64,000 bases of DNA from contig JAUSFE010000050.1 of assembly GCA_030649945.1 (NCBI GenBank), positions 1,859 through 65,858 on the forward strand, read 5' to 3'. This DNA is from Dehalococcoidia bacterium. GTDB taxonomy: Bacteria > Chloroflexota > Dehalococcoidia > SM23-28-2 > RBG-16-64-32. Numbering within the stretch: position 1 is the stretch's first letter; each line of letters starts with the position of its first letter. A model generated the notes under the pieces. That model searched no databases. It was not told the origin of the DNA and saw nothing but the letters and a program-made list of their open reading frames with translations. Made by a program: the position numbers and the translations under genes. Shown here one piece after another: positions 1 through 64,000 of the stretch.

Positions 1-388
1 GCCGGGTGCCCTCACCCCAGATACCTACGGCATCGCCTGCTTCGCGACCAAGTCTTGTGCCGCGCTCCAGTCCCGCCGCGACGCGGCGAGCCCCATGCAG
101 GGCCATGTAGCCAGTACTTATCCGGTCGAACAACCCACCGGGTATGAACTGAGCGACCTCGTGGCGAACGGAGGCCCAAGTGTCCGAGGAGAAGTCCGCA
201 CCGACGACTCTCCCAGCCTTACGTACTAGCGCAGCTGCAAGCACGTTCTGGCGGAGTTCGGAGGCTAACGCTCTGACGCAACCTATCCTCGTCCGCTCGA
301 CGCGTCTGCGCTCGATCTCAAGCGCTCCCACAAACCCGCCGACAACACCCAACAAAGCCGAACCAAACGCAATGGTGGCCGTGTCCAT
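1..388 (-). CDS. partial CDS (N-terminal part; gene continues past the window start) of a hypothetical membrane-anchored protein
   Basis: Manual minus-strand translation from ATG (complement 386-388): MDTATIAFGSALLGVVGGFVGALEIERRRVERTRIGCVRALASELRQ...; hydrophobic N-terminus. Its ATG overlaps the hspR stop (TGATG). Absent from the ORF track because it is truncated by the window edge. Confidence 0.35.
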   Translation of the reverse strand, partial: MDTATIAFGSALLGVVGGFVGALEIERRRVERTRIGCVRALASELRQNVLAAALVRKAGRVVGADFSSDTWASVRHEVAQFIPGGLFDRISTGYMALHGARRVAAGLERGTRLGREAGDAVGIWGEGTR

Positions 389-738
389 CAGTCTGTCTCC
401 CTCCCTTTTACCGCCGGCAGCACGCGGTCGCGGTACGCCTGTAGCTCCGCGCGCAGGTGCGCCATCTCGCGCTCCATCTGGCGCAGGCGCTCGTTCATGC
501 GCATCACGACCTCGGCGCCGGCCAGGTTCAGGCCCAAGTCCTGCATCAGGCGCTGGATGTAGCGCAGACGGTCGACATCGGACTGCGAGTAGAGGCGGAC
601 GCGCCCGCGGGAGCGGCTGGGGCTGATGAGGCCCTGGCGCTCGTAATTGCGCAGGCTCTGGGCGTGCATGCCGACCATGCGGGCGGCCACGCTGATGACG
701 TAGCAGGGCTCGTGGTCCGGGTTGCGTTCGTCTACCAT
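388..738 (-). CDS. hspR: MerR-family heat-shock transcriptional repressor HspR
   Basis: 116 aa. N-terminal MerR HTH (YVISVAARMVGMHAQSLRNYERQGLISPSRSRGRVRLYSQSDVDRLRYIQRL). Lies immediately downstream of dnaJ on the same strand, the classic dnaJ-hspR arrangement. Confidence 0.85.
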   Translation of the reverse strand: MVDERNPDHEPCYVISVAARMVGMHAQSLRNYERQGLISPSRSRGRVRLYSQSDVDRLRYIQRLMQDLGLNLAGAEVVMRMNERLRQMEREMAHLRAELQAYRDRVLPAVKGRETD

Positions 739-1378
739 GTCACGTTACCGCCGGTGTTCCTGTTTGGCGCGCCGTCGTTCCGGGCCGAGGCGCCGTAGGG
801 GGCGCAGCACTCGGGTAACGTGGTCGCGCCGGGGGATGGCCGGCTCCCGATTGCTGAGGCGGCTGCAACCGTTGGGCTGGCGTGCTGCGCCCCTACGCCC
901 CGCCCTGCCCTGACGCCGCGCCATACACGCATCGCGGTTACGCCGGCTCGTTCGTTCATCATGTCACATTACCGCCGGTGTTCCTGTTTGGCGTGGCGTC
1001 GTTCCGGGGCGGGTCACCGTAGGGCGCAGCACGAGGGCCGCGACGGTCGCGCCGGCGGGCGGCTGGCTTCCGGTTGCTGAGGCGGCTGCAACCGTTAGGC
1101 TCGCGTGCTGCGCCCCTACGCCCCGCCCTGCCCTCACGCCGTGCCATACACGCATCGCGGTCATGCCGGCTCGTTCGTTCATCATGTCACATTACCGCCG
1201 GTGTTCCTGTTTGGCGTGGCGTCGTTCCGCGGCGGGTCACCGTAGGGCGCAGCACGAGGGCCGCGCCGGGGGGGCTGGCTTCCGGTTGCTGAGGCGGCTG
1301 CAACCGTTAGGCTCGCGTGCTGCGCCCCTACGCCCCGCCCTGCCCTCACGCCGTGCCATACACGCATCGCGGTCATGC
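736..1378. repeat. tandem triplication (about 222 bp unit x3) between hspR and dnaJ. Each unit carries the hspR RBS/start region and a long REP-like inverted repeat (GTAGGGCGCAGCACG...CGTGCTGCGCCCCTAC)
   Basis: Units start near 736, 958 and 1181 with CATGTCAC(A/G)TTACCGCCGGTGTTCCTGTTTGGCG. Copies are more than 90% identical. The ORF-track hits 732..962, 964..1185 and 1182..1376 (MMNERAG...) are repeat-borne pseudo-starts. Confidence 0.85.
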
Positions 1379-2449
1379 CTTCGCTCCTGCGGGGGCCTTG
1401 CGGCGCTCCTCGCGTAGCTGCTCGAAGAGCGCGCGCTCGCGGTCCGACAGCTTTTCCGGGAGGACGACGCGGATGCGGGCGTAGAGGTCGCCGGACGGAC
1501 GGCCGCCCGCCGCGCGCGTCTGGGGCTGGGCGTGGCCCCTGGGCTTGCCGTCCAGGCGGGGCATGCCGAGGCCGGCCAGGCGGATGCTGCGGCCGTTCTG
1601 GGTGAGGGGCGGGATGGTGACGGCGATGCGCTTGCCGGCCAGCGTCTCGATGTGCACCTCGCCGCCGAGGACGGCGTCCTCCAGCGGCACCGGCACGTCT
1701 GTGTAGAGGTCGTCGCCCCTGCGCTCGAAGCGCGGGTGCGGGCGCACGCGCACGACGACGTAGAGGTCGCCGCGGGGGCCGGCCCTTCCAGGAGAAGGAC
1801 TGCCCTCGCCGGCCAGGCGCACGCGGGTGCCGTCACGGGCGCCGCGGGGGATGTTTACCTCCAGACGGCGGGGGCGCAGGACGGCGCCCTGTCCCTGGCA
1901 GACGTGGCAGACGGCGCCGGCCACCTGGCCGCTGCCGCCGCAAGTTGGGCACGGCTCCTCGCCCTGGAGCTCCAGGGCGCGGGCGGCGCCGTGGTGGGCC
2001 TCCTCGAGGGTGATCTCGGCGGCATACTCCACGTTCTGGCCGCGCAGGGGCCCGCGGCGGCCGACGGACGGGCGGCCGCCGCTCCCGGCGAAGACGTTGC
2101 CGAAGATGCTCTCGAAGCCACCGGCGCCGGCGCGGCCGACGAGGTCGCCGAGGTCGTTCAGGTTGAACTGGAAGGTCTGCCCTCCGCCTGAGGCGGACTG
2201 GGCGCGCGCCTTCTCGAAGGCCTCAGCCTGCTCCCAGCGCTCGCCGTAGCGGTCGTACTTGGCGCGCTTCTGGGCGTCGGAGAGCACCTCGTAGGCGCGG
2301 GTGATGGCCTTGAAGCGGGCTTCCGCGCCCTTGTCGCCCGGGTTGACGTCCGGGTGATGCTTGCGGGCGAGCTTGCGGTACGCCTGCTTGACCTCCTTGT
2401 CGGAGGCGCTGCGCTTGAGGCCGAGAATCTCGTAGTAGTCTTTCGCCAT
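1373..2449 (-). CDS. dnaJ: molecular chaperone DnaJ
   Basis: 358 aa. J-domain with HPD motif ([37 protein letters not shown]), G/F-rich linker, and CxxCxGxG zinc-finger repeats ([16 protein letters not shown]). Confidence 0.9.
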
Positions 2450-2580
2450 CAGACGTTTTCCGCGAGGCCTGGCGGTGGGCCCGCGCCGGCAGCCGGCGCA
2501 CGGGCGCCGCTGCGCCTGGATACAATTCTAGAGGGAAATGGGAGAGAAGTCAAAGGGGCCGGTGAATAAACATGATACGC

Positions 2581-2605
2581 GTGCTGTCAAGAGACTTGAC
2601 AGCAC
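2581..2605. promoter_or_regulatory. perfect 11-3-11 palindrome GTGCTGTCAAG-AGA-CTTGACAGCAC in the divergent dnaJ / DUF1326 promoter region; candidate operator (HspR/HAIR-like or other)
   Basis: Seen directly in the sequence. Each arm contains a TTGACA hexamer. Located 130 bp upstream of the dnaJ start. Confidence 0.35.
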
Positions 2606-2702
2606 GCCGGTTGGCCGGGGTGCCGTATTGACATCGTCCCCGCCCGCCAGCATCATGGGTGCGTCGTCTCGGATTCAAGCAGCGGTAGACAAGGAGGAAG
2701 GG

Positions 2703-3305
2703 ATGCCCTGGAACATTAGCGGCCAGTACATGGAGACTTGCAACTGCGACTACCTTTGCCCGTGCCCCCTTACCGGCATGGCGGAGACCACGCACGGCTA
2801 CTGCATCTTTGCGATGGCGTTCCGCACTGATAAGGGGGAGTACAACGGCATCCCGCTGGACGGCGTCAAGTTCGTCATCATCGGGCGCACGCCGGAGGCC
2901 ATGGGCGCCGGCAACTGGCAGGTGGGGTTGCTTGTGGACGCGGGCGCGAACCAGGCCCAGCAGGATTCGCTGGCGCAGATCGTGGGCGGGCAGGCCGGCG
3001 GCCCGATGGCGAACATCGCGCCGCTGATCGGCCAGTTCATGGGCGTCGAGGCGCGGCCGATCGAGTTCGAAGGCAGCGGCAGCAAGTGGCAGGTCAAGGT
3101 CGCCGGCAGGCTGGACCAGGCGCTGGAGGGCGCTACGGGGCTTGGCGGCGAGAACCTCTACCTGGACAACATGGGCCACCCGGTGGCGAACCGCCTGGCG
3201 CTGGCACGCGCGCAGCACAGCCGCCTGCACGCCTTCGGCATCGACTGGGAGGACGACAGCGGCCGTAACAACGGCCACTTCGCACCGTTCGACTGGCGCG
3301 GCTAG
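2703..3305 (+). CDS. DUF1326 family protein
   Basis: Internal ATG with a strong RBS (AAGGAGGAAGGG) at 2703. N-terminus MPWNISGQYMETCNCDYLCPCP matches the DUF1326 signature (NCxCxxxCPC). The ORF-track start at 2538 is an upstream extension through the promoter region. Confidence 0.75.
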   Translation: MPWNISGQYMETCNCDYLCPCPLTGMAETTHGYCIFAMAFRTDKGEYNGIPLDGVKFVIIGRTPEAMGAGNWQVGLLVDAGANQAQQDSLAQIVGGQAGGPMANIAPLIGQFMGVEARPIEFEGSGSKWQVKVAGRLDQALEGATGLGGENLYLDNMGHPVANRLALARAQHSRLHAFGIDWEDDSGRNNGHFAPFDWRG

Positions 3306-3420
3306 GGCCACGTTAGCGGGGCGGACACACGGATCCGCCCCTACGACCGGGCGGGCGCGGGCGGACACACGGGTCCGCCCCTACGACGGGCGGGCGCGGG
3401 CGGACACGCGGGTCCGCCCC
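3306..3420. terminator. three tandem copies of an about 39-bp GC-rich hairpin unit (GGGCGGACACACGGATCCGCCCCTACGAC) between convergent genes; likely bidirectional terminator array
   Basis: Direct tandem repeats seen in the sequence. Each unit forms the stem GGGCGGA...TCCGCCC. Lies between the DUF1326 stop (3305) and the GH15 stop (3420). Confidence 0.5.
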
Positions 3421-5237
3421 TACGCCGTGATGACCTTGCCCAGCTCGACGCTCTTGAGGGCGCGGTCAAGGTTCCTCGCGGTGTGGATGAGCGCTATGTG
3501 GGTGAACGCCTGCGGGTAGTTCCCCAGGTAATCGCCGGTCTCCGGGTCCAGCATCTCGGAGTAGAGGCCCACGTGGTTGCCCAGGCTGAGGACGCGCTCG
3601 AAGAGGTCGCGCGCCTCCTGCAGGCGTCCGGCGGCCACCAGGCTCCCGGCCAGCCAGAGGCTGCACATGGTGAAGGTGCCCTCGCGGCCCGGCAGCCCAT
3701 CGTCGGCGAGCTCGGGGAGGTAGCGATAGACGAGGCCGTCCACGCCAAGCTCCTTCCACACGGCGTCTATCGTCGCGTTCATGCGCGGGTCGTCAGCAGC
3801 CAGGAAGCCGACCATGGGGATGAAGAGCAGGCTGGCGTCCAGGCCGACGCCGCCGTAGTGCTGAATGAAGGAGCCGCGCTTGGCGTTCCAGCCGTGGGTC
3901 AGAATGTCCTGGCGGATCTCCTCGCGGGCCTTGCGCCAGCCGTCGAAGTCCACCGGCCGGCGCAGCGCTCGGGCCAGCCGCAGGCCGCGGTCCACTGCCA
4001 CCCAGGCCATGAGCTTGGAGTAGGTGAAGTGGCGGGGCCCCGTGCGGAACTCCCAGATGCCCAGGTCCGGTTCCCGCCAGCGGCGGACGGCGGCCTCCAC
4101 CAGGCAGCGCGCCACGTTCCACAGCCTCTCGTCGATGGCGCCGCCGACCCGCTGGTAGGAGTCCAGCGCCAGCATGATCTCGCCGAAGACGTCCAGCTGG
4201 AACTGATGGAAGGCGGCGTTGCCCACGCGTACCGGCCGCGAGGCGCGGTACCCCTCCAGGTGGTCAAGGGTATACTCCTCCAGCTCGTGGCCGTTCCGCC
4301 CCTCGATGCTGTACAGCGAGTGCAGGTCGCCGTTGCTCTCGCAGATCGCCAGGTTGGCGAGCCAGTCAACGAAGGGCTTGGTGTAGGTGGTGTGGCCCAG
4401 GCGGTGGAAGACGTCCATGGTGAAGGCGGCGTCGCGCAGCCAGGAGAAGCGGTAGTCCCAGTTGCGCACGCCGCCGATGCGCTCCGGCAGCGACGTGGTG
4501 ACGGCGGCGCAGACGGTGCCCGAGGGGACGTACAGGAGCAGGTGCAGCGCCAGCATGGAGCGCTTCACCACCTGCTCCCAGCGTCCGGTATAACGCCAGT
4601 CCTGCGAGACGAAGCGCCAGAACGCCTCCGTCTGGCCCAGGCGGCCGTGGACGTCGTAGCCGTCAACCGGCGGCGGCGAGTCCTGCCCCCACGCGACCAC
4701 GAACGCGGCCGATTCGCCCTGCCGTACCGTGAACCGCGCGCGGGCGGCGCCTTCCGCGGCCTCCAGATCGACCGCGGACGACAGCGAAAGGCAGCTGCGG
4801 CCGTGACGGGCCACGGCCACGCGGCTTTGAACGGAGACCTCCGTGCGGCCGCGGGCGTAGTCCAGGCGCGGCTGGAAGTGCAGGTCCATCTCCACGGCGC
4901 CCCGCTCGCAGCGCAGGAGGCGGATGAGGCTGCTTTCGCGCTGAGTGATCTGCTCGCCGACGGGCATGAAGTCGGTAAGCGTGGCGCCGCCGGAGGGGGT
5001 CTCGAACTCCGTGACCAGGACGTTGCTGTCAGGCAGGTAGCGCTGGCGGGACGTGAAGTCTCCGGGCGGGCTGACCTGGAAACGCCCGCCGGCGCCGTCG
5101 TCCAGAATGGCGGCGAAGACGCTGGGAGAATCGAAGCGCGGGAAGCACAGCCAGTCGATGGAGGCGTCAGAGCCGACGAGCGCGGCGGAATGCATATCGC
5201 CGATCACGCCGTAATCGTTAATACGCTTATACGCCAT
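3420..5237 (-). CDS. glycoside hydrolase family 15 protein (glucoamylase / trehalase-like)
   Basis: Typical GH15 N-terminus from the internal Met (MAYKRINDYGVIGDMHSAALVGSDASIDWLCFPRFDSPSVFAA). (alpha/alpha)6-barrel region motifs (WEFRTGPRHFTYSKLMAWVA). The ORF-track start at 5333 is probably a 5' extension. Confidence 0.85.
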   Translation of the reverse strand: MAYKRINDYGVIGDMHSAALVGSDASIDWLCFPRFDSPSVFAAILDDGAGGRFQVSPPGDFTSRQRYLPDSNVLVTEFETPSGGATLTDFMPVGEQITQRESSLIRLLRCERGAVEMDLHFQPRLDYARGRTEVSVQSRVAVARHGRSCLSLSSAVDLEAAEGAARARFTVRQGESAAFVVAWGQDSPPPVDGYDVHGRLGQTEAFWRFVSQDWRYTGRWEQVVKRSMLALHLLLYVPSGTVCAAVTTSLPERIGGVRNWDYRFSWLRDAAFTMDVFHRLGHTTYTKPFVDWLANLAICESNGDLHSLYSIEGRNGHELEEYTLDHLEGYRASRPVRVGNAAFHQFQLDVFGEIMLALDSYQRVGGAIDERLWNVARCLVEAAVRRWREPDLGIWEFRTGPRHFTYSKLMAWVAVDRGLRLARALRRPVDFDGWRKAREEIRQDILTHGWNAKRGSFIQHYGGVGLDASLLFIPMVGFLAADDPRMNATIDAVWKELGVDGLVYRYLPELADDGLPGREGTFTMCSLWLAGSLVAAGRLQEARDLFERVLSLGNHVGLYSEMLDPETGDYLGNYPQAFTHIALIHTARNLDRALKSVELGKVITA

Positions 5238-5365
5238 TGGCACCCCTGGGCTGGGAGAAGCCCGCCTCATCTCCACTATAGCGAACGCCGCCGCCGTCTG
5301 GGAAGTTAAGGGGTGGTGAACGTTGGGTGTCATCGCGGCCGGCTCCGCCGAAGGCGGACGGTGCT

Positions 5366-6448
5366 ATGATCGGGAAAGTGGAAACTGGAATGTGGGGCAT
5401 AGCCGGCAACGAAAGGGCCGTAGCGGCGGTGGCGCGGGCCGTGGCGGACGGCTCCTGTGCGCATGCCTACCTGTTCGTGGGCCCGGAGCGTGTTGGCAAG
5501 GCGGCCACGGCGGGCAGGCTGGCGCAGGCGGTAAACTGCGTGGGTGCCGCCGTTCCCTGCCTCGACTGCCGCGCCTGTACGCGCATTGGCAACGGGATAC
5601 ATGCCGATGTGCAGACGGTGACGGTGGAGCCGGGGGAAGACGGCGCGCAGCGCACGGCCATCAGCGTGGAGCAGGTGCGCGAGATTGAGCGGGCGGTGGC
5701 CCTCAACCCCTTCGAGGGGAAGACCCGCGTGGTGATCCTGGACCCGGCGGACGAGATGTCGCCGCAGGCCCAGAACGCCTTTTTGAAGACGCTGGAAGAG
5801 CCGCCGCCGCACGTCATATTCGTGCTCATCGCCCGGCGGGAGGAGCGGCTGCTGGAGACGGTGCGCTCCCGCTGCCGGCGCATCGGCTTCAGCCTGGCGC
5901 CGGTGGCGGTGATCGAGCGGGTGCTGCTGGAGAGGGAGGCGCCGCCGGAGCAGGCGCGGCTGCTGGCCAGGCTCTCGCGGGGGCGCGCCGGCTGGGCGCT
6001 GGAGATGGCGAGCGACGCCCAGGCGGCCGGGCGCCGGCGGGAGGCGCTGGAGTCCGCGCGCGCCCTGGCGCGCATGACGGTGGCGCAGCGCCTGGACCTG
6101 GCGGAGCGGCTCTCGGATGACTTCAAGCGGGACCGGGAGGGCGTGTTAACGCTGCTGGCGCAGTGGCAGGACTGGTGGCGGGACGTGCTGCTGACCGGGT
6201 GCGGAGCGGAAGAGGGCATGGCGAACCTGGACATGGCGGAGGAGCTGCGGGAGGACGCCGCCCGGCACGGCGCGCGGGAGGCGGCGGCGTTCGTGCAGGC
6301 GCTGCGGGAGGCGCGGCAGCAGCTGGAGGAGAACGTGCAATCACGCGTGGCGCTGGAGGCGCTGGTGCTGCAGGCACCGACGGCGGCCCTGCCTGCCGGA
6401 CAGGCAGGCCCGGGCGCGGCGGTGGCGGCGGAGTTGTCCACTTCTTAG
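5366..6448 (+). CDS. holB: DNA polymerase III subunit delta-prime
   Basis: AAA+ clamp-loader motifs: HAYLFVGPERVGKAATA, the zinc module CLDCRACTRIGNGIHADV, Walker B VVILDPADEMS, sensor SRC. Start taken at MIGKVETG; the ORF-track start at 5327 is also possible. Confidence 0.8.
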   Translation: MIGKVETGMWGIAGNERAVAAVARAVADGSCAHAYLFVGPERVGKAATAGRLAQAVNCVGAAVPCLDCRACTRIGNGIHADVQTVTVEPGEDGAQRTAISVEQVREIERAVALNPFEGKTRVVILDPADEMSPQAQNAFLKTLEEPPPHVIFVLIARREERLLETVRSRCRRIGFSLAPVAVIERVLLEREAPPEQARLLARLSRGRAGWALEMASDAQAAGRRREALESARALARMTVAQRLDLAERLSDDFKRDREGVLTLLAQWQDWWRDVLLTGCGAEEGMANLDMAEELREDAARHGAREAAAFVQALREARQQLEENVQSRVALEALVLQAPTAALPAGQAGPGAAVAAELSTS

Positions 6449-6665
6449 CAGGGTGCTGACAAACGAGTTCTCGTCCCCCCCCCCACCTCCATCCCCGAGC
6501 GGCGCCCCTACGGCGGCCCGTGTTCAGCCCGACGCGGATGTTCGTGCGACGGGTGGCGCTGAGGGCGCGGCACCCCCCGCCCTACCCCCATCCCCGAGCG
6601 GCGCCCCTACGCCGTGGTTCCAGGACAGGCCTCTGCACTCTCCTTATTTCAGCACGCTGTTAGTC
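6446..6665. mobile_element. MITE-like element (about 215 bp) bounded by terminal inverted repeats TTAGCAGGGTGCTGACAAACGAG ... TTTCAGCACGCTGTTAG, with nested family-R8 sequence
   Basis: The same TIR family recurs at 20661, 50467-50500, 51735-51770 and 60172..60305 (complete copy). The interior contains CCCCGAGCGGCGCCCCTAC repeats also found at 25490-25560. Confidence 0.5.
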
Positions 6666-6947
6666 GTTAACCTCCCTTCTATCGCCCCAGTCAGGATCAC
6701 TGCTCGCTGTTGTTCCCTTCTGTTCATCGTGATGTCCCTCATGAGAGGACAGAATCACAGAACAGTTAACCCTCAGACCATCTACAGGGCGCCGCAAACG
6801 CATTGCGTACCCCCCCTGCCTGTGCTATGATGCGTCCGTTTGAGAACCGAATAAGCCTGCCTGTCGGTGGGCAGGTCTCTCCGTGGCCCCCTCGCCTTCT
6901 CCGGTCAAGTGAGGAGAGGACGGGGAGGCCATTCAAGCACAAAGGAG

Positions 6948-7343
6948 GGATCGATGCACGTCATTATCGACGGCTTTGGGGGTGATCCGGACCAGCTTTC
7001 GGATGAAAACGTGGTCCGCGTGATTTTGGATCAGTACCCGCAAATGATGGGGATGACCAGAATCACGCAGCCCACAGTAGTTCGCTATACGGGGAGCAAA
7101 CCCGAGGACTGGGGCGTCTCCGGCTACGTGATGATCGCTGAGAGTCACATCGCGGTGCACACGTTCCCGGAGCGCCGTCTTGTTTGGGCCGATATCTTCT
7201 CCTGCAAGGACTTCGAGGCGGCCCAGGTCCTCGAGGACATCAAGCGGCGCTTCCGCCTGCGCCAGATGGACGTCAAGGTCCTGGAGCGCAGCCTGGAGTC
7301 CTCACCCGTCGTCGCGCGGGAGCCGGCCGCCCCGGTGCGATGA
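6948..7343 (+). CDS. speH: S-adenosylmethionine decarboxylase proenzyme (pyruvoyl-dependent, SpeH/class 1b)
   Basis: 131 aa. Processing/catalytic motif AESHIAVHTFPE. Extended -10 (TGtGcTATGAT) about 110 nt upstream, giving a long 5' leader. Confidence 0.85.
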   Translation, partial: GSMHVIIDGFGGDPDQLSDENVVRVILDQYPQMMGMTRITQPTVVRYTGSKPEDWGVSGYVMIAESHIAVHTFPERRLVWADIFSCKDFEAAQVLEDIKRRFRLRQMDVKVLERSLESSPVVAREPAAPVR

Positions 7344-8428
7344 ACCCGCCCGCGGACCATCCCGGGCGCCCGGGCCACGGTGCGGGCGCCGAGGGTGGTC
7401 TCATCCACCCCTTCCCCATCGGCGAGCAGACCACGACGGCCGAGACGGTGGGCCGCATGGCGGACACCGCCTTCCAGGCGCGCAACCTGGGGCAGGCCGC
7501 CCGCATCTGGGACGCCGCGCTGCGGGACGAGGCGACGATCTTCTTCGGCCTGGCGGGCGCCATGGTGCCCGCCGGCATGCGGCCGGTGATCGTCTATCTG
7601 ATCGAGAACCGGCTGATAGACGTGATCGTGAGCACCGGCGCCAACCTTTACCACGACGTCTACGAGTCGCTGGGCTTCAGCCACGCGGCGGGCGACCCCG
7701 AGGGGGACGACGTGCGCCTGGCGCACCTGCGCCTGCTGCGCTTCTACGACGTCCTGGCGCCCGAGCACGAGTTCAGCCGCGGGGAGCGCTTCTGCACGGA
7801 GTTCGCGCTGACCCTGGATGGGGACCGGCCCTACCCCACGCGCGAGTACTTCCAGCTCTTCGGGCAGGCGCTGGCGGCGGTGGCGAAGGAGGAGGGGATC
7901 CTGACGGCGGCGGCGAAGCACGGCGTGCCGGTATACTGTCCCGCCGTGGGGGACAGCGTGCACGGCCTGGCCGTGGCGGAGGCGCGCCTGCGGGGCAAGC
8001 GCATCGTCTTCGACATCATCGGCGACGTGCTGGAGCTGGTGCACCTATCGGTGACGGCGAAGAAATCGGCCGTCATCTACATCGGCGGCGGGACGCCCAA
8101 GAACTTCATCCAGCAGTCCGGCGCCGCCTGCTACCTTTACGACCGCGACCCGCCGGGCCACAGCTATGGCATCCAGATCACGATGGACCAGCCGCAGTGG
8201 GGCGGCCTCAGCGGCTGCACCTTCGAGGAGGCGCAGTCCTGGCGCAAGATCGCGCCGGACGCCCGCTTCGTGACGGTGAACGTGGAGGCCACGGTCGCGC
8301 TGCCGCTCATCGTCAGCGCGCTGGCGGAGGGCTCGCAGAGCGCCATCAAGGGCCGGCGGCTGCCGGAGCTGGACTGGGAATGGGAGAAGGCGGCCCGCGG
8401 CCAGGGCGCCTTCTCTGAGAAGCCTTAA
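7340..8428 (+). CDS. deoxyhypusine synthase-like protein (homospermidine/DHS family)
   Basis: Internal ATG at 7340 overlaps the speH stop (ATGA), giving translational coupling. DHS family motifs: IFFGLAGAMVPAGMRPVIVYLIENRLIDVIVSTGANLYHD, YIGGGTPKNFIQQ. Confidence 0.85.
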   Translation: MNPPADHPGRPGHGAGAEGGLIHPFPIGEQTTTAETVGRMADTAFQARNLGQAARIWDAALRDEATIFFGLAGAMVPAGMRPVIVYLIENRLIDVIVSTGANLYHDVYESLGFSHAAGDPEGDDVRLAHLRLLRFYDVLAPEHEFSRGERFCTEFALTLDGDRPYPTREYFQLFGQALAAVAKEEGILTAAAKHGVPVYCPAVGDSVHGLAVAEARLRGKRIVFDIIGDVLELVHLSVTAKKSAVIYIGGGTPKNFIQQSGAACYLYDRDPPGHSYGIQITMDQPQWGGLSGCTFEEAQSWRKIAPDARFVTVNVEATVALPLIVSALAEGSQSAIKGRRLPELDWEWEKAARGQGAFSEKP

Positions 8429-8452
8429 GCATCCGTTAGAAGGAGGACAACG

Positions 8453-8833
8453 ATGGGCCACACCAACGCAGATACCCTGCGCAAGGCATACGACGCCTTT
8501 AGCCGGGGCGACCTGGACGGCATCCCTTTCGCTGACGATGTCGTCTTTCACATCCCCGGCAAGAGCCCGATGGCCGGCGACTACAGGGGCAAGGCAGCCG
8601 TATTCGGCTTCCTGGGGCAAGTGATGGAGCGCACCGGCGGCAGCTTCCGCCTGGAGGTACACGACATCGCCGCCAGCGACGATCACGCCGTGGGCCTGAC
8701 GGTGCACAGCGGGCAGCGCGGCGGCAAGGCCGGTGGCTACAACAGCGTGCACGTCTGGCACGTGAAGAACGGCAGGCTGGCGGAGTTCTTCGAGTTCCCG
8801 GACCAGCCGGCGTTCGACGACTTCTGGGCGTGA
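8453..8833 (+). CDS. SnoaL-like / NTF2-fold (ketosteroid isomerase-like) protein
   Basis: 126 aa; TLRKAYDAFSRGDLDGIPFADDVVFHIPG... is the typical SnoaL_2 pattern; RBS GAAGGAGGAC. Confidence 0.65.
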   Translation: MGHTNADTLRKAYDAFSRGDLDGIPFADDVVFHIPGKSPMAGDYRGKAAVFGFLGQVMERTGGSFRLEVHDIAASDDHAVGLTVHSGQRGGKAGGYNSVHVWHVKNGRLAEFFEFPDQPAFDDFWA

Positions 8834-9014
8834 GGAGGGGAGTCCGCCGGGCGGTGACGATGCGAATGAGGAATCCGGTGGTTGAGCGGGCCCTGGGTGC
8901 TCATCAGAAGCCGCGCCCCCGGCAGAGTCCCGGCACGCATACGAACGCGGCTCCCTTGTTCCCGGACAGACCCTTCGATTCCTCAGGGTGACATTGTCCT
9001 CAGGGTGACAATCA

Positions 9015-9929
9015 ATGGCTGACGAGCGCTTCTTCCCGGCCGGCAACTTCGCGGCGCTGTCCGCTGAGTACAGCGCCTACGAGCGGTCGCGCGTCGTCAT
9101 CCTGCCCGTGCCGTATGACTCCACCGCCTCCGGCTGGGTAGGCTCGCGCGAGGGCCCGGCGGCCATCATCGCCGCCTCCGCCAACATGGAGCTGTACGAC
9201 ATCGGCCTGCCTACCCTGCCTACCGGCAGGCAGGCCGGACAGGCAGGCACCGGGGCCGAGCCGTACCTCGCCGGCATCCACACCCTGCCGGAGGTGGCCG
9301 TGCACACCGGCAACCCGCAGGGGATGGTGGAGCGCATCGAGGAGATCGTGGGCGAGCTGATCGACGCCGGGAAGTTCGTGGTCACGCTCGGCGGCGAGCA
9401 CACGGTGGCCGTGGGCGCGGCCAGGGCCCACGCCAGGCGCATCCCGGCCCTCTCCGTGCTGGCCTTTGACGCCCACGCGGACATGCGGGACACGTACCTG
9501 GACTCGCCCTACAACCACGCCTGCACGCTGCGCCGTATCTCGGAGGTCGCGCCGATCGTCCAGGTGGGGCTGCGCAGCGCCGAGCGCGAGGAGCACGAGT
9601 ACATCCGCGAGCAGGGCCTGCGTTTCTACGGCCCGCGGGAGTACCGGGCGCTGGGGCCGGAGGGCGTGGCGGAGCAGCTATCGGACAGCGTGTACGTGAC
9701 GTTCGACCTGGACGCCTTCGACTCGTCGGTCGTGGCGGCGGTGGGGACGCCGGAGCCGGGCGGGCTGCTCTGGGACGAGGTGAGCGAGCTGCTGGAGACG
9801 GTCGCCCGGCGGCGGCGCCTCGTGGGGTTCGACGTGACGGAGCTGGCGCCCTCGCTGGGCCCGCGGGCGAACGCGCAACTGGCGGCCAAGCTGGCGTACC
9901 GCATCATCGGCCTGGCGCTGCGGGAGTAA
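9015..9929 (+). CDS. speB: agmatinase (arginase/ureohydrolase family)
   Basis: Mn-binding motifs LGGEHTVAVG, DAHADMRD and SFDLDAFD(S). Co-located with speH and the DHS-like gene. Confidence 0.85.
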   Translation: MADERFFPAGNFAALSAEYSAYERSRVVILPVPYDSTASGWVGSREGPAAIIAASANMELYDIGLPTLPTGRQAGQAGTGAEPYLAGIHTLPEVAVHTGNPQGMVERIEEIVGELIDAGKFVVTLGGEHTVAVGAARAHARRIPALSVLAFDAHADMRDTYLDSPYNHACTLRRISEVAPIVQVGLRSAEREEHEYIREQGLRFYGPREYRALGPEGVAEQLSDSVYVTFDLDAFDSSVVAAVGTPEPGGLLWDEVSELLETVARRRRLVGFDVTELAPSLGPRANAQLAAKLAYRIIGLALRE

Positions 9930-9939
9930 GGGGGCGCCC

Positions 9940-10416
9940 TTACGCCACAGCCGCCCGCACGTCCAGCATCTGCGCCAGGTGCGCGCGGGCGTGCTCGACC
10001 TCCATCTCGGCCCGGCTGCGCACCGTCACCGGGCCGCTTTCCGGGTGCACGCCGGAGCGCTCCCACGCCTCGTCCGGCAGGTGCTCCAGCTGGTAAGCCA
10101 GGCCTGCCAAGAACGCGCGCAACCCCGTGAGCGCCTTCTGCGGGTCTTCCCCCTGGTAGTTGCGTTCCACGGCCCACGCGTCCTGGTCGTAGGACACAAG
10201 GGTGGGGTTGTCGTCCTCCACCAGGCGACGGACCCGCAACCCCTCCTCGGCGGCGGAGTCCCGCAGGTGGCAGACGATCTCCAGGAGCGACCACTCTCCC
10301 TCCGCCTGAGGCGGACGGCGCAGCTGGTCGTTGCTCAGGCCCCGGCAGGCGGCCTCGACGTCGTCCGGCGCCTGTCGCAGGAGGGTGATGATCTCGGTGC
10401 GGTGCATGGGTGGCAT
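9940..10416 (-). CDS. DinB/YfiT-like four-helix-bundle family protein
   Basis: 158 aa; the pattern LSNDQLRRPPQAEGEWSLLEIVCHLRDSAAEE...EVEHARAHLAQM is a DinB_2-like His-containing helical bundle. Confidence 0.6.
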   Translation of the reverse strand: MPPMHRTEIITLLRQAPDDVEAACRGLSNDQLRRPPQAEGEWSLLEIVCHLRDSAAEEGLRVRRLVEDDNPTLVSYDQDAWAVERNYQGEDPQKALTGLRAFLAGLAYQLEHLPDEAWERSGVHPESGPVTVRSRAEMEVEHARAHLAQMLDVRAAVA

Positions 10417-10461
10417 TATACGGGCTGCGGCAGGGTGCTGCGCCGGGCCGGAGACGCGGCG

Positions 10462-10677
10462 TCAGCGGAGCTTCACGTTGAGCGCAGGCAAGGCTTCGGT
10501 CTCGAGAGTCTTGAGGTCAAGCCTGTGCGAGGCGCGCTGAATGTCGATCCCGACCACGTTGCCGTCGGCGTCGAGGTCCAGGACCACGCCGTCGGCCACC
10601 TCTCGTGAATCGGCGCCGGGGTTTGGGTTCAAGTCGATGTAAAGCGAATCAGTCTCGGGGTAGTAGTGCAGCTTCAT
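10462..10677 (-). CDS. DUF2283 family protein (putative antitoxin partner)
   Basis: 71 aa: MKLHYYPETDSLYIDLNPNPGADSREVADGVVLDLDADGNVVGIDIQ. Overlaps the upstream DUF4258 gene by 4 nt (ATGA). Confidence 0.7.
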   Translation of the reverse strand: MKLHYYPETDSLYIDLNPNPGADSREVADGVVLDLDADGNVVGIDIQRASHRLDLKTLETEALPALNVKLR

Positions 10678-10934
10678 GGTTCCTCTCGCGCCTGTCCCGA
10701 TGGTACCACGAAGTCCCGGTCCGGGAAGGCGTTGTGAACGGTCTCCCCGTCTTCCAGCGTAACGACGCGCAGTACGCGCTCACCCAATTCCGGTACCGTT
10801 GCCCAATATCGTATGCGGCCGTCCGGCTGAACCTCGCGCCGCGCCGGGCGCGCAAGAACACGCTCGCACCACTCGCGCCGAATGTAGGGTCGCTTGCGCA
10901 TGACCTGCTCCTCGAAGTACCGCGTGGTCTTCAT
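10674..10934 (-). CDS. DUF4258 family protein (putative toxin of a DUF4258/DUF2283 pair)
   Basis: 86 aa; YFEEQVMRKRPYIRREWCERVLARP...GRIRYWATVPELGERVLRVVTLEDGETVHNAF. Confidence 0.7.
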   Translation of the reverse strand: MKTTRYFEEQVMRKRPYIRREWCERVLARPARREVQPDGRIRYWATVPELGERVLRVVTLEDGETVHNAFPDRDFVVPSGQAREEP

Positions 10935-10946
10935 GCCAGCGCGGCG

Positions 10947-11810
10947 CTATCTCGCGGCGATCTGCGGGTGGGCGCGCAGCCTCTCCTCCACCTGGCGCCG
11001 GTCCGGGATGCCCTCGATGCCGATGCCCTCCACGGCTATGGAGGCGGCGCAGGAGGCGAAGCGGGCCGCCTCCCAGGGATCGCCCGTCTCGTGGAAGCGG
11101 ATCAGGAAGCCGGCGGCGAAGACATCGCCGGCGCCGGTGAGGTCCACGGGGTGCGCGGGGAAGGCTTCGATGTGCCGCCAGCGGCCGCGCACGCCCACGT
11201 CTGCGCCGTTGTAGCCGCGGGTGAAGGCGAGGATATCGACCATGGCGCCCCAGCGCTTGAGGGCGGCGGGCGCCTGGCCGGGGAGCACGTCCTCATCGGA
11301 GAGAAAGAGCGCCGCTGTGTGGCGCAGGACGGGCGCGGCGTCCCAGCGGGCCGGCGGCACCGGCCGCACCTGGGTGTCCGGCCTGATCCGGCGCAGCCAG
11401 CCCTGGGCGCCGGCGCCGACCAGCGAGGCCGGGAAAGAGGCGGCCAGGGCATCGTCAATCTCTCCCGCCACCGGCCCCAGCAGCACTACCGGGGTCTGCC
11501 TCCAGTGGTCCGGCAGGTGCTCCGCCAGCAGGCGCGCGCCGCACTGCGGCACGAACTGGCGGCGGCGCCCTTTGCCGTAGACGTTGCGTATGCGCGTCGT
11601 CGTTTCGCTGGGCGCCAGGCGGCACTCGACGCCCGGCAGCAGGTCCGCCAGGGGCAGGTCCGGCGCGGCGGCGGTGAGGGCGGCGGTGCGCAGGCCCAGC
11701 CGGCGGGCGAGGGTGGCGGCGTAAGCGACGGCGCCGCCCAGCCGCCAGCTGCCTTCGTCCGAGAGCAGGTCCTGGACGACGTGGCCGACGACCAGGAACT
11801 CCGGCGGCAT
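10947..11810 (-). CDS. PfkB-family carbohydrate kinase (ribokinase-like)
   Basis: 287 aa. Ribokinase-like fold with C-terminal motif DLTGAGDVFAAGFL and N-terminal VVGHVVQDL. Confidence 0.8.
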   Translation of the reverse strand: MPPEFLVVGHVVQDLLSDEGSWRLGGAVAYAATLARRLGLRTAALTAAAPDLPLADLLPGVECRLAPSETTTRIRNVYGKGRRRQFVPQCGARLLAEHLPDHWRQTPVVLLGPVAGEIDDALAASFPASLVGAGAQGWLRRIRPDTQVRPVPPARWDAAPVLRHTAALFLSDEDVLPGQAPAALKRWGAMVDILAFTRGYNGADVGVRGRWRHIEAFPAHPVDLTGAGDVFAAGFLIRFHETGDPWEAARFASCAASIAVEGIGIEGIPDRRQVEERLRAHPQIAAR

Positions 11811-12601
11811 CAGACGCCGGGGGGACGGCCGCGGCCGTCGAAGTCCGGGCGCTGGGGGCGCTGCCCGCCCTGGCTATCGCCGCGCGGGCGGATTACCACC
11901 TTGCGCTCGTCGCCGACGCCCACGGACCCGGTCATGACGTAGGGGTCGTCCACGAGCGCCAGATGGATGATGCGGCGCTCGGCGGCGGGCATCGGCTCCA
12001 GCGTGATCGGCCGGCGGGAGTTGCGCACACGGTCAGCCATGCGCTGCGCCAGGCCGTGCAGGGTGTCTTCCCGGCGGCGGTGGTAGTGCTCAACGTCCAC
12101 GGTCACGAGCACGCGGCTGCCCAGCTTGCGGGTGACCATGACGTTGATCAGGTACTGGAGCGCGGAGAGGGTGACGCCGCGGCGGCCGATGAGCAGGCCC
12201 AGGTCCTCGCCCTCGATGTCCAGGACGGCGGTGGCCCGGCCCAGGCCGTCGGCGGCGGTCTCGGGCGCGCGTACGGACACTTCGGCCTCGGCGCCCGCCA
12301 GCTCCAGCAGCGTGCGCAGGTAGTCCACGGCCAAGTCCACCTCTTCGGCGTGGATGTCCTTGACCTCGACAGCGCCCTCGGGGACGTCTTCAGACTCCTC
12401 TTCCACGGCAGCCGGGCGCGCGGTCCCTTCCTCCAGGGCCGTCACGCGCACGCGCGCCTGCTCTCCGCCCAGGCCGAAGATGCCGGGCTTGCCGGGGGTC
12501 AGGATCTCTATGTTCGCTTGATTGCGCTTCAGCCCGAGTTCATCGAGAGCGATGTCGATGGCCTCATCGACGGTTTTTGCGCTTACCTCTACGCTTTCCA
12601 T
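11810..12601 (-). CDS. jag: RNA-binding protein Jag/KhpB (Jag_N + KH + R3H domains)
   Basis: 263 aa. Jag_N MESVEVSAKTVDEAIDIALDELG; KH GRRGVTLSALQYLINVMV; R3H LEPMPAAERRIIHLAL. Follows yidC. Confidence 0.85.
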   Translation of the reverse strand: MESVEVSAKTVDEAIDIALDELGLKRNQANIEILTPGKPGIFGLGGEQARVRVTALEEGTARPAAVEEESEDVPEGAVEVKDIHAEEVDLAVDYLRTLLELAGAEAEVSVRAPETAADGLGRATAVLDIEGEDLGLLIGRRGVTLSALQYLINVMVTRKLGSRVLVTVDVEHYHRRREDTLHGLAQRMADRVRNSRRPITLEPMPAAERRIIHLALVDDPYVMTGSVGVGDERKVVIRPRGDSQGGQRPQRPDFDGRGRPPGV

Positions 12602-13559
12602 GGGACGGCCTCACTCTTTCCACCGGAGCCGCGGGGGCCGGCTCCTCGTTGTCTCTTGCTTCTTGATCACGGCTGTCAGCCGTGGGCTTTCTGGCCGCCG
12701 GAGCGGGCTCTGGGGCGGGGCCGGGCAGCAGCAGATAGCGCCAGCTGAGGACGCGGCGGCCGTAGACGTAGTAGCTGGCGAAGAGGCTGAACACGTTGGA
12801 CGCCACCCAGTAGACGCCCACGCCGCTGGGCAGGTTCAGCGTGAAGAACACCAGCATCATGGGCATCATCCACATCATCATCTGCTGCTGCAGCTGCTGC
12901 TGGGCGCTGGCGTTGGGCGTCTGGCTCATCTTCTGCTGGATGTAGGTGGACAGGCCGACGATGAGCGGCAGGATGAAGGTGGTGTCCGGCTGGCCCAGGT
13001 TCAGGTAGAGGAAGTGCTGCTCGAGGGGCACCTGGTTCTGCAGGAAGGAGATGGGGTACAGCCGCTGCGAGAGGGCCACCAGGCTCTCCGGGCTGCCGCC
13101 CACAACGAACACCAGCGACCGGTAGAGGGCGATGAAGACGACCATCTGGATGACCATGGGCAGGAAGCAGCCCAGGGGGTTGATGTTGTGCTCCCGGTAG
13201 AGCTTCAGCATCTCCTCCTGGCGGCGCTTGGGGTCCTTGTACTTCTTCTGGATCTCCTGCATCTGCGGCTGGGCGGTCTGCATGGCCTTCGTGGACTGTA
13301 GCTGGCGGATGGTGAACGGCAGCGTGGCGAGGCGCAGGAGCAGCGTGAAGAGCAGGATGGCCAGGCCAAACTGGCCCAGGACGACCAGGTTCAGCAAGAG
13401 CAGGGCGTTAATGAGCGGATCAATGAGCAGGAGGTTGAACGTGTTGGAGAAGCCGTAAAAGACGAGCATTGAGAGGAAGACCGCGATGACCAGGAACATG
13501 CCGGCGGCGAAGGGGCTGAAGCGGCCCGGGCGGGGAGCAGAGGCGGGCTGCGCGCTCAA
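12564..13559 (-). CDS. yidC: membrane protein insertase YidC/Oxa1 family
   Basis: 331 aa, polytopic. YidC C-terminal region motifs (LPFTIRQLQSTKAMQ..IQKKYKDPKRRQEEMLKLYREHNINPLGCFLPMVIQ). Basic C-terminal tail. Confidence 0.9.
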   Translation of the reverse strand: MSAQPASAPRPGRFSPFAAGMFLVIAVFLSMLVFYGFSNTFNLLLIDPLINALLLLNLVVLGQFGLAILLFTLLLRLATLPFTIRQLQSTKAMQTAQPQMQEIQKKYKDPKRRQEEMLKLYREHNINPLGCFLPMVIQMVVFIALYRSLVFVVGGSPESLVALSQRLYPISFLQNQVPLEQHFLYLNLGQPDTTFILPLIVGLSTYIQQKMSQTPNASAQQQLQQQMMMWMMPMMLVFFTLNLPSGVGVYWVASNVFSLFASYYVYGRRVLSWRYLLLPGPAPEPAPAARKPTADSRDQEARDNEEPAPAAPVERVRPSHGKRRGKRKNRR

Positions 13560-14725
13560 CCCGGCACCTCCACCAGGCGCGTGGAGCCGGCCTGGGGATC
13601 CACGGTGAAGAGATCACCGCCCTCGGCGACGATGAGCACCTCCGCCGGCGTGTCCGGGAGGAGCAGCGGGTCGGAGAGGACGGCCTTGGCGAGGATGGAG
13701 GGGCCGGACCAGACGGACTTGCCGGTCCTGGGGTCCAGCCCGGAGACGTTGCCGTGGCGATCCACGATCAGGAGCACGCTACCGGCGAGGAGCGGGGACG
13801 AGCGCACCGACGCCTCCGCCTGGAAGGGCTGCTGCCAAGCGTTGCTGCCGTCCGCGACGTTGAGGGCGTAGACCTTGTGGTCCAGGTTCGGCACGTAGAC
13901 AATGCCGCCGTCCACGAGCGGGCGGCCCCAGAACCAGCTGCCGGCCTTGAAGGACCACTTCTCGCTGCCGTCGCTGGCATCGACGGCGTAGAGCTGCTTG
14001 CCGATGCCGCCGACGAGGACGGTGTTCTTATCGGCAAGGACCGGGTCGGTGAGGAGAGCGGCGTCCGCCTTGAACGGAGCGGCCCACAAGGGGTCCAGGG
14101 TCTCGGGGTCCAGGGCGAACAGCCTGCCGCCTACGGTGGCGACGTAGACGGCTGATTCGGTGACAAGCGGTGTGGCCCAGACAGGGTCTCCGGCATCGAA
14201 GGTGTGTACGACGGCGCCCTTGTTGTTCGGGTCCAGGGCGTAGACGCGGCCGTCTTCCGACCCCACGAAGAGCCGGTCAATGGTCTGCGCGGCGCCCGCG
14301 GCGCGGGCGGCGACGCCGCTGACGATCGGTCCGCCTGTCTCGAACGGCCCCCAGCGCTGGCTGCCGTCCTGCGTGCTGAGCGCGTAGACGTTGCCGTCGT
14401 AGGCGCCGAAGTAGATGGTGTCCGCGGTCACGACCGGCGAGCCGTAGATGCCTTCCAGGTCCAGCTTCTTGCCTTCGCTGGTGTCCGGCGGGAACACCCA
14501 CTTCACGCTCATGCCGTCTTGATTGAGCGCGGCCATCTTGCCCCTCTCGATGCTGACGTAGAGCGTGTCGCCGGCCAGAGCCGGGCCGGCCCAGCCCTGC
14601 GGCTTCGTGACGCTGGCGCAGCCGGCGGCGATGAGGACGAAGGCAACCCCCAGCAGCAGCCAGGGCAGCCGGCGCCGCAAGGAGCGGATCGCGCCGTCTT
14701 CGCTGCGGTCAGCGGACTGGGTCAT
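13556..14725 (-). CDS. PQQ-like beta-propeller repeat lipoprotein (BamB-like fold)
   Basis: 389 aa. Signal peptide with lipobox LIAAGC. Eight repeats of about 40 aa with the Y(A/V)(L/V)D...G...W pattern (LYALDPETLDPLW, VYALNVADGSNAW). Confidence 0.75.
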   Translation of the reverse strand: MTQSADRSEDGAIRSLRRRLPWLLLGVAFVLIAAGCASVTKPQGWAGPALAGDTLYVSIERGKMAALNQDGMSVKWVFPPDTSEGKKLDLEGIYGSPVVTADTIYFGAYDGNVYALSTQDGSQRWGPFETGGPIVSGVAARAAGAAQTIDRLFVGSEDGRVYALDPNNKGAVVHTFDAGDPVWATPLVTESAVYVATVGGRLFALDPETLDPLWAAPFKADAALLTDPVLADKNTVLVGGIGKQLYAVDASDGSEKWSFKAGSWFWGRPLVDGGIVYVPNLDHKVYALNVADGSNAWQQPFQAEASVRSSPLLAGSVLLIVDRHGNVSGLDPRTGKSVWSGPSILAKAVLSDPLLLPDTPAEVLIVAEGGDLFTVDPQAGSTRLVEVPG

Positions 14726-14918
14726 AACCGCCGCTATTGAACGGATTGCAGCGGACCAGGCGCCACGCCGTTAACAGCGCTCCCTTGAGGACGCCGTGCC
14801 GGCCGATCGCGTCGTAGCCGTAGTGGGAGCAGGTGGGCTGAAAGCGGCAACCGGCGGGCAGGCCGGGCGAGACGCGGCGCTGGTAGAAGCGGATGGCGGC
14901 CAGGGCGGTGCCCTTCAT
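14709..14918 (-). CDS. yidD: membrane protein insertion efficiency factor YidD
   Basis: 69 aa; FYQRRVSPGLPAGCRFQPTCSHYGYDAIGRHG is the canonical YidD motif. Confidence 0.85.
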   Translation of the reverse strand: MKGTALAAIRFYQRRVSPGLPAGCRFQPTCSHYGYDAIGRHGVLKGALLTAWRLVRCNPFNSGGYDPVR

Positions 14919-15277
14919 GCTCCGTTCGCCTCCGTGGCGTCCCGCGCCAGGAGACCGGCGCGGGAGAGCAGATTGACTACCGCCCGCCGCAGTTCGGAGA
15001 AGGGGGCGCGGGCGGCGGCGGTCTTCGCGGAGAGAACGAGGTCCCAGCCCGGCTGTACGGGGAGCACGCGGACAACCTCCCGCAGGCGGCGGCGGACGCG
15101 ATTGCGGACGACGGCGCCGCCCAGCCGCTTGCTGGTGACGAAGCCGTAGCGGTTGTGCTGGAGGCTATTGGCGAGCGATCTCAGCACGAGAAGGTCGTTG
15201 TTCCAGCGGCTGCCTGTGCGGAAGACCGCATCGAAGTCCTTGCGATGCCGTAGCCGCAGCTCCCTGGGAATGCCCAA
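14915..15277 (-). CDS. rnpA: ribonuclease P protein component
   Basis: Probable TTG start (complement 15275-15277) with RBS GGGGGAG. LRLRHRKDFDAVFRTGSRWNNDLLVLR...KRLGGAVVRNRVRRRLRE is the RnpA signature. The ORF-track 5' extension to 15556 would overlap rpmH. Confidence 0.8.
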   Translation of the reverse strand: MGIPRELRLRHRKDFDAVFRTGSRWNNDLLVLRSLANSLQHNRYGFVTSKRLGGAVVRNRVRRRLREVVRVLPVQPGWDLVLSAKTAAARAPFSELRRAVVNLLSRAGLLARDATEANGA

Positions 15278-15311
15278 GCGCGCTCCCCCCTGCTGTGCGG
15301 GAGAGCGGAGC

Positions 15312-15449
15312 TCAGACGGCGAGCCGCCACCTGCCCTTGAGCATTCTGCGCTTAAGGACCGCTTTCCCTTTCTTAGTGCTGTTCCGGGCCATGAAGCCGT
15401 GGACGCGCTTGCGGCGGCGCGCTTTCGGCTGGTAAGTGCGCTTGGGCAA
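15312..15449 (-). CDS. rpmH: 50S ribosomal protein L34
   Basis: Not in the ORF track (TTG start, 45 aa). Manual translation: (M)[44 protein letters not shown], with RBS GGAGG 8 nt upstream. Confidence 0.85.
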
Positions 15450-15599
15450 GAGGGCGCCTCCAAATGCCTACACAAAGTATCGCCCGCCTCCGGCGGACGG
15501 GCGCCGCTGGGGCGGGGCCGCTCTGCATTATAGGCCGGGGGCGATTCTGGGGTCAATGAAATGGCGGCGCAGATGGCGTCTCAGAAGATTCATGGTTTA

Positions 15600-16000
15600 T
15601 CCGGCAAGACGGCACCTTGAAGGGTGTGGCATCAGGAGGCTATCGCTGCCGCAGCCTTCAGGCTGCGGTCTAAGTGTAGTGTCTCAAGAACAGCCTTACC
15701 ACGGCGCACCCTTGAAGTGAGAGACGGTACACGAGGGGTTCGGGCGCGCCATCGTCCCTCGCTCGCAGGTCTGCCCCACCCCAGATCCCTTCGCGAAGCT
15801 GCGCAGAGCCACGTGGCAGATGTCGTCTCGCTCAGGATGACGGACGGGATGGCGCCGCGCCTGCCTACCGCAGGCAGGCTCAACGTACCACGGGATACAG
15901 TCAAGGTATTTTGGAGACGGTACAATAGTAAGACCACACCCTTCAGGGTGTGGCATCAGGGGGCTATCGCCGCCGTCGGCTTCAGGCTGCGGTCAACTAC
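15600..16000. repeat. two direct copies (about 15617-15680 and about 15940-16000) of a roughly 60-bp element with two perfect hairpins (CACACCC-TTCA-GGGTGTG; GCAGCC-TTCA-GGCTGC), plus a copy of dispersed family R4 (CCCCAGATCCCTTCGCGAAGCT)
   Basis: Seen in the sequence. Region is non-coding and lies between rpmH and the ileS leader promoter. Confidence 0.5.
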
Positions 16001-16110
16001 GCCGTCACGTCGCCCCCGTTCGGTAACCCTACCCTTGAGGCAACGGCTTTCCTTCGGTAACCGTTATTATGAGGCAGATCGTAACCGTTTAAGTGAGGCA
16101 GATCGGCTGT

Positions 16111-16139
16111 TTGACAGCCCGCCCGGGCATGCCTACACT
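16111..16139 (+). promoter_or_regulatory. sigma-70-like promoter TTGACA-17bp-TACACT driving the ileS leader
   Basis: Consensus -35 hexamer, 17-bp spacer, near-consensus -10; about 410 nt upstream of the ileS ATG. Confidence 0.5.
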
Positions 16140-16145
16140 AGGGTC

Positions 16146-16440
16146 ACAATCGAACAACAAAGGCGAAGACGGAGACGAGTACGGCGCGCGGGGCCGGCCA
16201 GCGAGTCCCGCAGGGTGCGAGGGGACGCGGAGCCGCCGCCCGAAAATCACTCCCGAGCCGCCGACCGAACAGCGCCCCGAAGCGCCCAGTAGACTCGGCC
16301 GGAAGCCACCGTTAGCAGAGGCAGGCGTATAAGTCCGCCACCGGCGGGCCGTATGCCGGAATGAGCGTCCCCGCCTGAGGCGGGGAAATCAAGGTGGTAC
16401 CACGGGCAGAAGCTCGTCCTTTTGGGACGGGCTTTTTTGT
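16146..16440 (+). promoter_or_regulatory. T-box riboswitch leader (Ile-specific candidate) with intrinsic terminator, upstream of ileS
   Basis: T-box consensus AATCAAGGTGGTACCACGGG at about 16386-16405. This is immediately followed by the terminator hairpin GCTCGTCC-TTTT-GGGACGGGC + TTTTTTGT (16412-16439). Candidate specifier AUC-A at about 16246. Confidence 0.55.
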
Positions 16441-16555
16441 TGGGGAAGGAGCGAGAAGTCATGCAATCAAGCAATCATGCAATCAAGCAATCAACGCGCG
16501 TCGTCTCGCTTGATCCGATGATCGCATGCTTGCCTGATCGCCGAAGGAGCGCGCT

Positions 16556-19792
<3,237 letters not shown>

Positions 19793-19995
19793 CCCCCGGG
19801 CCCCGGGCCAACATCCTCATCCGGGTTGTACGGCGGCCGAACGTAGGGCGCAGCATGCTGCGCCCTACGGCGCACGGCGTTCCGCTCGCCGGGGCGGTGT
19901 GGCGCGGTGCGACAGGGTGGCGCCGGGCACAAGGGGTTGACGGCCCGAGGCCGGTCTCTCGTATACTCTGGCTGATGCAGACACAGGAGGTTAAC

Positions 19996-20664
19996 ATGTC
20001 CCCACTGGGGGAGACCCTCCGCCGTGCCCGACTCGCTAAAGGGATCACGATTGAAGACGCCGAGCGCGTAACTCGAATCCCCCGCAAGTACCTGGAAGCA
20101 CTGGAGCTGGAGAACTTCACCATCCTGCCCGCGCCCGTGTACGCGCGGGGTTTTCTGCGCTCCTACGCCGGCTACCTGGGGCTGGACGCCGCGGCGCTGC
20201 TGCCCTTCTTCCCCGTGGGCCACGTTGATGAGCCGCGGCTGGAACCGCTGCCGGAGGTGAAGCAGCCGCGGACCTGGAATATGAGCGGCGTCATCGCCAT
20301 CGCCGTCGTCGGTTTCCTGATCATGATCGTCGTCGCCCTGTACAGCGTCGGCCGCGAGGACAGCAACCCCGCCTTCATCAGCGGCCGCGCGCTGGACACC
20401 ACCAGCGGCCAGAACGGTGGGACGATCGTGCCGCCGGAGGGCGAGGGGGGGAGCGCGGAAGGGGGGCCGGCCATCGCCCTGCCGGACTTCGCCGGGGGCA
20501 GCCTGCAGGACGCCGTCGGCGTGATCGAGCGGGCGGGCGCCACCTACATTGTGGTCGAGATCCGCGGCGGCGACGTGCCCACCGGCCAGGTGGTGGACCA
20601 GGCCCCGCCGCCCGGAACGGCCGTGGGCGCCGGCGACCTGGTGACGATCACCGTCGCGCGCTAG
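19996..20664 (+). CDS. RodZ-like membrane protein: N-terminal XRE-type HTH, single TM helix, C-terminal PASTA-like domain
   Basis: ATG at 19996 with RBS AGGAGG and upstream -10 TATACT. N-terminal MSPLGETLRRARLAKGITIEDAERVTRIPRKYLEALE; TM VIAIAVVGFLIMIVVALY. The ORF-track start at 19162 overlaps ileS and is rejected. Confidence 0.65.
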   Translation: MSPLGETLRRARLAKGITIEDAERVTRIPRKYLEALELENFTILPAPVYARGFLRSYAGYLGLDAAALLPFFPVGHVDEPRLEPLPEVKQPRTWNMSGVIAIAVVGFLIMIVVALYSVGREDSNPAFISGRALDTTSGQNGGTIVPPEGEGGSAEGGPAIALPDFAGGSLQDAVGVIERAGATYIVVEIRGGDVPTGQVVDQAPPPGTAVGAGDLVTITVAR

Positions 20665-20990
20665 CGGGGTGCTGAAGAACGAGTCCTACAAACTTTTGTG
20701 TCTTCGTGTCTTCGTGGTGAGAATTCCCAGGGATCAACACGAAGGCACTACGACACAAGAGGGGTTCCTTATACAAGGGCTGGCTCTCCCCCGCCCCGCC
20801 CCGGTTGGACGCACCTGAAGGTACCTCCCTACTTTGGTGCCTTTGTGTCTTCGTGTCTTCGTGGTGAGAACTCCCAGGGATCAACACGAAGGCACTAAGA
20901 CACAATAGGGGTTCCTCATCCAAGGGCTGGGTCTCCCCCGCCCCGCCTCGGTTGGAGGCACCTGAAGGTACCTCCCTACGGGAATCCGGC
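20661..20990. repeat. two tandem copies of an about 140-bp MITE-like unit (families R7 GGTGCCTTTGTGTCTTCGTG and R3 CACCTGAAGGTACCTCCCTAC), preceded by an R2 terminal repeat (CTAGCGGGGTGCTGAAGAACGAG)
   Basis: Direct repeat copies near 20690-20830 and 20830-20975. Each has an internal inverted repeat GTGTCTTCGTG...CACGAAGGCAC. Confidence 0.8.
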
Positions 20991-21018
20991 CTAGGAACTA
21001 CAGCCAGGCCACTGGCGC

Positions 21019-22353
21019 CTACTCCAGCGGCCAGACGTCGCAGCGCATCAGGTCGTCGTAGTCCTCGCGGCGGCGCATCAGCTTCGCCTCGCCGTCGGCG
21101 ACGAGGACGACGGCCGGGCGCAGGGAGGCGTTGTAGTTGCCGGCCATGGCGAGGGCGTAGGCGCCGGCCGCGGGGATGGCCAGGATATCGCCCGGCGCAA
21201 GCGGCGGCAGCTCGGCGTCGCGCAGGAGGACGTCGCCGGACTCGCAGTACTTGCCGGCCACCGTCACCGTCTCCCGCCGCTCGTCCCGCACGCGGTTGGC
21301 GACGAGCGCGGCATACTGCGAGCCGTAGAGCGCCGGGCGGATGTTGTCGGCCAGGCCGCCGTCCACGGAGACGAAGCGCATGACGCCGGGCACCTCCTTG
21401 GACGAGCCGACGGTGTACAGCGCCACCCCCGCGCGGGCGACGATGGCGCGGCCGGGCTCGACGAAGAGCTTCGGCAGCGGCAGGCCGTACTCCGCGCAGG
21501 CCTTACGCAGGCCCGAAACCACGATCTCGGCGTATTCGTCCGGTTGGGGCGCCTCCTGGTCCGGCACGCAGGTGACCGCGAAGCCGCCGCCGGGGCTGAA
21601 CTCGCGCATCTCGAACCCGTAGGCCTTGCGCATGCGTGCCGCGAACTCCAGCACGACGGCCACGGCCTGCGCGAACGGCGCCAGCTCGAAGACGGGGGAG
21701 CCCAAGTGCACGTGCAGGCCGGCGAGGTCGATGCCGGGCAGGTCCAGCGCCTGGCGGACGGCGGCCTCCGCCTGGCCGGTGGGCAGCGGGATGCCGAACT
21801 TGTTCTCCAGGGTACCTGTCGTCGTGTAGGCGTGGGTGTGCGGGTCGATGCCGGGAGAAAGGCGGAGGAGCGCGGTCTGGCGGCCGCCCCGGCCCTGCGC
21901 CAGGCCGTTCAGCATCTGCATCTCGTGGAAGTTGTCTATGACCACGCGGGCGACGCCGTAGTCCAGGGCCTCGCGCAGCTCCTCTTCCGACTTGTTGTTG
22001 CCGTGGAAGTGGATGCGCTCCGGCGGGAAGGCCACGGAGCGGGCGATGGCCAGCTCGCCGCCGGAGACCACGTCCAGGTCCAGCCCCTCCTGCATGACGA
22101 TGCCGGCCAGGGCGCGGCCGAGGTAGGCCTTGGCGGCATAGGCGACGGCGGTGTCCGCGTAGCGGGAACGGAAGGCGGCGAGGAAGGTTCGGCACTGGCC
22201 CCGCAGCGTCTGGTCGTCGAAAACGTAAAGGGGCGTGCCGAACTCGCGGGCGAGCCCGACGGCGTCGCAGCCGCCGAGCGTCAGGTGGCCGGCCTCGTTG
22301 ACGGCGGCGGTGACGGGGAGGACCGTGGCGAGGGGGAGCTCCTGCGTCTGCAT
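21019..22353 (-). CDS. lysA: diaminopimelate decarboxylase
   Basis: PLP-dependent fold III decarboxylase: AYAAKAY (Lys), HVGS-like HVHLGSPV, GGGF (SPGGGFAV), EPGRAIVA, CESGD. Start at MQTQELPLAT. Confidence 0.9.
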   Translation of the reverse strand: MQTQELPLATVLPVTAAVNEAGHLTLGGCDAVGLAREFGTPLYVFDDQTLRGQCRTFLAAFRSRYADTAVAYAAKAYLGRALAGIVMQEGLDLDVVSGGELAIARSVAFPPERIHFHGNNKSEEELREALDYGVARVVIDNFHEMQMLNGLAQGRGGRQTALLRLSPGIDPHTHAYTTTGTLENKFGIPLPTGQAEAAVRQALDLPGIDLAGLHVHLGSPVFELAPFAQAVAVVLEFAARMRKAYGFEMREFSPGGGFAVTCVPDQEAPQPDEYAEIVVSGLRKACAEYGLPLPKLFVEPGRAIVARAGVALYTVGSSKEVPGVMRFVSVDGGLADNIRPALYGSQYAALVANRVRDERRETVTVAGKYCESGDVLLRDAELPPLAPGDILAIPAAGAYALAMAGNYNASLRPAVVLVADGEAKLMRRREDYDDLMRCDVWPLE

Positions 22354-22584
22354 GGTGAGGCGATTATACAAGCGAGAGCGGGGCGCAGGCGACAACATTC
22401 GGGGTGTCTTCCTCCGCTCGCCCTACGAGTGCCTCAGGGCGAGCGGGACGGGGCTCAGTGCGAGGCCAGAACGGGTGTGCCTCGCCCCCCCCGCACCTAC
22501 GCCACCGCAGGGGGCTCCTTCCCGCTCATGGTGAGGCGCTCACACCATGAGCGGAGGTGGCCCAGAGCGCAGCATGCTGCGCCC

Positions 22585-23490
22585 CTACGACGGCACCCAT
22601 TCATCGCCGGTGCGGGCGATGCGGCCCTCCGTCTCCAGCTTCGCGAGGTGGGCTTCGATCTGGCGCCGGGCCATGGGGAGGATGCGCCTGTCCAGCTCCG
22701 GGTAGATGGCGGAAAGCAGCGCCTGCGGGGTGCGCTTGCCGTCCGCGAGCAGGTGCAGTATCTGAGCCTCGCGCTCGTGCCGGTGGTCGATCAACTCCTG
22801 CAGCTTGGCCGGGACGTCATGCACCGCCTGACCATGGCCGGGGAGCATGAGTGCGCAGTCGTAGGACTTCAGCCGTTCGAGCGACTGCAGGTAGAGCGCC
22901 ATGTCGCCGTGGGGCGGGGGGGAGATGGCGACGGTGCCCAGGCCCAGGGCGGTATCGCCGGTGAAGAGGGCGCGCTCCTGCGGGATGTAGATGCAGACGG
23001 AGCCCAGGGTGTGGCCGGGCGTGTGCACCACCTCCAGGGTCAGCGCGCCCACCTGAAAGGTGTCGCCGTCGTTGACCAGGACCTCTGGCGCCGCCTCCGC
23101 GGCCTGCTGACGGAAGCGCTGGATCTGCTCGGCGATCGCCTTCTGATCGCCCGGCACCTCGATGTCCTGGGGAATATCGCTCTGCCAGTCGCGCAGGAAC
23201 TTCTCCTCCGCCGGGTGCAGGGTCACCTGCGCGCCGGTGGCCTCGCGGATCTGCTTGGCCCCGCTGGCGTGGTCGAAGTGGTGGTGCGTGAGGATGATGT
23301 AGCGGACACGAACGTCCGGATGCCCCTTCAGGAAGTCGAGCCGCTCGCGGACGGACTTCTCGTCGCCGAAGCCGCTGTCGATGAGCGCGCCCTCGCCGCC
23401 GTCGCGCACCAGGAAGACGTTGGGGGACTGCGGGCCGGTGTAGAAGGCCGGCTGCGCGGGGAGGGAGTGGATGCGGGGCGTTATCTCCAT
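22585..23490 (-). CDS. MBL-fold metallo-hydrolase with C-terminal winged-helix-like extension
   Basis: THHHFDH motif (ILTHHHFDHASG), HTPGHT; 301 aa. Confidence 0.8.
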   Translation of the reverse strand: MEITPRIHSLPAQPAFYTGPQSPNVFLVRDGGEGALIDSGFGDEKSVRERLDFLKGHPDVRVRYIILTHHHFDHASGAKQIREATGAQVTLHPAEEKFLRDWQSDIPQDIEVPGDQKAIAEQIQRFRQQAAEAAPEVLVNDGDTFQVGALTLEVVHTPGHTLGSVCIYIPQERALFTGDTALGLGTVAISPPPHGDMALYLQSLERLKSYDCALMLPGHGQAVHDVPAKLQELIDHRHEREAQILHLLADGKRTPQALLSAIYPELDRRILPMARRQIEAHLAKLETEGRIARTGDEWVPS

Positions 23491-23543
23491 TGGATCCTCA
23501 CATCGTTACGGGTGTGGCCCGTAGGGGCGAACGCCGTTCGCCC

Positions 23544-24095
23544 CTACGGGCACGCGTCCTCCGCCAGCGCGCCCATTATCACCATGTTCAGGGGCTTGCC
23601 GTGGCGCAGGCGGTGGCCGCGCAGCAGCCCCTCGCGCACGAAGCCGCACTTCTCGTAGCAGCGGATGGCGCGCGCGTTGTCCTCGTCCGCGATCAGATGC
23701 ACGCGGCGCAGCCCCAGCTCGCCGAAGGCGTGGCGCAGGAGCGCGCGGATGGCGTCGGCGCCGTAGCCGCGGCTCCAGCAGTCTTTCTCGCCGATGCTGA
23801 TGCCGAGTTCCGCGCGGCCGTGCGGGTGGATGTTCAGCAGCCCAATCTCTCCGATGGGCGTCCCGCCTTTCGTCTCGATGACCCAGGAGACGTGGCCCGG
23901 GTCGTCGCGGATGCGCTCCCAGCGCTCGCGGTGCGCCCGCAGGGAGCGCATGACCTGCGGCGGGTCCTCCGAGAGGTGGTGCCACTGGAGCACCTCGGGG
24001 TCGTTGAACCACTTGTGGAGGAGCGGCACGTCGTCGTCGCTGAACGGCCGCAGCCGCACCTTCTCGCCGGCGAGGGTCGCGGTGGGGATGGCCAT
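23544..24095 (-). CDS. GNAT family N-acetyltransferase (RimJ/RimL-like)
   Basis: 183 aa; acetyl-CoA-binding motif region RGYGADAIRALLRHAFGELGLRRVHL...NARAIRCYEKCGFVREG. Confidence 0.8.
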   Translation of the reverse strand: MAIPTATLAGEKVRLRPFSDDDVPLLHKWFNDPEVLQWHHLSEDPPQVMRSLRAHRERWERIRDDPGHVSWVIETKGGTPIGEIGLLNIHPHGRAELGISIGEKDCWSRGYGADAIRALLRHAFGELGLRRVHLIADEDNARAIRCYEKCGFVREGLLRGHRLRHGKPLNMVIMGALAEDACP

Positions 24096-24098
24096 GCG

Positions 24099-24668
24099 TC
24101 AGGCCGCCGCCGTCCGCCCGCGCGCCCGCCATTCCTTCTTCAGCACTGACATGAAGATGGTGTTGCCGTACTTGCCGTCCATGAGCCGGTGCTCGCGCAG
24201 CAGCCCTTCGCGCACGAAGCCGCACTTCTCGTAGCAGCGGATGGCGCGGCCGTTCCGTTCGTCCGTGGTCAGCTCGACGCGGTTGAGCTTGAGTTCGCGG
24301 AAGGCGTAGTCCACGACGAGGAGCATGGCGTCGGTGCCGTAGCCCTTGCTCCACTGCGACCTGTCGTGGATGCCGATGCCCACCTCGGCGCGGTTGGCCG
24401 CCGTGTTCAGGCGCAGCTCGACGTTACCGAGCAGCCGGCCGTCCAGAGTCTCGATCGCCCACATTACGGCGTCCGGGTCAGAGCGGCGGCGCTCGTACCA
24501 TTCGTACTCGTCGTCCAGCGTGGGCGGCGTGCCCATAGCGGCCAGCCAGCGCGTCACCTCGCGGTCGGCCAGCCAGGCCACGTACTGCGGCAGGTCACTC
24601 TCCTGCACGGGGCGCAGGCGTACCCTTTGGCCCTGGAGAATGGATTCGGAGATCACAGCGGGAGTCAT
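24099..24668 (-). CDS. GNAT family N-acetyltransferase (paralog of the preceding gene)
   Basis: KGYGTDAMLLVVDYAFRELKLNRVEL...NGRAIRCYEKCGFVREG; start taken at MTPAVISE; the ORF-track 5' extension to 24800 is rejected. Confidence 0.75.
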   Translation of the reverse strand: MTPAVISESILQGQRVRLRPVQESDLPQYVAWLADREVTRWLAAMGTPPTLDDEYEWYERRRSDPDAVMWAIETLDGRLLGNVELRLNTAANRAEVGIGIHDRSQWSKGYGTDAMLLVVDYAFRELKLNRVELTTDERNGRAIRCYEKCGFVREGLLREHRLMDGKYGNTIFMSVLKKEWRARGRTAAA

Positions 24669-24813
24669 GTTATCATGCGGGTTCAGGAGCCAGGAACAAT
24701 AGATACCGTGGATGGCGATACCGAACCCCAGCTTGAGGGCATGTCCACCCTCTTCGATGCCCCCGCCTTCAGGCGGGGGTGCAGCCGAGCAACAGGGCAC
24801 ACGGAGGACTCCT

Positions 24814-25452
24814 ATGGAGACGCATGAGTTCGGGGACCTGCGGGTGATCAGGTGCGGGCCGCTGGGGCCGTACGGGAATAACGCTTACGCCATCGCGGAC
24901 GAGCGCTCGCGCGAGGCGGTGGCTGTCGATATGCCGTCCGGCAGCGACGAGCTGGTGCGCGCGCTGCAGGGCTTCCGGGTGAAGGCGATCCTGCTGACGC
25001 ACACGCACCCGGACCACTGGGCGGAGTACGACAGCGTGAAGCAGGCGCTGGCGGCCCCCGTGCTCTGCCATCCGGACGAGCGCATTATGCCACGGGAGAA
25101 GAGCGACGGCCCGCTGGCGGACGGCCAGGAGATAGCGGCGGGGCCGTACGTTATCCGCTGCCTGCACACGCCGGGACATACGCCGGGCAGCACCTGCCTG
25201 CTGGTGGAGCGCTTTCTCCTCTCAGGCGACGTGCTGTTCCCGGGCGGGCCGGGGCGCACCCAGACGGCGGACGATCTGCGGCAGTCGATCGCCTCCATCA
25301 CCGGCAAGCTGTACACGCTGCCGGACGAGACGCTGATGCTACCGGGGCACGGAGGCGGCACGACGATCGGCGAGTCCAGGCGGGAGTACGCGGGGTTCGC
25401 CTCGCGTCCGCACGCGGCGGACCTGTGCGGCGACGTGTCCTGGGAGATGTAG
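24814..25452 (+). CDS. MBL-fold hydrolase (hydroxyacylglutathione hydrolase / glyoxalase II-like)
   Basis: Start METHEFGDL with RBS ACGGAGG. Motifs LLTHTHPDH and HTPGHTPGS. Confidence 0.8.
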   Translation: METHEFGDLRVIRCGPLGPYGNNAYAIADERSREAVAVDMPSGSDELVRALQGFRVKAILLTHTHPDHWAEYDSVKQALAAPVLCHPDERIMPREKSDGPLADGQEIAAGPYVIRCLHTPGHTPGSTCLLVERFLLSGDVLFPGGPGRTQTADDLRQSIASITGKLYTLPDETLMLPGHGGGTTIGESRREYAGFASRPHAADLCGDVSWEM

Positions 25453-25649
25453 ACGCCGTCACGCCCTGGCAGGGTGCGGAAGGCCGTGCGACGGGTGGCG
25501 CTGGGGGCGCGGCACCCACCGCCCTGCCCCCGTCCCCGAGCGGCGCCCCTACCGTGCGTAGTTCCGGACGCTGGAACCTGCACCCAACGTGAATCCAGCG
25601 CCAACCGTTCCTAAACCCCGCGGCGACGGCGCCATCGTAGACTGGGCGC

Positions 25650-25880
25650 ATGCGAAACGAAACGATACGAAACCGCCACACGGAACTGGCTCTGGCGCTG
25701 GCCAGCGCCGACCAGCGGTTGCTGGACACGCTGACGCAGCGCCCGCATCTGCTCAACCCCTATCCCAACATCATCACGCGGCTCTCCCGGCGGAGCCGGC
25801 GCTTCCGCCAGCGGTTCGCCGGAGACCGCGAGCTGCGGCGGCAGTTGCTGGGCAGGACGTGGCGGGTGACAGTGCCCTAG
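25650..25880 (+). CDS. possible small hypothetical protein (76 aa), weakly supported
   Basis: ORF in a lower-GC patch of an otherwise repeat-filled intergenic region (family R8 copy at 25490-25560). No recognisable motif. Confidence 0.2.
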   Translation: MRNETIRNRHTELALALASADQRLLDTLTQRPHLLNPYPNIITRLSRRSRRFRQRFAGDRELRRQLLGRTWRVTVP

Positions 25881-26013
25881 CCGCGTTGACCGTGCCCCCG
25901 GCGTAACCTACACTGCAACTCAGGCCAGACGACAGGAAAAGGCCCCGACCTGCCTACCGGCAGGCAGGCAACTCGGGGCCTTGCCTCTTTCAGAGCACAC
26001 TGGCCTGGCCCCA

Positions 26014-27309
26014 ATGACGCAGACTGCAAGCAGCAACGCCCAGGACACCTACCGGCGGACGGTCCTGCCCAACGGCCTCCGCATCCTGACCGCGCCCATG
26101 CCCCATACCCACTCCGTGGCCCTGACGCTGTACGTGGGCACCGGCTCCCGCTACGAGCGGGACGAGGAGGCGGGGGTCTCGCACATCCTTGAGCACATGC
26201 TGTTCAAGGGCACGGAGAAGCGCCCGACGGCGAAAGAGATAGCGGAGGCGGTGGACGGCGTGGGCGGGGTGATCAACGGCGCGACCGACCGCGAGTACAC
26301 GGTGTACTACCTGAAGGTGGCTCGGCCGCACCTGGACCTGGCGCTGGACCTGCTGGTGGAGTTCGTGCGGCGGCCGCTGATTGACGCGCGGGAGATGGAG
26401 AAGGAGCGGCAGGTGGTGCTGGAGGAGCTGGCGATGGTGGCCGACTCGCCGCCGCAGATCGCGGACCTGCTCCTGGACTCCATCCTCTGGCCGGACAACC
26501 CCCTGGGCCGCGACATCGCCGGGACGCCGGAGACGGTGGGCGCCATCAGCCGCGAGGCGGTGCTGGATTACCTGCACGGGCAGTACGTGCCGAACAACAT
26601 CGTGCTGGCGGTGGCCGGGAACATCACGGACGAAGAGATCGTGGAGGCGCTGCGCGCGGCGCTGGGCGACTGGCAGCCGGGCACGCCGTCGTCCTGGGTG
26701 CCTGCGCCCAGCCAAAACGGTGTGCGCTGCGCCGTGCGCTACAAGGCCACGGAGCAGGCCCACATCAGCCTGGCGCTGCCGGGGCTGCCGCTGAACCACC
26801 CGGACCGCCACGCCATCTCGTTCCTCTCGGTGATCCTGGGCGAGGGGATGTCCTCGCGCCTGTTCCTGGAGCTGCGGGAGAAGCGCGGCCTGGTCTACGA
26901 CGTGCACACGTACGTCTCGCAGTTCCTGGACGTGGGCACGTTCAACATCTACACGGGCGTGGACCCGAAGAACGCCGTGGAGGCGCTGGGGGTGGTGCTG
27001 GCGGAGCTGGCGCAGTTGCGCGCGCAGGGCCCGGACAGCGGGGAGCTGACCAAGGCGCGCGAGCTGTCCAAGGGGCGGCTGCTGCTGCGCATGGAGGACA
27101 CGCGGGCGGTGAGCGGCTGGATCGGCGGGCAGGAGCTGTTGCTGGGGAAGGTGCGCGGCGTGGAGGAGGCGGTGGCGGAGATGGACGCGGTGACGCTGGA
27201 GGACCTGCAGCGCGTCTCTCGCGAGCTGCTGGACCCGCGCCAGACCTATCTGGCGGTCGTCGGGCCGTACCGGTCGGACAAGCGGTTCGCGTCGCTCTTG
27301 CCGGCGTAG
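26014..27309 (+). CDS. M16 family zinc peptidase (insulinase/pitrilysin-like)
   Basis: Inverted zinc motif HILEHMLFKG (HxxEH) and downstream E (REYTVYY... region). Start at MTQTASSNAQD. Confidence 0.85.
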   Translation: MTQTASSNAQDTYRRTVLPNGLRILTAPMPHTHSVALTLYVGTGSRYERDEEAGVSHILEHMLFKGTEKRPTAKEIAEAVDGVGGVINGATDREYTVYYLKVARPHLDLALDLLVEFVRRPLIDAREMEKERQVVLEELAMVADSPPQIADLLLDSILWPDNPLGRDIAGTPETVGAISREAVLDYLHGQYVPNNIVLAVAGNITDEEIVEALRAALGDWQPGTPSSWVPAPSQNGVRCAVRYKATEQAHISLALPGLPLNHPDRHAISFLSVILGEGMSSRLFLELREKRGLVYDVHTYVSQFLDVGTFNIYTGVDPKNAVEALGVVLAELAQLRAQGPDSGELTKARELSKGRLLLRMEDTRAVSGWIGGQELLLGKVRGVEEAVAEMDAVTLEDLQRVSRELLDPRQTYLAVVGPYRSDKRFASLLPA

Positions 27310-27358
27310 GCGCGAAGGGCAGTTGACGTGTTTCTGTATTTACGGCTATGCTTGGCTC

Positions 27359-27583
27359 ATGGCTACTAACAAAGCCCGGTTGACCATCGACCTTGAGCCG
27401 CAGCTCCATTCCAGGCTAAAGGTTGTGGCGGCGAAGAAGCGTACAAGCATGCGGGAGTACACAGTCGAGGCGATCGAGCGCCGGCTTGCGGAGGAGCCCG
27501 CCGAGTATCTCACGGCCGAGGCTGAGCCCGTCCTTGCGGAGCTATGGGACAACGATGATGACGCCGTCTACGACGATCTTTAG
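27359..27583 (+). CDS. ribbon-helix-helix (CopG/ParD-like) antitoxin
   Basis: MATNKARLTIDLEPQLHSRLKVVAAKKRTSMREYTVEAIERRL is the RHH pattern. Immediately precedes and overlaps the MazF-like gene. Confidence 0.6.
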   Translation: MATNKARLTIDLEPQLHSRLKVVAAKKRTSMREYTVEAIERRLAEEPAEYLTAEAEPVLAELWDNDDDAVYDDL

Positions 27584-27926
27584 CCGCGGCGATATCGTCC
27601 TCGTCCCATTCCAGTTCACCGATAAGCCCATTGCCAAGGTTCGCCCGGCCGCCGTCGTTAGCTCAACGTCATATCACTCGGCACGGCAAGAGGTGATCAT
27701 TGCGGCGATCACCAGCCGCGTCCGCGATCCGCTGCTCTTCGGCGACCACCTCATTCTCGGCTGGCGGACCGCCGGCCTGCCGAAACCGTCCGTTGTCACC
27801 GCTATCTTGCGCACGGTGAAGCAGGGGATGATCGCGCGCCGGGTGGGCAGGCTGGCGGAAGACGACCTCGCGCACGTGGACGGGCACCTCGCCGTGGCGC
27901 TGGCGCTGACGGCCGCCGCGCGATAA
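27555..27926 (+). CDS. PemK/MazF-family toxin (type II TA endoribonuclease)
   Basis: RGDIVLVPFQFTDKPIAKVRPAAVVSSTSYHSARQEVIIAAITSR is the MazF/PemK signature. The ORF-track start at 27423 is an out-of-context extension. Confidence 0.75.
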   Translation: MMTPSTTIFSRGDIVLVPFQFTDKPIAKVRPAAVVSSTSYHSARQEVIIAAITSRVRDPLLFGDHLILGWRTAGLPKPSVVTAILRTVKQGMIARRVGRLAEDDLAHVDGHLAVALALTAAAR

Positions 27927-27947
27927 CGGGCGCCGGAGCCCCCCGGC

Positions 27948-28003
27948 GGTCGTCGGGCCGTACCGGTCGGACAAGCGGTTCGCGTCGCTCTTGCCGGCGT
28001 AGA
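27948..28003. repeat. about 56-bp direct repeat duplicating the 3' end of the M16 peptidase gene (27250..27309); flanks the RHH-MazF cassette
   Basis: GGTCGTCGGGCCGTACCGGTCGGACAAGCGGTTCGCGTCGCTCTTGCCGGCGTAG occurs at 27250-27309 and again at 27948-28003. Confidence 0.8.
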
Positions 28004-28047
28004 CGTGCCGGCCTCCTGCCGTGCCCGGCTATAATAGAGGCGGCAGC

Positions 28048-28728
28048 GTGAAGACAATCCTCGTCGTAGACGATGAACCGACTCTGGCGGCCACGGTCCG
28101 CTACAACCTGGAGCAGGGCGGCTACCGGGTAATCACCGCTGCAGACGGTGAGTCCGGTCTTTCCCTGGCCCGCTCCGAACGCCCGGATACGATTGTCCTG
28201 GACCTGATGCTGCCCGGGCTGGATGGGCTGGACGTGTGCCGCATCCTGCGCCGGGAGTCCAGCGTGCCCATCCTGATGCTCACGGCCCGCGGTGAAGAGA
28301 CGGACCGTGTGGTGGGACTGGAACTGGGCGCGGACGACTACCTGACGAAGCCCTTCAGCATGCGCGAGCTGCTGGCCCGCGTGCGGGCGCTGCTGCGGCG
28401 CTCTGAGATGGCCACCCAGGTGGATGGCGAAGTAGTGACATGCGGAGATCTGGAAGTGGACGCCGCCCGCCACCAGGTACGCCGGTCCGGGGCTGAAGTC
28501 GCGCTGAAGCCCAAGGAATTCGAGCTCCTGGCGTTCTTGATGCGCAACCGCAGGCGAGTATTCACGCGGGAGCAGCTGCTGAACCAGATCTGGGGCTACG
28601 AGTTCGCCGGGGATACGCGGACAGTGGACGTGCACGTGAGCTGGTTACGCCAGAAGGTTGAGGACAACCCACAACACCCGGCGCTCATCGTTACGGTGCG
28701 CGGCATCGGCTACCGCTTCGACGGATGA
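28048..28728 (+). CDS. OmpR/PhoB-family response regulator (PhoB/PhoP-like, phosphate regulon)
   Basis: GTG start after the -10 TATAAT (28031). Receiver domain (ILVVDDEP...D...LMLPGLDG, K in LTKPF). Winged-helix output. Adjacent HK and pstSCAB-phoU. Confidence 0.85.
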   Translation: MKTILVVDDEPTLAATVRYNLEQGGYRVITAADGESGLSLARSERPDTIVLDLMLPGLDGLDVCRILRRESSVPILMLTARGEETDRVVGLELGADDYLTKPFSMRELLARVRALLRRSEMATQVDGEVVTCGDLEVDAARHQVRRSGAEVALKPKEFELLAFLMRNRRRVFTREQLLNQIWGYEFAGDTRTVDVHVSWLRQKVEDNPQHPALIVTVRGIGYRFDG

Positions 28729-30119
28729 AGTTGCCGGGCAGCCTCCGCGGCCGCAGCGCTGGCACGTACATCGCGCTCGTCGCCGTCGCCTATTCGCTCC
28801 TGGGCGTCTACCTCTCCAGCAAGGTGGAGAGCGGCAACGGTGACGCCCTTGCGCTGGCTCTCCTCGTCGCCTTCCTCGTCACCACCGCCGCCATCATCGT
28901 GGCCGGCCTGGTCCTGGGCCGGGCGGTATCGCGGCAGTTCAGCAGCCTTGCCGATGCCGCGCGCGCTATTGCGAGCGGGGAACTGGATACGCGCCTGGAC
29001 CCCGGGGTGTCCGCGGAGATGGGCGGATCAGCCAACGCCTTCAACGAGATGGCGGGCAGCTTGCAGTCGCTGATCGAGGCCGCATCGCAAGAGCGCAACC
29101 GCCTGCTGGCCTCGCTCAACAGCGCCACCGATGCAATCCTGGCCATAGGCGGAGATGGGCGCGTGGCGTTTGCGAACAGTAGCGCGGAGCTACTCTTCGA
29201 GCGTTCTCAGGCCGAACTTGTGGGCAACCCGCTGGCGTGGGTCCTGCCCAACAAGCAGGTGCTGGACGCGCTGCGGGCCAGCGCCGAAGACGGTCGCAGC
29301 GAAACTCAACTGATTGAGCGGCCGAACCGGCGTTCGTTGCAGGTCATCACCGCGCCGGTCATCGGCGGCGGCGAATGGACGGCGCTCGTCGTCTTCCACG
29401 ACATGACGGAGATGAGCCGCGTGGAGCAGGTGCGGCGGGACTTCATCGCCAACGTCTCGCATGAGCTGCGCACGCCGCTGGCTTCGGTGAAGGCGGTGAT
29501 CGAGACGCTACGCGGCGGGGCGATGAGAGACGAGCGTGTGGCCGCGGACTTCCTTTCACGAGCGGAGACGGAGGTGGACCGGCTGGTGGAGATTGTGGAG
29601 GAGCTGCTGGAGCTCTCACGCATCGAATCCGGGCTGGCGCCTATGGCCCAACAGCCGGTGGACCTGGGCGAGGTGTGCGCGCGAGCCGTGGAACGCCTGC
29701 GGGCGCAGGCGGAGAAGCAGGGCGTGAAGCTGCAGACGGAAGCCGCAACGAGGCTGCCGAACGTGACAGGCGATGCGGAGAGGCTGGAGCGGGCGGTGAT
29801 CAACCTGGTGCACAACGCTATCAAGTTCACGGCGCCCGGCGGCACGGTCACTGTGTCCACATGCCTCCTGGACGGGCGTGTTGCGGTGAGTGTGACGGAC
29901 ACGGGCGTGGGCATAGCGCCGGAGGACGTGCCGCGCATCTTTGAGCGGTTCTACAAGGCGGACCGCGCGCGCCAGGGCGGCGGCACGGGCCTGGGCCTGG
30001 CGGTGGTCAAGCACACCGCGGAAGCGCACGGCGGCACCGTGGCCCTCGAAAGCACACCGGGGGCGGGCTCCACGTTCACGCTCATCCTCCCGGCAACGGC
30101 CGCCTCTGTCCGCGGCTGA
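28725..30119 (+). CDS. sensor histidine kinase (HAMP-PAS-HisKA-HATPase; PhoR-like)
   Basis: H-box NVSHELRTPL; N-box LVHNAIKFT; G-boxes DTGVGI, GGTGLGLAVV; 2 TM + HAMP. Start overlaps the RR stop (ATGA). Confidence 0.85.
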   Translation: MKLPGSLRGRSAGTYIALVAVAYSLLGVYLSSKVESGNGDALALALLVAFLVTTAAIIVAGLVLGRAVSRQFSSLADAARAIASGELDTRLDPGVSAEMGGSANAFNEMAGSLQSLIEAASQERNRLLASLNSATDAILAIGGDGRVAFANSSAELLFERSQAELVGNPLAWVLPNKQVLDALRASAEDGRSETQLIERPNRRSLQVITAPVIGGGEWTALVVFHDMTEMSRVEQVRRDFIANVSHELRTPLASVKAVIETLRGGAMRDERVAADFLSRAETEVDRLVEIVEELLELSRIESGLAPMAQQPVDLGEVCARAVERLRAQAEKQGVKLQTEAATRLPNVTGDAERLERAVINLVHNAIKFTAPGGTVTVSTCLLDGRVAVSVTDTGVGIAPEDVPRIFERFYKADRARQGGGTGLGLAVVKHTAEAHGGTVALESTPGAGSTFTLILPATAASVRG

Positions 30120-30137
30120 CTTTCGGCGCTGCTCAAG

Positions 30138-30180
30138 TTTTACACTACGTTAACCGGCGTTAACGGGCGCTTAAAGGCGG
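30138..30180. promoter_or_regulatory. candidate PHO box: TTTACA followed by 10-11-bp-phased direct repeats of GTTAAC (CGTTAACCGG CGTTAACGGG CGCTTAAAGG)
   Basis: Nearly identical copies at 30778-30820 (upstream of the phosphatase gene) and 32103-32140 (about 45 bp upstream of pstS). Confidence 0.45.
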
Positions 30181-30268
30181 TTATCTACGATGGGGTCAGG
30201 ATGTGACCATGGTGGCAGAGAGCAGACAGCCGACCGCACCGAAGACAACGCCTCGCCCTGGGTTTCGA

Positions 30269-30697
30269 ATGGAGAAGACCAAGAGGATTGCGCTGATCGC
30301 GCACGACAACAAGAAGCCAGACCTGCTGGAGTGGGCGACGTTCAACAGACATACCCTTTCGCAACACGAGTTGTTTGCCACCGGAACGACAGGAACGATC
30401 CTCGCGACTGAACTTGGCGTCGAAATCACCAGATTTCGAAGCGGGCCGTTGGGAGGTGACCAGCAAGTCGGGGCGAAAATCACAGAAGGGGAAATTGACT
30501 TCGTAGTCTTCTTTTGGGATCCGCTCGAACCCCACCCCCATGATGTGGATGTCAAAGCCCTGCTTCGAATCGCTGTTGTTTACAACATCCCCATTGCCTG
30601 CAACCGGGCGTCAGCCGACTTCCTAATTTCCTCGCCTTTGATGTGTGCTGAATACGAGCGTTCTGTGCCTTCGGCGCTTCTCGCGCAGCCAGAATAG
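30269..30697 (+). CDS. mgsA: methylglyoxal synthase
   Basis: IALIAHDNKKPDLLEWA, LFATGTTG, GPLGGDQQVGA, DFVVFFWDPLEPHPHDVDVKALLRIAVVYNIPIACN. Start taken at MEKTKRIALIAHD. Markedly lower GC (about 52%) than the surrounding sequence. Confidence 0.8.
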   Translation: MEKTKRIALIAHDNKKPDLLEWATFNRHTLSQHELFATGTTGTILATELGVEITRFRSGPLGGDQQVGAKITEGEIDFVVFFWDPLEPHPHDVDVKALLRIAVVYNIPIACNRASADFLISSPLMCAEYERSVPSALLAQPE

Positions 30698-30777
30698 CAG
30701 GGGGCCGTCGTGGATTCCGCAGCTGGTGATACCTGTGGCCCCACTCCCGCGCTAGCATCCAACTTTCTCGCAAGACT

Positions 30778-30820
30778 TTTACATTACGTTAACCGGCGTT
30801 AACACGCGCTTAAAGCCACG
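30778..30820. promoter_or_regulatory. second copy of the candidate PHO box (TTTACATTACGTTAACCGGCGTTAACACGCGCTTAAAG)
   Basis: Direct repeat of the 30138-30180 motif, upstream of a long leader and the histidine phosphatase gene. Confidence 0.45.
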
Positions 30821-31121
30821 TGGCTAACATCAGTCCTAGAGGGAAGGGATTGATAACAAACGCAAGGAGCCAGCGGCAGTCCAGGACAGAACCGTTCAAG
30901 CAGGCTTCTGGCGCGCCACACAGCAGACTCGCGGGGGGAGAGCACCCCCAAGCTCTCCCGATGAGACCCGGTAGCTCCGGCGGTGGTGCGAGCCACCGCC
31001 GGAGCTCGTTCCGGTCAGCCACAGCAGGGGAAAGTGATGGCACGCGCCTGGCGAAGCTGATCCGCCGGCGCATCCTGATCTTATTGCCGGCGCAGCATGT
31101 GCGCACAGAAGGAGAGCTGCA

Positions 31122-31853
31122 ATGACCCGCACAGCCGTGGCCACGCGTGGTCCAGCCACAAGCGACGCCGTGTACTCCGTGGCGGTAGACGAAGCGCTGG
31201 AGCACTTATTCGGCCTGGCGGACACAGCTACCACGGAGCTGGTGCTGGTCCGTCACGCAGAGCCAGACCACAACCGCGCGCTGAGGGCTGGGGGCGCGTT
31301 CGATCCAGCGCTGAGCGAACGCGGGCGCTGCCAGGCGATGCGGCTGGCGATGCGCCTGCGGCCCGCTGACATAGCCGCCATCTACACTTCCACCGCCCGC
31401 GCCGCAGTGGAGACCGCGGCGGTGGTAGCCGCGGCGAAAGACATGCCCATGATCCGGGCGCCGCAGCTACGAGACCCGGCTGTGCATGGCTGCGCTGCAA
31501 GAGCAAAGGAGAGCGACCCTCAGAGGCTGGTGGCGGAGGCGACCGTGCGGTTCCTCAACCGGCCGCGCTGGGACGCCCTGCCGGGGCTGGAGCGCTCCAA
31601 GCAGTTCCGGCACCGCGTGGTGCAGGCACTGGAAGGCGTAGTCTCGCATCACTCCGGGAAGACGGTGGTTGTGGTCACGCACCAGGGCGTGATCAACGCG
31701 TATCTGAGCATGATTCTGGACATCCCGCGCGACGTGTTCTTCCTGCCTGACTACACTTCACTTTCGGTCGTACGGATCCTGTCGGACCGGTACGGAGTGC
31801 GGCATTTGAATGATACGGCCCACCTGCTCCCCGCAGGCAACCCGCGCGGATGA
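31122..31853 (+). CDS. histidine phosphatase (phosphoglycerate mutase superfamily; PhoE-like broad-specificity phosphatase candidate)
   Basis: RHG-type catalytic motif LVLVRHAEPDHN; C-terminal H in VVVTHQGVI; 243 aa. Confidence 0.75.
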   Translation: MTRTAVATRGPATSDAVYSVAVDEALEHLFGLADTATTELVLVRHAEPDHNRALRAGGAFDPALSERGRCQAMRLAMRLRPADIAAIYTSTARAAVETAAVVAAAKDMPMIRAPQLRDPAVHGCAARAKESDPQRLVAEATVRFLNRPRWDALPGLERSKQFRHRVVQALEGVVSHHSGKTVVVVTHQGVINAYLSMILDIPRDVFFLPDYTSLSVVRILSDRYGVRHLNDTAHLLPAGNPRG

Positions 31854-31879
31854 GAGCCGTGAGGTAAGGAGAGACAAAG

Positions 31880-32128
31880 TTGGATGAGGTCCTGGCTGCC
31901 ACGGACGAAGCCAGTCTGCGAGCGCAATACCTGATCTGCCAGCGGCTGGTGAGAGCGTGCCGCCACGCGATGTACGAAATAGCGCTGGATGAGGACGACG
32001 ACCAGAACGTCAGACGACTCGCCATCCAGGCGATGAAGGGCATTCTGGACGACTGGGCAGAAGCGCAGAAGAGCCTGCGGCGGGAGATGGAATCGCGGCA
32101 GATTTTACGGTCCGTTAACGCTGGTTAA
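31880..32128 (+). CDS. hypothetical small protein (82 aa)
   Basis: ORF with moderate GC located between the phosphatase gene and the third PHO-box copy; no recognisable motif. Confidence 0.35.
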   Translation: MDEVLAATDEASLRAQYLICQRLVRACRHAMYEIALDEDDDQNVRRLAIQAMKGILDDWAEAQKSLRREMESRQILRSVNAG

Positions 32129-32140
32129 CACAACGCTGAG
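32103..32140. promoter_or_regulatory. third copy of the candidate PHO box (TTTACGGTCCGTTAACGCTGGTTAACACAACGC) immediately upstream of pstS
   Basis: GTTAAC direct repeats with 11-bp phasing, 40-80 bp upstream of the pstS ATG at 32182. Confidence 0.45.
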
Positions 32141-32181
32141 GTTCGCGGGCTAAGATGCGGTTCAAGAAAGGGGGCAGATTG

Positions 32182-33180
32182 ATGAAATTCTTGCGCCGGA
32201 TGCGTTCGGCGATTTCTGAGTCCAGGTTGGTCCTGCTGCTGGTTGTGGCCGTCGCAGCCATGGCTGTGTTCGTGGCGTGCGGGGATGACGACAGCACCAG
32301 CGCTACCAAGACGCCGGGCGGCGCGCCCACGCAGACACCGGGGCCGCAACTCTCCGGAAGCATCAACGGCGACGGATCAAGCACCGTCTTTCCGATCTCC
32401 GAGGCCGTGGCCGAGGAGTTCCGCAAGGTGCAGCCCGGCGTGGACGTGGTGGTGGGCATCGCCGGCACCGGCGGCGGCTTCAAGAAGATCTGCAACGGCG
32501 AGACGGACTTCAACGACGCCTCACGGCCGGTGAAGGACGCGGAGACGCAGGCGTGCGCGGCCAAGAACATCGAACTCGTCGAGTTCCAGGTCGCGTTCGA
32601 CGGGCTGTCCGTCCTCGTCAACCCGGCCAACGACTTCGCCGAGTGCCTGACGGTAGCCGAACTGAAGAGCATCTGGCAGCCGGGCAGCACGATCAAGAAC
32701 TGGAAGGACGTGCGGGCGGGATTCCCGGACATGCCGCTCACCCTCTACGGACCGGACACGGACTCCGGGACCTTCGACTACTTCACGGAGGTGATCAACG
32801 GCGAGGCGAAGGCGAGCCGCCCGGACTACACGGCCAGCGCCGACGACAACACGCTGGTGCAGGGCATCGCCGGCGACGATAATGCCCTGGGATACTTCGG
32901 GTTCGCCTACTACGAGGAGAACCAGGATAAGCTAAAGCTGTTGGGCGTGGATGCGGGCAGCGGCTGCGTGCAGCCCTCCCGCGAGACGATCCTGGACGAG
33001 TCCTACGCCCCGCTATCCCGGCCGCTTTTCGTCTACGTGCGCGGGGATGCGCTGGAGCGTCCCGAAGTGAAGGCGTTCATGCGCTTTTACCTGGAGAACG
33101 GCAAGCAGCTGGTGGGCGAGGTGGGGTACGTGGAAGCGCCGGACTCCGTCTATCAGCAGGAGTTGGCGAAACTGAAATAG
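32182..33180 (+). CDS. pstS: phosphate ABC transporter substrate-binding lipoprotein PstS
   Basis: Lipobox VFVACG. PBP fold motifs [38 protein letters not shown]. Confidence 0.9.
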
Positions 33181-33259
33181 GCAAACTACTTCGAGCCTCT
33201 GTCTTGGCCAAGCATCCCTGAGCGCCCGGGGATGCTTGGCCCTTTTCCGGAGAAAAGGG

Positions 33260-34216
33260 GTGACCAAGGTGGCACTGGGCGAGACCGAACTGGCGCGGCG
33301 CTCCCGGGTGAGGCCGCGGGGGCCCCTGGAGGCGCGTCTGCGGCGAGGCCGCGAGGCTGTGATCCATGGGGTGCTCTTCCTCTGCGCCTTCGTGTCCATC
33401 CTGACGACGGCCGGCATCATCGCCACGCTGCTGGAGGAGACGATCGGCTTCTTTGGCCAGGTCTCCATCTGGGATTACCTGACGGGGACCAGGTGGACGC
33501 CCCTTTTCAGCCCCGCCAGCTTCGGCATCCTGCCGCTCCTGGCCGGGACGCTGCTGGTGGCGGCGTTCGCGGCGCTATTCGCGGTGCCCATCGGCCTGCT
33601 CACCGCCGTCTTCCTGAGCGAATACGCCCCTTCCTGGCTGCGCAGCATCGCCAAGCCGCTCCTGGAAATGCTGGCCGGCATCCCCACCGTGGTGCTGGGC
33701 TTCTTTGCCCTCACGTTCATCTCGCCGGAGATCATCCGTCCGTTCTCGAATGCCAGCGTCTTCAACGCGCTGGCGGCGGCGATCGCCGTTGGGATCATGA
33801 TCATCCCCCTGATCTCATCGCTGAGCGAGGACGCGATGAGCGCGGTCCCCCAGAGCCTGCGAGAGGGCGCCTACGCCCTGGGGGCGACGAAGTACGAGGT
33901 CGCGCGGCGGGTCGTCATCCCGGCCGCCCTTTCGGGCATCGTCGCCTCGTTTATCCTGGCGATCTCGCGCGCGTTAGGGGAGACGATGATCGTCGTGCTG
34001 GCGGCAGGCGGCACGCCGAACCTGACGTGGAACCCGCTGGAGGCCGTGCAAACGATGACGGCCTACATCGTGCAGGTGAGCCTGGGCGATACACCGCAGG
34101 GCAGCCTGGAGTTCCAGACGATCTTCGCGGTGGGGATGACGCTGTTCGTGATGACGCTGGCGCTGAACGTGGTCAGTCAGTACCTGCTGCAGAAGTTCCG
34201 GGAGGTGTACGAATGA
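33260..34216 (+). CDS. pstC: phosphate ABC transporter permease PstC
   Basis: Six TM helices; EAA-like loop; start approximate (GTG after RBS GGAGAAAAGGGG; the ORF-track ATG at 33236 is also possible). Confidence 0.8.
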
Positions 34217-35094
34217 CCGTCTCGCAGGCGCATTTCCGCAGGCGCCTGCTCCTGCGCAGGGCTGCCGGCATCGCCTTTGCGGCGCTCTGCGTGGCCGCCA
34301 CCGCGGCGGCCATCGCTGCCCTGGGCGTGCTGCTGGTGCAGGTCGCCGCGAAGGGCATCGACAGGGTCGGCTGGGACTTCCTCAACGCCTTCCCCTCCCG
34401 GAAGCCGGAGGAGGCGGGGATCAAGGCGGCGCTCTGGGGGACGATCTGGCTGATGGGGCTGACGGCGGCGTTCGCCGTGCCGCTGGGGCTGGGCGCCGCG
34501 ATCTACCTTGAGGAGTACGCGCCCCGCAACTGGCTGACGCGGGTGATCCAGGTCAACATCGCCAACCTGGCCGGCGTGCCTTCGATCGTCTACGGGTTGC
34601 TGGGGCTGGCGCTCTTCGTGCGGGCGCTGGAGCTGGAGCGCAGCGTCCTGGCCGGGTCGCTGACGATGGCGCTGCTCGTGTTGCCGATCGTCATCATCGC
34701 CTCCCAGGAGGCGCTGCGGGCCGTGCCGAACTCCATCCGCGAGGCGGGGTGGGCGCTGGGCGCCACGCGGTCGCAGGTGGTGTTCAGACAGGTGGTGCCG
34801 GCGGCGCTGCCCGGGATCATGACGGGCATCATCCTGGCGCTTTCGCGCGCGATCGGGGAGACGGCGCCGCTGATCATGATCGGCGCGCTGCTGTTCGTCC
34901 CGTTCACGCCCAGCGGCCCCATGGACAGGTTCACGGTCCTTCCCATCCAGATCTTCAACTGGGCGTCCCGGCCGCAGAAGGAGTTCCAGGTGGACGCGGC
35001 GGCCGGGATCATCGTGCTGTTGGCCGTGCTGCTGGCGATGAACTCGGTCGCTATCGTCCTGCGCAACCGTTTCCAGGCGGGCGGCCGGAGGTAG
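34213..35094 (+). CDS. pstA: phosphate ABC transporter permease PstA
   Basis: ATG overlaps the pstC stop (ATGA); permease with motif [27 protein letters not shown]. Confidence 0.85.
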
Positions 35095-35097
35095 ATA

Positions 35098-35985
35098 ATG
35101 ATCCGCGAGCGTCTAGAGGACATTCTGCGAGAGAGAGCGAGGCTACAGACGGGCGATCCTCAAATGGAAGCGGCGGAAGCGGCGCCCCCAGCAGCGGCGG
35201 CGCCCCCGGCGGCTGAAGATCCGGGCGCCGCCCTCCGCACCGAGGGGCTGGCGGTGTACTACGGTCACTTCCAGGCGCTGCGTGACGTGTCGCTGCAGGT
35301 GCCCGGCAACCGGGTGACGGCGATCATCGGCGCCTCCGGTTGCGGCAAGAGCACGCTGCTGCGCTGCTTCAACCGCATGAACGATGCGATCCCGGGCTTC
35401 CGCCTCCAGGGCGCCGTGCTGTTCAAGGGCCAGGACATCTACGAACGCGGCGTGGACGTGGTGGACGTGCGCCGGCGCATCGGGATGGTGTTCCAGAAGC
35501 CGAACCCGTTCCCGAAGTCGATCTACGAGAACGTGGCGTTCGGGCCGCGCATCAACGGGTACGAGGGGCGTCTGGACGAGATAGTGGAGCGGGCGCTGCG
35601 CCACGCCGCCCTCTGGGAAGAGGTGAAGGGCAAGCTGCGGCAGGGCGCGCTGACCCTGTCAGGCGGCCAGCAGCAGCGCCTGTGCATCGCGCGGGCGCTG
35701 GCGGTGGAGCCGGAGGTGATCCTGATGGACGAGCCGTGCTCTGCGCTGGACCCGGTGGCCACGCTCAAGATCGAGGACTTGATGCGGGAGCTGGCGAAGG
35801 AGTATACGATCGTCATCGTCACGCACAATATGCAGCAGGCGGCGCGCGTCTCGGACTGGACGGCGGTGATGATGATGGCGGAGGACCGGGCGGGCGAGAT
35901 GGTAGAGTTCGCGGATACCAGGAGCATCTTCACCAACCCTCGTGACAAGCGGACGGAGGACTACATCACCGGCCGCTTCGGCTAG
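35098..35985 (+). CDS. pstB: phosphate ABC transporter ATP-binding protein PstB
   Basis: Walker [10 protein letters not shown]; signature [15 protein letters not shown]; Walker [12 protein letters not shown]. Confidence 0.9.
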
Positions 35986-35996
35986 GAGACGGGCCA

Positions 35997-36662
35997 ATGA
36001 CACGCACAGCTTTCGAGCACCAGCTGGAGGAGATCCAGGAGGACATGCTGACCATGGCCGGCCTGGTGGAGCTGGCCATTGAGCGCGGCATTGAGGCGCT
36101 GAAGACCCGCAACGCGGACCTGGCGCGGCAGATCATCGCCGACGACCTGACGATCAACCGGATGCGATACGAGACGGAAGACAAGTGCCTGGAGCTGATC
36201 GCCACCCAGCAGCCGCTGGCCAGCGACCTGCGCACGATAGTCTCCGTCCTGCACATCACGGTCGATCTCGAGCGCATGGGCGACCACGCCGAGGGCATCG
36301 CCAAGATCGCCATCATGCTGGCGGACGAGGCGCCGCTCAAGCCGTACATCGATATCCCGCGCATGGCCGAGATCGGAATGCGGATGCTGATGGACAGCCT
36401 GGAGGCGTTCAAGCAGCGCGATACGGCGCTGGCGCGCGCCGTCTGCAACCGGGACGACGAGGTGGACGCGCTGTACGAGCAGGTCTACCAGAAGCTGCTT
36501 GGGTTCATGATCCAGGACCCGCAGACGATCCAGCGGGCCACGTACCTGATGTGGGTGGCGCACAACCTGGAGCGCATCGCGGACAGGGTCACGAACATCT
36601 GCGAGCGCGTGGTCTATCTGGTGGACGGGCACATCGAAGAGATGAACGTCTCGAAGTACTGA
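35997..36662 (+). CDS. phoU: phosphate signalling complex protein PhoU
   Basis: 221 aa; two PhoU repeats (DxxxD...ERxxDH pattern: LERMGDHAEGIAK, LERIADRVTNICE). Confidence 0.9.
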   Translation: MTRTAFEHQLEEIQEDMLTMAGLVELAIERGIEALKTRNADLARQIIADDLTINRMRYETEDKCLELIATQQPLASDLRTIVSVLHITVDLERMGDHAEGIAKIAIMLADEAPLKPYIDIPRMAEIGMRMLMDSLEAFKQRDTALARAVCNRDDEVDALYEQVYQKLLGFMIQDPQTIQRATYLMWVAHNLERIADRVTNICERVVYLVDGHIEEMNVSKY

Positions 36663-36875
36663 CGGCGCGCGGCAGGGAACTGGGAGTCAGGAGCTGGGAA
36701 CTAGGAGCCGCCCCGCCCGCGCACGCCGTCACGCGCAGAACGCCGTAGGGGCGCACGGCGTTCGCCCCTACGTTTGCGTTGGGCCGTCGCCTGCCGCGTA
36801 AGGCCGGGCGGTTGACAGCGAGTGGGCCGGCGGTATGCTTGTAACGCGTCCCGCTTCGGCGCATGGAGGGCCACC

Positions 36876-38243
36876 GTGGAACAACAGATCCGCTTCTGCA
36901 CAACAACTGACGGCGTGCGCATCGCCTACGGCACCGTGGGCCAGGGGCCGCCGCTGATCCGCGTGCTGGGCTGGTTCACTCACCTGGAGTTCGAGTGGGA
37001 GAACCCCCGCTGGCGCCGTCTTTACGAAGGCATGGCGGACCGCTTCACCTACATCCGCTACGACGGAAGGGGGATGGGTCTTTCCGACAGGGACGTGACC
37101 GACTTCTCGTCGGATGCCTTCGTGCATGATCTGGAAGCGGTAGTCGATGCCACGGGTTTTGAGAGGGTCGCGCTCTACGGCATCTCTCAGGGAGGTCCTA
37201 CGGCCATCCTCTACGCTCTGCGCCACCCGGAGCGCGTCAGCCACCTCATAATCTACGGCTCCGCCGTTCGGTCTACCTGGCCTGAAGAGCAACAGGAGAT
37301 GATGCTGTCCCTAATCCGCCAAGGCTGGGGCAGCGACGTCCCTGCTCACCGTCAGTTCTTCACTGGCCTGTTCATGCCTGACGGTGATATGGAGGCGATT
37401 CAGGCGTTCAACGAGATGCAGCGGGTGTCGGCCTCGGCCGAGAACGTTGCGGCGATGCTCACGCCGCCGCCGGAACTCCCTCCATTCGATCTTAGAGAAT
37501 TGCTGCCTCAAGTCGCTGTGCCAACCCTCGTGATCCACCGGCGCGGCGACGCCATCGTCCCCTTCGAGGCAGGACGCGAGATCGCCGCCGGCATTCCCGG
37601 CGCCCGTTTCCTCCCTCTGGAGGGTAGGAACCACGCCGCCCTTGCCGACGCGGATCAGCCGGTCATGGAGATTATGGCCAAGGCCATCGCCGACTTCGTG
37701 GGCGAAGGCCAGCAGGCCGTCACCGCGGACACGCCCTCCGGGATGGTCACCATCCTCTTCACGGACATGGAGGGCTCTACCACCCTCACTCAGCGGCTGG
37801 GGGACGCCAGGGCGCAGGAGGTGCTGCGCGCCCACAACACCATCGTCCGCGAGGCGCTGAAGGCGCACGGGGGCAGCGAAATCAAGCACACCGGCGACGG
37901 CGTCATGGCCTCGTTCCCAACGGCCTCCGGCGCGCTGGAGTGCGCCATCGCCGTGCAGCTGGCCTTCGCCGCGCACAACGAGTCGGCCGAGACGCCCGTC
38001 CGCGTGCGCATCGGCCTGAACGCGGGCGAGCCGGTGGCGGAGGAAGAGGACCTGTTCGGCACGGCCGTGCAGCTAGCCGCCCGTGTATGCGCCCAGGCTG
38101 AGCCGGGCCGGATCCTGGTGCCGGACGGCGTGCGTCACCTGGTGGCCGGCAAGGGGTTCCTGTTCTCGGACCAGGGCGACGTCGTCCTGCGGGGCTTCGA
38201 GGACCCCGTGCGGCTCTACGAGGTGCGCTGGGAGGAGGCCTAG
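36876..38243 (+). CDS. alpha/beta-hydrolase domain fused to class III adenylyl/guanylyl cyclase catalytic domain (LipJ/Rv1900c-like), copy A
   Basis: GTG start with RBS GGAGGG. Hydrolase nucleophile elbow GISQGG. CHD motifs FTDMEGST (metal Asp), EIKHTGDG (Lys + Asp), GLNAGEP (Asn), and R in GRILV. Confidence 0.8.
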   Translation: MEQQIRFCTTTDGVRIAYGTVGQGPPLIRVLGWFTHLEFEWENPRWRRLYEGMADRFTYIRYDGRGMGLSDRDVTDFSSDAFVHDLEAVVDATGFERVALYGISQGGPTAILYALRHPERVSHLIIYGSAVRSTWPEEQQEMMLSLIRQGWGSDVPAHRQFFTGLFMPDGDMEAIQAFNEMQRVSASAENVAAMLTPPPELPPFDLRELLPQVAVPTLVIHRRGDAIVPFEAGREIAAGIPGARFLPLEGRNHAALADADQPVMEIMAKAIADFVGEGQQAVTADTPSGMVTILFTDMEGSTTLTQRLGDARAQEVLRAHNTIVREALKAHGGSEIKHTGDGVMASFPTASGALECAIAVQLAFAAHNESAETPVRVRIGLNAGEPVAEEEDLFGTAVQLAARVCAQAEPGRILVPDGVRHLVAGKGFLFSDQGDVVLRGFEDPVRLYEVRWEEA

Positions 38244-38245
38244 CC

Positions 38246-39592
38246 ATGGAACAACAGATCCGCTTCTGCACAACCTCCGACGGGGTGCGCATCGCCTACG
38301 CCACTGCAGGCCAGGGCCCGCCGCTGGTGCTGATCACCGCTTGGGTGGGTCACCTTCAGTTCGAATGGAGCCACGCCGAGACCAAGGCGTTCTACGAAGG
38401 CTTGGCGAACGGGCGGCTACTCGTTCGCTTTGACAAGCGTGGCACCGGCCTAAGCGACAGGCAGGCAGAAGACTTCTCCGTAGAGGCGCGCCTGCGCGAT
38501 CTGGAGGCGGTGGTCGATGCCCTGCGCCTGAAACGCTTTGCCCTCATGGGCTTTTCCGAGAGCGGGCCCACGGCCATAATCTACGCAGCCCGCCATCCTG
38601 AGCGGGTGACGAACCTCGTCATCTATGGCTCCTACCACCGCTGGCCGTACCCTGCAGGGGCCGCCAATCCCGTCATGGCCCTGATCCGCTCGCAGTGGGG
38701 CATGGGATCAGCGGCGCTCTCTGCCATCTTCGTTCCCTCCGGCGATCCCGCCCAGGTAGCGTGGTGGACGGAGTTGCAGCGGGTCTCGGCCTCGCCAGAG
38801 AGTGCTGCCTCTATCTTCGAAGTGAACACCGGGCTTGATGTGACCTCCGTTCTCAGTGACATCCGGGCCCCGGCCCTCGTCATTCACCGGAACAACGATA
38901 CTGTCTGCCCCTTCGATGTCGCTCGCGAGATGGCTGCCCTCATCCCGGCTGCCCGTTTCGAGCCCCTGGAAGGCGATATCCATCCCCCCATGTTCGGCGA
39001 CACTGCCGCCGTCCTCAACGCCGTAGATTCCCTGCTGCCCAGCGGCGCGCGCCGCAGGCAGGCCGTCACCGCGGGCACGCCCTCCGGCCTCGTCACCATT
39101 CTCTACACCGACATGGAGGGCTCTACCCCCCTGACCCAGCGACTGGGCGACGCCAAAGCGCAGGAGGTGCTGCGCGCGCACAACACCATCGTCCGCGAGG
39201 CCCTCAAGGCGCACGGCGGGTCCGAGATCAAGCACACCGGCGACGGCGTCATGGCCTCCTTCCCAACGGCCTCCGGCGCGCTGGAGTGCGCCATCGCCGT
39301 GCAGCAGGGCTTCGCCGCGCACAACGAGTCGGCTGAGACGCCCGTCCGCGTGCGCATCGGCCTGAACGCGGGCGAGCCGGTGGCGGAGGAAGAGGACCTG
39401 TTCGGCACGGCCGTGCAGCTGGCGGCGCGCGTCTGCGCCAGGGCGGAGCCGGGGCAGGTCCTGGCCTCGAACGTGGTGCGTGAGCTGGCCGCCGGCAAGG
39501 GGTTCCTGTTCTCCGACCAGGGCGACGTGGTCCTGCGCGGCTTCGAGGATCCCGTGCGGCTGTACGAGGTGCGCTGGCAAGCGGCGGGCTGA
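38246..39592 (+). CDS. alpha/beta-hydrolase + class III cyclase fusion, copy B
   Basis: Starts 2 nt after the copy A stop. Hydrolase elbow GFSESG. The CHD region is about 95% identical to copy A (LYTDMEGSTPLTQRLGDAKAQEVLRAHNTIVREALKAHGGSEIKHTGDGVMASF...). Confidence 0.8.
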   Translation: MEQQIRFCTTSDGVRIAYATAGQGPPLVLITAWVGHLQFEWSHAETKAFYEGLANGRLLVRFDKRGTGLSDRQAEDFSVEARLRDLEAVVDALRLKRFALMGFSESGPTAIIYAARHPERVTNLVIYGSYHRWPYPAGAANPVMALIRSQWGMGSAALSAIFVPSGDPAQVAWWTELQRVSASPESAASIFEVNTGLDVTSVLSDIRAPALVIHRNNDTVCPFDVAREMAALIPAARFEPLEGDIHPPMFGDTAAVLNAVDSLLPSGARRRQAVTAGTPSGLVTILYTDMEGSTPLTQRLGDAKAQEVLRAHNTIVREALKAHGGSEIKHTGDGVMASFPTASGALECAIAVQQGFAAHNESAETPVRVRIGLNAGEPVAEEEDLFGTAVQLAARVCARAEPGQVLASNVVRELAAGKGFLFSDQGDVVLRGFEDPVRLYEVRWQAAG

Positions 39593-41028
39593 TGGACGCG
39601 CCGCCCATCCAGTACGCGAAGACCGCCGACGGCGTCAGCATCGCCTTCTGGACGCTCGGCGAAGGCCCCCCGCTCGTGATCCTGCCCAACCTGACCGCCA
39701 GTCACGTGCAGGTGGAGTGGGAGTGGGACGTCCGCCGGATCGCCTACCAGCGGCTGGCGCAGCACGCCACGGTCATCCGCTACGATTGTCGCGGCCTGGG
39801 GCTGTCTCAGCGCGATTGCCCCGACTTCTCCGCCGAGGCAGGGGGCCTCGACCTGGAGGCCGTCGTTGACCGCCTCGGCCTGGAGCGCTTCGCCATCTAC
39901 GGCTCCGACTCCACGGGCGACGTAACTTTCGCCTTCCCCGCCGGCCATCCGGAGCGGGTGAGTCACTTGATCATCGGCGTGCCGCATATCCAGCGCGGCT
40001 TCCGCCGCCGCCTGGCCGCCGTTCAGCCGCTCATTGATCAGGACTGGGAGCTGTTCATCGAAATCTTTCCGCGGCTCGCGGGGGGTTGGGACAGCCCCCA
40101 GGCGGCCCAGGTGCCGGCTGTGATGATGGGTACGCACACGCCCTCTAGCTTCCGCTCGGCTCTCGACGCGATGGCCGCCTTCTCGCCGGAGCCCTACCTG
40201 GCGGCTATTCAGGCGCCGTCGTTGATCATGCACCCGCTGCAGAGCGGCCGGGACAACCGGACAGCGCGAGTGCTGGCGGGCGCTATCGCCGGCGCTCACA
40301 TGGTAGGAATCCCGGGCTGGCCGCTCGCCTCAACACTCAACGAGACGGCCGTTGCGGCCATCCTGGACTTCATCAATACCGCGCCGGCCGCGCCGGGCCA
40401 CGCGATCCCCGCGCCGCAGATAGACATCAGCGCCGTCCGCACCATCGTCTTCACCGATGTCGAAGGCTCCACGGCGCTCAATGAGCGGCTCGGCGACGAG
40501 GGCGCCCGGGAGGTCCTGCGCGAGCACGAGCGACTGACGCGCGAGGCGCTCGCGTCGCACGGCGGCTCCGAGGTGAAGGCGATGGGCGACGGCTTCATGG
40601 CCTGGTTCCCATCGGCGACGCGCGCTGTGGAGTGCGCCATCGCCTTACAGCAAGCGTTTGACGAACGTAATCGGAAGGTAGGGGCGCAGCAACATGAGCC
40701 AAGTAGGAAGGATATCGAATCGTCTTCCGATGTTGCTGCGCCCCTACGCACCGCCTCCCGGCCACGCCTCGACACGCCCGAACCGATCCGCGTCCGTATC
40801 GGCATCAACGCCGGGGAGCCAATTGCCGAAGGAGACGACCTCTTCGGCGCATCGGTGATCACGAGCGCCCGCATCACCGCGCAGGCGAAGGGCGGCCAGA
40901 TCCTGGCTTCGGACGTGGTGCGCCAGCTCCTCGCCGGCAAGGGGTTCCTCTTCTCCGACCAGGGCGACGTCGTCCTGCGCGGCTTCGAGGACCCCGTGCG
41001 CCTGTACGAGGTGCGCTGGCGCCAGTAG
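39592..41028 (+). CDS. alpha/beta-hydrolase + class III cyclase fusion, copy C (carries an in-frame REP-element insertion in the CHD)
   Basis: ATG overlaps the copy B stop (TGATG). CHD motifs FTDVEGST, EVKAMGDGFMAWF, GINAGEP. The hydrolase GxSxG motif is degenerate (YGSDSTG). Extra 30 aa (KVGAQQHEPSRKDIESSSDVAAPLRTASRPRLDTPEP) relative to A/B/D. Confidence 0.8.
   Translation: MDAPPIQYAKTADGVSIAFWTLGEGPPLVILPNLTASHVQVEWEWDVRRIAYQRLAQHATVIRYDCRGLGLSQRDCPDFSAEAGGLDLEAVVDRLGLERFAIYGSDSTGDVTFAFPAGHPERVSHLIIGVPHIQRGFRRRLAAVQPLIDQDWELFIEIFPRLAGGWDSPQAAQVPAVMMGTHTPSSFRSALDAMAAFSPEPYLAAIQAPSLIMHPLQSGRDNRTARVLAGAIAGAHMVGIPGWPLASTLNETAVAAILDFINTAPAAPGHAIPAPQIDISAVRTIVFTDVEGSTALNERLGDEGAREVLREHERLTREALASHGGSEVKAMGDGFMAWFPSATRAVECAIALQQAFDERNRKVGAQQHEPSRKDIESSSDVAAPLRTASRPRLDTPEPIRVRIGINAGEPIAEGDDLFGASVITSARITAQAKGGQILASDVVRQLLAGKGFLFSDQGDVVLRGFEDPVRLYEVRWRQ
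40683..40752. mobile_element. REP-like palindromic element (GTAGGGGCGCAGCA...TGCTGCGCCCCTAC, long loop) inserted in-frame inside cyclase copy C
   Basis: Same palindrome arms as the intergenic REP copies at 19843, 22568, 43255 etc. Replaces the short ESAETP linker present in copies A and B. Confidence 0.7.
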
Positions 41029-41131
41029 GGGCGAACCGCCGTTCGCCCCTACGTTTGCCTTGCGTCTTCGCCTGCCTCCACCGCACCCGGCCGGTAGCCG
41101 CGCGGCATTTGACACGGTTGCGACCAGGAGT

Positions 41132-42535
41132 ATGATTCACGGTGCGGAGTGGCGTGAAAACGAAGTGAACCCATCGATCCAGTACGTGCACACGGCTGAT
41201 GGGGTCGCCATCGCCTACTGGGCCCTGAACGAGGGGCTGCCGCTGGTCTATGCGCCCATTATCCCCTTCAGCCACATTCAGCTGGAGTGGCAGATCCCGC
41301 AGTGCCGCCGCTGGTACGAGCAGCTGGCCGGCCACCGGCAGTTGATCCGCTATGACGCACGCGGCTGCGGCCTCTCGGAGCGCGACGTCTCGGACTTCTC
41401 GCTGGACGGGCTCGTCCTGGACCTGGAAGCGGTGGCAGACGGCTTGCACCTGGACAACTTCGCGCTGTTCGCCTCGTCTGACGCCTCGATGATGGCGATC
41501 GCTTACGCGGCGCGGCACCCGGATCGCGTGTCGCACCTGATCCTCTGGAGCGCGTGGGCGCGGCGAGAGGACGTCTCGCGGTCCGCGCAGGCGCGCTCGC
41601 TGCGCGCCGTCCTGGAGCAGGACTGGACCATCTACACGGAGACCGTGGCGCGCGTGCTGATGGGCTGGGCTGCGGAAGGGCCGGCGCGCGAGTTCGCGGC
41701 CTTTTACCGGGCGTGCACCAGCGCGGACGCCGTTCGCGCGCTGGCGGCGTCCGCCTACGAGACCGACGTGTCGGCTCTACTCCCCCAGATCAGGTGCCCG
41801 ACCCTGGTGGTGCACCGCAGCCACATCCCCGGCGTGGGCCTGCCCGTTGTGCGCGACCTGGCGGCCCGCATCCCCAACGCCCGCCTGGCGCTCCTGGAGG
41901 GGTTGTCTCCGCTGCCCTTCTTGGAAGACACGCAAGCGGTTGTACGGGCCATTCAGGTGTTCTTGGGGGAAGAGCCGGAAGACGATGCGGCCGCGCCGGA
42001 TGTCGCGGGCCGGGCGATCGCCAGCGCACCCGTCACGATCCTCTTCACGGACATGCAGAGCTCCACCGCCATGACGCAGCGCCTGGGGGACGCGCGGGCC
42101 CAGGACGTGCTGCACGTGCACAACAGCATCGTGCGGGCCGCGCTGAAGCGGCTGGACGGGTCGGAGGTCAAGCACACGGGGGACGGCATCATGGCCTCGT
42201 TCGCTTCGGCGACGAGAGGGCTGGAGTGCGCCGTCGCCATCCAGCGGGCGCTGGCCACCCACAACGCCTCTGCGCCGGACGGCGCGATCCACGTGCGTAT
42301 CGGCCTGAACGCCGGCGAGCCCGTGGCGGAGGAGTCGGACCTCTTCGGAACGGCAGTCCAGATCGCCGCGCGCGTCTGCGAGCATGCGGAGCCGGACCAG
42401 ATCCTGGTGTCGAACGTCGTGCGCGAGCTGGCGTCCGGGAAGGGGTTCCTGTTCTCGGACCGCGGCGACAGTGTGTTGCGCGGCTTCGAGGACCCGGTGC
42501 GGCTGTTCGAGGTGAGGTGGTCGCCCGGCGACTAA
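41132..42535 (+). CDS. alpha/beta-hydrolase + class III cyclase fusion, copy D (most divergent)
   Basis: Start approximate (internal ATG giving MIHGAEWRENEV...; the ORF-track TTG at 41060 lies within a REP hairpin). CHD motifs FTDMQSST, EVKHTGDGIMASF, GLNAGEP. Hydrolase nucleophile motif lost (FASSDAS). Confidence 0.75.
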   Translation: MIHGAEWRENEVNPSIQYVHTADGVAIAYWALNEGLPLVYAPIIPFSHIQLEWQIPQCRRWYEQLAGHRQLIRYDARGCGLSERDVSDFSLDGLVLDLEAVADGLHLDNFALFASSDASMMAIAYAARHPDRVSHLILWSAWARREDVSRSAQARSLRAVLEQDWTIYTETVARVLMGWAAEGPAREFAAFYRACTSADAVRALAASAYETDVSALLPQIRCPTLVVHRSHIPGVGLPVVRDLAARIPNARLALLEGLSPLPFLEDTQAVVRAIQVFLGEEPEDDAAAPDVAGRAIASAPVTILFTDMQSSTAMTQRLGDARAQDVLHVHNSIVRAALKRLDGSEVKHTGDGIMASFASATRGLECAVAIQRALATHNASAPDGAIHVRIGLNAGEPVAEESDLFGTAVQIAARVCEHAEPDQILVSNVVRELASGKGFLFSDRGDSVLRGFEDPVRLFEVRWSPGD

Positions 42536-42617
42536 CCATTCCGCGCAAGGAACCCGCACCCGGCGCGCCGGAGGGAAGCGCGCGCACCAACGCTTGTAGC
42601 GAAAGGGAGGGAAAGCG

Positions 42618-43067
42618 ATGCCGCCTTACAGTACCCTGAGGACGTTCATCACGTCCCTGCAGACGGGCAGAACGAACATAACGGATTCGCTGGAGCGGCT
42701 GATGAGCGATCACGGCGCGCTCAAGGGAAACATCCACTTCCAGGACCTGCGGCAGGGCGGCGCAGCAGACTCTCCGATGCCCGTGTGGGCAAGGGCAGCC
42801 CTGCGCGCTAGCGGCATGTCCAAGGACGAGGTGGACCACATTGACCGCTGGCCGGACCCGCAGAAGGAGGCGGTGCGCGCGGCGCTGGTGGCGGCCGTGG
42901 ATGGGACCCGCGCGATGCACCTCCTCTGGGAGCTTTACGACGGCAACGACGCCGCGACGGAGGTCCGCGACCCCGACGGCTCGGGCGGCATCACGATCAT
43001 CTTCCGCAGCCCGCGGGCGGGCGTGCAGCTGACCCCGAGCATCGGCTGGGTGCACGTGGAGGTCTGA
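42618..43067 (+). CDS. hypothetical protein (149 aa) downstream of the cyclase array
   Basis: Strong RBS GGGAGGGAAAGCG before the ATG; no recognisable domain. Followed by three REP hairpins (43180-43300). Confidence 0.55.
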   Translation: MPPYSTLRTFITSLQTGRTNITDSLERLMSDHGALKGNIHFQDLRQGGAADSPMPVWARAALRASGMSKDEVDHIDRWPDPQKEAVRAALVAAVDGTRAMHLLWELYDGNDAATEVRDPDGSGGITIIFRSPRAGVQLTPSIGWVHVEV

Positions 43068-43301
43068 GCGCAGCTCCGGCGTCGCCCCCCACCTCCGCCC
43101 CGCTGGAAGCCTGAAGGCATCCGCTACGTTCGCCGGCGGCAACGCGACCGCCCCGCCGGCGCGCGGCCGTCACGCCCGGAAACGCCGTAGGGGCGAACGG
43201 CGTTCGCCCAGAAACGCCGGACGGCCAAACGCGGTTCGCCCACACAAACGCCGTAGGGGCGCAGCATGCTGCGCCCCTACGTTCGTGTCGCGAGTCTCGC
43301 G

Positions 43302-44930
<1,629 letters not shown>

Positions 44931-44939
44931 GGGTTACCT

Positions 44940-45025
44940 CCTACGGTCGGGTGGATGGAGGTTGGAGGTTGGACGTTGGATGGCTGAATCCGGTCCAACC
45001 TCTATTCTCCAACCTCTAACTTCTA
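44940..45025. repeat. imperfect long hairpin built of GGTTGGAGG repeats (family R6) in the groES-groEL intergenic spacer
   Basis: GGAGGTTGGAGGTTGGACGTTGGA...TCCAACCTCTATTCTCCAACCTCT; the same family is inserted in purM at about 63000-63060. Confidence 0.6.
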
Positions 45026-45026
45026 A

Positions 45027-45368
45027 CTAGGCCAGCTTGGCCAGGACGTCGGACTCCTTGAGGATCATGTAGTCTTCCTCGTCGCCGAAGACGCCGCGGG
45101 GGACGTCCTGGCCGCTGTACTTGGCGTAGAGGACGCGGTCCCCGACCTTGAGGTCGATGATGACGCGCTTGCCGTTGTCGTCCAGACGGCCGGGGCCGAC
45201 GGCGATCACCTGGCCCAGCTGCGGCTTCTCGCGGGCGGTGTCGGGGATGACGAGGCCGCTGGCGCGCACCTCGTCCTGGCGGGTCTGTTTCACGACGACA
45301 CGGTCGCCCAGGGGTACGACCCTGGGTGCAGCCGCGCGGGCGGGCTTGCTCTTGGTGGCGGTAGCCAT
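45027..45368 (-). CDS. groES: co-chaperonin GroES
   Basis: 113 aa; PLGDRVVVK...GLVIPDTAREKPQ.GQVIAVG is the canonical GroES sequence. Confidence 0.95.
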   Translation of the reverse strand: MATATKSKPARAAAPRVVPLGDRVVVKQTRQDEVRASGLVIPDTAREKPQLGQVIAVGPGRLDDNGKRVIIDLKVGDRVLYAKYSGQDVPRGVFGDEEDYMILKESDVLAKLA

Positions 45369-45413
45369 AGTCAGGAATCCTCCTCCTTCTGTGCAGTCGA
45401 TAGGGCGGTGGGT

Positions 45414-45440
45414 TTAGCACTCGCGTGTGCTGAGTGCTAA
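45414..45440. promoter_or_regulatory. CIRCE element (HrcA operator) TTAGCACTC-N9-GAGTGCTAA upstream of groES
   Basis: Perfect match to the CIRCE consensus, about 45 bp upstream of the groES start. Confidence 0.85.
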
Positions 45441-45603
45441 CCAAACGGAATCTTAAGGCAGCGGCAGGGGGATGCGCAAGGGGGAGGAGGGATGGAACAA
45501 TGGAGCAATAGAGCATTGGAGCAGAGGAAGGATTGCTCCATTGCTTCAAATGCTCTGATGCTCCGCCCTTGCGGCTCTACACGTTTCCGTGTAAGATCAG
45601 GGC

Positions 45604-45852
45604 ATGCCGGAGGAGAGGGTCCCCTACCGCCCGCGGCCGGGAACGGAGACGCCGCCGTGGGACGCCGCCCGCGTGCGGGCGCTGCGCCGGCACCTGCGCC
45701 TGAGCCAGGGGGGGCTGGCACGGGAGCTGGGCACCCGCCAGCAGACGATCAGCGAGTGGGAGACGGGCCGCTACCGCCCGCGCGGGGCCTCGGCGCGGCT
45801 GCTCGGCATCGTCGCCGAGCGGGCAGGGTTCGAGTACGGCGGCGCGAAATGA
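45604..45852 (+). CDS. XRE-family helix-turn-helix transcriptional regulator (small, 82 aa)
   Basis: LRRHLRLSQGGLARELGTRQQTISEWETGRYRPR is a Cro/C1-type HTH. Confidence 0.7.
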   Translation: MPEERVPYRPRPGTETPPWDAARVRALRRHLRLSQGGLARELGTRQQTISEWETGRYRPRGASARLLGIVAERAGFEYGGAK

Positions 45853-46124
45853 GCGCAAGAGACAGGGTCATGGGGGCGGGAGGCAGGCCTGCCTGGCCGG
45901 CAGGCAGGCGCTAACCGGTGGCGAGCAGGACTATCGCCGCCCGCGCGTTGCCCGGGACCGCCCCACGCCACCCCGTAGGGAGGCACCCTTCGGCAGGCTC
46001 AGGGCAGGCTCTGAAGGTACCTCCCTACGGGAATCTGGCGGACTCAGCTCGCGCTGCGCGTTCCGCTTCCTCACCCCGGCGCGGCGCCGCCAGCGGGGGG
46101 CCGGCTGCCGCCTGCCAGCCCCCG

Positions 46125-47279
46125 GCGCTCTGCGAGCGCGACCTGGCCCGGCTCTGGGAGGGGCAGCGCTTCCCGCCGGAGGCCCTGCGCACGCGCGGCG
46201 GCGAGCGGCTGCGGGTGATCTACCGGGGGCGCGCCGGCAGCGGGCCGGGGCCGGACTTCAGAGACGCGGTCATCGCCACGCCGCAAGGGCTCTTGCACGG
46301 GGACGTGGAGCTGCACGTGCGCACGTCTGACTTCCGCCGCCACGGCCACGGGCGGGACCCCGGATACGACGGGGTGGCGCTGCACCTGGTGTTCTGGCAC
46401 GACGAGGCCGAGGATACGCTCCTGGCCAGCGGGCGCAGGGTACCGGTGGTGGGGCTGGCGGACTGGCTGGCGGAGCGCACGCGGGAGATCCAGGGCTGGC
46501 TGTCACGCCCGGCGCAGTGGCAGGAGCCCTGCCGGAGCGCCGTGGAGCGCCTGGGAGCGGACGCGGTGGGGGCGGCCCTGGACGCGCTGGGGGAGCGGCG
46601 CTTCCAGCAGCTGCGGGACGGCTGGCGGGTCCGCCTCAGGCGGAGCGGCGACGGCGAGGAGCTGCTGTGGGCGGGGCTGCTGGAGGGGCTGGGCTACGGC
46701 GGCCAGAGGGAACTCTGGCGGCTGCTGGGCGGCAGGCTGGCCTGGGCGCAGCTGCGGCCGGAGATCATGGCGCAGGAGCGGCGCGAGCGCCTGGGGGCGG
46801 CCCGCCGCCTGCTGTGCACGGCCGCGGCAGGCCTGCCGTGCCGCGTCCGCAGCGCGGGCGTGCGGCCCGGCAACCGGGTGGAGCTGCGGCTGGAGGCGGC
46901 GGCGCACCTGGCGGTGCGCTTCGCGCCGGGGGGACTGGCGAGCGCCCTGCTGGCGCCGCTGGCCGGGCCGCCCGCCGGGGCCCAGCGCGAGCTGGCGCGG
47001 GCCCTGACCGTGCACGGACTGATTGGGCCGGCGCGGGCACTGGAGCTGCTGGCGAACGCGGTCCTGCCCCTGGCCGCCGAACTGGGCGGCGCCGCCGCCG
47101 AGGCGACGGCGCGGGCGATCTACGCCCGCCTGCCGCTGCCGGCGCGCTACGGGTCGCTGCGCCACCTGCACCGGGCTGCCGCCGCCGTGCCCGTGAACAT
47201 GCGCCGCCAGCAGGGGATGCTCTACCTGCTCAAGCACTACTGCACGCAGGGTGGCTGCGGCAAGTGCCCGCTGTCGTAG
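46125..47279 (+). CDS. DUF2851 family protein
   Basis: ERDLARLWEGQRF...GPDFRDAVIATPQGLLHGDVELHVRTSDFRRHGH... matches the DUF2851 N-terminal pattern. True start uncertain (probably non-ATG near 46125); the ORF-track start at 45918 runs through R3/R5 repeat copies. Confidence 0.55.
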   Translation, partial: ALCERDLARLWEGQRFPPEALRTRGGERLRVIYRGRAGSGPGPDFRDAVIATPQGLLHGDVELHVRTSDFRRHGHGRDPGYDGVALHLVFWHDEAEDTLLASGRRVPVVGLADWLAERTREIQGWLSRPAQWQEPCRSAVERLGADAVGAALDALGERRFQQLRDGWRVRLRRSGDGEELLWAGLLEGLGYGGQRELWRLLGGRLAWAQLRPEIMAQERRERLGAARRLLCTAAAGLPCRVRSAGVRPGNRVELRLEAAAHLAVRFAPGGLASALLAPLAGPPAGAQRELARALTVHGLIGPARALELLANAVLPLAAELGGAAAEATARAIYARLPLPARYGSLRHLHRAAAAVPVNMRRQQGMLYLLKHYCTQGGCGKCPLS

Positions 47280-47487
47280 GTCACGAGACAGGAGACACGA
47301 ATGTGCCGGCGTGCGCCGTGCCCCGGCTGTCTGCGTCGCGTTAGGCCCCGCCGCCCGTTAGCCACAGATGACACGGATCGCCGCAGATGCACACAGATGC
47401 CCTTCCCCACCCCGCCTGGTCTGCTTGATTGCCTACCTAATTGCTTGATTGATTGCCTGATTTTACCTGCTTCCCGCTTCCCAGTTC

Positions 47488-48192
47488 CTAACCGCCCAAC
47501 TGGACGGCCGCGCCGGGCGCCGGACACCCCGCCGCCTGGCTGACGGGCAGGTCTACCAGGTCTCGGGCGGTCTTCTGGGCGTCGCCGATCGTGACGCCGT
47601 TCTGGCAGTCCAGGTCGCCCCAGAGGCGGGACGTGCCGTCCACCGTCACTGCCGCCCCGGGCGCCGGGCAGCCAGGGCCCTGGGTGATGGGGATGTCTAC
47701 CAGGTCGCGGGCGATCTTCTGGGCGTCGCCGATGGTGATGCCGCTCTGGCAGTCGAAATCGCCCCAGAGGCGGCCGGCGGGCGTCGCCGTAGGTCCGGCC
47801 GTGGGGCTCGGCGCCGTCGTTGGGCTGGGGCTCGGCCCAGCGGGGAAGTCCGCCGCATCGCCGGGCCAGGTGTGGGCGTTTATCTCGGCGATGTTGGTGG
47901 CGCCGTCGCCGTCAGAGTCCAGGTTCTCCACCGCTGTCAACGCCGGATCGATACCGAGACCGATGTGGCCCTTGACGGCATCGCCATAAGTGTTCCAGTC
48001 GCCCGTGTCACCGGAGACATGGCAGGCGTCGCAACTGTTTAGCTTGGTACCGGTGAGGTTGTACTTGTTGACGAAAGCGGTCCTGTAGCTGCCCAAGCCC
48101 AAGACGGAGGATCCCGTCAGCAACGCCGCCGTGACTACGACTCCCGCCACCACCAGCAAGACAGCGAGACGACCTCGGTTCGTGGTCATATC
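47488..48192 (-). CDS. secreted protein with one CxxCH motif and three dockerin/EF-hand-like Ca-binding repeats
   Basis: Signal/TM MTTNRGRLAVLLVVAGVVVTAALL. CDACH. DSDGDGATNIAEI. Two repeats of GD(F/L)DCQ.G(I/V)TIGDAQK.ARDLVD. Confidence 0.6.
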   Translation of the reverse strand, partial: DMTTNRGRLAVLLVVAGVVVTAALLTGSSVLGLGSYRTAFVNKYNLTGTKLNSCDACHVSGDTGDWNTYGDAVKGHIGLGIDPALTAVENLDSDGDGATNIAEINAHTWPGDAADFPAGPSPSPTTAPSPTAGPTATPAGRLWGDFDCQSGITIGDAQKIARDLVDIPITQGPGCPAPGAAVTVDGTSRLWGDLDCQNGVTIGDAQKTARDLVDLPVSQAAGCPAPGAAVQLGG

Positions 48193-48294
48193 CTTAGCCC
48201 TCCTTACGGGGCCAATGTTAAGGGAGGACTCGGGCATGACACACATATCTTTGGGTAGGTTCCAGTCACGGGCGACGGACGCCTCTATCCAGCC

Positions 48295-49284
48295 TCAACC
48301 GATATGAAGGCCGGGCTGAACGTCCAGGTCTAACGCCGCCACGGCGCCCGCCTGCAGGCGGTAGTAGCCGCAGGCGGCGATCATGGCGCCGTTGTCCGTG
48401 CACAGGTCCGGCGGCGGCACGATCACGGGCAGCGGCGAGCGCTCCGCCAGCACGGCGCGCAGGAGCGAGTTCGCGGCGACACCGCCGGCGAGAATGATCT
48501 CCCGTGCGCCGTGGTCGCGGGCGGCCTGCACGGCCCTGGTCACGAGCGAATCCACGACCGACTCCTGGAAGGCGGCGGCGATCGCGGCCGCAGGGGGGGG
48601 CTCGCCCTCCTCCCCCCGCACGATGCGCTGCACCTTCGTCTTCAGGCCGCTGAAGCTGAAGTCATAGGGCCCGTCCAGCCGCGCGCGGGGCAGGCGCAGC
48701 GGCGTAGGCGCTGCGGCGGCGGCCAGGCGGTCGATGGCGGGGCCGCCCGGGAAGCCGAGGCCGAGGAGACGGGCCACCTTGTCGAAAGCCTCGCCGGCGG
48801 CGTCGTCCACGGTCTGGCCCAGCCGCTGGTAGCGCCCGTGGCCCGCCATGAGGACGACGTCGCTGTGGCCGCCGGAGACGATGAGGACGAGCGCCGGGAA
48901 ACGCGGCGCGCGGTCGTTGTCGAGCCAGGCGGCGTAGAGGTGGCCCTCCAGGTGGTTGACGGGCACCAGGGGCAGGCCGCGGGCGTAGGCCAGGGCCTTG
49001 GCGAAGTTGAGGCCTACCAGCAGGGCGCCGGCCAGCCCGGGCCCGTAGGTGACGGCGACGGCGTCGAGCTCCTCCAGGCGGCAGGAGGCGCCGGCCAGCG
49101 CCCGCTCCAGGACCGGGATGATGGCCTGCACGTGCTGGCGCGAGGCGAGTTCCGGGACGACGCCGCCGTACTCCGCGTGCAGGGCCACCTGCGAGGCGAC
49201 CACGTTCGCGAGCAGGCGCCGCCCGTCTTCGACGACGGCGACGGCCGTCTCGTCGCAGGAGGTCTCGATGCCGAGGAGCTTCAT
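48295..49284 (-). CDS. tsaD: tRNA N6-adenosine threonylcarbamoyltransferase TsaD
   Basis: MKLLGIETSCDETAVAVV; GVVPELASRQH; GGVAANSLLR; Kae1/TsaD family. Confidence 0.9.
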   Translation of the reverse strand: MKLLGIETSCDETAVAVVEDGRRLLANVVASQVALHAEYGGVVPELASRQHVQAIIPVLERALAGASCRLEELDAVAVTYGPGLAGALLVGLNFAKALAYARGLPLVPVNHLEGHLYAAWLDNDRAPRFPALVLIVSGGHSDVVLMAGHGRYQRLGQTVDDAAGEAFDKVARLLGLGFPGGPAIDRLAAAAAPTPLRLPRARLDGPYDFSFSGLKTKVQRIVRGEEGEPPPAAAIAAAFQESVVDSLVTRAVQAARDHGAREIILAGGVAANSLLRAVLAERSPLPVIVPPPDLCTDNGAMIAACGYYRLQAGAVAALDLDVQPGLHIG

Positions 49285-49289
49285 GGTGG

Positions 49290-49385
49290 GTAAGGGTCAG
49301 GGGTCAAGATCAAGGGTCAAAGGGTCAAAGGGTCAGGGGTCACGACGTCACTGTCCACTGTTCACTGTCCACTATTCACTATTCA
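49290..49385. repeat. heptanucleotide microsatellite block: (GGGTCAA/GGGTCAG)x6 followed by (CACTGTC/CACTGTT/CACTATT)x5, immediately upstream of the tsaD start
   Basis: Seen directly: GGGTCAGGGGTCAAGATCAAGGGTCAAAGGGTCAAAGGGTCAGGGGTCA ... CACTGTCCACTGTTCACTGTCCACTATTCACTATTCACT. Confidence 0.8.
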
Positions 49386-50027
49386 CTAGTCCTGCGCCAG
49401 GAGGAGCGCGGCGCAGTTGGGCAGCGCGCGCGCCCGCTTGTAGACGGCGGGCAGCGCGTCCTCCGGGGGCAGGGCCAGGGCGGCGGCAAGCTCGGCGGCG
49501 GGAACGGTCTCCAGAAGGGCCGGCGTCAGCAGGAGGAGGCGGAACCCGGCGGCGAGCTCGAGGCGGGAGAAGTCCGGCCAGAACTCCTCGAACAGGCCCA
49601 GCGGCTCGAGGGCGTCCGGCAGCGCGGGCCGCCGCAGTTCGAGGGCGCCGTCGCGGTAGATTACGGCGGCGGCGGGGCCTACCTGCGCCAGGTAGCCCGC
49701 GCGCCCCTGGACGGCGACGCAGGAGACGCCGGCAGCCACGCGGCTGTCCTTCATGCTGCGGCGGTTCCAGTCGCGCAGGTTCTCGTGAGCGGAGCGCAGG
49801 GCGCCCAGGATGCCGCCGGTGAGGGAGACCCTGTTCTTGTGAAAGACGGCGCCGATGGCCTCCTTCATCTCGGCGCAGAACTCCTCGCTGCCGGGCAGCG
49901 CGGGCTCGACGATGAGGTAGAGGTCCGACGGCTCCTCGGTGCGCCCGGGGTCCGGGAAGGCGCCCACCCAGGGCGTCTCCTCGCGCGCCTCCCCGTCGGC
50001 GATGCCGAACTGCCCGACCCAGAGCAT
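49386..50027 (-). CDS. hypothetical protein (about 213 aa)
   Basis: Start at MLWVGQFGIADGE; no confident domain assignment; the ORF-track extension to 50156 enters the repeat-rich spacer. Confidence 0.5.
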   Translation of the reverse strand: MLWVGQFGIADGEAREETPWVGAFPDPGRTEEPSDLYLIVEPALPGSEEFCAEMKEAIGAVFHKNRVSLTGGILGALRSAHENLRDWNRRSMKDSRVAAGVSCVAVQGRAGYLAQVGPAAAVIYRDGALELRRPALPDALEPLGLFEEFWPDFSRLELAAGFRLLLLTPALLETVPAAELAAALALPPEDALPAVYKRARALPNCAALLLAQD

Positions 50028-50029
50028 GG

Positions 50030-50500
50030 TGCGATTATACGGGAGGCAGGAGGCGGGAAGTAGGAAGCGGGAAGGGGGAAGGTTCACCACGAAGACATAA
50101 AGGCACCAAGCTTGCAGATTACTCGCGCGATTCTTCCCTTCCGGCCAGAATGACAATGCCAGGGGAAAGTGGCACTAGACCCGGCGACCGAAGTCGATCC
50201 TGGAGTTCATCGGCCAGCGCCCTCAGAGTGGCCGTTGCCGCCTGTCATCCTGTCCGCAGACAGGATCCGGCGGGGCGGTGGGGTGTAGCTGCGGTTCGAC
50301 ATGATGTAAACGTGGTAGCGGCGGCTGGATGTATGGCTCATGCCTTCACAGTTGCGGTGCGTTCGCGCACCCCCACCAGATTCTGGCTGCGGCCAGAATG
50401 ACAACGATCTGCCACACCCCTTCTGTTTTATCGGAGAAACGCAAGATACAAGAATGACAGAAGGGGAGGGACGAGAACTCGTTTCCAGCACCCTGATAGC
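50030..50500. repeat. about 470-bp non-coding spacer composed of dispersed repeat families R7 (CCACGAAGACATAAAGGCACCAAG), R4 (CCAGAATGACAA x2, AGAATGACAG) and an R2 terminal repeat (GGACGAGAACTCGTTTCCAGCACCCTGATAG)
   Basis: Each motif has near-identical copies elsewhere in the window (51655-51725, 54390, 54620, 6446). Confidence 0.6.
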
Positions 50501-51141
50501 TAGGCGGCGCCGGCCGGCTCGGCGGGCCTGGCGGCCGGGCGGATGCGGTAGGTGCAGGCGCGCTCGCCGCGCATCAGGCTGCGCGTGAGGCGGGTATCGG
50601 CGCCGGTGAGCAGGCGCACGAACTCCACGTGCAGGGCGCAGACGGCGCGGTCACGCTCGGCGGTCTTGGGGAAGGGGCAGGTGAACTCGTCGATGTAGAA
50701 GGCGTCCTCGCCCTCGGACCACTCGACGAGGCAGCCCTGCTCCTCCATGATGAGCGCGGTCTCTTGCACGCGTTCGCCCAGCGGCCTACCATCCACGCGC
50801 TCCTGGTGCGGGGCGGCCAGGCGCTGGGCGCTGCGCTGCAGGAGCTGGTACAGCTTCTCGTTGCCGTCCGTGGCCCTGATCTCTTCCAGAAGGGCGGTGG
50901 CCAGGGTATCGTAGGTCTTGGGAAAGAGGGCGTCGGCCCTCTCGGTCAGGGAGTATACTAGGGTCGGCCGGCCCACGCGCCCGCGCTCCTCGTGCGCCGC
51001 CACGAGGGCGTCGCGCTCCAGTACGGTGAGGTGCTGACGGATGCCCGTGGAGGTGAGGCCGAGCAGCTGGCCGAGTTCCTTGACGGTACCTCTGCCGTGG
51101 CGTTGCAGGTATTCCAGTATCTGCTGACGGGTGGACTGCAT
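50500..51141 (-). CDS. winged-helix (ArsR/MarR-like) transcriptional regulator with C-terminal ligand-binding-like domain
   Basis: N-terminal wHTH RQQILEYLQRHGRGTVKELGQLLGLTSTGIRQHLTVLERDALV; start at MQSTRQQ. Confidence 0.6.
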   Translation of the reverse strand: MQSTRQQILEYLQRHGRGTVKELGQLLGLTSTGIRQHLTVLERDALVAAHEERGRVGRPTLVYSLTERADALFPKTYDTLATALLEEIRATDGNEKLYQLLQRSAQRLAAPHQERVDGRPLGERVQETALIMEEQGCLVEWSEGEDAFYIDEFTCPFPKTAERDRAVCALHVEFVRLLTGADTRLTRSLMRGERACTYRIRPAARPAEPAGAA

Positions 51142-51234
51142 GTGCAGATTGGTGGCCACCATAGGAGGAGTTTAGCAGATTGAGCAATAATAGGAAATGG
51201 TAACAGCGAAAATGCCTGCTGAGGGCTGAAGACC

Positions 51235-51630
51235 ATGCCGGATGACCCGCTGGAGTTGAAGGCCGATGCGGACGCCGTGCTGGACCGCGCGGCGGAGCGC
51301 CTGCGCCGCCTGCTGCACGCGGCGACCGCCCGCCTGGACCCCTTCCCGCCGTTCCCCGGCGCCTTCTTTTCCTTCGGGATCGAGATCGAGGCGCCGGGCC
51401 AGGAGTCCCACGACCGCGGCTGCGTAGTGCTGGCGCCGGACGGGGAGCTGTACGAGCTGAAGATGGGCCAGGAGGTGCCGGCGTTCGAGTTTGAGATGGC
51501 GGACCCGGTGGCGCTGCGGCAGGAGGAGCTGAAGCCGCTGGAGCTGCACCCGCGGGAGTACGTGGCGTACGCCCACTGCGCGCTGACGAAGGTGGTGGAG
51601 CTCTTGCTGGAGCGCGGGCCGGCGGAGTAA
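51235..51630 (+). CDS. hypothetical protein (131 aa)
   Basis: ORF with reasonable codon usage; no recognisable motif. Confidence 0.4.
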   Translation: MPDDPLELKADADAVLDRAAERLRRLLHAATARLDPFPPFPGAFFSFGIEIEAPGQESHDRGCVVLAPDGELYELKMGQEVPAFEFEMADPVALRQEELKPLELHPREYVAYAHCALTKVVELLLERGPAE

Positions 51631-51767
51631 GTCCGCCGGTAACCACTAAGGCACGAAGACACAAAGGCTTCTCTTGTGCTCCAGTGCTGTATGTCTGCAA
51701 GCTTGGTGCCTTTGTGTCTTCGTGGTCCCCGGAAAAAGGCCCCCTCATTCCTTATTTCAGCACCCTG

Positions 51768-53636
51768 TTAGGGCGCGGCCACGCTGTCGGGGGCGGGGAA
51801 GTCCGGGTCCGCGAAGAGCGTGAAGGCGCTGTCTGCGTAGACCTCCCGGAAGCCGAGGACGGTGCGGATGTAGCCGTCCAGCCGCTTCAGCTCCTCGCCG
51901 CCCACCAGCCAGCCGTGCGGCGTCACGTAGTGCAGGGCCACGTACTTGATGCGGTACTTGAGGAACGTCTCCTGCACAAGCGCGGCGTTCAGGTCGTCGG
52001 CGTCCGGGCGGGCGGGGCAGAGGGCCGGGCAAGCCAGGTACTTGATCCCCGGCGGCGTGTCCACCCAGAAGAGCGTCTCGTTGGGCGCGCGGGAGATGTA
52101 TCCGCCCAGGGAGGGCTTCTGGTAGATGCGCTGATAGTAGTCGGCCATGATGGCGCCCGCCTGCGTGCCGCCCAGCGTCCAGGTAGAGCGGCCGAGGGGA
52201 GCGTCCAGGACGGCGAAATCACCCGCTTCGCGGCTGATGGCGACGAGCGCCGCCGGCGTTTCCAGCCTGGCGGTCACCTGGGGTGGGTTCCAGTACTCCA
52301 CGGCGACAAACGCGAAAAGGAGGACAGCCGCCAGGGGCACGAGCTTCAGGTAGTGTCCTCGCAGCCACGAGAGGATGGCGGCGGCGCCCATGGCCGCCAG
52401 TATGCTGAGGGCCAGGTACCCGAAGACAATCAGGCGGGCGATGCCCCGGCGCTCCTTGATCAGCGGTATCTTCTCGTATAGCTGGTAGGGCATGGGGACG
52501 GTGAAGTGGAGGCCCAGGAGTGAGAAATCCTTGTTGTCGCCCAGGTAGAGGTGCGGGCCCATGGCCAGGGAGACGAAGAACAGGAGGACGGCGGCCCAGA
52601 ACACCTGGACGTGCGAGAGGCGACGCACCTGGGCCAGCGCCACCGCGGCCAGGAGGAGCGGCGTAATCCCCAGGTAGACGGTGTTCTCGATGTCGCCGGT
52701 GGGGAAGTGCTGCAAGGAGCCGAGGTCCCACGTGGGCACCTTCCCGGGGCCCCAGAGGGGGCTGGGCGTGAAGAGGGCGCCCAGGTCGCTGGACATGGAC
52801 TCCGAGGCCACGGGCATGCTCACCTCATTGCGGCGGATGCTGATGAGGGCGGGCACGAGGAGCGGCCCGCCGACCACGAAGAGCGCCGCGACGGCGATGG
52901 GCACCACGCGCCAGAGCGGGAGCAGGCGCGGCCACTCGCGGGCCCTGGCGTAGACGAGCGACCAGTAGAGGAGGAAGAGACCCAGGAACATCCCGGCGTC
53001 CACGGCGTATTCCAGGTTGGTGTAGGCGATGATGGCCCAGGCGGCGCCGGCGGCGGCGGCGTCCCACCAGCGGCCGCGCTCCTGGAAGCGGAAGAGGAAG
53101 AGGGCGAACACCGGCAGCGGCCACACGGTGGCGATGTTCCAGTGGCCGTGGAAGCGCATGACGACGAAGGGGGCGAAGGCGAAGATGAAGCCCGCGATGA
53201 GCGAGGCGGCATCGTTCTTCGTGAAGCGGTACGCCAGGGCGTAGGTGGCCACCCCGGAAGCGGCGAAGAGCAGCAGGCCCAGGATGTTCCAGGAAAGGAT
53301 GATGTTGCCGGTGAGCAGTTGCAGGGGGATGGAGAGGACGGCGTCCACCGTGTTCAGCGTGTGCAGGTAGAGATCGGCGCCCTGGGGGTAGAAGAGCAGG
53401 TCCGTGTGGAAGGGGTTGGAGAAGCTGAAGAGGGCGTGCTTCACCCACCAGAGGTTCCAGAGGTTCATCCAGGAGTCCTCCGGGCGCACGGGCCAGTAGC
53501 TCAGGCTGTTTCCGGCGTGCAGGACCAGTGGCCACGTCTGAATGACGGCCCAGAGCAGGAAGAAGGCGGCGACCAGGACCCAGCGCAGAAGCTGAGCGGG
53601 CGGCGCCGGCAGCCGTTGCGGCAGACGCGCGATCAT
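51768..53636 (-). CDS. large polytopic membrane protein, GT-C-type glycosyltransferase-like (YfhO/ArnT-like)
   Basis: 622 aa, at least 12 predicted TM helices in the N-terminal two thirds plus a C-terminal soluble domain; exact family not assignable. Confidence 0.6.
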   Translation of the reverse strand: MIARLPQRLPAPPAQLLRWVLVAAFFLLWAVIQTWPLVLHAGNSLSYWPVRPEDSWMNLWNLWWVKHALFSFSNPFHTDLLFYPQGADLYLHTLNTVDAVLSIPLQLLTGNIILSWNILGLLLFAASGVATYALAYRFTKNDAASLIAGFIFAFAPFVVMRFHGHWNIATVWPLPVFALFLFRFQERGRWWDAAAAGAAWAIIAYTNLEYAVDAGMFLGLFLLYWSLVYARAREWPRLLPLWRVVPIAVAALFVVGGPLLVPALISIRRNEVSMPVASESMSSDLGALFTPSPLWGPGKVPTWDLGSLQHFPTGDIENTVYLGITPLLLAAVALAQVRRLSHVQVFWAAVLLFFVSLAMGPHLYLGDNKDFSLLGLHFTVPMPYQLYEKIPLIKERRGIARLIVFGYLALSILAAMGAAAILSWLRGHYLKLVPLAAVLLFAFVAVEYWNPPQVTARLETPAALVAISREAGDFAVLDAPLGRSTWTLGGTQAGAIMADYYQRIYQKPSLGGYISRAPNETLFWVDTPPGIKYLACPALCPARPDADDLNAALVQETFLKYRIKYVALHYVTPHGWLVGGEELKRLDGYIRTVLGFREVYADSAFTLFADPDFPAPDSVAAP

Positions 53637-53804
53637 TCGTCAGTTGGCCTGGTGCTCAGATTCCGGGCGGGCGCCATGGGTTCTCCCGATAATACACTCC
53701 GGGTCCGGCGAAGCGCCACGGCGTGTGCGCAGGGCCCGGTCGCCCTTGTCAGGGTACGCACGCTGACGTAAGTTAGACGTGTCCCCAGATATAAGGAGCG
53801 GTAG

Positions 53805-54236
53805 ATGCCGAAGGAAGTTACGTTCGAAAAGGCACTGGAACGGGCCAGGCGCATGTCCGAGCGCTACGTGGAGAAGGGCGCCTACGAGTTCTTCCCGCTG
53901 CCCGATATCGTGGATGAGGTCCAGCGCGGCCTGGCCAAGAACCTGGTGACGCACGGGCACCTGTATTGCCCCTGAATGACGCTCTCCGGCGATCCTGATG
54001 AGGATCGCAAGAAGATCTGCCCGTGTGAGCGGCACCACGAAGACATTGCGCGGGACGGGTTCTGCATCTGAATGTTCTTCGTGAGCGAAGAGTATCTTCG
54101 CCGGTACCAGGAGACGGGGGACGTGGGCGCCAGCACGCTGGGCGAGGTGACCCCGCTGGGGGAATCGCTCTTCCCGGCGGAGAAGGACGCGGAGCACCTG
54201 CCGAAGTCCCAGCGCGGGCCCAGAGCCCGGGCGTAG
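53805..54236 (+). CDS. candidate selenoprotein: ferredoxin-thioredoxin reductase catalytic-subunit (FtrC)-like protein with two in-frame UGA (Sec) codons at 53973-53975 and 54069-54071
   Basis: RBS AAGGAG 6 nt upstream of the ATG. Read-through translation: MPKEVTFEKALERARRMSERYVEKGAYEFFPLPDIVDEVQRGLAKNLVTHGHLYCP-U-MTLSGDPDEDRKKICPCERHHEDIARDGFCI-U-MFFVSEEY...RA. This reproduces the FtrC CPC...CPC...CHC-MLF motif with U at the two redox-active Cys positions. Hairpins GCGATCCT-GAUG-AGGATCGC (13 nt after UGA1) and CGAAGA-GUA-UCUUCG (15 nt after UGA2). Absent from the ORF track because the UGAs split it into pieces of less than 60 aa. Confidence 0.5.
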
Positions 54237-54710
54237 AGACGCCCCGGCGGGGCGTCTCAGGCGCTCGTAGTGGGTACGCCGCGCTGTCTGCCCTGCGCCC
54301 CGACCACCTGGCTTCACCTCCCCACCGCCCCAGATTCCTTCGCGAAGCTACGTGTCAGCCGCGCTCAGGCGCCATCTCGCTCAGAATGACAGGGTGCGTT
54401 CGCACGGCGCTCATTACCCGCGCAGCAGCGGTGGTAGAGACGCCCCGCCGGGGCGTCTCAGGCGCTCGTCGTGGGTACGGCGCGCCGTCTGCCCTGCGCC
54501 ACGGCCGCCTGGCTTCACCTCCCCACCGCCCCAGATTCCCCTTCGGCTGCGCTCAGGGCAGGCTTCGCGAAGATGCGCCTTCGCTCCGAAGGATGTCGAT
54601 ACCGCTCAGAATGACAGATCGTGCGTCGCGGCGCCGCCGCCGGGTGCGGTGAGGCCGGCGCTCAGAACGACGAAGGCCGCCGGGAGGGCGGCCTTCGCCC
54701 GGTTGTCAGC
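54237..54710. repeat. about 200-bp tandem duplication (units starting near 54233 and 54432) carrying the perfect hairpin GAGACGCCCCGGCGGGGCGTCTC and R4 motifs. The second unit has a nested R5 insertion (CTTCGGCTGCGCTCAGGGCAGG). Ends with the terminator hairpin AAGGCCGCC-GGGAG-GGCGGCCTT
   Basis: Direct repeats seen in the sequence, between the convergent FtrC-like and desulforedoxin genes. Confidence 0.7.
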
Positions 54711-54854
54711 CTAGTCCGCCGACGGCAGGACTTTGGGCTGCATGAGATCCATGGCCTTGCCGCAGCACTCCACGCCGCCGTCCCCGGCCTTGATGCACAG
54801 CACCTCGGAACCGCAGGTCTCGCACTGGAACCGTTTGCCTAGCTGATTGGGCAC
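54711..54854 (-). CDS. desulforedoxin-like small Fe(Cys)4 protein (47 aa), copy 1
   Basis: Not in the ORF track (GTG start, under 60 aa). Translation: (M)PNQLGKRFQCETCGSEVLCIKAGDGGVECCGKAMDLMQPKVLPSAD. The CxxC...CC desulforedoxin signature. RBS GGAGG 6 nt upstream. Confidence 0.6.
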   Translation of the reverse strand: MPNQLGKRFQCETCGSEVLCIKAGDGGVECCGKAMDLMQPKVLPSAD

Positions 54855-54888
54855 AGCCTACCTCCATACTCCACGACGCGCCGGGCGC

Positions 54889-55008
54889 CTATTGCTTCTG
54901 CTGCATGGGCTGGCCGCAGCAGGCCAGCGCGCCTTCACCGCCCTTGGTGACGATCATCTCGGTACCGCACTTCGTGCACTGGTACCTCTTTCCAACCTGG
55001 TTAGCCAC
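54889..55008 (-). CDS. desulforedoxin-like small Fe(Cys)4 protein (39 aa), copy 2
   Basis: (M)ANQVGKRYQCTKCGTEMIVTKGGEGALACCGQPMQQKQ; same CxxC...CC signature; RBS GAGGAG. Confidence 0.6.
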   Translation of the reverse strand: MANQVGKRYQCTKCGTEMIVTKGGEGALACCGQPMQQKQ

Positions 55009-55115
55009 TTCTCCTCACTCTCTCAGACGGTTGTCCGGGGTTGAATCCGGAGTCCAGCGGCGAATATAGCGCAGCGGCCGGTGGAACGTCAACAAACAGG
55101 CGGGGCCGCCGCCGC

Positions 55116-55622
55116 CTACTGGACGGCGATCCGTCCGCCCATAGAGCCGGGGTGGAAGTCGCAGCGGAAGGTGTAGGCGCCGGCGACAAGGGGAGCGAAC
55201 GTCAGCTCTCCCGCGGCGCCACCGCCGATGGTGTCGGGTTCGGTCACCGCGTCGTCCTCTGTCTCGTACCGGCCGTCCGGCCCGGCGAGGCGCAGGTTGT
55301 GCGGCTGGGCGTCGTTGTTTGTGACACGGATCGTCACGGCGGCGCCGGCCGGGACGCGGAGGTTGTTGGGGGCGAACTGGGCGTCCCGGGCGGCCACTGC
55401 CAGCGCGCCGTCCTGGGGCTCGGTGACCGCGGGGGCCAGCGGTTGCACGGGCTCCGGCTGGGGCTGCAACTCGGGGAGCGAGGGCGCGCCGGGCGGGCTG
55501 CCGGTGGGCGCCGTCTCCTCGCCGCCGCCGCAGGCGCCCAGCAGGAGCAGCGCCAAGCCCGAGAGCGTCGTGGCGCAGAGGAAGGAGCGGCGGAGCGGAC
55601 GTGACATCTGCATATTTGACAT
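55116..55622 (-). CDS. type-1 (blue) copper cupredoxin lipoprotein
   Basis: Signal + lipobox LLLGAC. Cupredoxin ligands H...C-x2-H-x2-M (FRCDFHPGSMGG) and upstream H (QPHNLRL). Confidence 0.75.
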   Translation of the reverse strand: MSNMQMSRPLRRSFLCATTLSGLALLLLGACGGGEETAPTGSPPGAPSLPELQPQPEPVQPLAPAVTEPQDGALAVAARDAQFAPNNLRVPAGAAVTIRVTNNDAQPHNLRLAGPDGRYETEDDAVTEPDTIGGGAAGELTFAPLVAGAYTFRCDFHPGSMGGRIAVQ

Positions 55623-55641
55623 GGCGTGGACCCGCCGGGCG

Positions 55642-56784
55642 CTACTTCGCGGTGATGTCACCCTTCATATCAAGCGGGTGGAAGTCGCAGCGGTAGCTGC
55701 CGGCGCCCGCCGGAAGGGTAGTAGTAAGCGTGGCACTGGAACCGGGAGGCACCAAGTCCGGGCTGGAAACAGTGTCATCGTCCGTATCGAACTTGTTGTC
55801 GGGCCCGGCGATGCGCAGGTTATGGGGGGCGTTGCCACCGTTCTTGAGGTTGAAGGTAACGGCCTGGCCGGCCGTCACTTCCAGCGGCGGGTTCTGCTGG
55901 GCCCCGAACTTGAAGAAGTTGTCGCCCATGGTCACGTCCGCCGTGCCGCTGACCTGGACCGGCGGCCCGGGCGTGGCCGCGGGGGCGGCGGCCTTCTGGC
56001 CGCAGGGCGGGGTGCCGATCTCGCCGTTGATCGTCGTGCCGGGCAGCACCGGACCTTTGAAGACCTCCGAGCCCAGCTTATGCGCCGAGGCCGCGGTCCC
56101 CATGGCGCCGCGCTCGACTTCGATCTTGCCGCTACCCTCGCTAACGCTCTTGATGACGACCAGTTCATAGACGCCGTCGACGGGATCGTCGTCGAGCCGC
56201 AGGACGTCTTCCGCCTTGATGCCGTCCACTGAGTCCAGCGCGAGCGTCGTGCCGCCTTTACCGATGTCCGCCTCGAGGCGCTTTGGGGGGGCGAATTCGT
56301 CGTGGTGGGCGGCGCGCTCTACGGCGTGCGCCCAGCCCAGCTCTGACGCCAGCGGGTCATGCGCGCCGTCCAGCATGCGGCCCGTGATGAGGGCGACGAG
56401 CTGCTCGATCTGAAAGTCGTTGAGCGGGCCGTTCTGCGCCTGAGACCACGCCGGCATGACGGTGCCCACGCGGCCGCAGACGATCGTGTCGCGCATGCGG
56501 TTCTGCAGGGCCAGAATCTGGCCGGCGCTGCCCTCGCGGTTGGCGGACAGGTTGAGCGGGACGCCGGGAAGGCCGCCGCGCTCGAGCGGGCCCTGGCCGG
56601 TGAGGCCGTGGCAGGAGCGGCAGTTAAGGGCGAAAAGGGCGCCCCCGCGCTCCGCGTTGACGCGCAGCTGGCGCTCGGTAGCTTCGTCCGCGCGCGCGGA
56701 GTCCCAGAGGAAGTAGAGCAGGGTGCCGACGAGGAACACCATGAGCAGGCCGACCATCACGTTGACCTGCTTGCTGGTGTTCAT
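55642..56784 (-). CDS. membrane-anchored mono-heme cytochrome c fused to a C-terminal cupredoxin domain
   Basis: N-terminal TM. CxxCH (CRSCHG). C-terminal cupredoxin ligands YRCDFHPLDMKG. Confidence 0.75.
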   Translation of the reverse strand: MNTSKQVNVMVGLLMVFLVGTLLYFLWDSARADEATERQLRVNAERGGALFALNCRSCHGLTGQGPLERGGLPGVPLNLSANREGSAGQILALQNRMRDTIVCGRVGTVMPAWSQAQNGPLNDFQIEQLVALITGRMLDGAHDPLASELGWAHAVERAAHHDEFAPPKRLEADIGKGGTTLALDSVDGIKAEDVLRLDDDPVDGVYELVVIKSVSEGSGKIEVERGAMGTAASAHKLGSEVFKGPVLPGTTINGEIGTPPCGQKAAAPAATPGPPVQVSGTADVTMGDNFFKFGAQQNPPLEVTAGQAVTFNLKNGGNAPHNLRIAGPDNKFDTDDDTVSSPDLVPPGSSATLTTTLPAGAGSYRCDFHPLDMKGDITAK

Positions 56785-56805
56785 TCGCTCGTGGTCCCGT
56801 CCTTG

Positions 56806-57480
56806 CTATGCCTTCGGAGGTGTTTCGCTGCCCGGCTCGTGGGCCGCGGCGCGCGACGGGTTGCCCGGCCCGCCGCTGAACTCGTGCTGGCGGCCGGTCT
56901 GGACGACGATGCTCTTGTCATCCTGCACCTGTAAGGGGAATACATCCAGGGACCTGGGCGCGGGCCCGAAGACCAGCACGCCACCCTCCCTGGTGTAGGT
57001 GGAGTTGTGGCAGGGGCAGCGGAACCAACCCTTGCGCCCCTGGAACTCGAAGCCCGGATTCCAGGGCACGGTGCAGCCGAGATGGGGGCATTTCCGCCAG
57101 AGGGCGAGCAGGCCGCCGGGGGTCTCCTCGCCGTTGGGCGTCGTGCCGGGCTTGAGGTTCAGGAGGAAGAAGCGGCCCTCCGGGATGACGACAGGGTCGC
57201 CCTCCGGCGCCGGGATTCTGTCCGGCGTGACGGGGATGGGGCCGCCGAAACCGGCGAGCTTGCGCGGCCACATGAAGTCCAGGGACGGCCCCGCAAGCCC
57301 TACGATGGCGAGCATGAGGCCGCTCCAGAACCCGCCCAGGATGAAGACGCGCCGCGTGACCAGGCCGCGCCTGGGAACGGGCTTCGCGACCGGGGTATCG
57401 ACAACCAGCGAGCCGCCGGCGATCGCGGGGGCGGCGGGTTCCCGCGGCATGGCGCCTGCGCTCTGGCTTTCAGCTTCCAA
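56806..57480 (-). CDS. Rieske [2Fe-2S] iron-sulfur subunit of a cytochrome bc-type complex
   Basis: Rieske boxes CPHLGC and CPCHNS with N-terminal TM anchor. Confidence 0.85.
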   Translation of the reverse strand: MEAESQSAGAMPREPAAPAIAGGSLVVDTPVAKPVPRRGLVTRRVFILGGFWSGLMLAIVGLAGPSLDFMWPRKLAGFGGPIPVTPDRIPAPEGDPVVIPEGRFFLLNLKPGTTPNGEETPGGLLALWRKCPHLGCTVPWNPGFEFQGRKGWFRCPCHNSTYTREGGVLVFGPAPRSLDVFPLQVQDDKSIVVQTGRQHEFSGGPGNPSRAAAHEPGSETPPKA

Positions 57481-57503
57481 TAGTAGTCACCTCTTGCAGG
57501 CCG

Positions 57504-58487
57504 TCAGCCCTCGTCCACCTTGATGTCCCAGGGCGGGATCAGCGCCTGCGCCTGCCCGCGGAAGAAGCTGCCGATCATGGACAGGGTGAGATAGGAGGCC
57601 ATGACGGCGGTGAACATGATGAGGAACACGTCGCGCCTGGTCCTCACCCAGCCCAGGCGGAAGAGCACGTAGATGATGAGCACCGCCAGGAAGGCGATGG
57701 TCGAGAGCGGGATCACCTGGTCCGACATGATGACGGGAATGTTCAGGTGCATGTCGCACCATAAATGAAAGCTGCCGATGTTCCCGCAGACGTTGTTAAG
57801 GGGTACCGGGATGTGATCCAGGTCGCCAGGCCAGTCCAGGTTCTTGTCGTGGATGCCCCAGATGTTCGGGAAGGGGACGCTGAACTGCAGGCGCTTGGAG
57901 ACATCCTTGACGGAGATGATGCCCTCGTGCTTGGTCGGGTCAGCGTCGCGCAGGCAGGGCGACCCCTGGTGCGCCGCCTGGGTATCGCAGGAGGGGATCC
58001 AGCGGGTCAGGCTCTCGGTGTGCGTGCGGTCGCCGGCGTCGAAGATGACCAGCCCGGCGCTGACGACGACGGCGTAGACGGCAGCGATAACCGTGAGGCG
58101 CACGGCGTACTTCGTGCCGAACCAGACGCCCTGGGCCTGGCGGCTGCGGTCCAGATAGGGGATGACGGCGAAGAACGCGAGGGCGACGGTGGGCAGGAGG
58201 ACGCCGGCCCAGGACTTATCCATGTGCAGGAGCAGCTCCTGGAGGTTCAAGAAGTACCAGGGCGCCTTGGAAGGGTTGGGAGTGACGTCCTGGTTGGCGT
58301 GATTGAGCAGCGGGGCGTTGATGAAGACGGAGAGGAGGAGGAAGGTGATGGTGAAGAGGACGGCGGCGACGAACTCTATGAAAACGAGGTCAGGCCAGAC
58401 CAGGACCTCTTCCTCACGCTCCCGCTTCGGCCGGGGCCGCGCCGGCTCCGCCGGCCGGGCGGCTGGTCTCTGCGCCTCTACAGCCAT
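57504..58487 (-). CDS. cytochrome b C-terminal-domain protein (subunit IV-like) of a split cytochrome b
   Basis: PNPSKAPWYFLNLQELLLH corresponds to the PEWY region; multiple TM helices. Confidence 0.8.
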   Translation of the reverse strand: MAVEAQRPAARPAEPARPRPKREREEEVLVWPDLVFIEFVAAVLFTITFLLLSVFINAPLLNHANQDVTPNPSKAPWYFLNLQELLLHMDKSWAGVLLPTVALAFFAVIPYLDRSRQAQGVWFGTKYAVRLTVIAAVYAVVVSAGLVIFDAGDRTHTESLTRWIPSCDTQAAHQGSPCLRDADPTKHEGIISVKDVSKRLQFSVPFPNIWGIHDKNLDWPGDLDHIPVPLNNVCGNIGSFHLWCDMHLNIPVIMSDQVIPLSTIAFLAVLIIYVLFRLGWVRTRRDVFLIMFTAVMASYLTLSMIGSFFRGQAQALIPPWDIKVDEG

Positions 58488-58502
58488 GGCGGGTGCGGCC
58501 TG

Positions 58503-59282
58503 TTACAGCGGCCTCGCCATGCCGCCGTCGCGCCGGATGCGCCAGAAGTGCACGGCCATGAAGATGGCCGCCAGGAGCGGCAGCGCGATCACGTGCAGCG
58601 TGTAGAAGCGGAGCAGGGTGCTGGGGCCGATCTCAAAGCCGCCGAAGACGATGAGCTGCGTCTCGTCGCCGAAGTAGGGAGCGGAGCCGGCGATGCCGAG
58701 GCCGATCGTGGCCGCCCACAGTGCCAGCTGGTCCCAGGGCAGCAGGTAGCCGGTGAAGCTGAGCACCAGCGTCAGCACGAGCAGGATGACGCCGACCACC
58801 CAGTTGAACTCCCGCGGCGGCTTGTAGGCGCCGGTGTAGAACACGCGCATCATGTGCAGGAAGACCAGGATGACCATGGCATGGGCCGTCCAGCGGTGCA
58901 TGTTGCGCATGAGCAGCCCGAATTTGACGTTCGTCTCCAGCTCGGCGATGTCCTGGTACGCCCTCTCCACAGAGGGTACGTAGTAGAACATGAGGAGGAC
59001 GCCCGTGACGGTGAGGATGAGGAACATGAAGAAGGTGAGGCCGCCCAGGCAGTAGGTGTGCGTGACCTTGACGTGGGTGCGGTGCAGGCGCGTGGGGTGG
59101 AGGTGGAGGAAGACGTTGGTGGCCACCACCAGCATCTGGTTGCGCGGGGTGTTGGGATAGCCGGAGCGGAAGATGGACTGCCAAACATAGTTGTGGAAGA
59201 TCTTATCGTAGATGCGGTCCTGGAGGACGCCGATGCGCTCCGACCAGTTGCGTGGTTTTCCCGGATCTTCCGTCACCGCCAT
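58503..59282 (-). CDS. cytochrome b6-like (cytochrome b N-terminal domain) subunit
   Basis: Four-helix heme-binding core with conserved His pairs (MRNMHRWTAHAMV...FLHMMRVF; VIALPLLAAIFMAVHFWRIR). Confidence 0.85.
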   Translation of the reverse strand: MAVTEDPGKPRNWSERIGVLQDRIYDKIFHNYVWQSIFRSGYPNTPRNQMLVVATNVFLHLHPTRLHRTHVKVTHTYCLGGLTFFMFLILTVTGVLLMFYYVPSVERAYQDIAELETNVKFGLLMRNMHRWTAHAMVILVFLHMMRVFYTGAYKPPREFNWVVGVILLVLTLVLSFTGYLLPWDQLALWAATIGLGIAGSAPYFGDETQLIVFGGFEIGPSTLLRFYTLHVIALPLLAAIFMAVHFWRIRRDGGMARPL

Positions 59283-59294
59283 CTGCCGGCCTCC

Positions 59295-59417
59295 TTAGCG
59301 GGACCACCAGGCCCCGAGCAGGACCATGATCCCCAGCGAGCCGAGGACGGTGAAGAGCACACCCAGGAACTCGTACCCCTCAGGGACCTGCCGGAACAGT
59401 ATATCGAGAGGCGGCAT
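59295..59417 (-). CDS. small single-TM subunit (40 aa) at the head of the bc-complex operon
   Basis: Not in the ORF track. MPPLDILFRQVPEGYEFLGVLFTVLGSLGIMVLLGAWWSR. Its stop overlaps the RBS (TAAGGAGG) of the cytochrome b6 gene. Confidence 0.5.
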   Translation of the reverse strand: MPPLDILFRQVPEGYEFLGVLFTVLGSLGIMVLLGAWWSR

Positions 59418-59624
59418 GTCTTTGTCCTTAGTCCCTTCCTCTGCTTCGGTGGTACCCGCTGGGAGCTACGATTGTTTGCAAGCGCAATCTAGCACCGCGA
59501 CGGGGGTGTGTCAATACGCAGGAGGGGCGCTAGCGTTCGCCGCACGGAACTATTCGCTGGCAGTGGCTGTACTATTGGCAGGAGGATCGAATCCGTGTGG
59601 CCGGCAACTGTAATCCCGAGGGTG

Positions 59625-60173
59625 ATGCGACACAGCCTCTTCCTGGTGGCGATAATTGCGCCAATTACTGCCGGATGCGCTGGAGGTGGGGCCTTGAACA
59701 AAGCACCGGACCAATCGCCCTCTGGAACACCGGCGCTCACACGGATGGAACCGGCGGTGCGCCCATCTCCACCCCGGACATGCCCGGCTTCGACCGCCGA
59801 GCCGGTTCGGCCTGATGTCGCTCCAGGCCTCGGTGGTCCCGTCTGGATGATCACCGGCGTCTCATCCGTCCTGGAGTGGCATGGTCCGGACGCGTTGGAG
59901 AAAACTCTGTGGATTGTAGACGATGGCGTTAGCGGGACCGTCACGGTTACGGGTCGCCGTCTCGACGGCGACGGCGTCACCCTCTTCCAACGCTATGATG
60001 GTACTCGGCAGAATCGCGACACGCTGGTATTGGAGGGACCCCACGCGCGGCGAACCGACCATATCGGCTACGTCGTCTACTCAAGCCCGGGCTGCTGGCA
60101 ATTGACCACCCGCGCCAGCGATCAGACGCTGGAGGTCACAGTGTACCTGTTCGCCCCCGAGTCTGACCGTTAG
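59625..60173 (+). CDS. hypothetical lipoprotein
   Basis: MRHSLFLVAIIAPITAGCAGG lipobox; lower GC than surroundings; the ORF-track start at 59508 is an extension. Confidence 0.5.
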   Translation: MRHSLFLVAIIAPITAGCAGGGALNKAPDQSPSGTPALTRMEPAVRPSPPRTCPASTAEPVRPDVAPGLGGPVWMITGVSSVLEWHGPDALEKTLWIVDDGVSGTVTVTGRRLDGDGVTLFQRYDGTRQNRDTLVLEGPHARRTDHIGYVVYSSPGCWQLTTRASDQTLEVTVYLFAPESDR

Positions 60174-60305
60174 CAGGGTGCTGAAAAAGCGAGATCTCGC
60201 CCCACCCGCCACCCCACCCCAAGAGAAAGGCTAAATCTGGGGGACACCCCCAGACCCCCGTCAAAGGAGCTTCGCCCCTCTGTACTCCCCTTTTCTCAGC
60301 ACCCT
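60172..60305. mobile_element. complete about 135-bp MITE-like element with terminal inverted repeats GTTAGCAGGGTGCTGAAAAAG ... CTTTTCTCAGCACCCTGTTAG (family R2)
   Basis: Perfect 15-nt TIR cores; sits exactly between the lipoprotein stop and the purH stop. Confidence 0.65.
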
Positions 60306-60306
60306 G

Positions 60307-61917
60307 TTAGTGCCGGAAGGCCCGCGTGCCGGTGAAGACCATGGCCACGCCGTACTCGTTGCACACCGCCACCGCCTCCTCGTCACGGACGCCGCCGCCG
60401 GGCTGGATGACGGCGGTGACACCCGCCCGGCACGCCGCCTCGACGGCGTCGCCCCGCGCGAACGGGAAGAAGGCATCGGACGCGAGCACCGCGCCCTGCG
60501 CCCGCTCGCCGGCGCGCTCGATGGCCTGCTGCGTGGGCCAGAGGCGGTTGGGCTGGCCGGCGCCGATGCCGACGGCGGCCCCGTCGCGGGCGACGACGAT
60601 GGCGTTGGACCGGACGTGCTTGAGCGCGGTCCAGGCGAAGCGCAGGTCCGCCAGCTCGCCGGCCGTGGGGGCCCGCTTTGTGACCACGCGCAGCTCCAGT
60701 TCGTCCGCGCGGCGGGTGTCCCGCTGCTGGACGAGCATGCCACCGATGATGCTGCGGTATTCGAGCGCCGGGCTCCCGCGCTCCGCCTCCCCTTTGGACA
60801 GACCTGAAGGTGTGTCCCTACGGTTGCTCGCGGGCGCTGCTGCTCCTTCGATGAGCAGGATGCGCAGGTCGCGCCGTTTTCGCAAGCGCTCCAGGGCGGC
60901 GGCGTCGTAGGCCGGCGCGACGATGATGTCGTAACGCTTGCCCTTCATCGCCTCGGTCATGTCCCAGGTGACGGGGCGGTTGGCGGCGATGATGCCGCCG
61001 AAGGGCGAGACGGGATCGCAGTCATAGGCACGCTCGTAGGCGACGGCGATGTCGGCGTGGGAGGCGATGCCGCAGGGCGTGGCGTGCTTGACGATGACTA
61101 CCGTGGGGCCGGCGAACTCGGTGGCCGCGCGCCAGGCGGCGTCGGCGTCGAGGTAGTTCAGGTAGGACATCTCCAGGCCGTGCAGGCGCTCCGCCGCCAG
61201 CAACCCCGTGGCCGGCCCCGGGGCGTCTTCCCGGTAGAGCGCCGCCTTCTGGTGGGGGTTCTCGCCGTAGCGCAGCTCCGCCGCCTGCTGGAGGCCGACC
61301 GTGACCTGCGGCGGAAAGAGCGGCTCGCCCGCGCGCAGATACTGCGCGATGGCCGTGTCGTAAGCGGCGACGTGCTGGAAGGCCTTGGCGGCGAGGCCCC
61401 GGTGGTACTCCGCGTCATCGGGGCTGGGGCCCTGATCTACGGAAGCGCGCAGGTGGTCCAGGGCCTGCTCATAGTCGGCGGGGTCTACGACGACGAGGAC
61501 GGACGGGTGGTTCTTGGCGGCGGCGCGCAGCATGGCCGGCCCGCCGATATCGATGTTCTCCAGCGCCTCCTCGACCGTGACGCCGGGCCGGGCGATCGTT
61601 TCGCGGAAGGGGTAGAGATTGACGCAGACGAGGTCTATGGGCGGGATCTCGCTGCGGCGCAGCTCCTCCATGTGCTCCGGCTTGTCGCGCCGGGCCAGGA
61701 TGCCGCCGTGGACCATGGGATGCAGCGTCTTCACGCGGCCGTCCAGGATCTCCGGGAAGCCGGTGAGCGACGAGACCGAGTGGACGGGGAGGCCGGCCTC
61801 CTCCGCCAGGTAGCGCTGCGTGCCGCTGGTGGAGTAGATATCGAAGCCCAGCTCCGCCAGGCCGAAGGCGAACTCCTTGAGGCCGGTCTTATCGTAGGGC
61901 GCGAGGAGGGCGATCAT
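60307..61917 (-). CDS. purH: bifunctional AICAR transformylase / IMP cyclohydrolase PurH
   Basis: MGS-like N-terminal domain (MIALLAPYDKTGLKEF...), KTLHPMVHGGIL, C-terminal AICARFT domain; carries an about 20-aa in-frame insert (see repeat at 60775-60850); the ORF-track 5' extension to 62244 is rejected. Confidence 0.85.
   Translation of the reverse strand: MIALLAPYDKTGLKEFAFGLAELGFDIYSTSGTQRYLAEEAGLPVHSVSSLTGFPEILDGRVKTLHPMVHGGILARRDKPEHMEELRRSEIPPIDLVCVNLYPFRETIARPGVTVEEALENIDIGGPAMLRAAAKNHPSVLVVVDPADYEQALDHLRASVDQGPSPDDAEYHRGLAAKAFQHVAAYDTAIAQYLRAGEPLFPPQVTVGLQQAAELRYGENPHQKAALYREDAPGPATGLLAAERLHGLEMSYLNYLDADAAWRAATEFAGPTVVIVKHATPCGIASHADIAVAYERAYDCDPVSPFGGIIAANRPVTWDMTEAMKGKRYDIIVAPAYDAAALERLRKRRDLRILLIEGAAAPASNRRDTPSGLSKGEAERGSPALEYRSIIGGMLVQQRDTRRADELELRVVTKRAPTAGELADLRFAWTALKHVRSNAIVVARDGAAVGIGAGQPNRLWPTQQAIERAGERAQGAVLASDAFFPFARGDAVEAACRAGVTAVIQPGGGVRDEEAVAVCNEYGVAMVFTGTRAFRH
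60775..60850. mobile_element. family-R3-like repeat (GACCTGAAGGTGTGTCCCTACGG) inserted in-frame within purH
   Basis: Encodes the extra segment AAPASNRRDTPSGLSKGEAERGSPA, which is absent from canonical PurH. Motif matches the intergenic copies at 20950 and 46010. Confidence 0.55.
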
Positions 61918-62369
61918 CCGACGGTGATCTCCCCGCCGCCCTCTTCTTCGCCGTACTCCTCCAGGAACTCGTCCGCCACCTCTTCGTCCACCTCGCCGGT
62001 GCCGTCGCAGAGGGGGCAGGTGACCTTGCCGGGCGTGCGCTCGTCCAGGCCCTGGTACTCCATGAGCTTGCCTTGCTCCACCCAGATGTAGGTGCGGTCG
62101 GGGTCGTAGCCGCCGACGCCCTCGACCGGGTGCGCCTCCCCATCCTCCTCCACGATGTGGACCTCTCTGCGGTCGCTCAGGTGGTCGCGGAAGAAGGCTT
62201 CCAGGGCGCCGGACTCGCTCTTGGCCTCCACCTCTTCCTCCCACTCCGTCTCAGACACGTACTCCGCGTTCGCGCGGTAGAGGCGCGCGGCGGCCGTGAC
62301 CATGGACGGGTCGCGGGCGGCGGGATGGTTCACCTCGCGCTCGGCGTAGTAGATGCGGTAGGTAGGCAT
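61914..62369 (-). CDS. hypothetical acidic protein (151 aa) translationally coupled to purH
   Basis: Stop overlaps the purH ATG. C-terminal CPLCDGTG and a poly-E tail. No family assignment. Confidence 0.5.
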   Translation of the reverse strand: MPTYRIYYAEREVNHPAARDPSMVTAAARLYRANAEYVSETEWEEEVEAKSESGALEAFFRDHLSDRREVHIVEEDGEAHPVEGVGGYDPDRTYIWVEQGKLMEYQGLDERTPGKVTCPLCDGTGEVDEEVADEFLEEYGEEEGGGEITVG

Positions 62370-62406
62370 TGTCCAGGTGTCAGGTGTCAGGTGACAGGTG
62401 TCAGCA
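62370..62406. repeat. heptanucleotide repeat (CAGGTGT/CAGGTGA)x4 directly abutting the start codon of the 61914..62369 gene
   Basis: TGTCCAGGTGTCAGGTGTCAGGTGACAGGTGTCAGC seen in the sequence. Confidence 0.75.
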
Positions 62407-62722
62407 GCGGCGATGCCAGGAGCAAGAGTGGTTCGAACGGGCGAAGCTGGCCGGTACCGCGGTCAACTTCAAGAAGGAGGCCCATCAGCGTCGATAGGCC
62501 AAGGACCGCTCCATTCGCGTCCTCGGAGACCGAGAAGGAGGCGATGCTCGAGTGCCCTTCGCGGCGGAATGTGGCGTAAGAATCAGAAAGCCCCAGTTCT
62601 TCCACGAGTGCGCGCGGCAGGATGGCGATGGGGTGGTTCACATCAACCGTCGCATCGATGGTTGTGCAGCGTCCGGGCGATCGAGGGTTGCTGATCGTCA
62701 CCTGCAGTGTCACGTGTCCCAT
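62387..62722 (-). CDS. hypothetical protein (111 aa)
   Basis: ORF track; no recognisable motif; stop overlaps the heptanucleotide repeat. Confidence 0.35.
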   Translation of the reverse strand: MGHVTLQVTISNPRSPGRCTTIDATVDVNHPIAILPRALVEELGLSDSYATFRREGHSSIASFSVSEDANGAVLGLSTLMGLLLEVDRGTGQLRPFEPLLLLASPLLTPVT

Positions 62723-63834
62723 TCTACTCCGTTGCCCTTCACCACCTCGCCGATCTTGCGCGCCTCTGGCAACTGCGACTGCACGCCGGCCGCGTCCGCC
62801 GGCGCCACGGCCAGGACGATGCCCACGCCCATGTTGAACGTGCGGAACATCTCCTCTTCGTCGATGCCCCCGTGCTCCTGGATCAACCTGAACAGCGCCG
62901 GCACACGCCAGGCTGAGCGGTCGATGTGCACGCCGAGGCCGGCGGGCAGGATGCGCGGGACGTTGCCGGGGATGCCGCCGCCGGTAATGTGGGCGATGCC
63001 TCTGATTGGAGGTTGGAGGTTGGAGGTTAGAGGTTGGAGGTTAGACCCTTCGGCTGCGCTCAGGGCAGGGGTTGGAGGTTGGAGCAGCGGGCGCAGGTCT
63101 GGCAGGTAGCAGCGGTGGGGCGCCAGGAGGGCGTCGCCGAGGCTGCCCTCCAGGCCCGGGAAGTTCGAGTTGAGGACGGCGCGCTCGGCCCCGGCGTCGC
63201 GGTCCAGGCCCACGCCGAAGACCTTGCGCACGAGCGAGTAGCCGTTGGTGTGCAGGCCCCTGGAGGGCAGCGCCAGGAGGACATCGCCCGCGCGGATGCG
63301 GGAACCGTCAATCACCGCGTCGCGCTCGACGACGCCGACGATGAAGCCAGCCAGGTCGAAGTCACCCTCGGCGTAGGTGCCGGGCATGTCCGCCGTCTCG
63401 CCGCCCAGGAGCGCGCAGCCGGCCTCGCGGCAGGCCTCCACGCAGCCGCGCACGAGGTCGGCCTTGGCGTCGTCGCTGAGGCCGCAGTTGCCGATGTAGT
63501 CCAGGAAGAAGAGGGGCTCCGCGCCGGCCGTCAGGATGTCGTTGACGCAGTGGTTGACGAGGTCGTGGCCGACGGTGTCGTAGCGGCCGAGCAGCGAGGC
63601 GAGCTTGACCTTGGTGCCCACGCTGTCCGTGCTGGCCACGAGGACCGGCTCGCGGTAGGCGCCGAGGCGGAAGAGGCCGGCGAAGGGGCCGACGTCCGCC
63701 AGCACCTCCGGCCGGCGCGCGCTCTTCGCCAGCTCCGCGATGCGCGAAACCAGCCGCTCGGCAGCGTCGATGTCCACGCCGGCGGCGGCGTAGGAAGGGC
63801 GCGGAGTCTCGGTCACGCGCGTATTATCCCGCAA
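62710..63834 (-). CDS. purM: phosphoribosylformylglycinamidine cyclo-ligase (AIR synthetase) PurM
   Basis: AIRS N- and C-domains (VASTDSVGTKVKLA, GHDLVNHCVNDIL, GYSLVRKV, IAHITGGG); contains an in-frame repeat insertion at about 63000-63070. Confidence 0.85.
   Translation of the reverse strand: MRDNTRVTETPRPSYAAAGVDIDAAERLVSRIAELAKSARRPEVLADVGPFAGLFRLGAYREPVLVASTDSVGTKVKLASLLGRYDTVGHDLVNHCVNDILTAGAEPLFFLDYIGNCGLSDDAKADLVRGCVEACREAGCALLGGETADMPGTYAEGDFDLAGFIVGVVERDAVIDGSRIRAGDVLLALPSRGLHTNGYSLVRKVFGVGLDRDAGAERAVLNSNFPGLEGSLGDALLAPHRCYLPDLRPLLQPPTPALSAAEGSNLQPLTSNLQPPIRGIAHITGGGIPGNVPRILPAGLGVHIDRSAWRVPALFRLIQEHGGIDEEEMFRTFNMGVGIVLAVAPADAAGVQSQLPEARKIGEVVKGNGVEWDT
63000..63070. mobile_element. 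family R6 + R5 repeat (GGTTGGAGGTTAGAGGTTGGAGGTTAGACC CTTCGGCTGCGCTCAGGGCAGG GGTTGGAGGTTGGAG) inserted in-frame within purM
   Basis: Encodes RPLLQPPTPALSAAEGSNLQPLTSNLQPP between the conserved LAPHRCYLPDL and IAHITGGG; same motifs occur intergenically at 44950 and 54540. Confidence 0.6.
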
Positions 63835-63872
63835 ACGGCGCGCGCTGCGACAGGGCCCGCCGGCGAAGGCCG

Positions 63873-64000
63873 TTATCTGTGTCCGTTACCCGTCGGTGCG
63901 ATGTTCTGGTTCATGCGGAAGAAGTTTGTCGGGTCGTACTTGTTCTTCAGGTCCACCATCGTCTGGTAGTGACTCCCGAAGCTTTCGCGTACGCGCTGGT
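63873..64000 (-). CDS. partial CDS (C-terminal end; gene continues beyond the window): FAD-linked oxidase, BBE-like C-terminal domain
   Basis: Manual translation: ...QRVRESFGSHYQTMVDLKNKYDPTNFFRMNQNIAPTGNGHR*, which is the berberine-bridge-enzyme C-terminal signature. Confidence 0.5.
   Translation of the reverse strand, partial: QRVRESFGSHYQTMVDLKNKYDPTNFFRMNQNIAPTGNGHR

What the first reader, a model, noticed from the sequence alone, without database searches (positions are those of the whole stretch)
27250..28003. RHH-MazF toxin-antitoxin cassette inserted at the 3' end of the M16 peptidase gene with a 56-bp target duplication
The last 56 bp of the peptidase gene, including its stop codon, are repeated verbatim immediately after the MazF-like gene. 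The repeated segment is GGTCGTCGGGCCGTACCGGTCGGACAAGCGGTTCGCGTCGCTCTTGCCGGCGTAG.

The antitoxin start lies 50 bp after the first copy. The two copies are therefore flanking direct repeats of a 640-bp insertion carrying only the TA pair. The 56-bp length is unusual for a transposon TSD, and suggests an insertion by recombination at this site, or the remains of an integrative element att site.
Basis: seen in the sequence. Interest (0 to 1): 0.6.

Follow-up and report, generated by a model that had tools for sequence, protein, structure and literature searches.

The report
Toxin-antitoxin cassette with long target duplication
A 635-bp toxin-antitoxin gene pair with no mobility gene has been inserted right behind a peptidase gene, duplicating that gene's last 58 bases; related cassettes leave the same footprint behind two other housekeeping genes, which gives a testable clue to how such cassettes enter genomes.

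Summary
An exact 58-bp direct repeat (27252-27309 and 27945-28002) flanks a 635-bp cassette. The cassette holds only a promoter, a ParD/RHH antitoxin and a PemK/MazF toxin. A close relative (L120) has one repeat copy running straight from the peptidase 3' end into the response-regulator promoter, so it is an empty site.

The cassette moved horizontally. Against a second lineage (L001-4), third-codon divergence is 0.06-0.07 in the cassette and 0.35 in the peptidase.

The footprint recurs. Homologous cassettes lie 6-17 nt behind the stop codon of co-oriented genes. In 8 distinct loci, behind three unrelated genes (M16 peptidase, argS, an SDR), a 35-90 nt copy of that gene's 3' end follows the toxin. 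One argS locus has two cassettes and three copies.

Where the copies differ, 17 of 24 differences are at third codon positions. This suggests the second copy evolved as coding DNA in another lineage.

I found no integrase, inverted repeats or tandem array. The closest known phenomenon is "insertion with long target duplication", described for restriction-modification genes. The most likely mechanism is host recombination that uses the carried 3'-end copy as homology; this is inferred, not shown.

The parts
26014..27309 (+). M16 (insulinase-type) peptidase gene, the target of the insertion. It is intact through its TAG stop. An alternative TTG start lies at 25981.
   Evidence: Pfam Peptidase_M16 (E 1.5e-38) and Peptidase_M16_C (E 1.8e-43); ORF list.
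27252..27309 (+). R1, the first copy of the 58-bp exact direct repeat. It is the functional 3' end of the peptidase gene (AVVGPYRSDKRFASLLPA plus TAG).
27310..27944 (+). The inserted cassette, 635 bp. This is all the sequence between the two repeat copies. It is 92-97% identical to the cassette of lineage L001-4, whereas the flanks are 78-83% identical.
   Evidence: GC is 64.3% against a window mean of 68.2% (13th percentile, not significant).
27323..27352 (+). Sigma-70-like promoter of the cassette (TTGACG, 18 nt, TATGCT), starting 13 nt after the peptidase stop. The spacer holds the conserved TTTCTGTA(A/T)(A/T)TAC operator-like motif shared by related cassettes.
   Evidence: Promoter scan; alignment of upstream regions of about 25 related cassettes. 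Promoter function is inferred.
27359..27583 (+). Antitoxin gene, 74 aa, ParD-like (a ribbon-helix-helix family by established knowledge of ParD).
   Evidence: Pfam ParD 28.7 bits, above the 27.3 cut-off. It is 98.6% aa identical in L001-4.
27555..27926 (+). Toxin gene, 123 aa, PemK/MazF family. It overlaps the antitoxin gene by 29 nt.
   Evidence: Pfam PemK_toxin E 2.5e-13. It is identical to the NCBI protein P0001, annotated 'type II toxin-antitoxin system PemK/MazF family toxin [Dehalococcoidia bacterium]'.
27931..27948 (+). Small hairpin (CGCCGG, AGCCCC, CCGGCG) that straddles the cassette/R2 junction. The GGC at 27945-27947 is present both at the cassette end (as seen in L001-4) and in the peptidase, so it is 3 nt of junction microhomology.
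Evidence: Read from the sequence.
27945..28002 (+). R2, the second copy of the 58-bp repeat. It is a non-coding duplicate of the peptidase 3' end including TAG, and it starts 18 nt after the toxin stop.
   Evidence: Logan unitig L121 breaks inside it at k-1 from its end.
28003..28047 (+). Native peptidase-RR intergenic region with TATAAT at 28026-28031. It is contiguous with a single repeat copy in the empty-site relative L120.
28048..28728 (+). OmpR-type response-regulator gene, the downstream neighbour of the insertion site. It is followed by a histidine kinase gene (28725-30119).
   Evidence: Pfam Response_reg and Trans_reg_C; gene list of L121.

Best explanation
Window 27310-27944 is a horizontally acquired, recombinase-less type II toxin-antitoxin cassette. 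It consists of its own promoter and operator, a ParD/RHH antitoxin and a MazF/PemK toxin. It was inserted immediately after the stop codon of the M16 peptidase gene together with a second copy of the gene's last 55-58 nt. This is an 'insertion with long target duplication'.

It belongs to a family of Chloroflexota cassettes that repeatedly sit 6-17 nt behind the stop codon of a co-oriented housekeeping gene and are followed by a copy of that gene's 3' end.

Proposed mechanism (inferred): no dedicated transposase or integrase is involved. The cassette travels physically linked to a piece of the 3' end of the gene it last sat behind. That piece serves as the homology with which host recombination places it behind the orthologous gene of the next genome. 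This could be a Campbell-type single crossover of a circularised cassette-plus-R unit, or one-sided homologous recombination with a microhomology join at the other end (HFIR-like). Either route leaves gene-R1-cassette-R2. New target genes are reached rarely, by illegitimate joining. Flanking direct repeats invite deletion, so mainly addictive cargo (TA or RM modules) would survive.

Shown: the repeat, the cargo, the empty site, cassette/flank incongruence, recurrence at three genes, one array, and coding-type divergence of R2.

Inferred: the recombination route, any circular form, and stabilisation by addiction.
For: 1. Exact 58-bp repeat, with 0 expected by chance.
2. The cargo is only ParD-like and PemK/MazF genes.
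3. L120, a close relative, has a single repeat copy joining the peptidase 3' end to the RR promoter.
4. Window versus L001-4: third-position divergence is 0.35 in the peptidase, 0.067 in the antitoxin and 0.056 in the toxin. Nucleotide identity rises from about 80% to 92-97% at the peptidase stop.
5. Up-versus-down local alignments in about 24 distinct homologous loci gave a clean null maximum of 15.5 in 652 pairs. The hits were: window 58.5; L001/2 40-43; L086 42.5; L098 34.5; L099 65; L100 34; L104 16.5, above the null maximum; L091 15.0, just under the null maximum (null fraction 0.0015). They lie behind the M16 peptidase, argS (DALR_1) and an SDR gene.
6. L099 carries argS-R1-[ParD/MazF]-R2-[MazE/AbrB-like ORF]-R3. 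L098 has the same downstream gene directly after R2. Each cassette is therefore associated with one additional R copy.
7. R1/R2 differences fall 17 of 24 at third codon positions, with frame and stop kept (P = 2e-4 against 1/3; P = 0.02 against 0.48). R2 therefore diverged as coding DNA, not as a decaying local duplicate.
8. L104's R2 is chimeric. Its left part resembles the L098/L100-type copy and its right part resembles its own R1.
9. In 1.16 Mb of fetched loci, only these TA loci have a short-range direct repeat whose first copy ends at the stop of a long ORF.
10. I found no TIRs, no integrase or transposase among the neighbours, and no viral or plasmid copies.
Against: - The route is not observed: no circular junction, tandem form or read-level evidence is available.
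- In the window the two copies are identical. They say nothing about a foreign origin and fit a de novo duplication equally well.
- The window and L001-4 share the same cassette right end but join the peptidase at different positions (about -58 and about -94). A carried-repeat model then needs a 36-nt deletion or two independent captures.
- No donor-derived tract is visible in the upstream genes, and R1 of the window and of L001 are only 81% identical. This is awkward for a simple HFIR model.
- About two thirds of related cassettes (for example L085, L088, L092, L095-97) have no detectable second copy.
- Why the cassette always abuts the stop codon at each newly acquired target is unexplained.
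- The empty site shows only 69 nt of the peptidase, because the contig starts there.
- All sequences are metagenomic assemblies.
Confidence: 0.55

Rival explanations
1. De novo long target duplication at each insertion. The cassette alone is the mobile unit. It is joined into a widely staggered break, or by replication template switching or end-joining, at the gene's end, so the host's own 55-95 nt are copied on both sides. This is what was proposed for restriction-modification genes. Diverged copies in other loci would arise later, through allelic replacement of the upstream gene or cassette by ordinary homologous recombination between strains.
For: - The window copies are 100% identical.
- The same cassette end is joined at two different peptidase positions in two lineages.
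- There are 3 nt of microhomology (GGC) at the window's right junction.
- Repeat lengths vary from 35 to 90 nt.
- Mosaic cassettes between 95%-identical argS flanks show that later recombination does shuffle these loci.
- There is a precedent in RM systems (PMC2853133).
Against: - R2 of L001-4 and L086 differs from R1 mostly at third codon positions and keeps frame and stop, which in situ decay does not predict.
- R1/R2 divergence in L001-4 (17%) far exceeds the cassette's divergence from the window copy (3-6%).
- No enzyme making 55-95-nt staggered cuts is known, and MazF is an RNase (established knowledge of the family).
- It does not explain why the left junction is at the stop codon behind several different genes.
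Confidence: 0.22
2. Site-specific integration by a recombinase acting in trans. R1 and R2 would be attL and attR of a miniature integrative element (CIME-like, or the remnant of a larger island that lost its integrase). The element would supply a surrogate 3' end to the target gene, and the tandem array in L099 would be att-site accretion.
For: - Integration into the 3' end of a gene with the end restored, flanking direct repeats of tens of bp, and tandem accretion are classic for integrase-driven islands (established knowledge).
- The L099 array has three repeat copies.
- The R2-left boundary is constant among L098, L099 and L100.
Against: - No integrase or recombinase lies inside any of about 25 cassettes, or among called neighbours of the window, L085, L086, L088 or L121.
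- Homologous cassettes carrying the repeat use at least three unrelated repeat sequences (peptidase, argS, SDR), which a sequence-specific integrase would not share.
- Repeat length differs at the same target.
- Switch points between R1-like and foreign-like sequence vary.
- There are no matches in viral contigs or plasmids.
Confidence: 0.13
3. Ancient single insertion inherited vertically, with the window's identical copies produced by recent gene conversion. Nothing would be currently mobile, and the repeat would be a fossil.
For: - Cassette and flank diverge roughly together in the SDR pair L086/L091 (88% versus 85-86%) and in L104 versus L098-100.
- R2 is decayed in L091 and L104.
Against: - In window versus L001-4, third-position divergence is 5-6 times lower in the cassette than in the peptidase.
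- A close relative has an empty site.
- Gene conversion between copies that would have been about 83% identical, with runs of 15 nt or less, is a poor RecA substrate (inference).
- R2 of L086 has changed far less than a neutral fossil should.
Confidence: 0.07
4. Assembly artefact or mixed population. The chromosome would carry peptidase-R-RR, the cassette-plus-R would exist as a separate (circular or otherwise located) molecule, and the assembler would have threaded them together through the 58-bp repeat.
For: - The window is a MAG contig.
- A 58-bp repeat exceeds common k-mer sizes.
- The Logan unitig breaks in the repeat.
- Four related contigs (L001-4) all end inside R2, and L120 starts 11 nt before R. 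This hints at branching assembly graphs.
Against: - In L001-4, L086, L098 and L100 the two copies are diverged, so the gene-R1-cassette-R2 path is assembled unambiguously in independent samples and assemblers.
- L086, L098 and L099 run through both copies into downstream genes.
Confidence: 0.03

Closest known systems
'Insertion with long target duplication' of restriction-modification gene complexes (Nobusato et al. 2000 Gene 259:99; Furuta, Abe & Kobayashi 2010, PMC2853133)
   Same: - A small addiction-type module with no mobility gene.
- Flanking direct repeats longer than 30 bp, of variable length, that exist once in an empty-site relative.
- Two H. influenzae cases there also overlap the 3' end of a gene.
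- The mechanism is unknown.
- Repeats can drive amplification or loss.
   Different: - The cargo here is a type II TA pair whose toxin family is an RNase, so the DNA double-strand breakage that those authors suggested as the common cause cannot come from the cargo.
- The left junction is always at a stop codon.
- One homologous cassette family shows the footprint behind three genes.
- Arrays occur.
- Second copies show coding-type divergence, which points to a carried copy rather than a fresh duplication.
- I found no paper in the held library describing this for TA cassettes.
Cis-mobilisable elements (CIMEs) and tandem accretion at att sites of integrative elements (from memory: Pavlovic et al. 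2004; Bellanger et al. 2011)
   Same: - Non-autonomous DNA flanked by direct repeats at the 3' end of a gene.
- Arrays separated by repeat copies.
   Different: - No integrase is present anywhere nearby.
- The repeats are the 3' ends of at least three unrelated genes.
- Repeat length and switch points vary.
- The elements are only about 0.6 kb.
Homology-facilitated illegitimate recombination during natural transformation (from memory: de Vries & Wackernagel 2002; Prudhomme et al. 2002)
   Same: - One homologous anchor plus a microhomology join inserts foreign DNA without mobility genes.
- The window's right junction has 3 nt of microhomology.
- Lineages sharing the peptidase differ in the downstream gene (RR versus hydrolase-cyclase). 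That is the one-sided-homology situation.
   Different: - HFIR usually deletes recipient DNA rather than duplicating it.
- No donor tract is visible in the anchor gene.
- The same cassette end recurs in two lineages.
pdif modules of Acinetobacter plasmids and Neisseria 'minimal mobile elements' (from memory: Blackwell & Hall 2017; Saunders & Snyder 2007)
   Same: - Small recombinase-less modules, often TA pairs.
- They are moved by host recombination functions between conserved flanks.
   Different: - pdif modules are bounded by XerC/D sites in inverted orientation on plasmids.
- MMEs move by double crossover in both flanking genes without duplication.
- Here the flanks are direct copies of the target gene's own 3' end on chromosomes.
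Chromosomal type II TA loci inserted between housekeeping genes in E. coli (relA-mazEF-mazG, dinB-yafNO, folA-ccdO157-apaH), reviewed by Fraikin et al. 2020, PMC7167474
   Same: - TA pairs sit between or behind housekeeping genes.
- They are absent from sister strains.
- The insertion sites are plastic hot spots.
   Different: [quoted passage not shown] The present loci carry an explicit junction footprint.

Membership tests
Type II toxin-antitoxin system, MazF/PemK toxin with RHH (ParD-like) antitoxin | The toxin belongs to the PemK/MazF family. | tested here: met
   Pfam PF02452 E 2.5e-13, 50.6 bits against a 23.1 cut-off. There are 63 homologues, all carrying PF02452.
Type II toxin-antitoxin system, MazF/PemK toxin with RHH (ParD-like) antitoxin | A small DNA-binding antitoxin is encoded immediately upstream, in one operon. 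| tested here: met
   The 74-aa ORF matches Pfam ParD (28.7 bits against 27.3). The two genes overlap by 29 nt. The same pairing occurs in about 25 related loci.
Type II toxin-antitoxin system, MazF/PemK toxin with RHH (ParD-like) antitoxin | Own promoter with an operator for autoregulation. | tested here: inconclusive
   A promoter-like site lies at 27323-27352, and a conserved TTTCTGTAAATAC-type motif sits between the hexamers across loci. Binding was not tested.
Type II toxin-antitoxin system, MazF/PemK toxin with RHH (ParD-like) antitoxin | The toxin arrests growth and the antitoxin neutralises it. | not testable with these tools
   This needs expression experiments.
Insertion with long target duplication (criteria of Furuta et al. 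2010) | The insert holds the addiction module and no mobility gene, and is shorter than 20 kb. | tested here: met
   The insert is 635 bp and carries only the two TA genes.
Insertion with long target duplication (criteria of Furuta et al. 2010) | Flanking direct repeat longer than 30 bp. | tested here: met
   The repeat is 58 bp and exact.
Insertion with long target duplication (criteria of Furuta et al. 2010) | The repeat sequence is present once at an empty site in a related genome. | tested here: met
   L120 has a single copy between the peptidase coding end and the RR promoter. However, only 69 nt of the peptidase are on the contig.
Insertion with long target duplication (criteria of Furuta et al. 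2010) | The cargo is a restriction-modification system. | tested here: not met
   The cargo is a TA pair, so this is a variant of the phenomenon rather than a member of the described set.
Site-specific integrative element / CIME | An integrase in the element, or a cognate integrase and a fixed att core. | tested here: not met
   No recombinase domain is found in the element or its neighbours. Repeat sequences, lengths and switch points vary. An integrase elsewhere in the genome cannot be excluded.
DNA transposon / MITE | Terminal inverted repeats and a short fixed-length TSD. | tested here: not met
   There are no terminal inverted repeats. The duplication is 58 bp here and 35-90 nt in other loci.
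Integron gene cassette | An attC hairpin site at the cassette end and an integron integrase/attI platform. | tested here: not met
   The 3' element is a copy of the target gene's coding end, not an imperfect palindrome. No integrase is nearby.
Diversity-generating retroelement (VR/TR pair at a gene's 3' end) | A reverse transcriptase and adenine-specific VR/TR differences. | tested here: not met
   No RT is present. The copies are identical here. In L086 and L002 the differences are at third codon positions, not at adenines of the downstream copy.

The most novel reading that the evidence does not exclude
These loci reveal a general, recombinase-independent way for toxin-antitoxin (and other small addictive or defence) cassettes to spread. 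The cassette carries a short copy of the 3' end of the housekeeping gene it last sat behind, as a portable homology arm. It integrates behind the orthologous gene of a new host by host recombination. It can accumulate in arrays at such genes (for example argS). It is kept, despite the deletion-prone flanking repeats, by its own addiction. This would unify the RM 'long target duplication' cases and answer how orphan chromosomal TA modules move.
Probability: 0.3. Interest if true: 0.8.

Novelty: new variant of a known kind. Interest (0 to 1): 0.6.

Why it matters
A 2020 review (PMC7167474) states that how chromosomal TA modules move between hosts and integrate is still unelucidated. These loci supply explicit junction footprints for one cassette family:

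- insertion at the stop codon;
- long, variable copies of the target's 3' end;
- xenologous second copies;
- an array.

The toxin family is an RNase. The footprint therefore cannot depend on DNA cleavage by the cargo, which was the idea proposed for the analogous RM insertions. That shifts attention to host recombination, and to survivorship of addictive cargo between deletion-prone repeats.

The hypothesis is directly testable by read-level analysis, by a genome-wide survey and by transformation experiments. The TA cassette itself is ordinary.

Tried and rejected
- **Terminal inverted repeats or MITE.** None found.
- **Tandem array.** None.
- **Known RNA families in 25000-31500.** None relevant.
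- **Integrase or transposase near the site.** None in the Pfam scans or in the called genes of L085, L086, L088 and L121.
- **Phage or plasmid carriage.** No viral contig encodes a relative, and there is no plasmid DNA match.
- **TAG-specific targeting.** All repeat-bearing targets end in TAG. However, TAG is the commonest stop in this window (24 of 49 rough gene calls), and the peptidase of empty-site relatives also ends in TAG. I rejected this idea.
- **Compositional anomaly.** The cassette GC of 64.3% is only at the 13th percentile of window segments, so it is not usable as evidence.
- **DGR (VR/TR).** Rejected, because there is no RT and no adenine pattern.
- **Donor tract in the upstream gene, as an HFIR test.** The identity profiles are too noisy and show no discontinuity, so the result is inconclusive.
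- **R2 as a carrier of Pho-box-like sites for the RR promoter.** By eye there is no resemblance to the GTTAAC repeats near mgsA. I did not pursue this.
- **Exact-protein look-ups.** Look-ups of the window's own toxin and peptidase found no contig.
- **More distant RR homologues (74% identity).** They sit behind other genes, so they give no empty site.
- **Closest species-representative genome with this peptidase.** L005 (68% identity) has no TA but a different downstream gene. It is an empty site only relative to L095 and L103.
- **Mine et al. 2009 on ccdO157.** The paper is not held.
Full report
**Observation**

There is no third copy at up to 3 mismatches, and none is expected in shuffles. 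Identity extends 3 nt further left, so the exact direct repeat is 58 bp: R1 at 27252-27309 and R2 at 27945-28002, with a period of 693 bp.

R1 is the functional end, including the TAG stop, of an intact M16 peptidase gene. Between the copies lie 635 bp (27310-27944) containing:
- a sigma-70-like promoter (27323-27352);
- a 74-aa ParD-like antitoxin (27359-27583);
- an overlapping 123-aa PemK/MazF toxin (27555-27926).

After R2 come the native intergenic region and an OmpR-type response regulator and kinase.

There is no tandem array and there are no terminal inverted repeats. No Rfam family matches near the locus; the only hit in 25000-31500 is a sub-threshold CRISPR-repeat match at 31401-31440. 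The toxin is identical to an NCBI protein from a Dehalococcoidia MAG.

A Logan unitig from SRR13727527 (L121) is 100% identical to the window and begins 30 nt (k-1) before the end of R2. That is the break a repeat with two continuations produces.

**Is it an insertion?**

Three results say yes.

- L120 is a metagenome contig whose RR is 96% identical, with 94.7% nt identity over the RR-HK region. It begins with in-frame peptidase coding sequence (THLAVVGPYRSEKRFAALLPA plus stop) and runs directly into the same RR promoter region. It therefore has one repeat copy and no TA. Only 69 nt of the peptidase are visible.
- A second lineage, seen in four independent assemblies (L001-4), has peptidase-antitoxin-toxin at the same place. 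Its peptidase is 77% aa identical to the window's and has third-codon divergence of 0.35. Its antitoxin is 98.6% aa identical (0.067) and its toxin has third-codon divergence of 0.056.
- Nucleotide differences drop from about 9-10 per 50 nt to 1-2 per 50 nt within about 25 nt of the peptidase stop, and rise again at the cassette's right end.

The cassette is therefore much younger than the split of its hosts, which means it moved horizontally into the same site. Its GC content (64.3% against 68.2%) is not distinctive.

**The footprint recurs**

In L001-4 the toxin is followed, after the same cassette end (...CCCCCGGC), by a longer copy of the peptidase end (at least 71 nt; the contigs end there). 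That copy is diverged (83-84% identity) and starts about 36 nt further upstream in the gene than the window's R2.

I then fetched contexts of toxin homologues with 53-70% identity. In every locus where the upstream gene is visible, the cassette is co-oriented with it. In nearly all of them its -35 box lies 6-17 nt after that gene's stop; L096 has a longer spacer of about 40 nt.

I aligned the 200 nt before the antitoxin against the 200 nt after the toxin. The null came from mismatched loci in different contexts and had a maximum of 15.5 in 652 pairs. Hits were found for the window (58.5), L001/2 (40-43), L086 (42.5), L098 (34.5), L099 (65), L100 (34) and L104 (16.5), all above the null maximum. 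L091 (15.0) lies just under it, with a null fraction of 0.0015.

The duplicated segments are the 3' ends, stop codon included, of three unrelated genes:
- the M16 peptidase;
- arginyl-tRNA synthetase (the DALR_1 domain ending at the last residue);
- a short-chain dehydrogenase.

Other cassettes of the family have no detectable second copy. Some sit behind the peptidase (L095, L096/L103), some behind an MBL-fold gene (L085, L092, L097) and some behind recG (L088/89).

In 1.16 Mb of fetched loci, the only short-range direct repeats whose first copy ends at the stop of a long ORF are these TA loci.

**An array**

L099 reads argS-R1-[ParD/MazF cassette]-R2 (70 nt)-[74-aa MazE/AbrB-like ORF]-R3. 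R3 is about 36 nt and its stop is mutated to TAC. A downstream gene follows, and in L098 that same gene follows R2 directly. Each cassette is therefore associated with one additional copy of the argS end.

Three strains with 94-95% identical argS (L098, L099, L100) have different sequence after R2. Their cassettes are mosaic: toxin identity is 73% or 97% depending on the pair, while the promoter and R2 are 95-99% identical. The site is a recombining hot spot.

**What the copies say about mechanism**

Where R1 and R2 differ (L002, L086, L099), 17 of 24 differences are at third codon positions. R2 keeps the reading frame, nearly the same peptide and the stop codon. This gives P = 2e-4 against random positions. 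It gives P = 0.02 against a live copy plus a decaying copy.

In L001-4, R1/R2 divergence (about 17%) far exceeds the cassette's divergence from the window copy (3-6%). These second copies therefore look like 3' ends that evolved inside functional genes of other lineages and were then brought next to the resident gene. They do not look like fresh local duplications left to decay.

L104's R2 is chimeric. Its left part resembles the L098/L100-type copy and its right part resembles L104's own R1. L100's R2 is identical to its own R1 over the last 34 nt but not over the left part. The variable switch points point to homologous exchange within the repeat, not to a fixed crossover.

In the window the copies are identical, which is uninformative on this point. 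The right junction shows 3 nt of microhomology (GGC), which hints at an illegitimate join.

**Best explanation and its limits**

I conclude that the locus is a recombinase-less TA cassette inserted with a long target duplication.

I favour, at moderate confidence, a homology-guided route run by host recombination. In this route the cassette travels linked to a piece of the 3' end of the gene it sat behind, and that piece targets it to the orthologous gene. The crossover could be Campbell-type, from a circular cassette-plus-R unit. Alternatively it could be one-sided homologous recombination with a microhomology join. The second option is plausible because lineages sharing the peptidase differ downstream: RR in the window and L120, hydrolase-cyclase in L005, L095 and L103. 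Retargeting to a new gene would be a rare illegitimate event.

Direct repeats invite precise deletion, so addictive cargo should be what persists. That would explain why this footprint is known for RM systems and now appears with a TA pair.

The following are not shown:
- any circular or tandem intermediate;
- the polarity, meaning which copy is foreign;
- why the left junction is at the stop codon behind each target;
- whether the window/L001 difference in junction position is a 36-nt deletion or two separate events.

A de novo duplication followed by later inter-strain recombination remains a serious rival. An integrase acting in trans is less likely, because at least three unrelated repeat sequences are used and no recombinase lies nearby. 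An assembly artefact is unlikely, because diverged copies are assembled unambiguously in independent samples.

**Comparison with what is known**

The closest described phenomenon is 'insertion with long target duplication' of restriction-modification genes (Nobusato 2000; Furuta et al. 2010, PMC2853133). It shares the absence of mobility genes, direct repeats longer than 30 bp and of variable length, and an empty site with one copy. Its mechanism is unknown and was suggested to depend on DNA breakage by the restriction enzyme.

All of those criteria except the cargo type are met here. The cargo is a MazF-family toxin, which is an RNase by family knowledge, so breakage by the cargo cannot be the cause.

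Searches of the held literature found no description of this footprint for TA cassettes. A 2020 review states that how TA systems move and integrate is unelucidated (PMC7167474).

CIME/att-site accretion, HFIR, pdif modules and Neisseria minimal mobile elements are partial analogues, recalled from memory. None fits all the features.

**Verdict**

The TA pair itself is ordinary. The recurrent junction architecture is a new variant of a known but poorly understood insertion mode, and it offers a concrete handle on TA mobility. I score interest at 0.6.

Noticed in passing
window 30138-30176 and 30777-30815: Two 39-nt, relatively AT-rich direct repeats (92% identical) flank the methylglyoxal-synthase-like gene (30203-30697) just downstream of the kinase gene. 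Each contains CGTTAACCGGCGTTAACG, that is GTTAAC twice with an 11-nt period. They may be binding sites for the adjacent OmpR-type regulator, which sits next to pst-like genes. The same pair is present in L121.
   Followed up: partly
L099 1236-1500 (with R2 at 1149-1218 and R3 at 1463-1498): A second, unrelated mini-cassette lies behind argS. It is a 74-aa ORF with a weak MazE/AbrB-type match (E 0.009), has no toxin partner, and is followed by a third, decayed copy of the argS 3' end. The next gene (1591-2550) has a weak Mrr_cat restriction-endonuclease-like match.
   Followed up: partly
window 36822-42535: Four tandem paralogous genes encode alpha/beta-hydrolase plus adenylate/guanylate-cyclase fusion proteins (repeat families D1, D2 and D8). 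The same gene family sits directly behind the M16 peptidase in L005 (no TA) and behind the TA cassette in L095 and L103.
   Followed up: partly
window 725-1379; also 3308-3425, 6475-6614, 25476-25552, 36739-36767, 43181-43241: GC-rich REP-like intergenic repeats share GCGCCCCTAC(G)-type cores, including a 223-nt unit repeated about three times at 725-1379. Similar CCCCTAC motifs follow the toxin gene in L085 and L088.
   Followed up: no
window 27555-27926 versus L001 2202-2573: The two toxin alleles differ at 10 first, 6 second and 7 third codon positions (13 aa changes), whereas the antitoxins differ at 0/1/5. The toxin seems to be under relaxed or diversifying selection.
   Followed up: no
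L001-L004 contig ends; L120 contig start: Four independent assemblies of the sister lineage all stop within 20 nt of each other inside the second peptidase-end copy. The empty-site contig L120 starts 11 nt before the repeat. This suggests branching assembly graphs, meaning population polymorphism, at this junction.
   Followed up: partly
L098 4367-4385 and L100 3846-3863: The second argS-end copy of two strains shares a 19-20-nt insertion (GCCGTGGGCGGGCAGGC...). The insertion is complementary to the start of the same copy (GCCTGCCGCC), so it creates a hairpin inside the duplicated segment.
   Followed up: no
L094 841-900: Immediately after the toxin stop there is a run of heptamer repeats (GACGGCT/GACAGCT, about 7 copies).
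   Followed up: no
L003 1-79 and 700-778: A 79-nt exact repeat lies between the contig start and an internal peptidase segment. It is probably a MEGAHIT end artefact.
   Followed up: no
window 31401-31440 (- strand): There is a weak Rfam CRISPR-DR20 match (26.5 bits, below the 42-bit gathering score, E 0.027). It is a single copy and probably due to chance.
   Followed up: no

Follow-up and report, generated by a model that had tools for sequence, protein, structure and literature searches.

Three tandem-repeat elements in a Dehalococcoidia (Chloroflexota) genome bin are most probably Pho-box promoters, candidate operators of a PhoB/OmpR-type regulator, with an mgsA module that was inserted recently. 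The elements lie in a 64-kb stretch of DNA, referred to here as the window, and all features given with coordinates below read on the forward strand. Copy 1 (30138..30191, including the -10) precedes mgsA and comprises the units TTTTAC (30138-30143), GTTAAC (30149-30154), GTTAAC (30159-30164) and CTTAAA (30170-30175), followed by a -10-like hexamer, TACGAT (30186-30191). Copy 2 (30777..30830), ahead of a histidine-phosphatase gene, consists of TTTTAC (30777-30782), GTTAAC (30788-30793), GTTAAC (30798-30803) and CTTAAA (30809-30814), with TAACAT (30825-30830) as its -10-like hexamer. Copy 3 (32103..32156) precedes pstS, and its units TTTTAC (32103-32108), GTTAAC (32114-32119) and GTTAAC (32124-32129) are followed by a degenerate fourth, GCTGAG (32135-32140), and by TAAGAT (32151-32156). 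This copy ends ~40 nt from the pstS start codon and is overlapped by the 3′ end of an 82-aa protein gene.

The earlier note on this DNA had reported three motif copies at 30138-32182, and these are the only ones in the window. GTTAAC-N4-GTTAAC occurs at 30149, 30788 and 32114 only, even with up to two mismatches allowed, and all three occurrences fall in 30138-32141; shuffled sequences gave a chance expectation of 0.00 for exact matches and 0.20 with two mismatches. The phasing of 10-11 bp described in that note measures 11/10/11 bp, with unit starts at 30138, 30149, 30159 and 30170 in copy 1 and equivalent phasing in copies 2 and 3. TTTAC-N5-GTTAAC-N4-GTTAAC is common to all copies, CTAnnAT follows 20 nt past the second GTTAAC in each, and the invariant alignment columns are those of the units and of CTAnnAT. 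The distance from unit 4 to the -10-like hexamer is exactly 10 nt in every copy. Copies 1 and 2 are identical at 40 of 43 positions, and the 38-bp motif TTTACAYTACGTTAACCGGCGTTAACRSGCGCTTAAAG matches exactly at 30139-30176 and 30778-30815. The variant copy that had been noted at pstS is present with its GTTAAC-N4-GTTAAC core, with the correction that its fourth unit is degenerate.

A position weight matrix (PWM) built from 20 sites scored the three copies at 48.8, 54.4 and 37.5 bits, respectively. Elsewhere in the window the highest score was 9.0 bits, and 20 random sequences peaked at no more than 9.5. The 20-site consensus is TTTTAC-N5-GTTAAC-N4-GTTAAC-N5-GTTAAA, with information peaks at 0/11/21/32; information is concentrated in the TTAAC units and not in the spacers, and the T, A and T columns of the -10 carry 1.7-1.9 bits.

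At least 10 related metagenomic lineages have this four-unit motif, in the same orientation and with the -10 at a fixed distance, ahead of pstS and of the orthologous phosphatase gene, a conservation that bears out the Pho-box reading of the earlier note. We scored the orthologous loci of L089, L114/L203, L116, L149, L198, L202, L205, L207/L208, L209, L210/L211 and L213. The pstS gene is preceded by a site scoring 50 bits or more in L089, L114/L203, L116, L198, L202, L207, L209, L210/L211 and L213; the L205 pstS site scores 37 bits, and the L149 contig stops short of pstS. Sites of at least 50 bits also lie upstream of the phosphatase gene in most orthologous loci and upstream of mgsA in L210/L211, and none was found elsewhere in these loci. 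Lineages without mgsA (L203, L198, L202, L205, L207, L209 and L213) carry the motif in the same -10 register, and in L116 it sits between phoR and pstS. A wider metagenome scan used a 17-base pattern; among the matches listed, the five contigs at or above 50 bits are all pho loci and true relatives. Most other listed matches were rejected as unrelated recurring families lacking unit 4 and scoring below 45 bits. In a set of 80 diverse genomes, Anaerolineae and Clostridia among them, TTAAC-N5/6-TTAAC is ~8-fold enriched upstream of pstS. A genome-collection search with PstS returned best relatives that were 48-62% identical and taxonomically scattered, with no close reference genome. One Logan contig (L001) is identical to the window and may derive from the same reads.

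Read from the sequence, the elements are built like a Pho box of the PhoB/OmpR type and come nearest to the CTTAACCT boxes of cyanobacteria: direct repeats ~11 nt apart stand in a conserved position upstream of pstS, replace the -35 element and end ~10 bp before TAnnnT. The SphR Pho box of Synechocystis PCC 6803 has at least three tandem 8-bp repeats of consensus CTTAACCT with 3-bp linkers (PMC1906773). Like it, the elements described here have a TTAAC core in three to four tandem units of ~11-bp period, located upstream of pst and beside a PhoB-type two-component system, and at least three repeats with a CTTAACCT-like core are present (CGTTAACC, CGTTAACG, GCTTAAAG). Unlike it, they have four units in an 11/10/11 rhythm, an invariant TTTTAC as first unit and G+C-rich spacers, and they occur in a Dehalococcoidia genome bin rather than a cyanobacterium; the source protein carries the NCBI label ‘Dehalococcoidia bacterium’. 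In E. coli, tandem 8+3-bp repeats lie 10 bp upstream of a TAN3T -10 (PMC1906773), and the Pho box has been defined as two 11-nt direct repeats bound head-to-tail (PMC4415409). The present elements resemble the PhoB box at E. coli pstS in having direct repeats one helical turn apart, doubled, replacing the -35 and ending 10 bp before TAN3T, but their core differs from the CTGTCAT core of its two 11-nt repeats. Also unlike the autoregulated E. coli phoBR, the phoBR genes here have no box ahead of them, and the regulator resembles MtrA/RegX3 more closely than it does E. coli PhoB. The Bacillus subtilis PhoP box consists of TT(A/T/C)ACA direct repeats with an ~11-bp period, and multiple dimers bind per promoter. 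The TTTACA and TTAAC(A/C) units found here fit this consensus, in a host that is likewise monoderm, and the kinase has HAMP and PAS domains like the Gram-positive PhoR, yet scores below equivalog cut-offs.

The gene identities proposed earlier (PhoB/PhoR-like proteins, mgsA, a phosphatase, pstSCAB and phoU) hold up against Pfam and NCBIfam, with the regulator and kinase falling below the PhoB and PhoR cut-offs. The candidate Pho regulator (28048..28728), preceded by TATAAT at 28030-28035, is an OmpR/PhoB-family protein with Response_reg and Trans_reg_C domains. It scores 258.9 bits against a cut-off of 296.2 for PhoB (TIGR02154) and 271.7 against 300 for MtrA, and its nearest solved structures are MtrA and RegX3. 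The PhoR-like sensor kinase (28725..30119; HAMP-PAS-HisKA-HATPase by Pfam) reaches 328 of 400 bits for PnpS and 278 of 334.2 for PhoR (TIGR02966), so that the MtrA and PnpS models slightly outscore PhoB and PhoR. Because these equivalog cut-offs are missed, the assignment of both proteins to the Pho system rests on context: their domain architecture and linkage to pstSCAB-phoU fit such a system. No box half-sites were found upstream of phoB in the window, L203 or L213/L214. Downstream, Pfam, NCBIfam and gene calls on L001 place pstS at 32182-33180, pstC at 33260-34216, pstA at 34213-35094, pstB at 35098-35985 and phoU at 35997-36662; PstS has a lipoprotein-type signal peptide as read by eye from its sequence.

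The methylglyoxal synthase gene mgsA (30209..30697, start at 30209 or 30269) passes the equivalog cut-offs of MGSA TIGR00160 (173.9 vs 146.9 bits) and PRK05234 (210.1 vs 84 bits). To judge by its near-identity with other lineages, it is a very recent import by recombination at a Pho box, from a related Dehalococcoidia lineage. The segment 30170-30695 differs from L210 by 5 mismatches in 526 nt, a DNA identity of 99%, and third codon positions of mgsA are 100% and 98% identical to those of L210 and L211, against 45-66% for the flanking genes. Its GC3 is 0.63, compared with 0.79-0.96 in neighbours, and no mgsA lies at the junction of phoR with the phosphatase gene in L203, L114, L198, L213 and L116. 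The order phoR-mgsA-phosphatase recurs in L210 and L211. Downstream of mgsA, 30721..30776 is a relic of the 3′ end and intergenic spacer of a donor-type, L211-like phoR, including a TAG stop at 30753-30755; positions 30721-30815 align with 1184-1278 of L211, a stretch made up of the phoR end and the box upstream of mgsA, with 83 of 95 bases identical. The near-identity set against diverged flanks, the GC3, the phoR relic and the absence from five lineages together argue for import. The earlier suggestion of low GC stands in kind, with a value of 55-56% rather than 52%, and that of an acquired cassette stands as regards transfer (99% identity to L210/L211) but not as regards capture by a resident promoter. 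The 99%-identical segment takes in unit 4, the -10 and the leader, copy 1 matching L210 at 99% from 30170 onward, so that mgsA arrived with a Pho-type promoter of its own. A single recombination event produced copies 1 and 2, and they do not count as independent evidence. The repeats flanking mgsA are host-type promoter sequence; no integrase or transposase domains were found among the genes annotated over ~14.9-49.3 kb, and the module does not qualify as an integron-type cassette. L212 has an independent mgsA with 87% amino-acid identity, preceded by a three-unit TTAAC repeat and a -10-like hexamer. Elsewhere in the window, a second cassette, the ParD/PemK module, is flanked by a 58-bp perfect direct repeat, a duplicated gene end.

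The phosphatase gene (31122..31853) encodes a cytoplasmic member of the His_Phos_1/PGAM superfamily (Pfam His_Phos_1, 1e-38, residues 40-232), in whose translation the RH motif (VRHAEP) and the second histidine (THQG) are legible. It reaches no NCBIfam equivalog cut-off, the best being PspA at 94 vs 350 bits. As to the proposed consistency with PhoE-type phosphatases, its relatives carry ‘broad specificity phosphatase PhoE’ only as a JGI automatic name, and its orthologues are always linked to pstS and to the 82-aa gene. The latter (31880..32128) was called in six lineages and encodes a conserved protein with invariant C20, C27 and DW. This protein has no Pfam or NCBIfam match; its AlphaFold2 model shows two helices in a generic helical hairpin (pLDDT 83.5), for which Foldseek gave no match at E up to 0.001. 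Both genes are ancestral parts of the pst cluster, and the idea of a Pho-regulon islet that includes the phosphatase gene is therefore not sustained.

Between copy 2 and the phosphatase gene lies a conserved, covarying two-hairpin leader (30937..31006). In hairpin P1, 30937-30943 pairs with 30952-30958 around a C-rich loop, and hairpin P2 spans 30973-31006. RNAalifold predicted 20 pairs from nine sequences, 10 of them with compensatory changes, and a covariance model found one match per locus, upstream of the phosphatase gene only. No relevant Rfam family was found in the whole window at gathering thresholds or in 30700-31200 at E up to 10. A role for P1 as decoy for an anti-Shine-Dalgarno (anti-SD) stretch hiding the ribosome-binding site of the phosphatase gene was considered, and the minimum-free-energy fold for the window does contain an 8-bp pairing; the idea was set aside, as other lineages, inspected by eye, keep generic SD/anti-SD complementarity only. 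The open frame across the leader (30850-31125) is probably non-coding: as a protein it gave two spurious low-complexity matches among 1.84 billion representatives and no Pfam or NCBIfam match, and in L203 its conserved peptide motifs fall in different frames.

A symmetric binder is conceivable because GTTAAC is palindromic and the whole site quasi-palindromic, still scoring 20-40 bits on the reverse strand. A dimeric or tetrameric regulator of GTTAAC pairs, such as a repressor of the pst region, could then act here with the PhoB-type regulator uninvolved, as the sub-threshold PhoB score of the adjacent regulator would allow; moreover, several related loci carry, close to phoU, the gene of an additional protein whose sole domain is Trans_reg_C. 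We consider this unlikely. Every site faces the downstream gene, with a score ~20-30 bits higher on that strand, unit 1 (TTTTAC) and unit 4 (GTTAAA) show systematic differences, and the 11/10/11 spacing, with 10 bp to the -10 and no -35, is the layout of a class II activator (PMC1906773, PMC4415409). The extra Trans_reg_C gene, for its part, is not among the genes annotated in the window over ~14.9-49.3 kb. Almost no weight can be given to the idea that an alternative sigma factor recognises the elements as promoters, TTTACA serving as the -35, with no activator site: TTTACA does resemble TTGACA, and TAnnnT is conserved downstream, but the 41 nt from TTTACA to the -10 far exceed any sigma-factor spacer, conserved information is periodic across four units, and a consensus scan of 27900-32300 for sigma-70 -35/-10 pairs gave zero matches.

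Two other explanations concern the repeats around mgsA. The 38-bp repeats might be mere insertion scars, a duplicated target or recombination site whose likeness to the pstS element is incidental, and the near-identity of copies 1 and 2 on either side of a transferred segment, like the direct repeat around the ParD/PemK module, would suit such an origin. It is nevertheless very unlikely, given that the motif occurs in the same -10 register at the phosphatase gene and pstS of lineages without mgsA, and also in L116, and that its information lies in the units and not in the spacers. Similarly hard to credit is a chimeric assembly of two co-occurring strains, in which the succession of box, mgsA, phoR relic and box would be artificial. 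The source is a metagenome-assembled genome, and the only other identical assembly, L001, may share its reads; however, the longest exact repeats between the boxes, ~19-22 nt, were judged short for assembler mis-joins, both junctions are graded and recombinant-like with no abrupt switch, and the independent assemblies L210 (ENA) and L211 (JGI) share the gene order. We favour Pho-box promoters, one of which came with a transferred mgsA module.

On this interpretation, the four tandem units would offer room for two dimers of the phosphorylated 28048-28728 regulator, arranged head to tail, on an array that stops 10 bp short of a cTAnnnT -10 hexamer. With the array in place of a -35 element, recruitment of RNA polymerase would fall to the bound regulator once PhoR (28725-30119) had detected phosphate shortage by way of PstSCAB-PhoU, and transcription would be activated from putative start sites ahead of three units: mgsA, the phosphatase gene with the 82-aa gene, and pstSCAB-phoU. 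The outcome would be high-affinity phosphate uptake together with two cytoplasmic enzymes that free phosphate from phospho-metabolites, MgsA by converting DHAP to methylglyoxal and phosphate. Phosphate inhibits MgsA, whose reaction liberates phosphate from DHAP when phosphate is limiting (PMC11850910); according to one paper, phosphate starvation activates the E. coli mgsA promoter (PMC10665441). The enzyme family and the release of phosphate when it is scarce are those of the E. coli/Salmonella methylglyoxal bypass, but whereas that link is allosteric, the one proposed here would also be transcriptional, via the candidate Pho box. In our literature search, no paper was found that puts mgsA under the control of a Pho box. 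The module, ~0.6 kb with a Pho-type promoter, mgsA and the 3′ stub of the donor phoR, would have recombined within or next to a resident Pho box, which would account for copies 1 and 2 flanking mgsA. Its simplest route may be one crossover with donor DNA that had been circularised or duplicated in tandem, and subsequent homogenisation of both boxes; a one-step crossover fails to explain every base because boxes 1 and 2 are closer to each other than either is to the L210/L211 box.

Two extensions are offered tentatively, and we think each of them rather doubtful. Were the Pho box also a recombination target, small promoter-plus-gene modules could pass from one Dehalococcoidia lineage to another, each joining an existing regulon by single-crossover insertion, as in the mgsA module and, by analogy, the ParD/PemK module. 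Were the leader a new class of cis-regulatory RNA, it would give the Pho response a second level of control, exerted after initiation. The control element itself is of an ordinary type, in a lineage for which our literature search found no described Pho box, and the general view of Pho regulation is unchanged. What it provides is an operator model and PWM for a candidate phosphate-starvation regulon of Dehalococcoidia, abundant and mostly uncultured subsurface and marine bacteria, and a base-resolution record of how a promoter and its gene were transferred, very recently, into a regulon as one module. Here, transcriptional control would tie the methylglyoxal bypass, along with a histidine phosphatase of the cytoplasm, to the Pho response.

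The locus opens with the genes for an OmpR/PhoB-type regulator (28048–28728) and a HAMP-PAS histidine kinase (28725–30119). A methylglyoxal synthase gene, mgsA, follows (start at 30209 or 30269, end at 30697), its product scoring above equivalog cut-offs. Next come genes for a His_Phos_1 phosphatase (31122–31853) and an 82-aa protein (31880–32128), and then pstS, pstC, pstA, pstB and phoU, in that order (32182–36662). In NCBI, proteins identical to the phosphatase and to MgsA carry the label 'Dehalococcoidia bacterium'. A Logan contig of 6.9 kb is identical to the window sequence. It calls pstC at 33260–34216 and pstA at 34213–35094, and a 620-aa ORF at 33232–35094 was rejected as an overlapping-frame artefact. 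The regulator and kinase fall just under the PhoB/PhoR equivalog cut-offs, with MtrA and PnpS slightly ahead in score, and the closest solved structures to the regulator are MtrA and RegX3; their Pho role is therefore assigned from context. Directly downstream of phoU, at 36822–42535, lie four tandem paralogues in which an alpha/beta-hydrolase domain is fused to an adenylate/guanylate cyclase domain.

The earlier note had described a repeated Pho-box-like motif in this region, and we confirmed the observation. A 38-bp consensus has exact matches at 30139–30176, before mgsA, and 30778–30815, before the phosphatase gene; a third copy precedes pstS (32103–32156). GTTAAC-N4-GTTAAC occurs in the 64 kb only at 30149, 30788 and 32114, even when two mismatches are permitted, against chance expectations from dinucleotide shuffles of 0.00 (exact) and 0.20 (two mismatches). 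When the three regions are aligned, TTTTAC, GTTAAC and GTTAAC are invariant, with CTAnnAT 20 nt beyond. Each element thus reads as four units, TTTTAC, GTTAAC, GTTAAC and CTTAAA, with starts 11, 10 and 11 bp apart, the fourth being degenerate in the pstS copy. Exactly 10 nt after unit 4 stands TACGAT, TAACAT or TAAGAT. A consensus scan of 27900–32300 found no −35/−10 pair. With a weight matrix built on 20 sites, nAanTTTTACnnncCGTTAAncnnCGTTAACanCcCgTTAAa-N10-cTAnnnT, the copies before the phosphatase gene, mgsA and pstS score 54.4, 48.8 and 37.5 bits respectively, the rest of the window at most 9.0 bits, and random sequences at most 9.5 bits.

This layout is shared with published Pho-box promoters. 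In E. coli, the tandem repeats recognised by PhoB lie 10 bp before a TAN3T −10, and in Synechocystis SphR occupies three or more CTTAACCT repeats (PMC1906773); by definition, two 11-nt direct repeats bound head-to-tail make up a PHO box (PMC4415409). On the strength of this match, each element is most likely a pair of neighbouring Pho boxes that would hold two dimers of the regulator; once bound, these would take the place of a −35 and activate transcription when phosphate is limiting. The interpretation in the earlier note is supported, and we infer regulator binding, start sites and induction at the three elements. Neither a box nor a half-site was found upstream of phoB in the window or in the related loci L203 and L213/L214, where a good −10 lies near the start codon, so phoB autoregulation via this motif is not indicated. 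In the window (28030–28048), a perfect TATAAT stands 12 nt ahead of the phoB GTG start, which suggests a near-leaderless phoB transcript; similar −10s adjoin phoB in L203 and L213.

We compared public-assembly loci carrying orthologues of the phosphatase. The cluster of phosphatase, small protein, pstSCAB and phoU is kept in many lineages; it is preceded directly by phoB-phoR in L203/L114, L213 and L198, and by unrelated genes in L202, L205, L207 and L209. In all these lineages the oriented motif stands before pstS, and in most also before the phosphatase gene; in L116 the interval from phoR to pstS has two copies. In the roughly 2 Mb of loci that were scored, every site reaching 50 bits or more falls within a pho locus. 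A metagenome scan with a 17-base pattern returned, among the matches listed, mostly unrelated sequence families; at least five of the contigs listed (L089, L114, L116, L149, L198) reach at least 50 bits, all of them pho loci. The looser TTAAC-N5/6-TTAAC shows an enrichment of about 8-fold within 350 nt upstream of pstS when 80 genomes of diverse origin, Anaerolineae and Clostridia among them, are taken together, so the box type seems widespread outside Proteobacteria.

Other features were seen in the same searches. A tRNA-Lys(UUU) lies on the opposite strand about 80–90 nt upstream of the Pho box of the phosphatase gene in L202 (7509–7583) and L207 (7474–7548). Also among the matches listed were two recurrent high-GC metagenomic families with GTTTAC-N5-GTTAAC-N4-GTTAAC, unrelated to pho loci (L083, L097, L102, L118, L122, L132, L145, L167; also L099, L100, L103, L104, L163, L176, L201). 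Directly 3′ of the motif, both contigs that were checked (L167 and L099) encode a secreted protein some 500–520 aa long.

Could a different, symmetric regulator act on the palindromic GTTAAC pairs? Reverse strands of the sites do score 20–40 bits, but the strand facing the gene always scores about 20–30 bits higher, the orientation of the motif is constant, its outer units are distinct and its position is that of an activator site; we consider such a regulator unlikely. That the 38-bp repeats are purely a recombination scar is less credible still, as lineages without mgsA keep the motif. An assembly chimera behind the box-mgsA-box arrangement is similarly improbable, given that the exact repeats are short and that the independent assemblies of L210 and L211, donor-type loci, have mgsA at the same place. 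Least plausible of all is TTTACA acting as a −35, 41 nt from the −10.

Returning to the Pho-box reading, the genes behind the boxes have features of their own. The gene for the 82-aa protein is genuine and conserved, always lying between the phosphatase gene and pstS; its product is a predicted two-helix hairpin with invariant C20, C27, DW and RR. Its last codons are formed by Pho-box units 1–2, which in relatives encode a C-terminal FTAR-stop. A leader some 290 nt long (30837–31121) separates the second box from the phosphatase start and has two hairpins at its centre (30937–31006): a GGAGAGC/GCTCTCC stem capped by a C-rich loop, and a G+C-rich stem of 14 bp. Across nine sequences, 10 of the 20 pairs show compensatory changes, and a covariance model detects the element a single time in each locus, solely ahead of the phosphatase gene. 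It has no Rfam match and is missing from L198 and L213. We regard the hairpins as a candidate cis-regulatory RNA. An open frame of 91 codons (30850–31125) overlaps the hairpins and meets the phosphatase start in an ATGA overlap. It shows some peptide-like conservation, with PHAL, PGSSGG and RLARLLTRR-like motifs recurring in relatives; in L203 these motifs are out of frame with one another, and no homologues were found among 1.84 billion proteins.

The proposal that mgsA is an acquired cassette proved correct. The gene is missing from the phoR–phosphatase gene interval in L203/L114, L198 and L213, and from the phoR–pstS interval in L116. Between the window and L210/L211, PhoR, the phosphatase and PstS are 62–74% identical as proteins and 45–66% at third codon positions, whereas MgsA is 98% identical with third positions at 98–100%; 30170–30695 has five mismatches to L210. 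The GC3 of mgsA is 0.63, against 0.79–0.96 for neighbours in both hosts. The near-identical stretch begins at unit 4 within the first box (30138–30191) and takes in the −10 and leader; mgsA therefore brought along a Pho-type promoter of its own. Beyond the 3′ end of mgsA, 30721–30815 aligns (83/95) to the L211 phoR 3′ end, including the stop codon, plus spacer and box. Compared with the donor, this order is a circular permutation, as would result if the resident box had undergone one crossover with a donor segment that was circularised or tandemly duplicated. The first two boxes match each other at 40/43 positions, better than either matches the box of L210/L211, which requires us to assume homogenisation afterwards or a more complicated event; given this shared history, they count as one piece of motif evidence, not two. 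A similar insertion signature is seen at 27237–28023, between phoB and an M16 peptidase gene, where a ParD-like antitoxin (27359–27583) and PemK/MazF-like toxin (27555–27926) pair has on either side one copy of a perfect 58-bp direct repeat, a duplication of the peptidase gene 3′ end.

Placing mgsA under Pho control is physiologically sensible: phosphate inhibits the enzyme, whose reaction sets phosphate free from DHAP (PMC11850910). According to one paper, phosphate starvation activates the mgsA promoter in E. coli (PMC10665441); our literature search found no paper on mgsA behind a Pho box. L212 has a more divergent mgsA (87% aa identity), and upstream of it stand three TTAAC-type units, CTTAAC-N4-GTTAAC-N5-GTTTAAG, with TATGCT as the −10-like hexamer. 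Three genes next to it, one of them for a PstS-like binding protein, likewise have GTTAC/GTTAAC-type repeats in front of them; the four repeat regions of L212 are 531–600, 3156–3230, 4154–4220 and 5885–5950. These repeats may be a variant Pho box.

In the literature searched we likewise found no description of a Pho box of Dehalococcoidia or Chloroflexi. The regulatory device itself is well known and the element is the form it takes in a new lineage; its novelty is accordingly modest; the parts worth following up are the base-resolved, recent transfer of a promoter-gene module into a regulon and the structured leader.

What the first reader, a model, noticed from the sequence alone, without database searches (positions are those of the whole stretch)
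36747..43300. Tandem array of four paralogous alpha/beta-hydrolase + class III adenylyl-cyclase fusion genes, bracketed by REP hairpins, followed by an orphan hypothetical gene
Four consecutive genes share the LipJ/Rv1900c-like architecture, an N-terminal alpha/beta-hydrolase fold fused to a C-terminal CHD cyclase domain.
- A, B and C are packed with 2-nt spacing or a 1-nt overlap. D sits behind a REP hairpin.
- All four retain the full cyclase catalytic set: two metal Asp, substrate Lys/Asp, and transition-state Asn/Arg.
- The hydrolase nucleophile elbow is intact in A (GISQG) and B (GFSESG), degenerate in C and lost in D.

This suggests serial duplication followed by sub-functionalisation of the sensor/hydrolase domain. 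REP elements sit before A, between C and D, and as a triple cluster after the downstream 149-aa hypothetical gene. The block is thus delimited like a recombination-generated cassette.
Basis: partly seen in the sequence, partly recalled or inferred. Interest (0 to 1): 0.7.

Follow-up and report, generated by a model that had tools for sequence, protein, structure and literature searches.

The report
Four hydrolase-cyclase genes, expanded family
Four neighbouring genes each fuse a hydrolase-like sensor domain to a cAMP-making cyclase domain; they are real but are one sample of a gene family hugely expanded in Dehalococcoidia, and one copy carries a genomic repeat translated in frame inside its cyclase domain.

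Summary
Four co-directional genes (A 36876-38243, B 38246-39592, C 39592-41028, D 41165-42535) each encode an alpha/beta-hydrolase domain fused to a class III cyclase domain. GTAG-type REP hairpins flank them.

Three details are wrong:
- The transition-state Asn is not retained. It is Gln in A, B and D, and Ile in C.
- D keeps the nucleophile Ser but has lost the Asp and His of the triad.
- The "orphan" 149-aa gene belongs to a conserved family found next to such cyclase genes.

This is not recent serial duplication. A, B and C each have closer orthologues in other genomes (76-86% identity) than paralogues in the array (30-50% in the hydrolase domain). The family has thousands of members in Dehalococcoidia/Chloroflexota metagenome-assembled genomes (MAGs). 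Arrays of 2-7 copies are common, and about 40% of hydrolase domains have a degenerate triad.

The cyclase domains of A and B were homogenised by gene conversion. REPs are genome-wide 3'-end elements, not cassette borders.

The unexpected part is that the 32-aa insertion in C is a REP translated in frame. The same cyclase loop carries such palindromes in roughly 12-19% of family members.

The parts
36745..36771 (.). GTAG-type REP hairpin downstream of phoU and upstream of gene A. The REP plus about 35 nt of 3' flank is about 85% identical to the element upstream of D.
   Evidence: MFE -20.3 kcal/mol, z -2.7
36812..36839 (+). Sigma-70-like promoter match (TTGACA-16-TATGCT) in front of A. Putative promoter of the A-B-C unit.
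   Evidence: 2 sites found against 0.4 expected. A consensus match only.
36876..38243 (+). Gene A, 455 aa (GTG start, identical to NCBI protein P0054). Alpha/beta-hydrolase with an intact Ser-Asp-His triad (elbow GISQG) plus a class III cyclase domain. Gln occupies the Asn position.
38246..39592 (+). Gene B, 448 aa (identical to NCBI protein P0001, 'adenylate/guanylate cyclase domain-containing protein', MAG Dehalococcoidia). Triad intact (elbow GFSES). Cyclase domain with Gln at the Asn position.
37881..38074 (+). Tract of A that is 98% identical (4 mismatches in 194 nt) to B 39227-39420. Inferred gene-conversion tract, centred on the loop codons 37977-37997.
39592..41028 (+). Gene C, 478 aa. 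Hydrolase fold kept but the triad is degenerate (Asp / gap / Leu). Cyclase domain with Ile at the Asn position. Member of a conserved 'C-type' subfamily.
40678..40747 (+). REP palindrome inside gene C (18-bp arms, 34-nt loop), read in frame as VGA...APL. It accounts for most of the 32-aa insertion between helix 342-362 and strand 401-408 of the cyclase domain.
   Evidence: GC3 0.59 against 0.86 for the gene; MFE -43.3, z -5.9
41025..41052 (.). REP hairpin between C and D. The stop codon TAG of C lies within its GTAG. Scored as terminator-like.
41109..41136 (+). Sigma-70-like promoter match (TTGACA-16-TATGAT, 11 of 12 positions) in front of D. Putative separate transcription unit for D plus the 149-aa gene.
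   Evidence: A consensus match only.
41165..42535 (+). Gene D, 456 aa from GTG 41165. This start agrees with the L084 orthologue; the longest ORF begins at 41060. The hydrolase domain has Ser but no Asp or His (ASSDA / Ile / Pro). Cyclase domain with Gln at the Asn position.
   Evidence: omega: hydrolase domain 0.19, cyclase domain 0.17
42618..43067 (+). 149-aa gene of a conserved uncharacterised family with a strong Shine-Dalgarno sequence. Found directly downstream of hydrolase-cyclase genes in every context recovered with DNA.
43187..43280 (.). Cluster of three REP units (truncated, degenerate, perfect) in the convergent gap before the 3' end of groEL (43302-44930, - strand).
   Evidence: An equivalent REP is present in L084.

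Best explanation
WHAT IT IS
The block is one locus of a large lineage-specific expansion of LipJ-like signalling enzymes in a Dehalococcoidia (Chloroflexota) genome. Each protein has a variable alpha/beta-hydrolase input domain and a strongly conserved class III cyclase output domain.

HOW IT MOST LIKELY WORKS
- The cyclase domain should act as a homodimeric adenylyl cyclase. This is inferred from the Lys/Asp substrate pair, both metal Asp and the Arg. Gln or Ile replaces the canonical Asn, as His does in active Rv1900c and Ala in active Ma1120.
- A and B probably couple ester hydrolysis or ligand binding to cyclase output.
- C and D have catalytically dead hydrolase domains. D's is shown to be under purifying selection, and C-type copies persist as full-length orthologues. 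They most likely serve as ligand-binding or regulatory modules.
- A, B and C look translationally coupled and share one promoter-like site. D and a conserved 149-aa partner gene form a second unit behind a REP terminator-like hairpin.

HOW IT AROSE
- The array was assembled from anciently diverged paralogues at a conserved site between the M16 peptidase gene and groEL.
- It was then reshaped by gene conversion between the A and B cyclase domains.
- A GTAG REP now sits in frame in a surface loop of C's cyclase domain.

SHOWN: domain content, residues, orthology pattern, synteny, mosaic identity, REP positions.
INFERRED: enzymatic activity, the regulatory role of the hydrolase domains, operon structure.
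For: - Domains and full-length LipJ-model match.
- Closest solved cyclase domains are Ma1120 and Rv1900c. The Ma1120 KDA>EGY mutant fixes which residues are the substrate Lys and Asp.
- Family-wide conservation of D, K, D, D, R at 98% or more, with Gln 67% / Ile 17% / Asn 12% at the Asn position.
- Triad intact in 135 of 243 family members.
- More than 6,700 homologues at E<=1e-10, and 326 loci, nearly all in Dehalococcoidia/Chloroflexota MAGs.
- Arrays of 2-7 copies in 27 of about 82 loci.
- Closer orthologues elsewhere than within the array.
- Synteny with L001 (M16 peptidase, two copies, groEL/ES, TsaD).
- Purifying selection on D's triad-less hydrolase domain (omega 0.19).
- The cap region is the least conserved part of the hydrolase domain.
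- Promoter- and terminator-like sites.
- AlphaFold model of C: pLDDT 85.8, two well-folded domains matching esterases and Ma1120 (target-normalised TM-score 0.86-0.90).
- Rv1900c has His in place of Asn and is cited as showing that the Asn is not required for adenylyl cyclase activity: PMC4886424.
Against: - No enzymatic data exist for any member of this clade.
- The Asn is replaced in all four. Ile in C cannot hydrogen-bond, so C-type copies might be weak or inactive.
- Promoter and terminator calls are consensus matches only.
- No cNMP-binding effector was seen among the roughly 38 window ORFs scanned against Pfam.
- The source is a MAG contig, so copy order rests on a single assembly. Arrays do also occur in complete-chromosome MAGs (L004, L080).
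Confidence: 0.7

Rival explanations
1. First reader's model. The four genes arose by recent serial tandem duplication in this genome. The hydrolase domain then sub-functionalised, within a REP-bounded recombination cassette.
For: - The genes are adjacent, co-oriented and share one architecture.
- The A and B cyclase domains are 90% identical.
- REP plus flank upstream of A and of D are about 85% identical.
Against: - The hydrolase domains are 30-50% identical within the array but 76-86% identical to proteins from other genomes.
- Third codon positions in the A/B hydrolase cores are saturated.
- REPs of this type are spread through the window at many gene ends and inside IleRS.
Confidence: 0.08
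2. The co-expressed paralogues form hetero-dimers or hetero-oligomers, in the manner of the mammalian C1/C2 pseudo-heterodimer. Dead-hydrolase subunits (C, D) would regulate live ones (A, B).
For: - The tight coupling of A, B and C.
- The near-invariant C-terminal and interface sequence across all four.
- 10 of 27 arrays mix triad-intact and degenerate copies.
Against: - There is no complementary loss of catalytic residues. Every copy keeps both metal Asp, Lys, Asp and Arg, so homodimers suffice.
- 16 of 27 arrays are all-degenerate and many family genes are solitary.
- There is no consistent pairing of Ile-type with Gln-type copies.
Confidence: 0.2
3. C and/or D are decaying, non-functional copies: a broken hydrolase domain, a repeat insertion, and Ile at a catalytic position.
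For: - Degenerate triads.
- REP insertion with non-coding-like GC3 of 0.59.
- The exact C protein is absent from the protein database.
Against: - The ORFs are intact and have gene-like GC3.
- D against its orthologue gives omega 0.17-0.19 in both domains.
- C-type orthologues (60-76% identity) all keep the cyclase residues, including the Ile.
- The model of C is confidently folded.
Confidence: 0.05
4. The enzymes are not adenylyl cyclases. They make cGMP or another product, or act as non-catalytic nucleotide-binding modules.
For: - The canonical Asn is missing.
Against: - The substrate pair is Lys/Asp, not Glu/Cys-type. These are the very residues whose mutation is carried by the Ma1120 KDA>EGY triple mutant.
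Confidence: 0.1
5. Assembly artefact: the repeated cyclase domains were mis-joined in the MAG.
For: - A 194-nt tract of 98% identity between A and B could mislead a short-read assembler.
Against: - The copies are otherwise strongly diverged, with unique flanks.
- Comparable arrays occur in many independent assemblies, including chromosome-level MAGs.
- Synteny with L001 and L084 supports the order B-like, D-like, groEL.
Confidence: 0.03

Closest known systems
Rv1900c / LipJ of Mycobacterium tuberculosis (alpha/beta-hydrolase + class III cyclase; PDB 1YBT/1YBU)
   Same: - Same two-domain order.
- The NCBIfam LipJ model aligns end to end.
- The cyclase domain aligns over 158 residues at E 3e-25.
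- The canonical Asn is also replaced there, by His402.
   Different: - Scores of 169-212 bits against a cut-off of 800, so these are not LipJ equivalogs.
- These proteins keep the substrate Lys; in the alignment Rv1900c has Asn at that position (Asn342, numbering recalled from memory).
- Gln or Ile replaces the Asn rather than His.
- They occur as a family of thousands, often in arrays, about 40% with a dead hydrolase triad.
Ma1120 adenylyl cyclase of Mycobacterium avium (PDB 4WP3 and related entries)
   Same: - Best sequence match (E 3e-29) and best structural match (target-normalised TM-score 0.86-0.90) for the cyclase domain.
- Same Lys/Asp substrate pair, metal Asp residues and Arg.
- Also lacks Asn at the canonical position, where it has Ala.
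   Different: - The solved Ma1120 chains cover only the cyclase domain and a short N-terminal extension; they include no hydrolase domain.
- Only 36-38% identity.
Lineage-specific expansions of class III cyclases (for example the 16 in M. tuberculosis; PMC2447327)
   Same: - Many paralogous cyclases per genome with a conserved catalytic domain.
   Different: - Here a single architecture is amplified. Minimum counts from the fetched loci are 13 or more copies in MAG RBG_16_68_14 and 9 or more in SRP323688_co1_41.
- The copies are frequently in tandem.
GTAG-tagged REPs and in-frame intragenic REPs/RPEs (Di Nocera et al. 2013, PMC3733652; Rickettsia palindromic elements)
   Same: - Short GC-rich palindromes tagged by GTAG.
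- Mostly at gene 3' ends and in convergent gaps.
- Some are inserted in frame in intact genes, including tRNA synthetase genes.
   Different: - One loop of one paralogous domain carries such palindromes in about 12-19% of family members, always in the same reading frame, across many genomes.
- At least two or three palindrome families use the same site.
Non-catalytic or receptor-type alpha/beta-hydrolases (for example D14/KAI2)
   Same: - A hydrolase fold used as a sensor or regulatory module. This is offered as a functional analogy for C and D.
   Different: - The resemblance is only at the level of the generic fold.
- D14/KAI2 keep their triads.
- No ligand is known here.

Membership tests
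LipJ (Rv1900c) bifunctional lipase/adenylate cyclase, NCBIfam NF058673 equivalog | N-terminal alpha/beta-hydrolase domain followed by a C-terminal class III cyclase domain | tested here: met
   Pfam PF00561 plus PF00211 in all four. The LipJ model is matched over positions about 8-447 of 449 in A, B and D, and in three stretches in C.
LipJ (Rv1900c) bifunctional lipase/adenylate cyclase, NCBIfam NF058673 equivalog | Score at or above the curated equivalog cut-off (800 bits) | tested here: not met
   210.5, 211.8, 168.6 and 198.8 bits. Same architecture, but not the same orthologous group.
LipJ (Rv1900c) bifunctional lipase/adenylate cyclase, NCBIfam NF058673 equivalog | Demonstrated esterase/lipase and adenylyl cyclase activities | not testable with these tools
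   Requires enzyme assays.
Class III nucleotidyl cyclase catalytic domain (PF00211) | Pfam gathering threshold and cyclase fold | tested here: met
   56-67 bits against a cut-off of 21.9. The model of C superposes on Ma1120 with target-normalised TM-score 0.86-0.90.
Class III nucleotidyl cyclase catalytic domain (PF00211) | Two metal-binding Asp | tested here: met
   FTD and GDG Asp are present in A-D and in 242 of 243 relatives.
Class III nucleotidyl cyclase catalytic domain (PF00211) | Adenine-specifying Lys and Asp | tested here: met
   K in (I/V)K(H/A)(T/M)GDG and D in DLFG align with the Lys and Asp changed in the Ma1120 KDA>EGY mutant.
Class III nucleotidyl cyclase catalytic domain (PF00211) | Transition-state Asn | tested here: not met
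   Gln (A, B, D) or Ile (C) at the position of Rv1900c His402. Family-wide: Gln 164, Ile 42, Asn 30. Its absence is tolerated in Rv1900c (PMC4886424).
Class III nucleotidyl cyclase catalytic domain (PF00211) | Transition-state Arg | tested here: met
   Arg in A-D and in 240 of 243 relatives.
Class III nucleotidyl cyclase catalytic domain (PF00211) | Active dimer with sites at the interface | not testable with these tools
   Only monomer prediction was available.
Catalytically competent alpha/beta-hydrolase (Ser-Asp-His) | Alpha/beta-hydrolase fold | tested here: met
   PF00561 above the cut-off in all four. The model of C has hydrolase-domain pLDDT mostly above 90 and matches esterases.
Catalytically competent alpha/beta-hydrolase (Ser-Asp-His) | Nucleophile Ser, acid Asp and His at the canonical positions | tested here: inconclusive
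   Met in A (S/D/H) and B (S/D/H) by alignment to arylesterase Ser94/Asp222/His251. Not met in C (D/gap/L) or D (S/I/P).
GTAG-tagged REP elements (Di Nocera 2013) | Short GC-rich palindrome with GTAG at one end, in many copies | tested here: met
   GTAGGGGCG..CGCCCCTAC: 23 half-sites in 64 kb against 0.97 expected. Stable hairpins with z from -2.7 to -5.9.
GTAG-tagged REP elements (Di Nocera 2013) | Preferential location just downstream of ORFs and in convergent gaps | tested here: met
   After phoU, at the stop codon of C, and in the gap between the 149-aa gene and groEL.
GTAG-tagged REP elements (Di Nocera 2013) | Associated RAYT (REP-associated tyrosine transposase) in the genome | not tested
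   None was seen among the roughly 38 window ORFs scanned against Pfam. The rest of the genome is not available.
In-frame intragenic palindromic elements (RPE-like) | Element lies inside an intact ORF, in frame, in a tolerant surface region | tested here: met
   The ORF of gene C is intact. The insert lies between helix 342-362 and strand 401-408 with low pLDDT. A second case lies in IleRS at 17222-17249.

The most novel reading that the evidence does not exclude
The alpha3-beta4 loop of this cyclase domain may be a dedicated landing or retention site for GTAG REP palindromes. Breaks made at the REP, for example by a RAYT (REP-associated tyrosine transposase) cutting at GTAG, could seed gene conversion between paralogues. 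That would keep the cyclase output domain homogeneous while the hydrolase input domains diverge and the arrays are reshuffled.

Hints:
- The same site and the same reading frame recur in about 12-19% of members across many genomes.
- Two or three palindrome families use the one site.
- In other genomes' loci, perfect REPs are found almost only at that loop.
- B-type orthologues carry the REP but B does not.
- The 194-nt A/B identity tract is centred on exactly those codons.
Probability: 0.2. Interest if true: 0.7.

Novelty: new member of a known kind. Interest (0 to 1): 0.45.

Why it matters
- The genes themselves are ordinary members of a known architecture and are already annotated as cyclase-domain proteins.
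- The context adds three things. The first is evidence that a Dehalococcoidia/Chloroflexota clade has amplified one hydrolase-cyclase design to many copies per genome, with a hypervariable cap and frequent loss of hydrolase catalysis. This implies a large, unexplored cAMP sensory repertoire in uncultured soil and groundwater bacteria.
- The second is a clean natural example of concerted evolution of an output domain beside diverging input domains.
- The third is a recurrent in-frame REP at one loop of a signalling domain. This could make the question of how REPs enter and persist in coding sequence testable.
- The conserved 149-aa partner has a confidently predicted fold and no relative among solved structures. 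It is a candidate new accessory of cyclase signalling.

Tried and rejected
- Exact-sequence look-ups of B and P0001 to recover the source contig found nothing.
- The Rv1900c structure paper is not held. The survey paper's text is only partly held. I relied on PMC4886424 for the statement that His replaces Asn.
- Searches for prior descriptions of the Chloroflexi expansion found nothing relevant.
- Rfam found no RNA family in 30-50 kb.
- I looked for C1/C2-like complementary loss of catalytic residues among array members and found none.
- I looked for obligatory pairing of Ile-type with Gln-type copies, or of live with dead hydrolase copies, within arrays. There is no consistent rule.
- I tested whether the 149-aa family is generally linked to the cyclase family. 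It is absent from the other loci, about 1.3 Mb in total, so the link holds only for the small family's own contexts.
- The afdb50 fold library was unavailable.
- The Asp at C's nucleophile position was considered as a possible Asp-nucleophile hydrolase. This was rejected because C-type orthologues have unrelated residues there.

Full report
**1. The observation**

Between 36.7 and 43.3 kb there are four co-directional ORFs. Each scores above Pfam thresholds for Abhydrolase_1 and for the class III cyclase domain Guanylate_cyc. Each is matched along its whole length by NCBI's LipJ model. The scores are only 169-212 bits against a cut-off of 800, so the architecture is the same but the orthologous group is not.

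Likely coordinates:
- A: 36876-38243. GTG start, 455 aa, identical to NCBI protein P0054.
- B: 38246-39592. Identical to P0001, "adenylate/guanylate cyclase domain-containing protein", MAG Dehalococcoidia bacterium.
- C: 39592-41028.
- D: 41165-42535. This start agrees with its orthologue in L084.

The hairpins are real. GTAGGGGCG..CGCCCCTAC palindromes lie at 36745-36771 and at 41025-41052; the second contains C's stop codon. A three-unit cluster lies at about 43187-43280. They are very stable. The motif has 23 half-sites in the window against about 1 expected. They belong to the GTAG-tagged REP class described by Di Nocera et al. (PMC3733652).

**2. Catalytic residues**

Residue-level alignments to Ma1120 and Rv1900c include the Ma1120 KDA>EGY triple mutant. 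That mutant pins down which residues are the substrate Lys and Asp.

All four proteins keep both metal Asp, the Lys, the Asp and the Arg. These residues are at least 98% conserved in 243 relatives.

The canonical transition-state Asn is not kept. The position aligned with His402 of Rv1900c, which is Ala in Ma1120, is Gln in A, B and D and Ile in C. Across the family it is Gln 67%, Ile 17% and Asn 12%. PMC4886424 notes that Rv1900c has His in place of this Asn and takes that as showing the Asn is not required for adenylyl cyclase activity. Ma1120 is likewise named an adenylyl cyclase in its PDB entries.

In the hydrolase domain I aligned to arylesterase (Ser94/Asp222/His251):
- A has Ser/Asp/His.
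- B has Ser/Asp/His, with elbow GFSES.
- C has Asp/gap/Leu.
- D has Ser/Ile/Pro.

So D keeps the Ser but not the rest of the triad. C-type orthologues have unrelated residues at these positions, so C's Asp is not a conserved alternative nucleophile.

**3. What the block is**

The family is enormous and clade-restricted:
- More than 6,700 proteins reach E<=1e-10 in a capped search.
- 326 confirmed loci were found in representative genomes. The 80 kept come almost entirely from Dehalococcoidia/Chloroflexota MAGs, several per genome.
- Tandem arrays of 2-7 copies occur in 27 of about 82 loci.
- Only 135 of 243 members keep Ser-Asp-His.

The window's four genes are not each other's closest relatives:
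- A's hydrolase domain is 81-84% identical to proteins from other samples, and B's is 82-86%. A and B are about 45% identical to each other.
- C has orthologues at 60-76% identity.
- D has a 76% orthologue followed by the same small gene, a REP and groEL in L084.

The locus is syntenic with L001 on both sides: DNA polymerase III delta', Orn/DAP decarboxylase, metallo-beta-lactamase, GNATs and M16 peptidase upstream; groEL/ES and TsaD downstream. L001 has only a B-like copy and a D-like copy. It also lacks the two-component/pst/phoU block.

The array therefore grew by bringing together old paralogues, not by recent serial duplication.

**4. Concerted evolution of the output domain**

A and B are mosaics:
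- The hydrolase cores have 40-67% nucleotide identity, with saturated third positions (dS about 1.07).
- The cyclase domains are 85-100% identical (dS 0.31).
- Within the cyclase domain, 37881-38074 has 4 mismatches in 194 nt. The flanks have 16 in 120 nt and 33 in 169 nt.

Proteins that are orthologous to A or to B in the hydrolase domain are equally distant (about 80%) from both cyclase domains. Gene conversion between the neighbouring cyclase domains is the simplest reading.

**5. Selection and likely function**

D's triad-less hydrolase domain evolves under purifying selection as strong as that on its cyclase domain (omega 0.19 against 0.17, compared with L084).

The least conserved part of the hydrolase domain is the four-helix cap (alignment columns about 150-240; helices 137-196 in the model of C). 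This is where alpha/beta-hydrolases form their substrate pocket (established knowledge).

The AlphaFold model of C is confident (pLDDT 85.8). It matches esterases and Ma1120.

My best reading is a set of homodimeric adenylyl cyclases with diversified input domains. A and B have hydrolytic inputs; C and D have binding-only inputs.

No complementary loss of cyclase residues exists that would require C1/C2-type heterodimers. Heteromers among co-translated A, B and C remain possible.

Promoter-like sites precede A (36812-36839) and D (41109-41136). The REP between C and D scores as terminator-like. This suggests two transcription units: ABC, and D plus the 149-aa gene.

**6. The "orphan" gene**

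The 149-aa ORF has several marks of a real gene:
- gene-like codon composition (GC3 0.89);
- a strong Shine-Dalgarno sequence;
- omega 0.24;
- 176 homologous clusters.

In every context recovered with DNA it directly follows a hydrolase-cyclase gene: the window, L084, and L085, where it sits between two such genes. It is absent from the other cyclase loci.

**7. The unexpected feature: an in-frame REP in the cyclase domain**

The 32-aa insertion in C is largely a REP: 40678-40747, with 18-bp arms, MFE -43 kcal/mol and z -5.9. It is read in frame as VGA...APL. It lies between helix 342-362 and strand 401-408, in a low-confidence loop. Its GC3 is non-coding-like.

The same loop carries palindromes in many relatives:
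- GTAG REPs occupy it, always in the same frame, in 18 of 129 family genes with DNA and in 29 of 237 metagenomic proteins.
- Two further palindrome types occupy the same site in about 6 and 3 more, respectively.
- No VGA...APL-type insert was found elsewhere in these proteins.

Carriers are scattered over the family tree, with a Fitch minimum of 22 changes for 25 carriers. In other genomes' loci, perfect REPs occur almost only at this loop.

C-type orthologues keep the VGA and (A/S)PL arms around a hypervariable interior of 20-42 aa.

B-type orthologues carry the REP, but B itself does not. The A/B identity tract is centred (37977.5) on exactly these codons, 37977-37997.

Two explanations remain open:
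- repeated targeted insertion;
- one or a few insertions spread, and in B erased, by inter-paralogue conversion.

In-frame REPs as such are known (RPEs; PMC3733652). A second one lies in this window's IleRS gene at 17222-17249.

**8. Verdict**

The feature is real. The interpretation should be corrected to [quoted passage not shown]. The genes are new members of a known kind. The REP hot spot and the small partner protein are the parts worth following up.

Noticed in passing
window 17222-17249 (inside the IleRS gene 16556-19792, + strand): A perfect 28-nt GTAG REP (GTAGGGGCGCTTCGCGAAGCGCCCCTAC) lies in frame in isoleucyl-tRNA synthetase and reads VGALREAPL. This is the same frame as the REP in gene C.
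   Followed up: partly
window 42618-43067; L084 1644-2090; L085 403-855: The 149-aa 'orphan' belongs to a conserved family of about 150 aa (motifs WP..QKE, WEL, FRSPR). Its predicted fold is very confident and has no detectable relative among solved structures. It lies next to hydrolase-cyclase genes in all contexts recovered with DNA.
   Followed up: yes
L065 3204-3395; L020 8298-8381; L080 about 7057-8640 and 5909-7279; proteins P0100, P0103, P0285: A second palindromic repeat family (CCGCTC..CCTGAG..GGGCGAGCGG, read as LPAHPEALEGRAE) occupies the same cyclase loop in other genomes, sometimes in tandem. A third type (HAEPVEA) occurs in L033 and L066.
   Followed up: partly
window 888, 1111, 1323; 3336-3423; 6503, 6602, 25544: The half-motif CGCCCCTAC also ends several other repeated units: a roughly 220-bp tandem repeat near 0.9-1.3 kb, three roughly 40-bp tandem units at 3.3-3.4 kb, and a dispersed roughly 60-bp unit. 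This suggests several related repeat families in this genome.
   Followed up: no
window 28021-36662 compared with L001: The response regulator, PAS/HAMP histidine kinase and pstCAB/phoU block lies between the M16 peptidase gene and the cyclase array. It is absent from the otherwise syntenic locus L001.
   Followed up: partly
REP-less family genes, loop codons (for example A 37977-37997): The REP-less consensus at the hot spot (AAC GAG TCG GCG GAG GAG CCG AT, read as NESAEEP) itself contains a 5-bp hairpin (TCGGC/GCCGA). REP-bearing genes look like replacements of this segment rather than pure insertions.
   Followed up: no
window 46071-46400, 47488-48246, 49386-53636, 55642-56784: Several well-formed ORFs downstream of groES have no Pfam match at E<=1e-8.
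   Followed up: no
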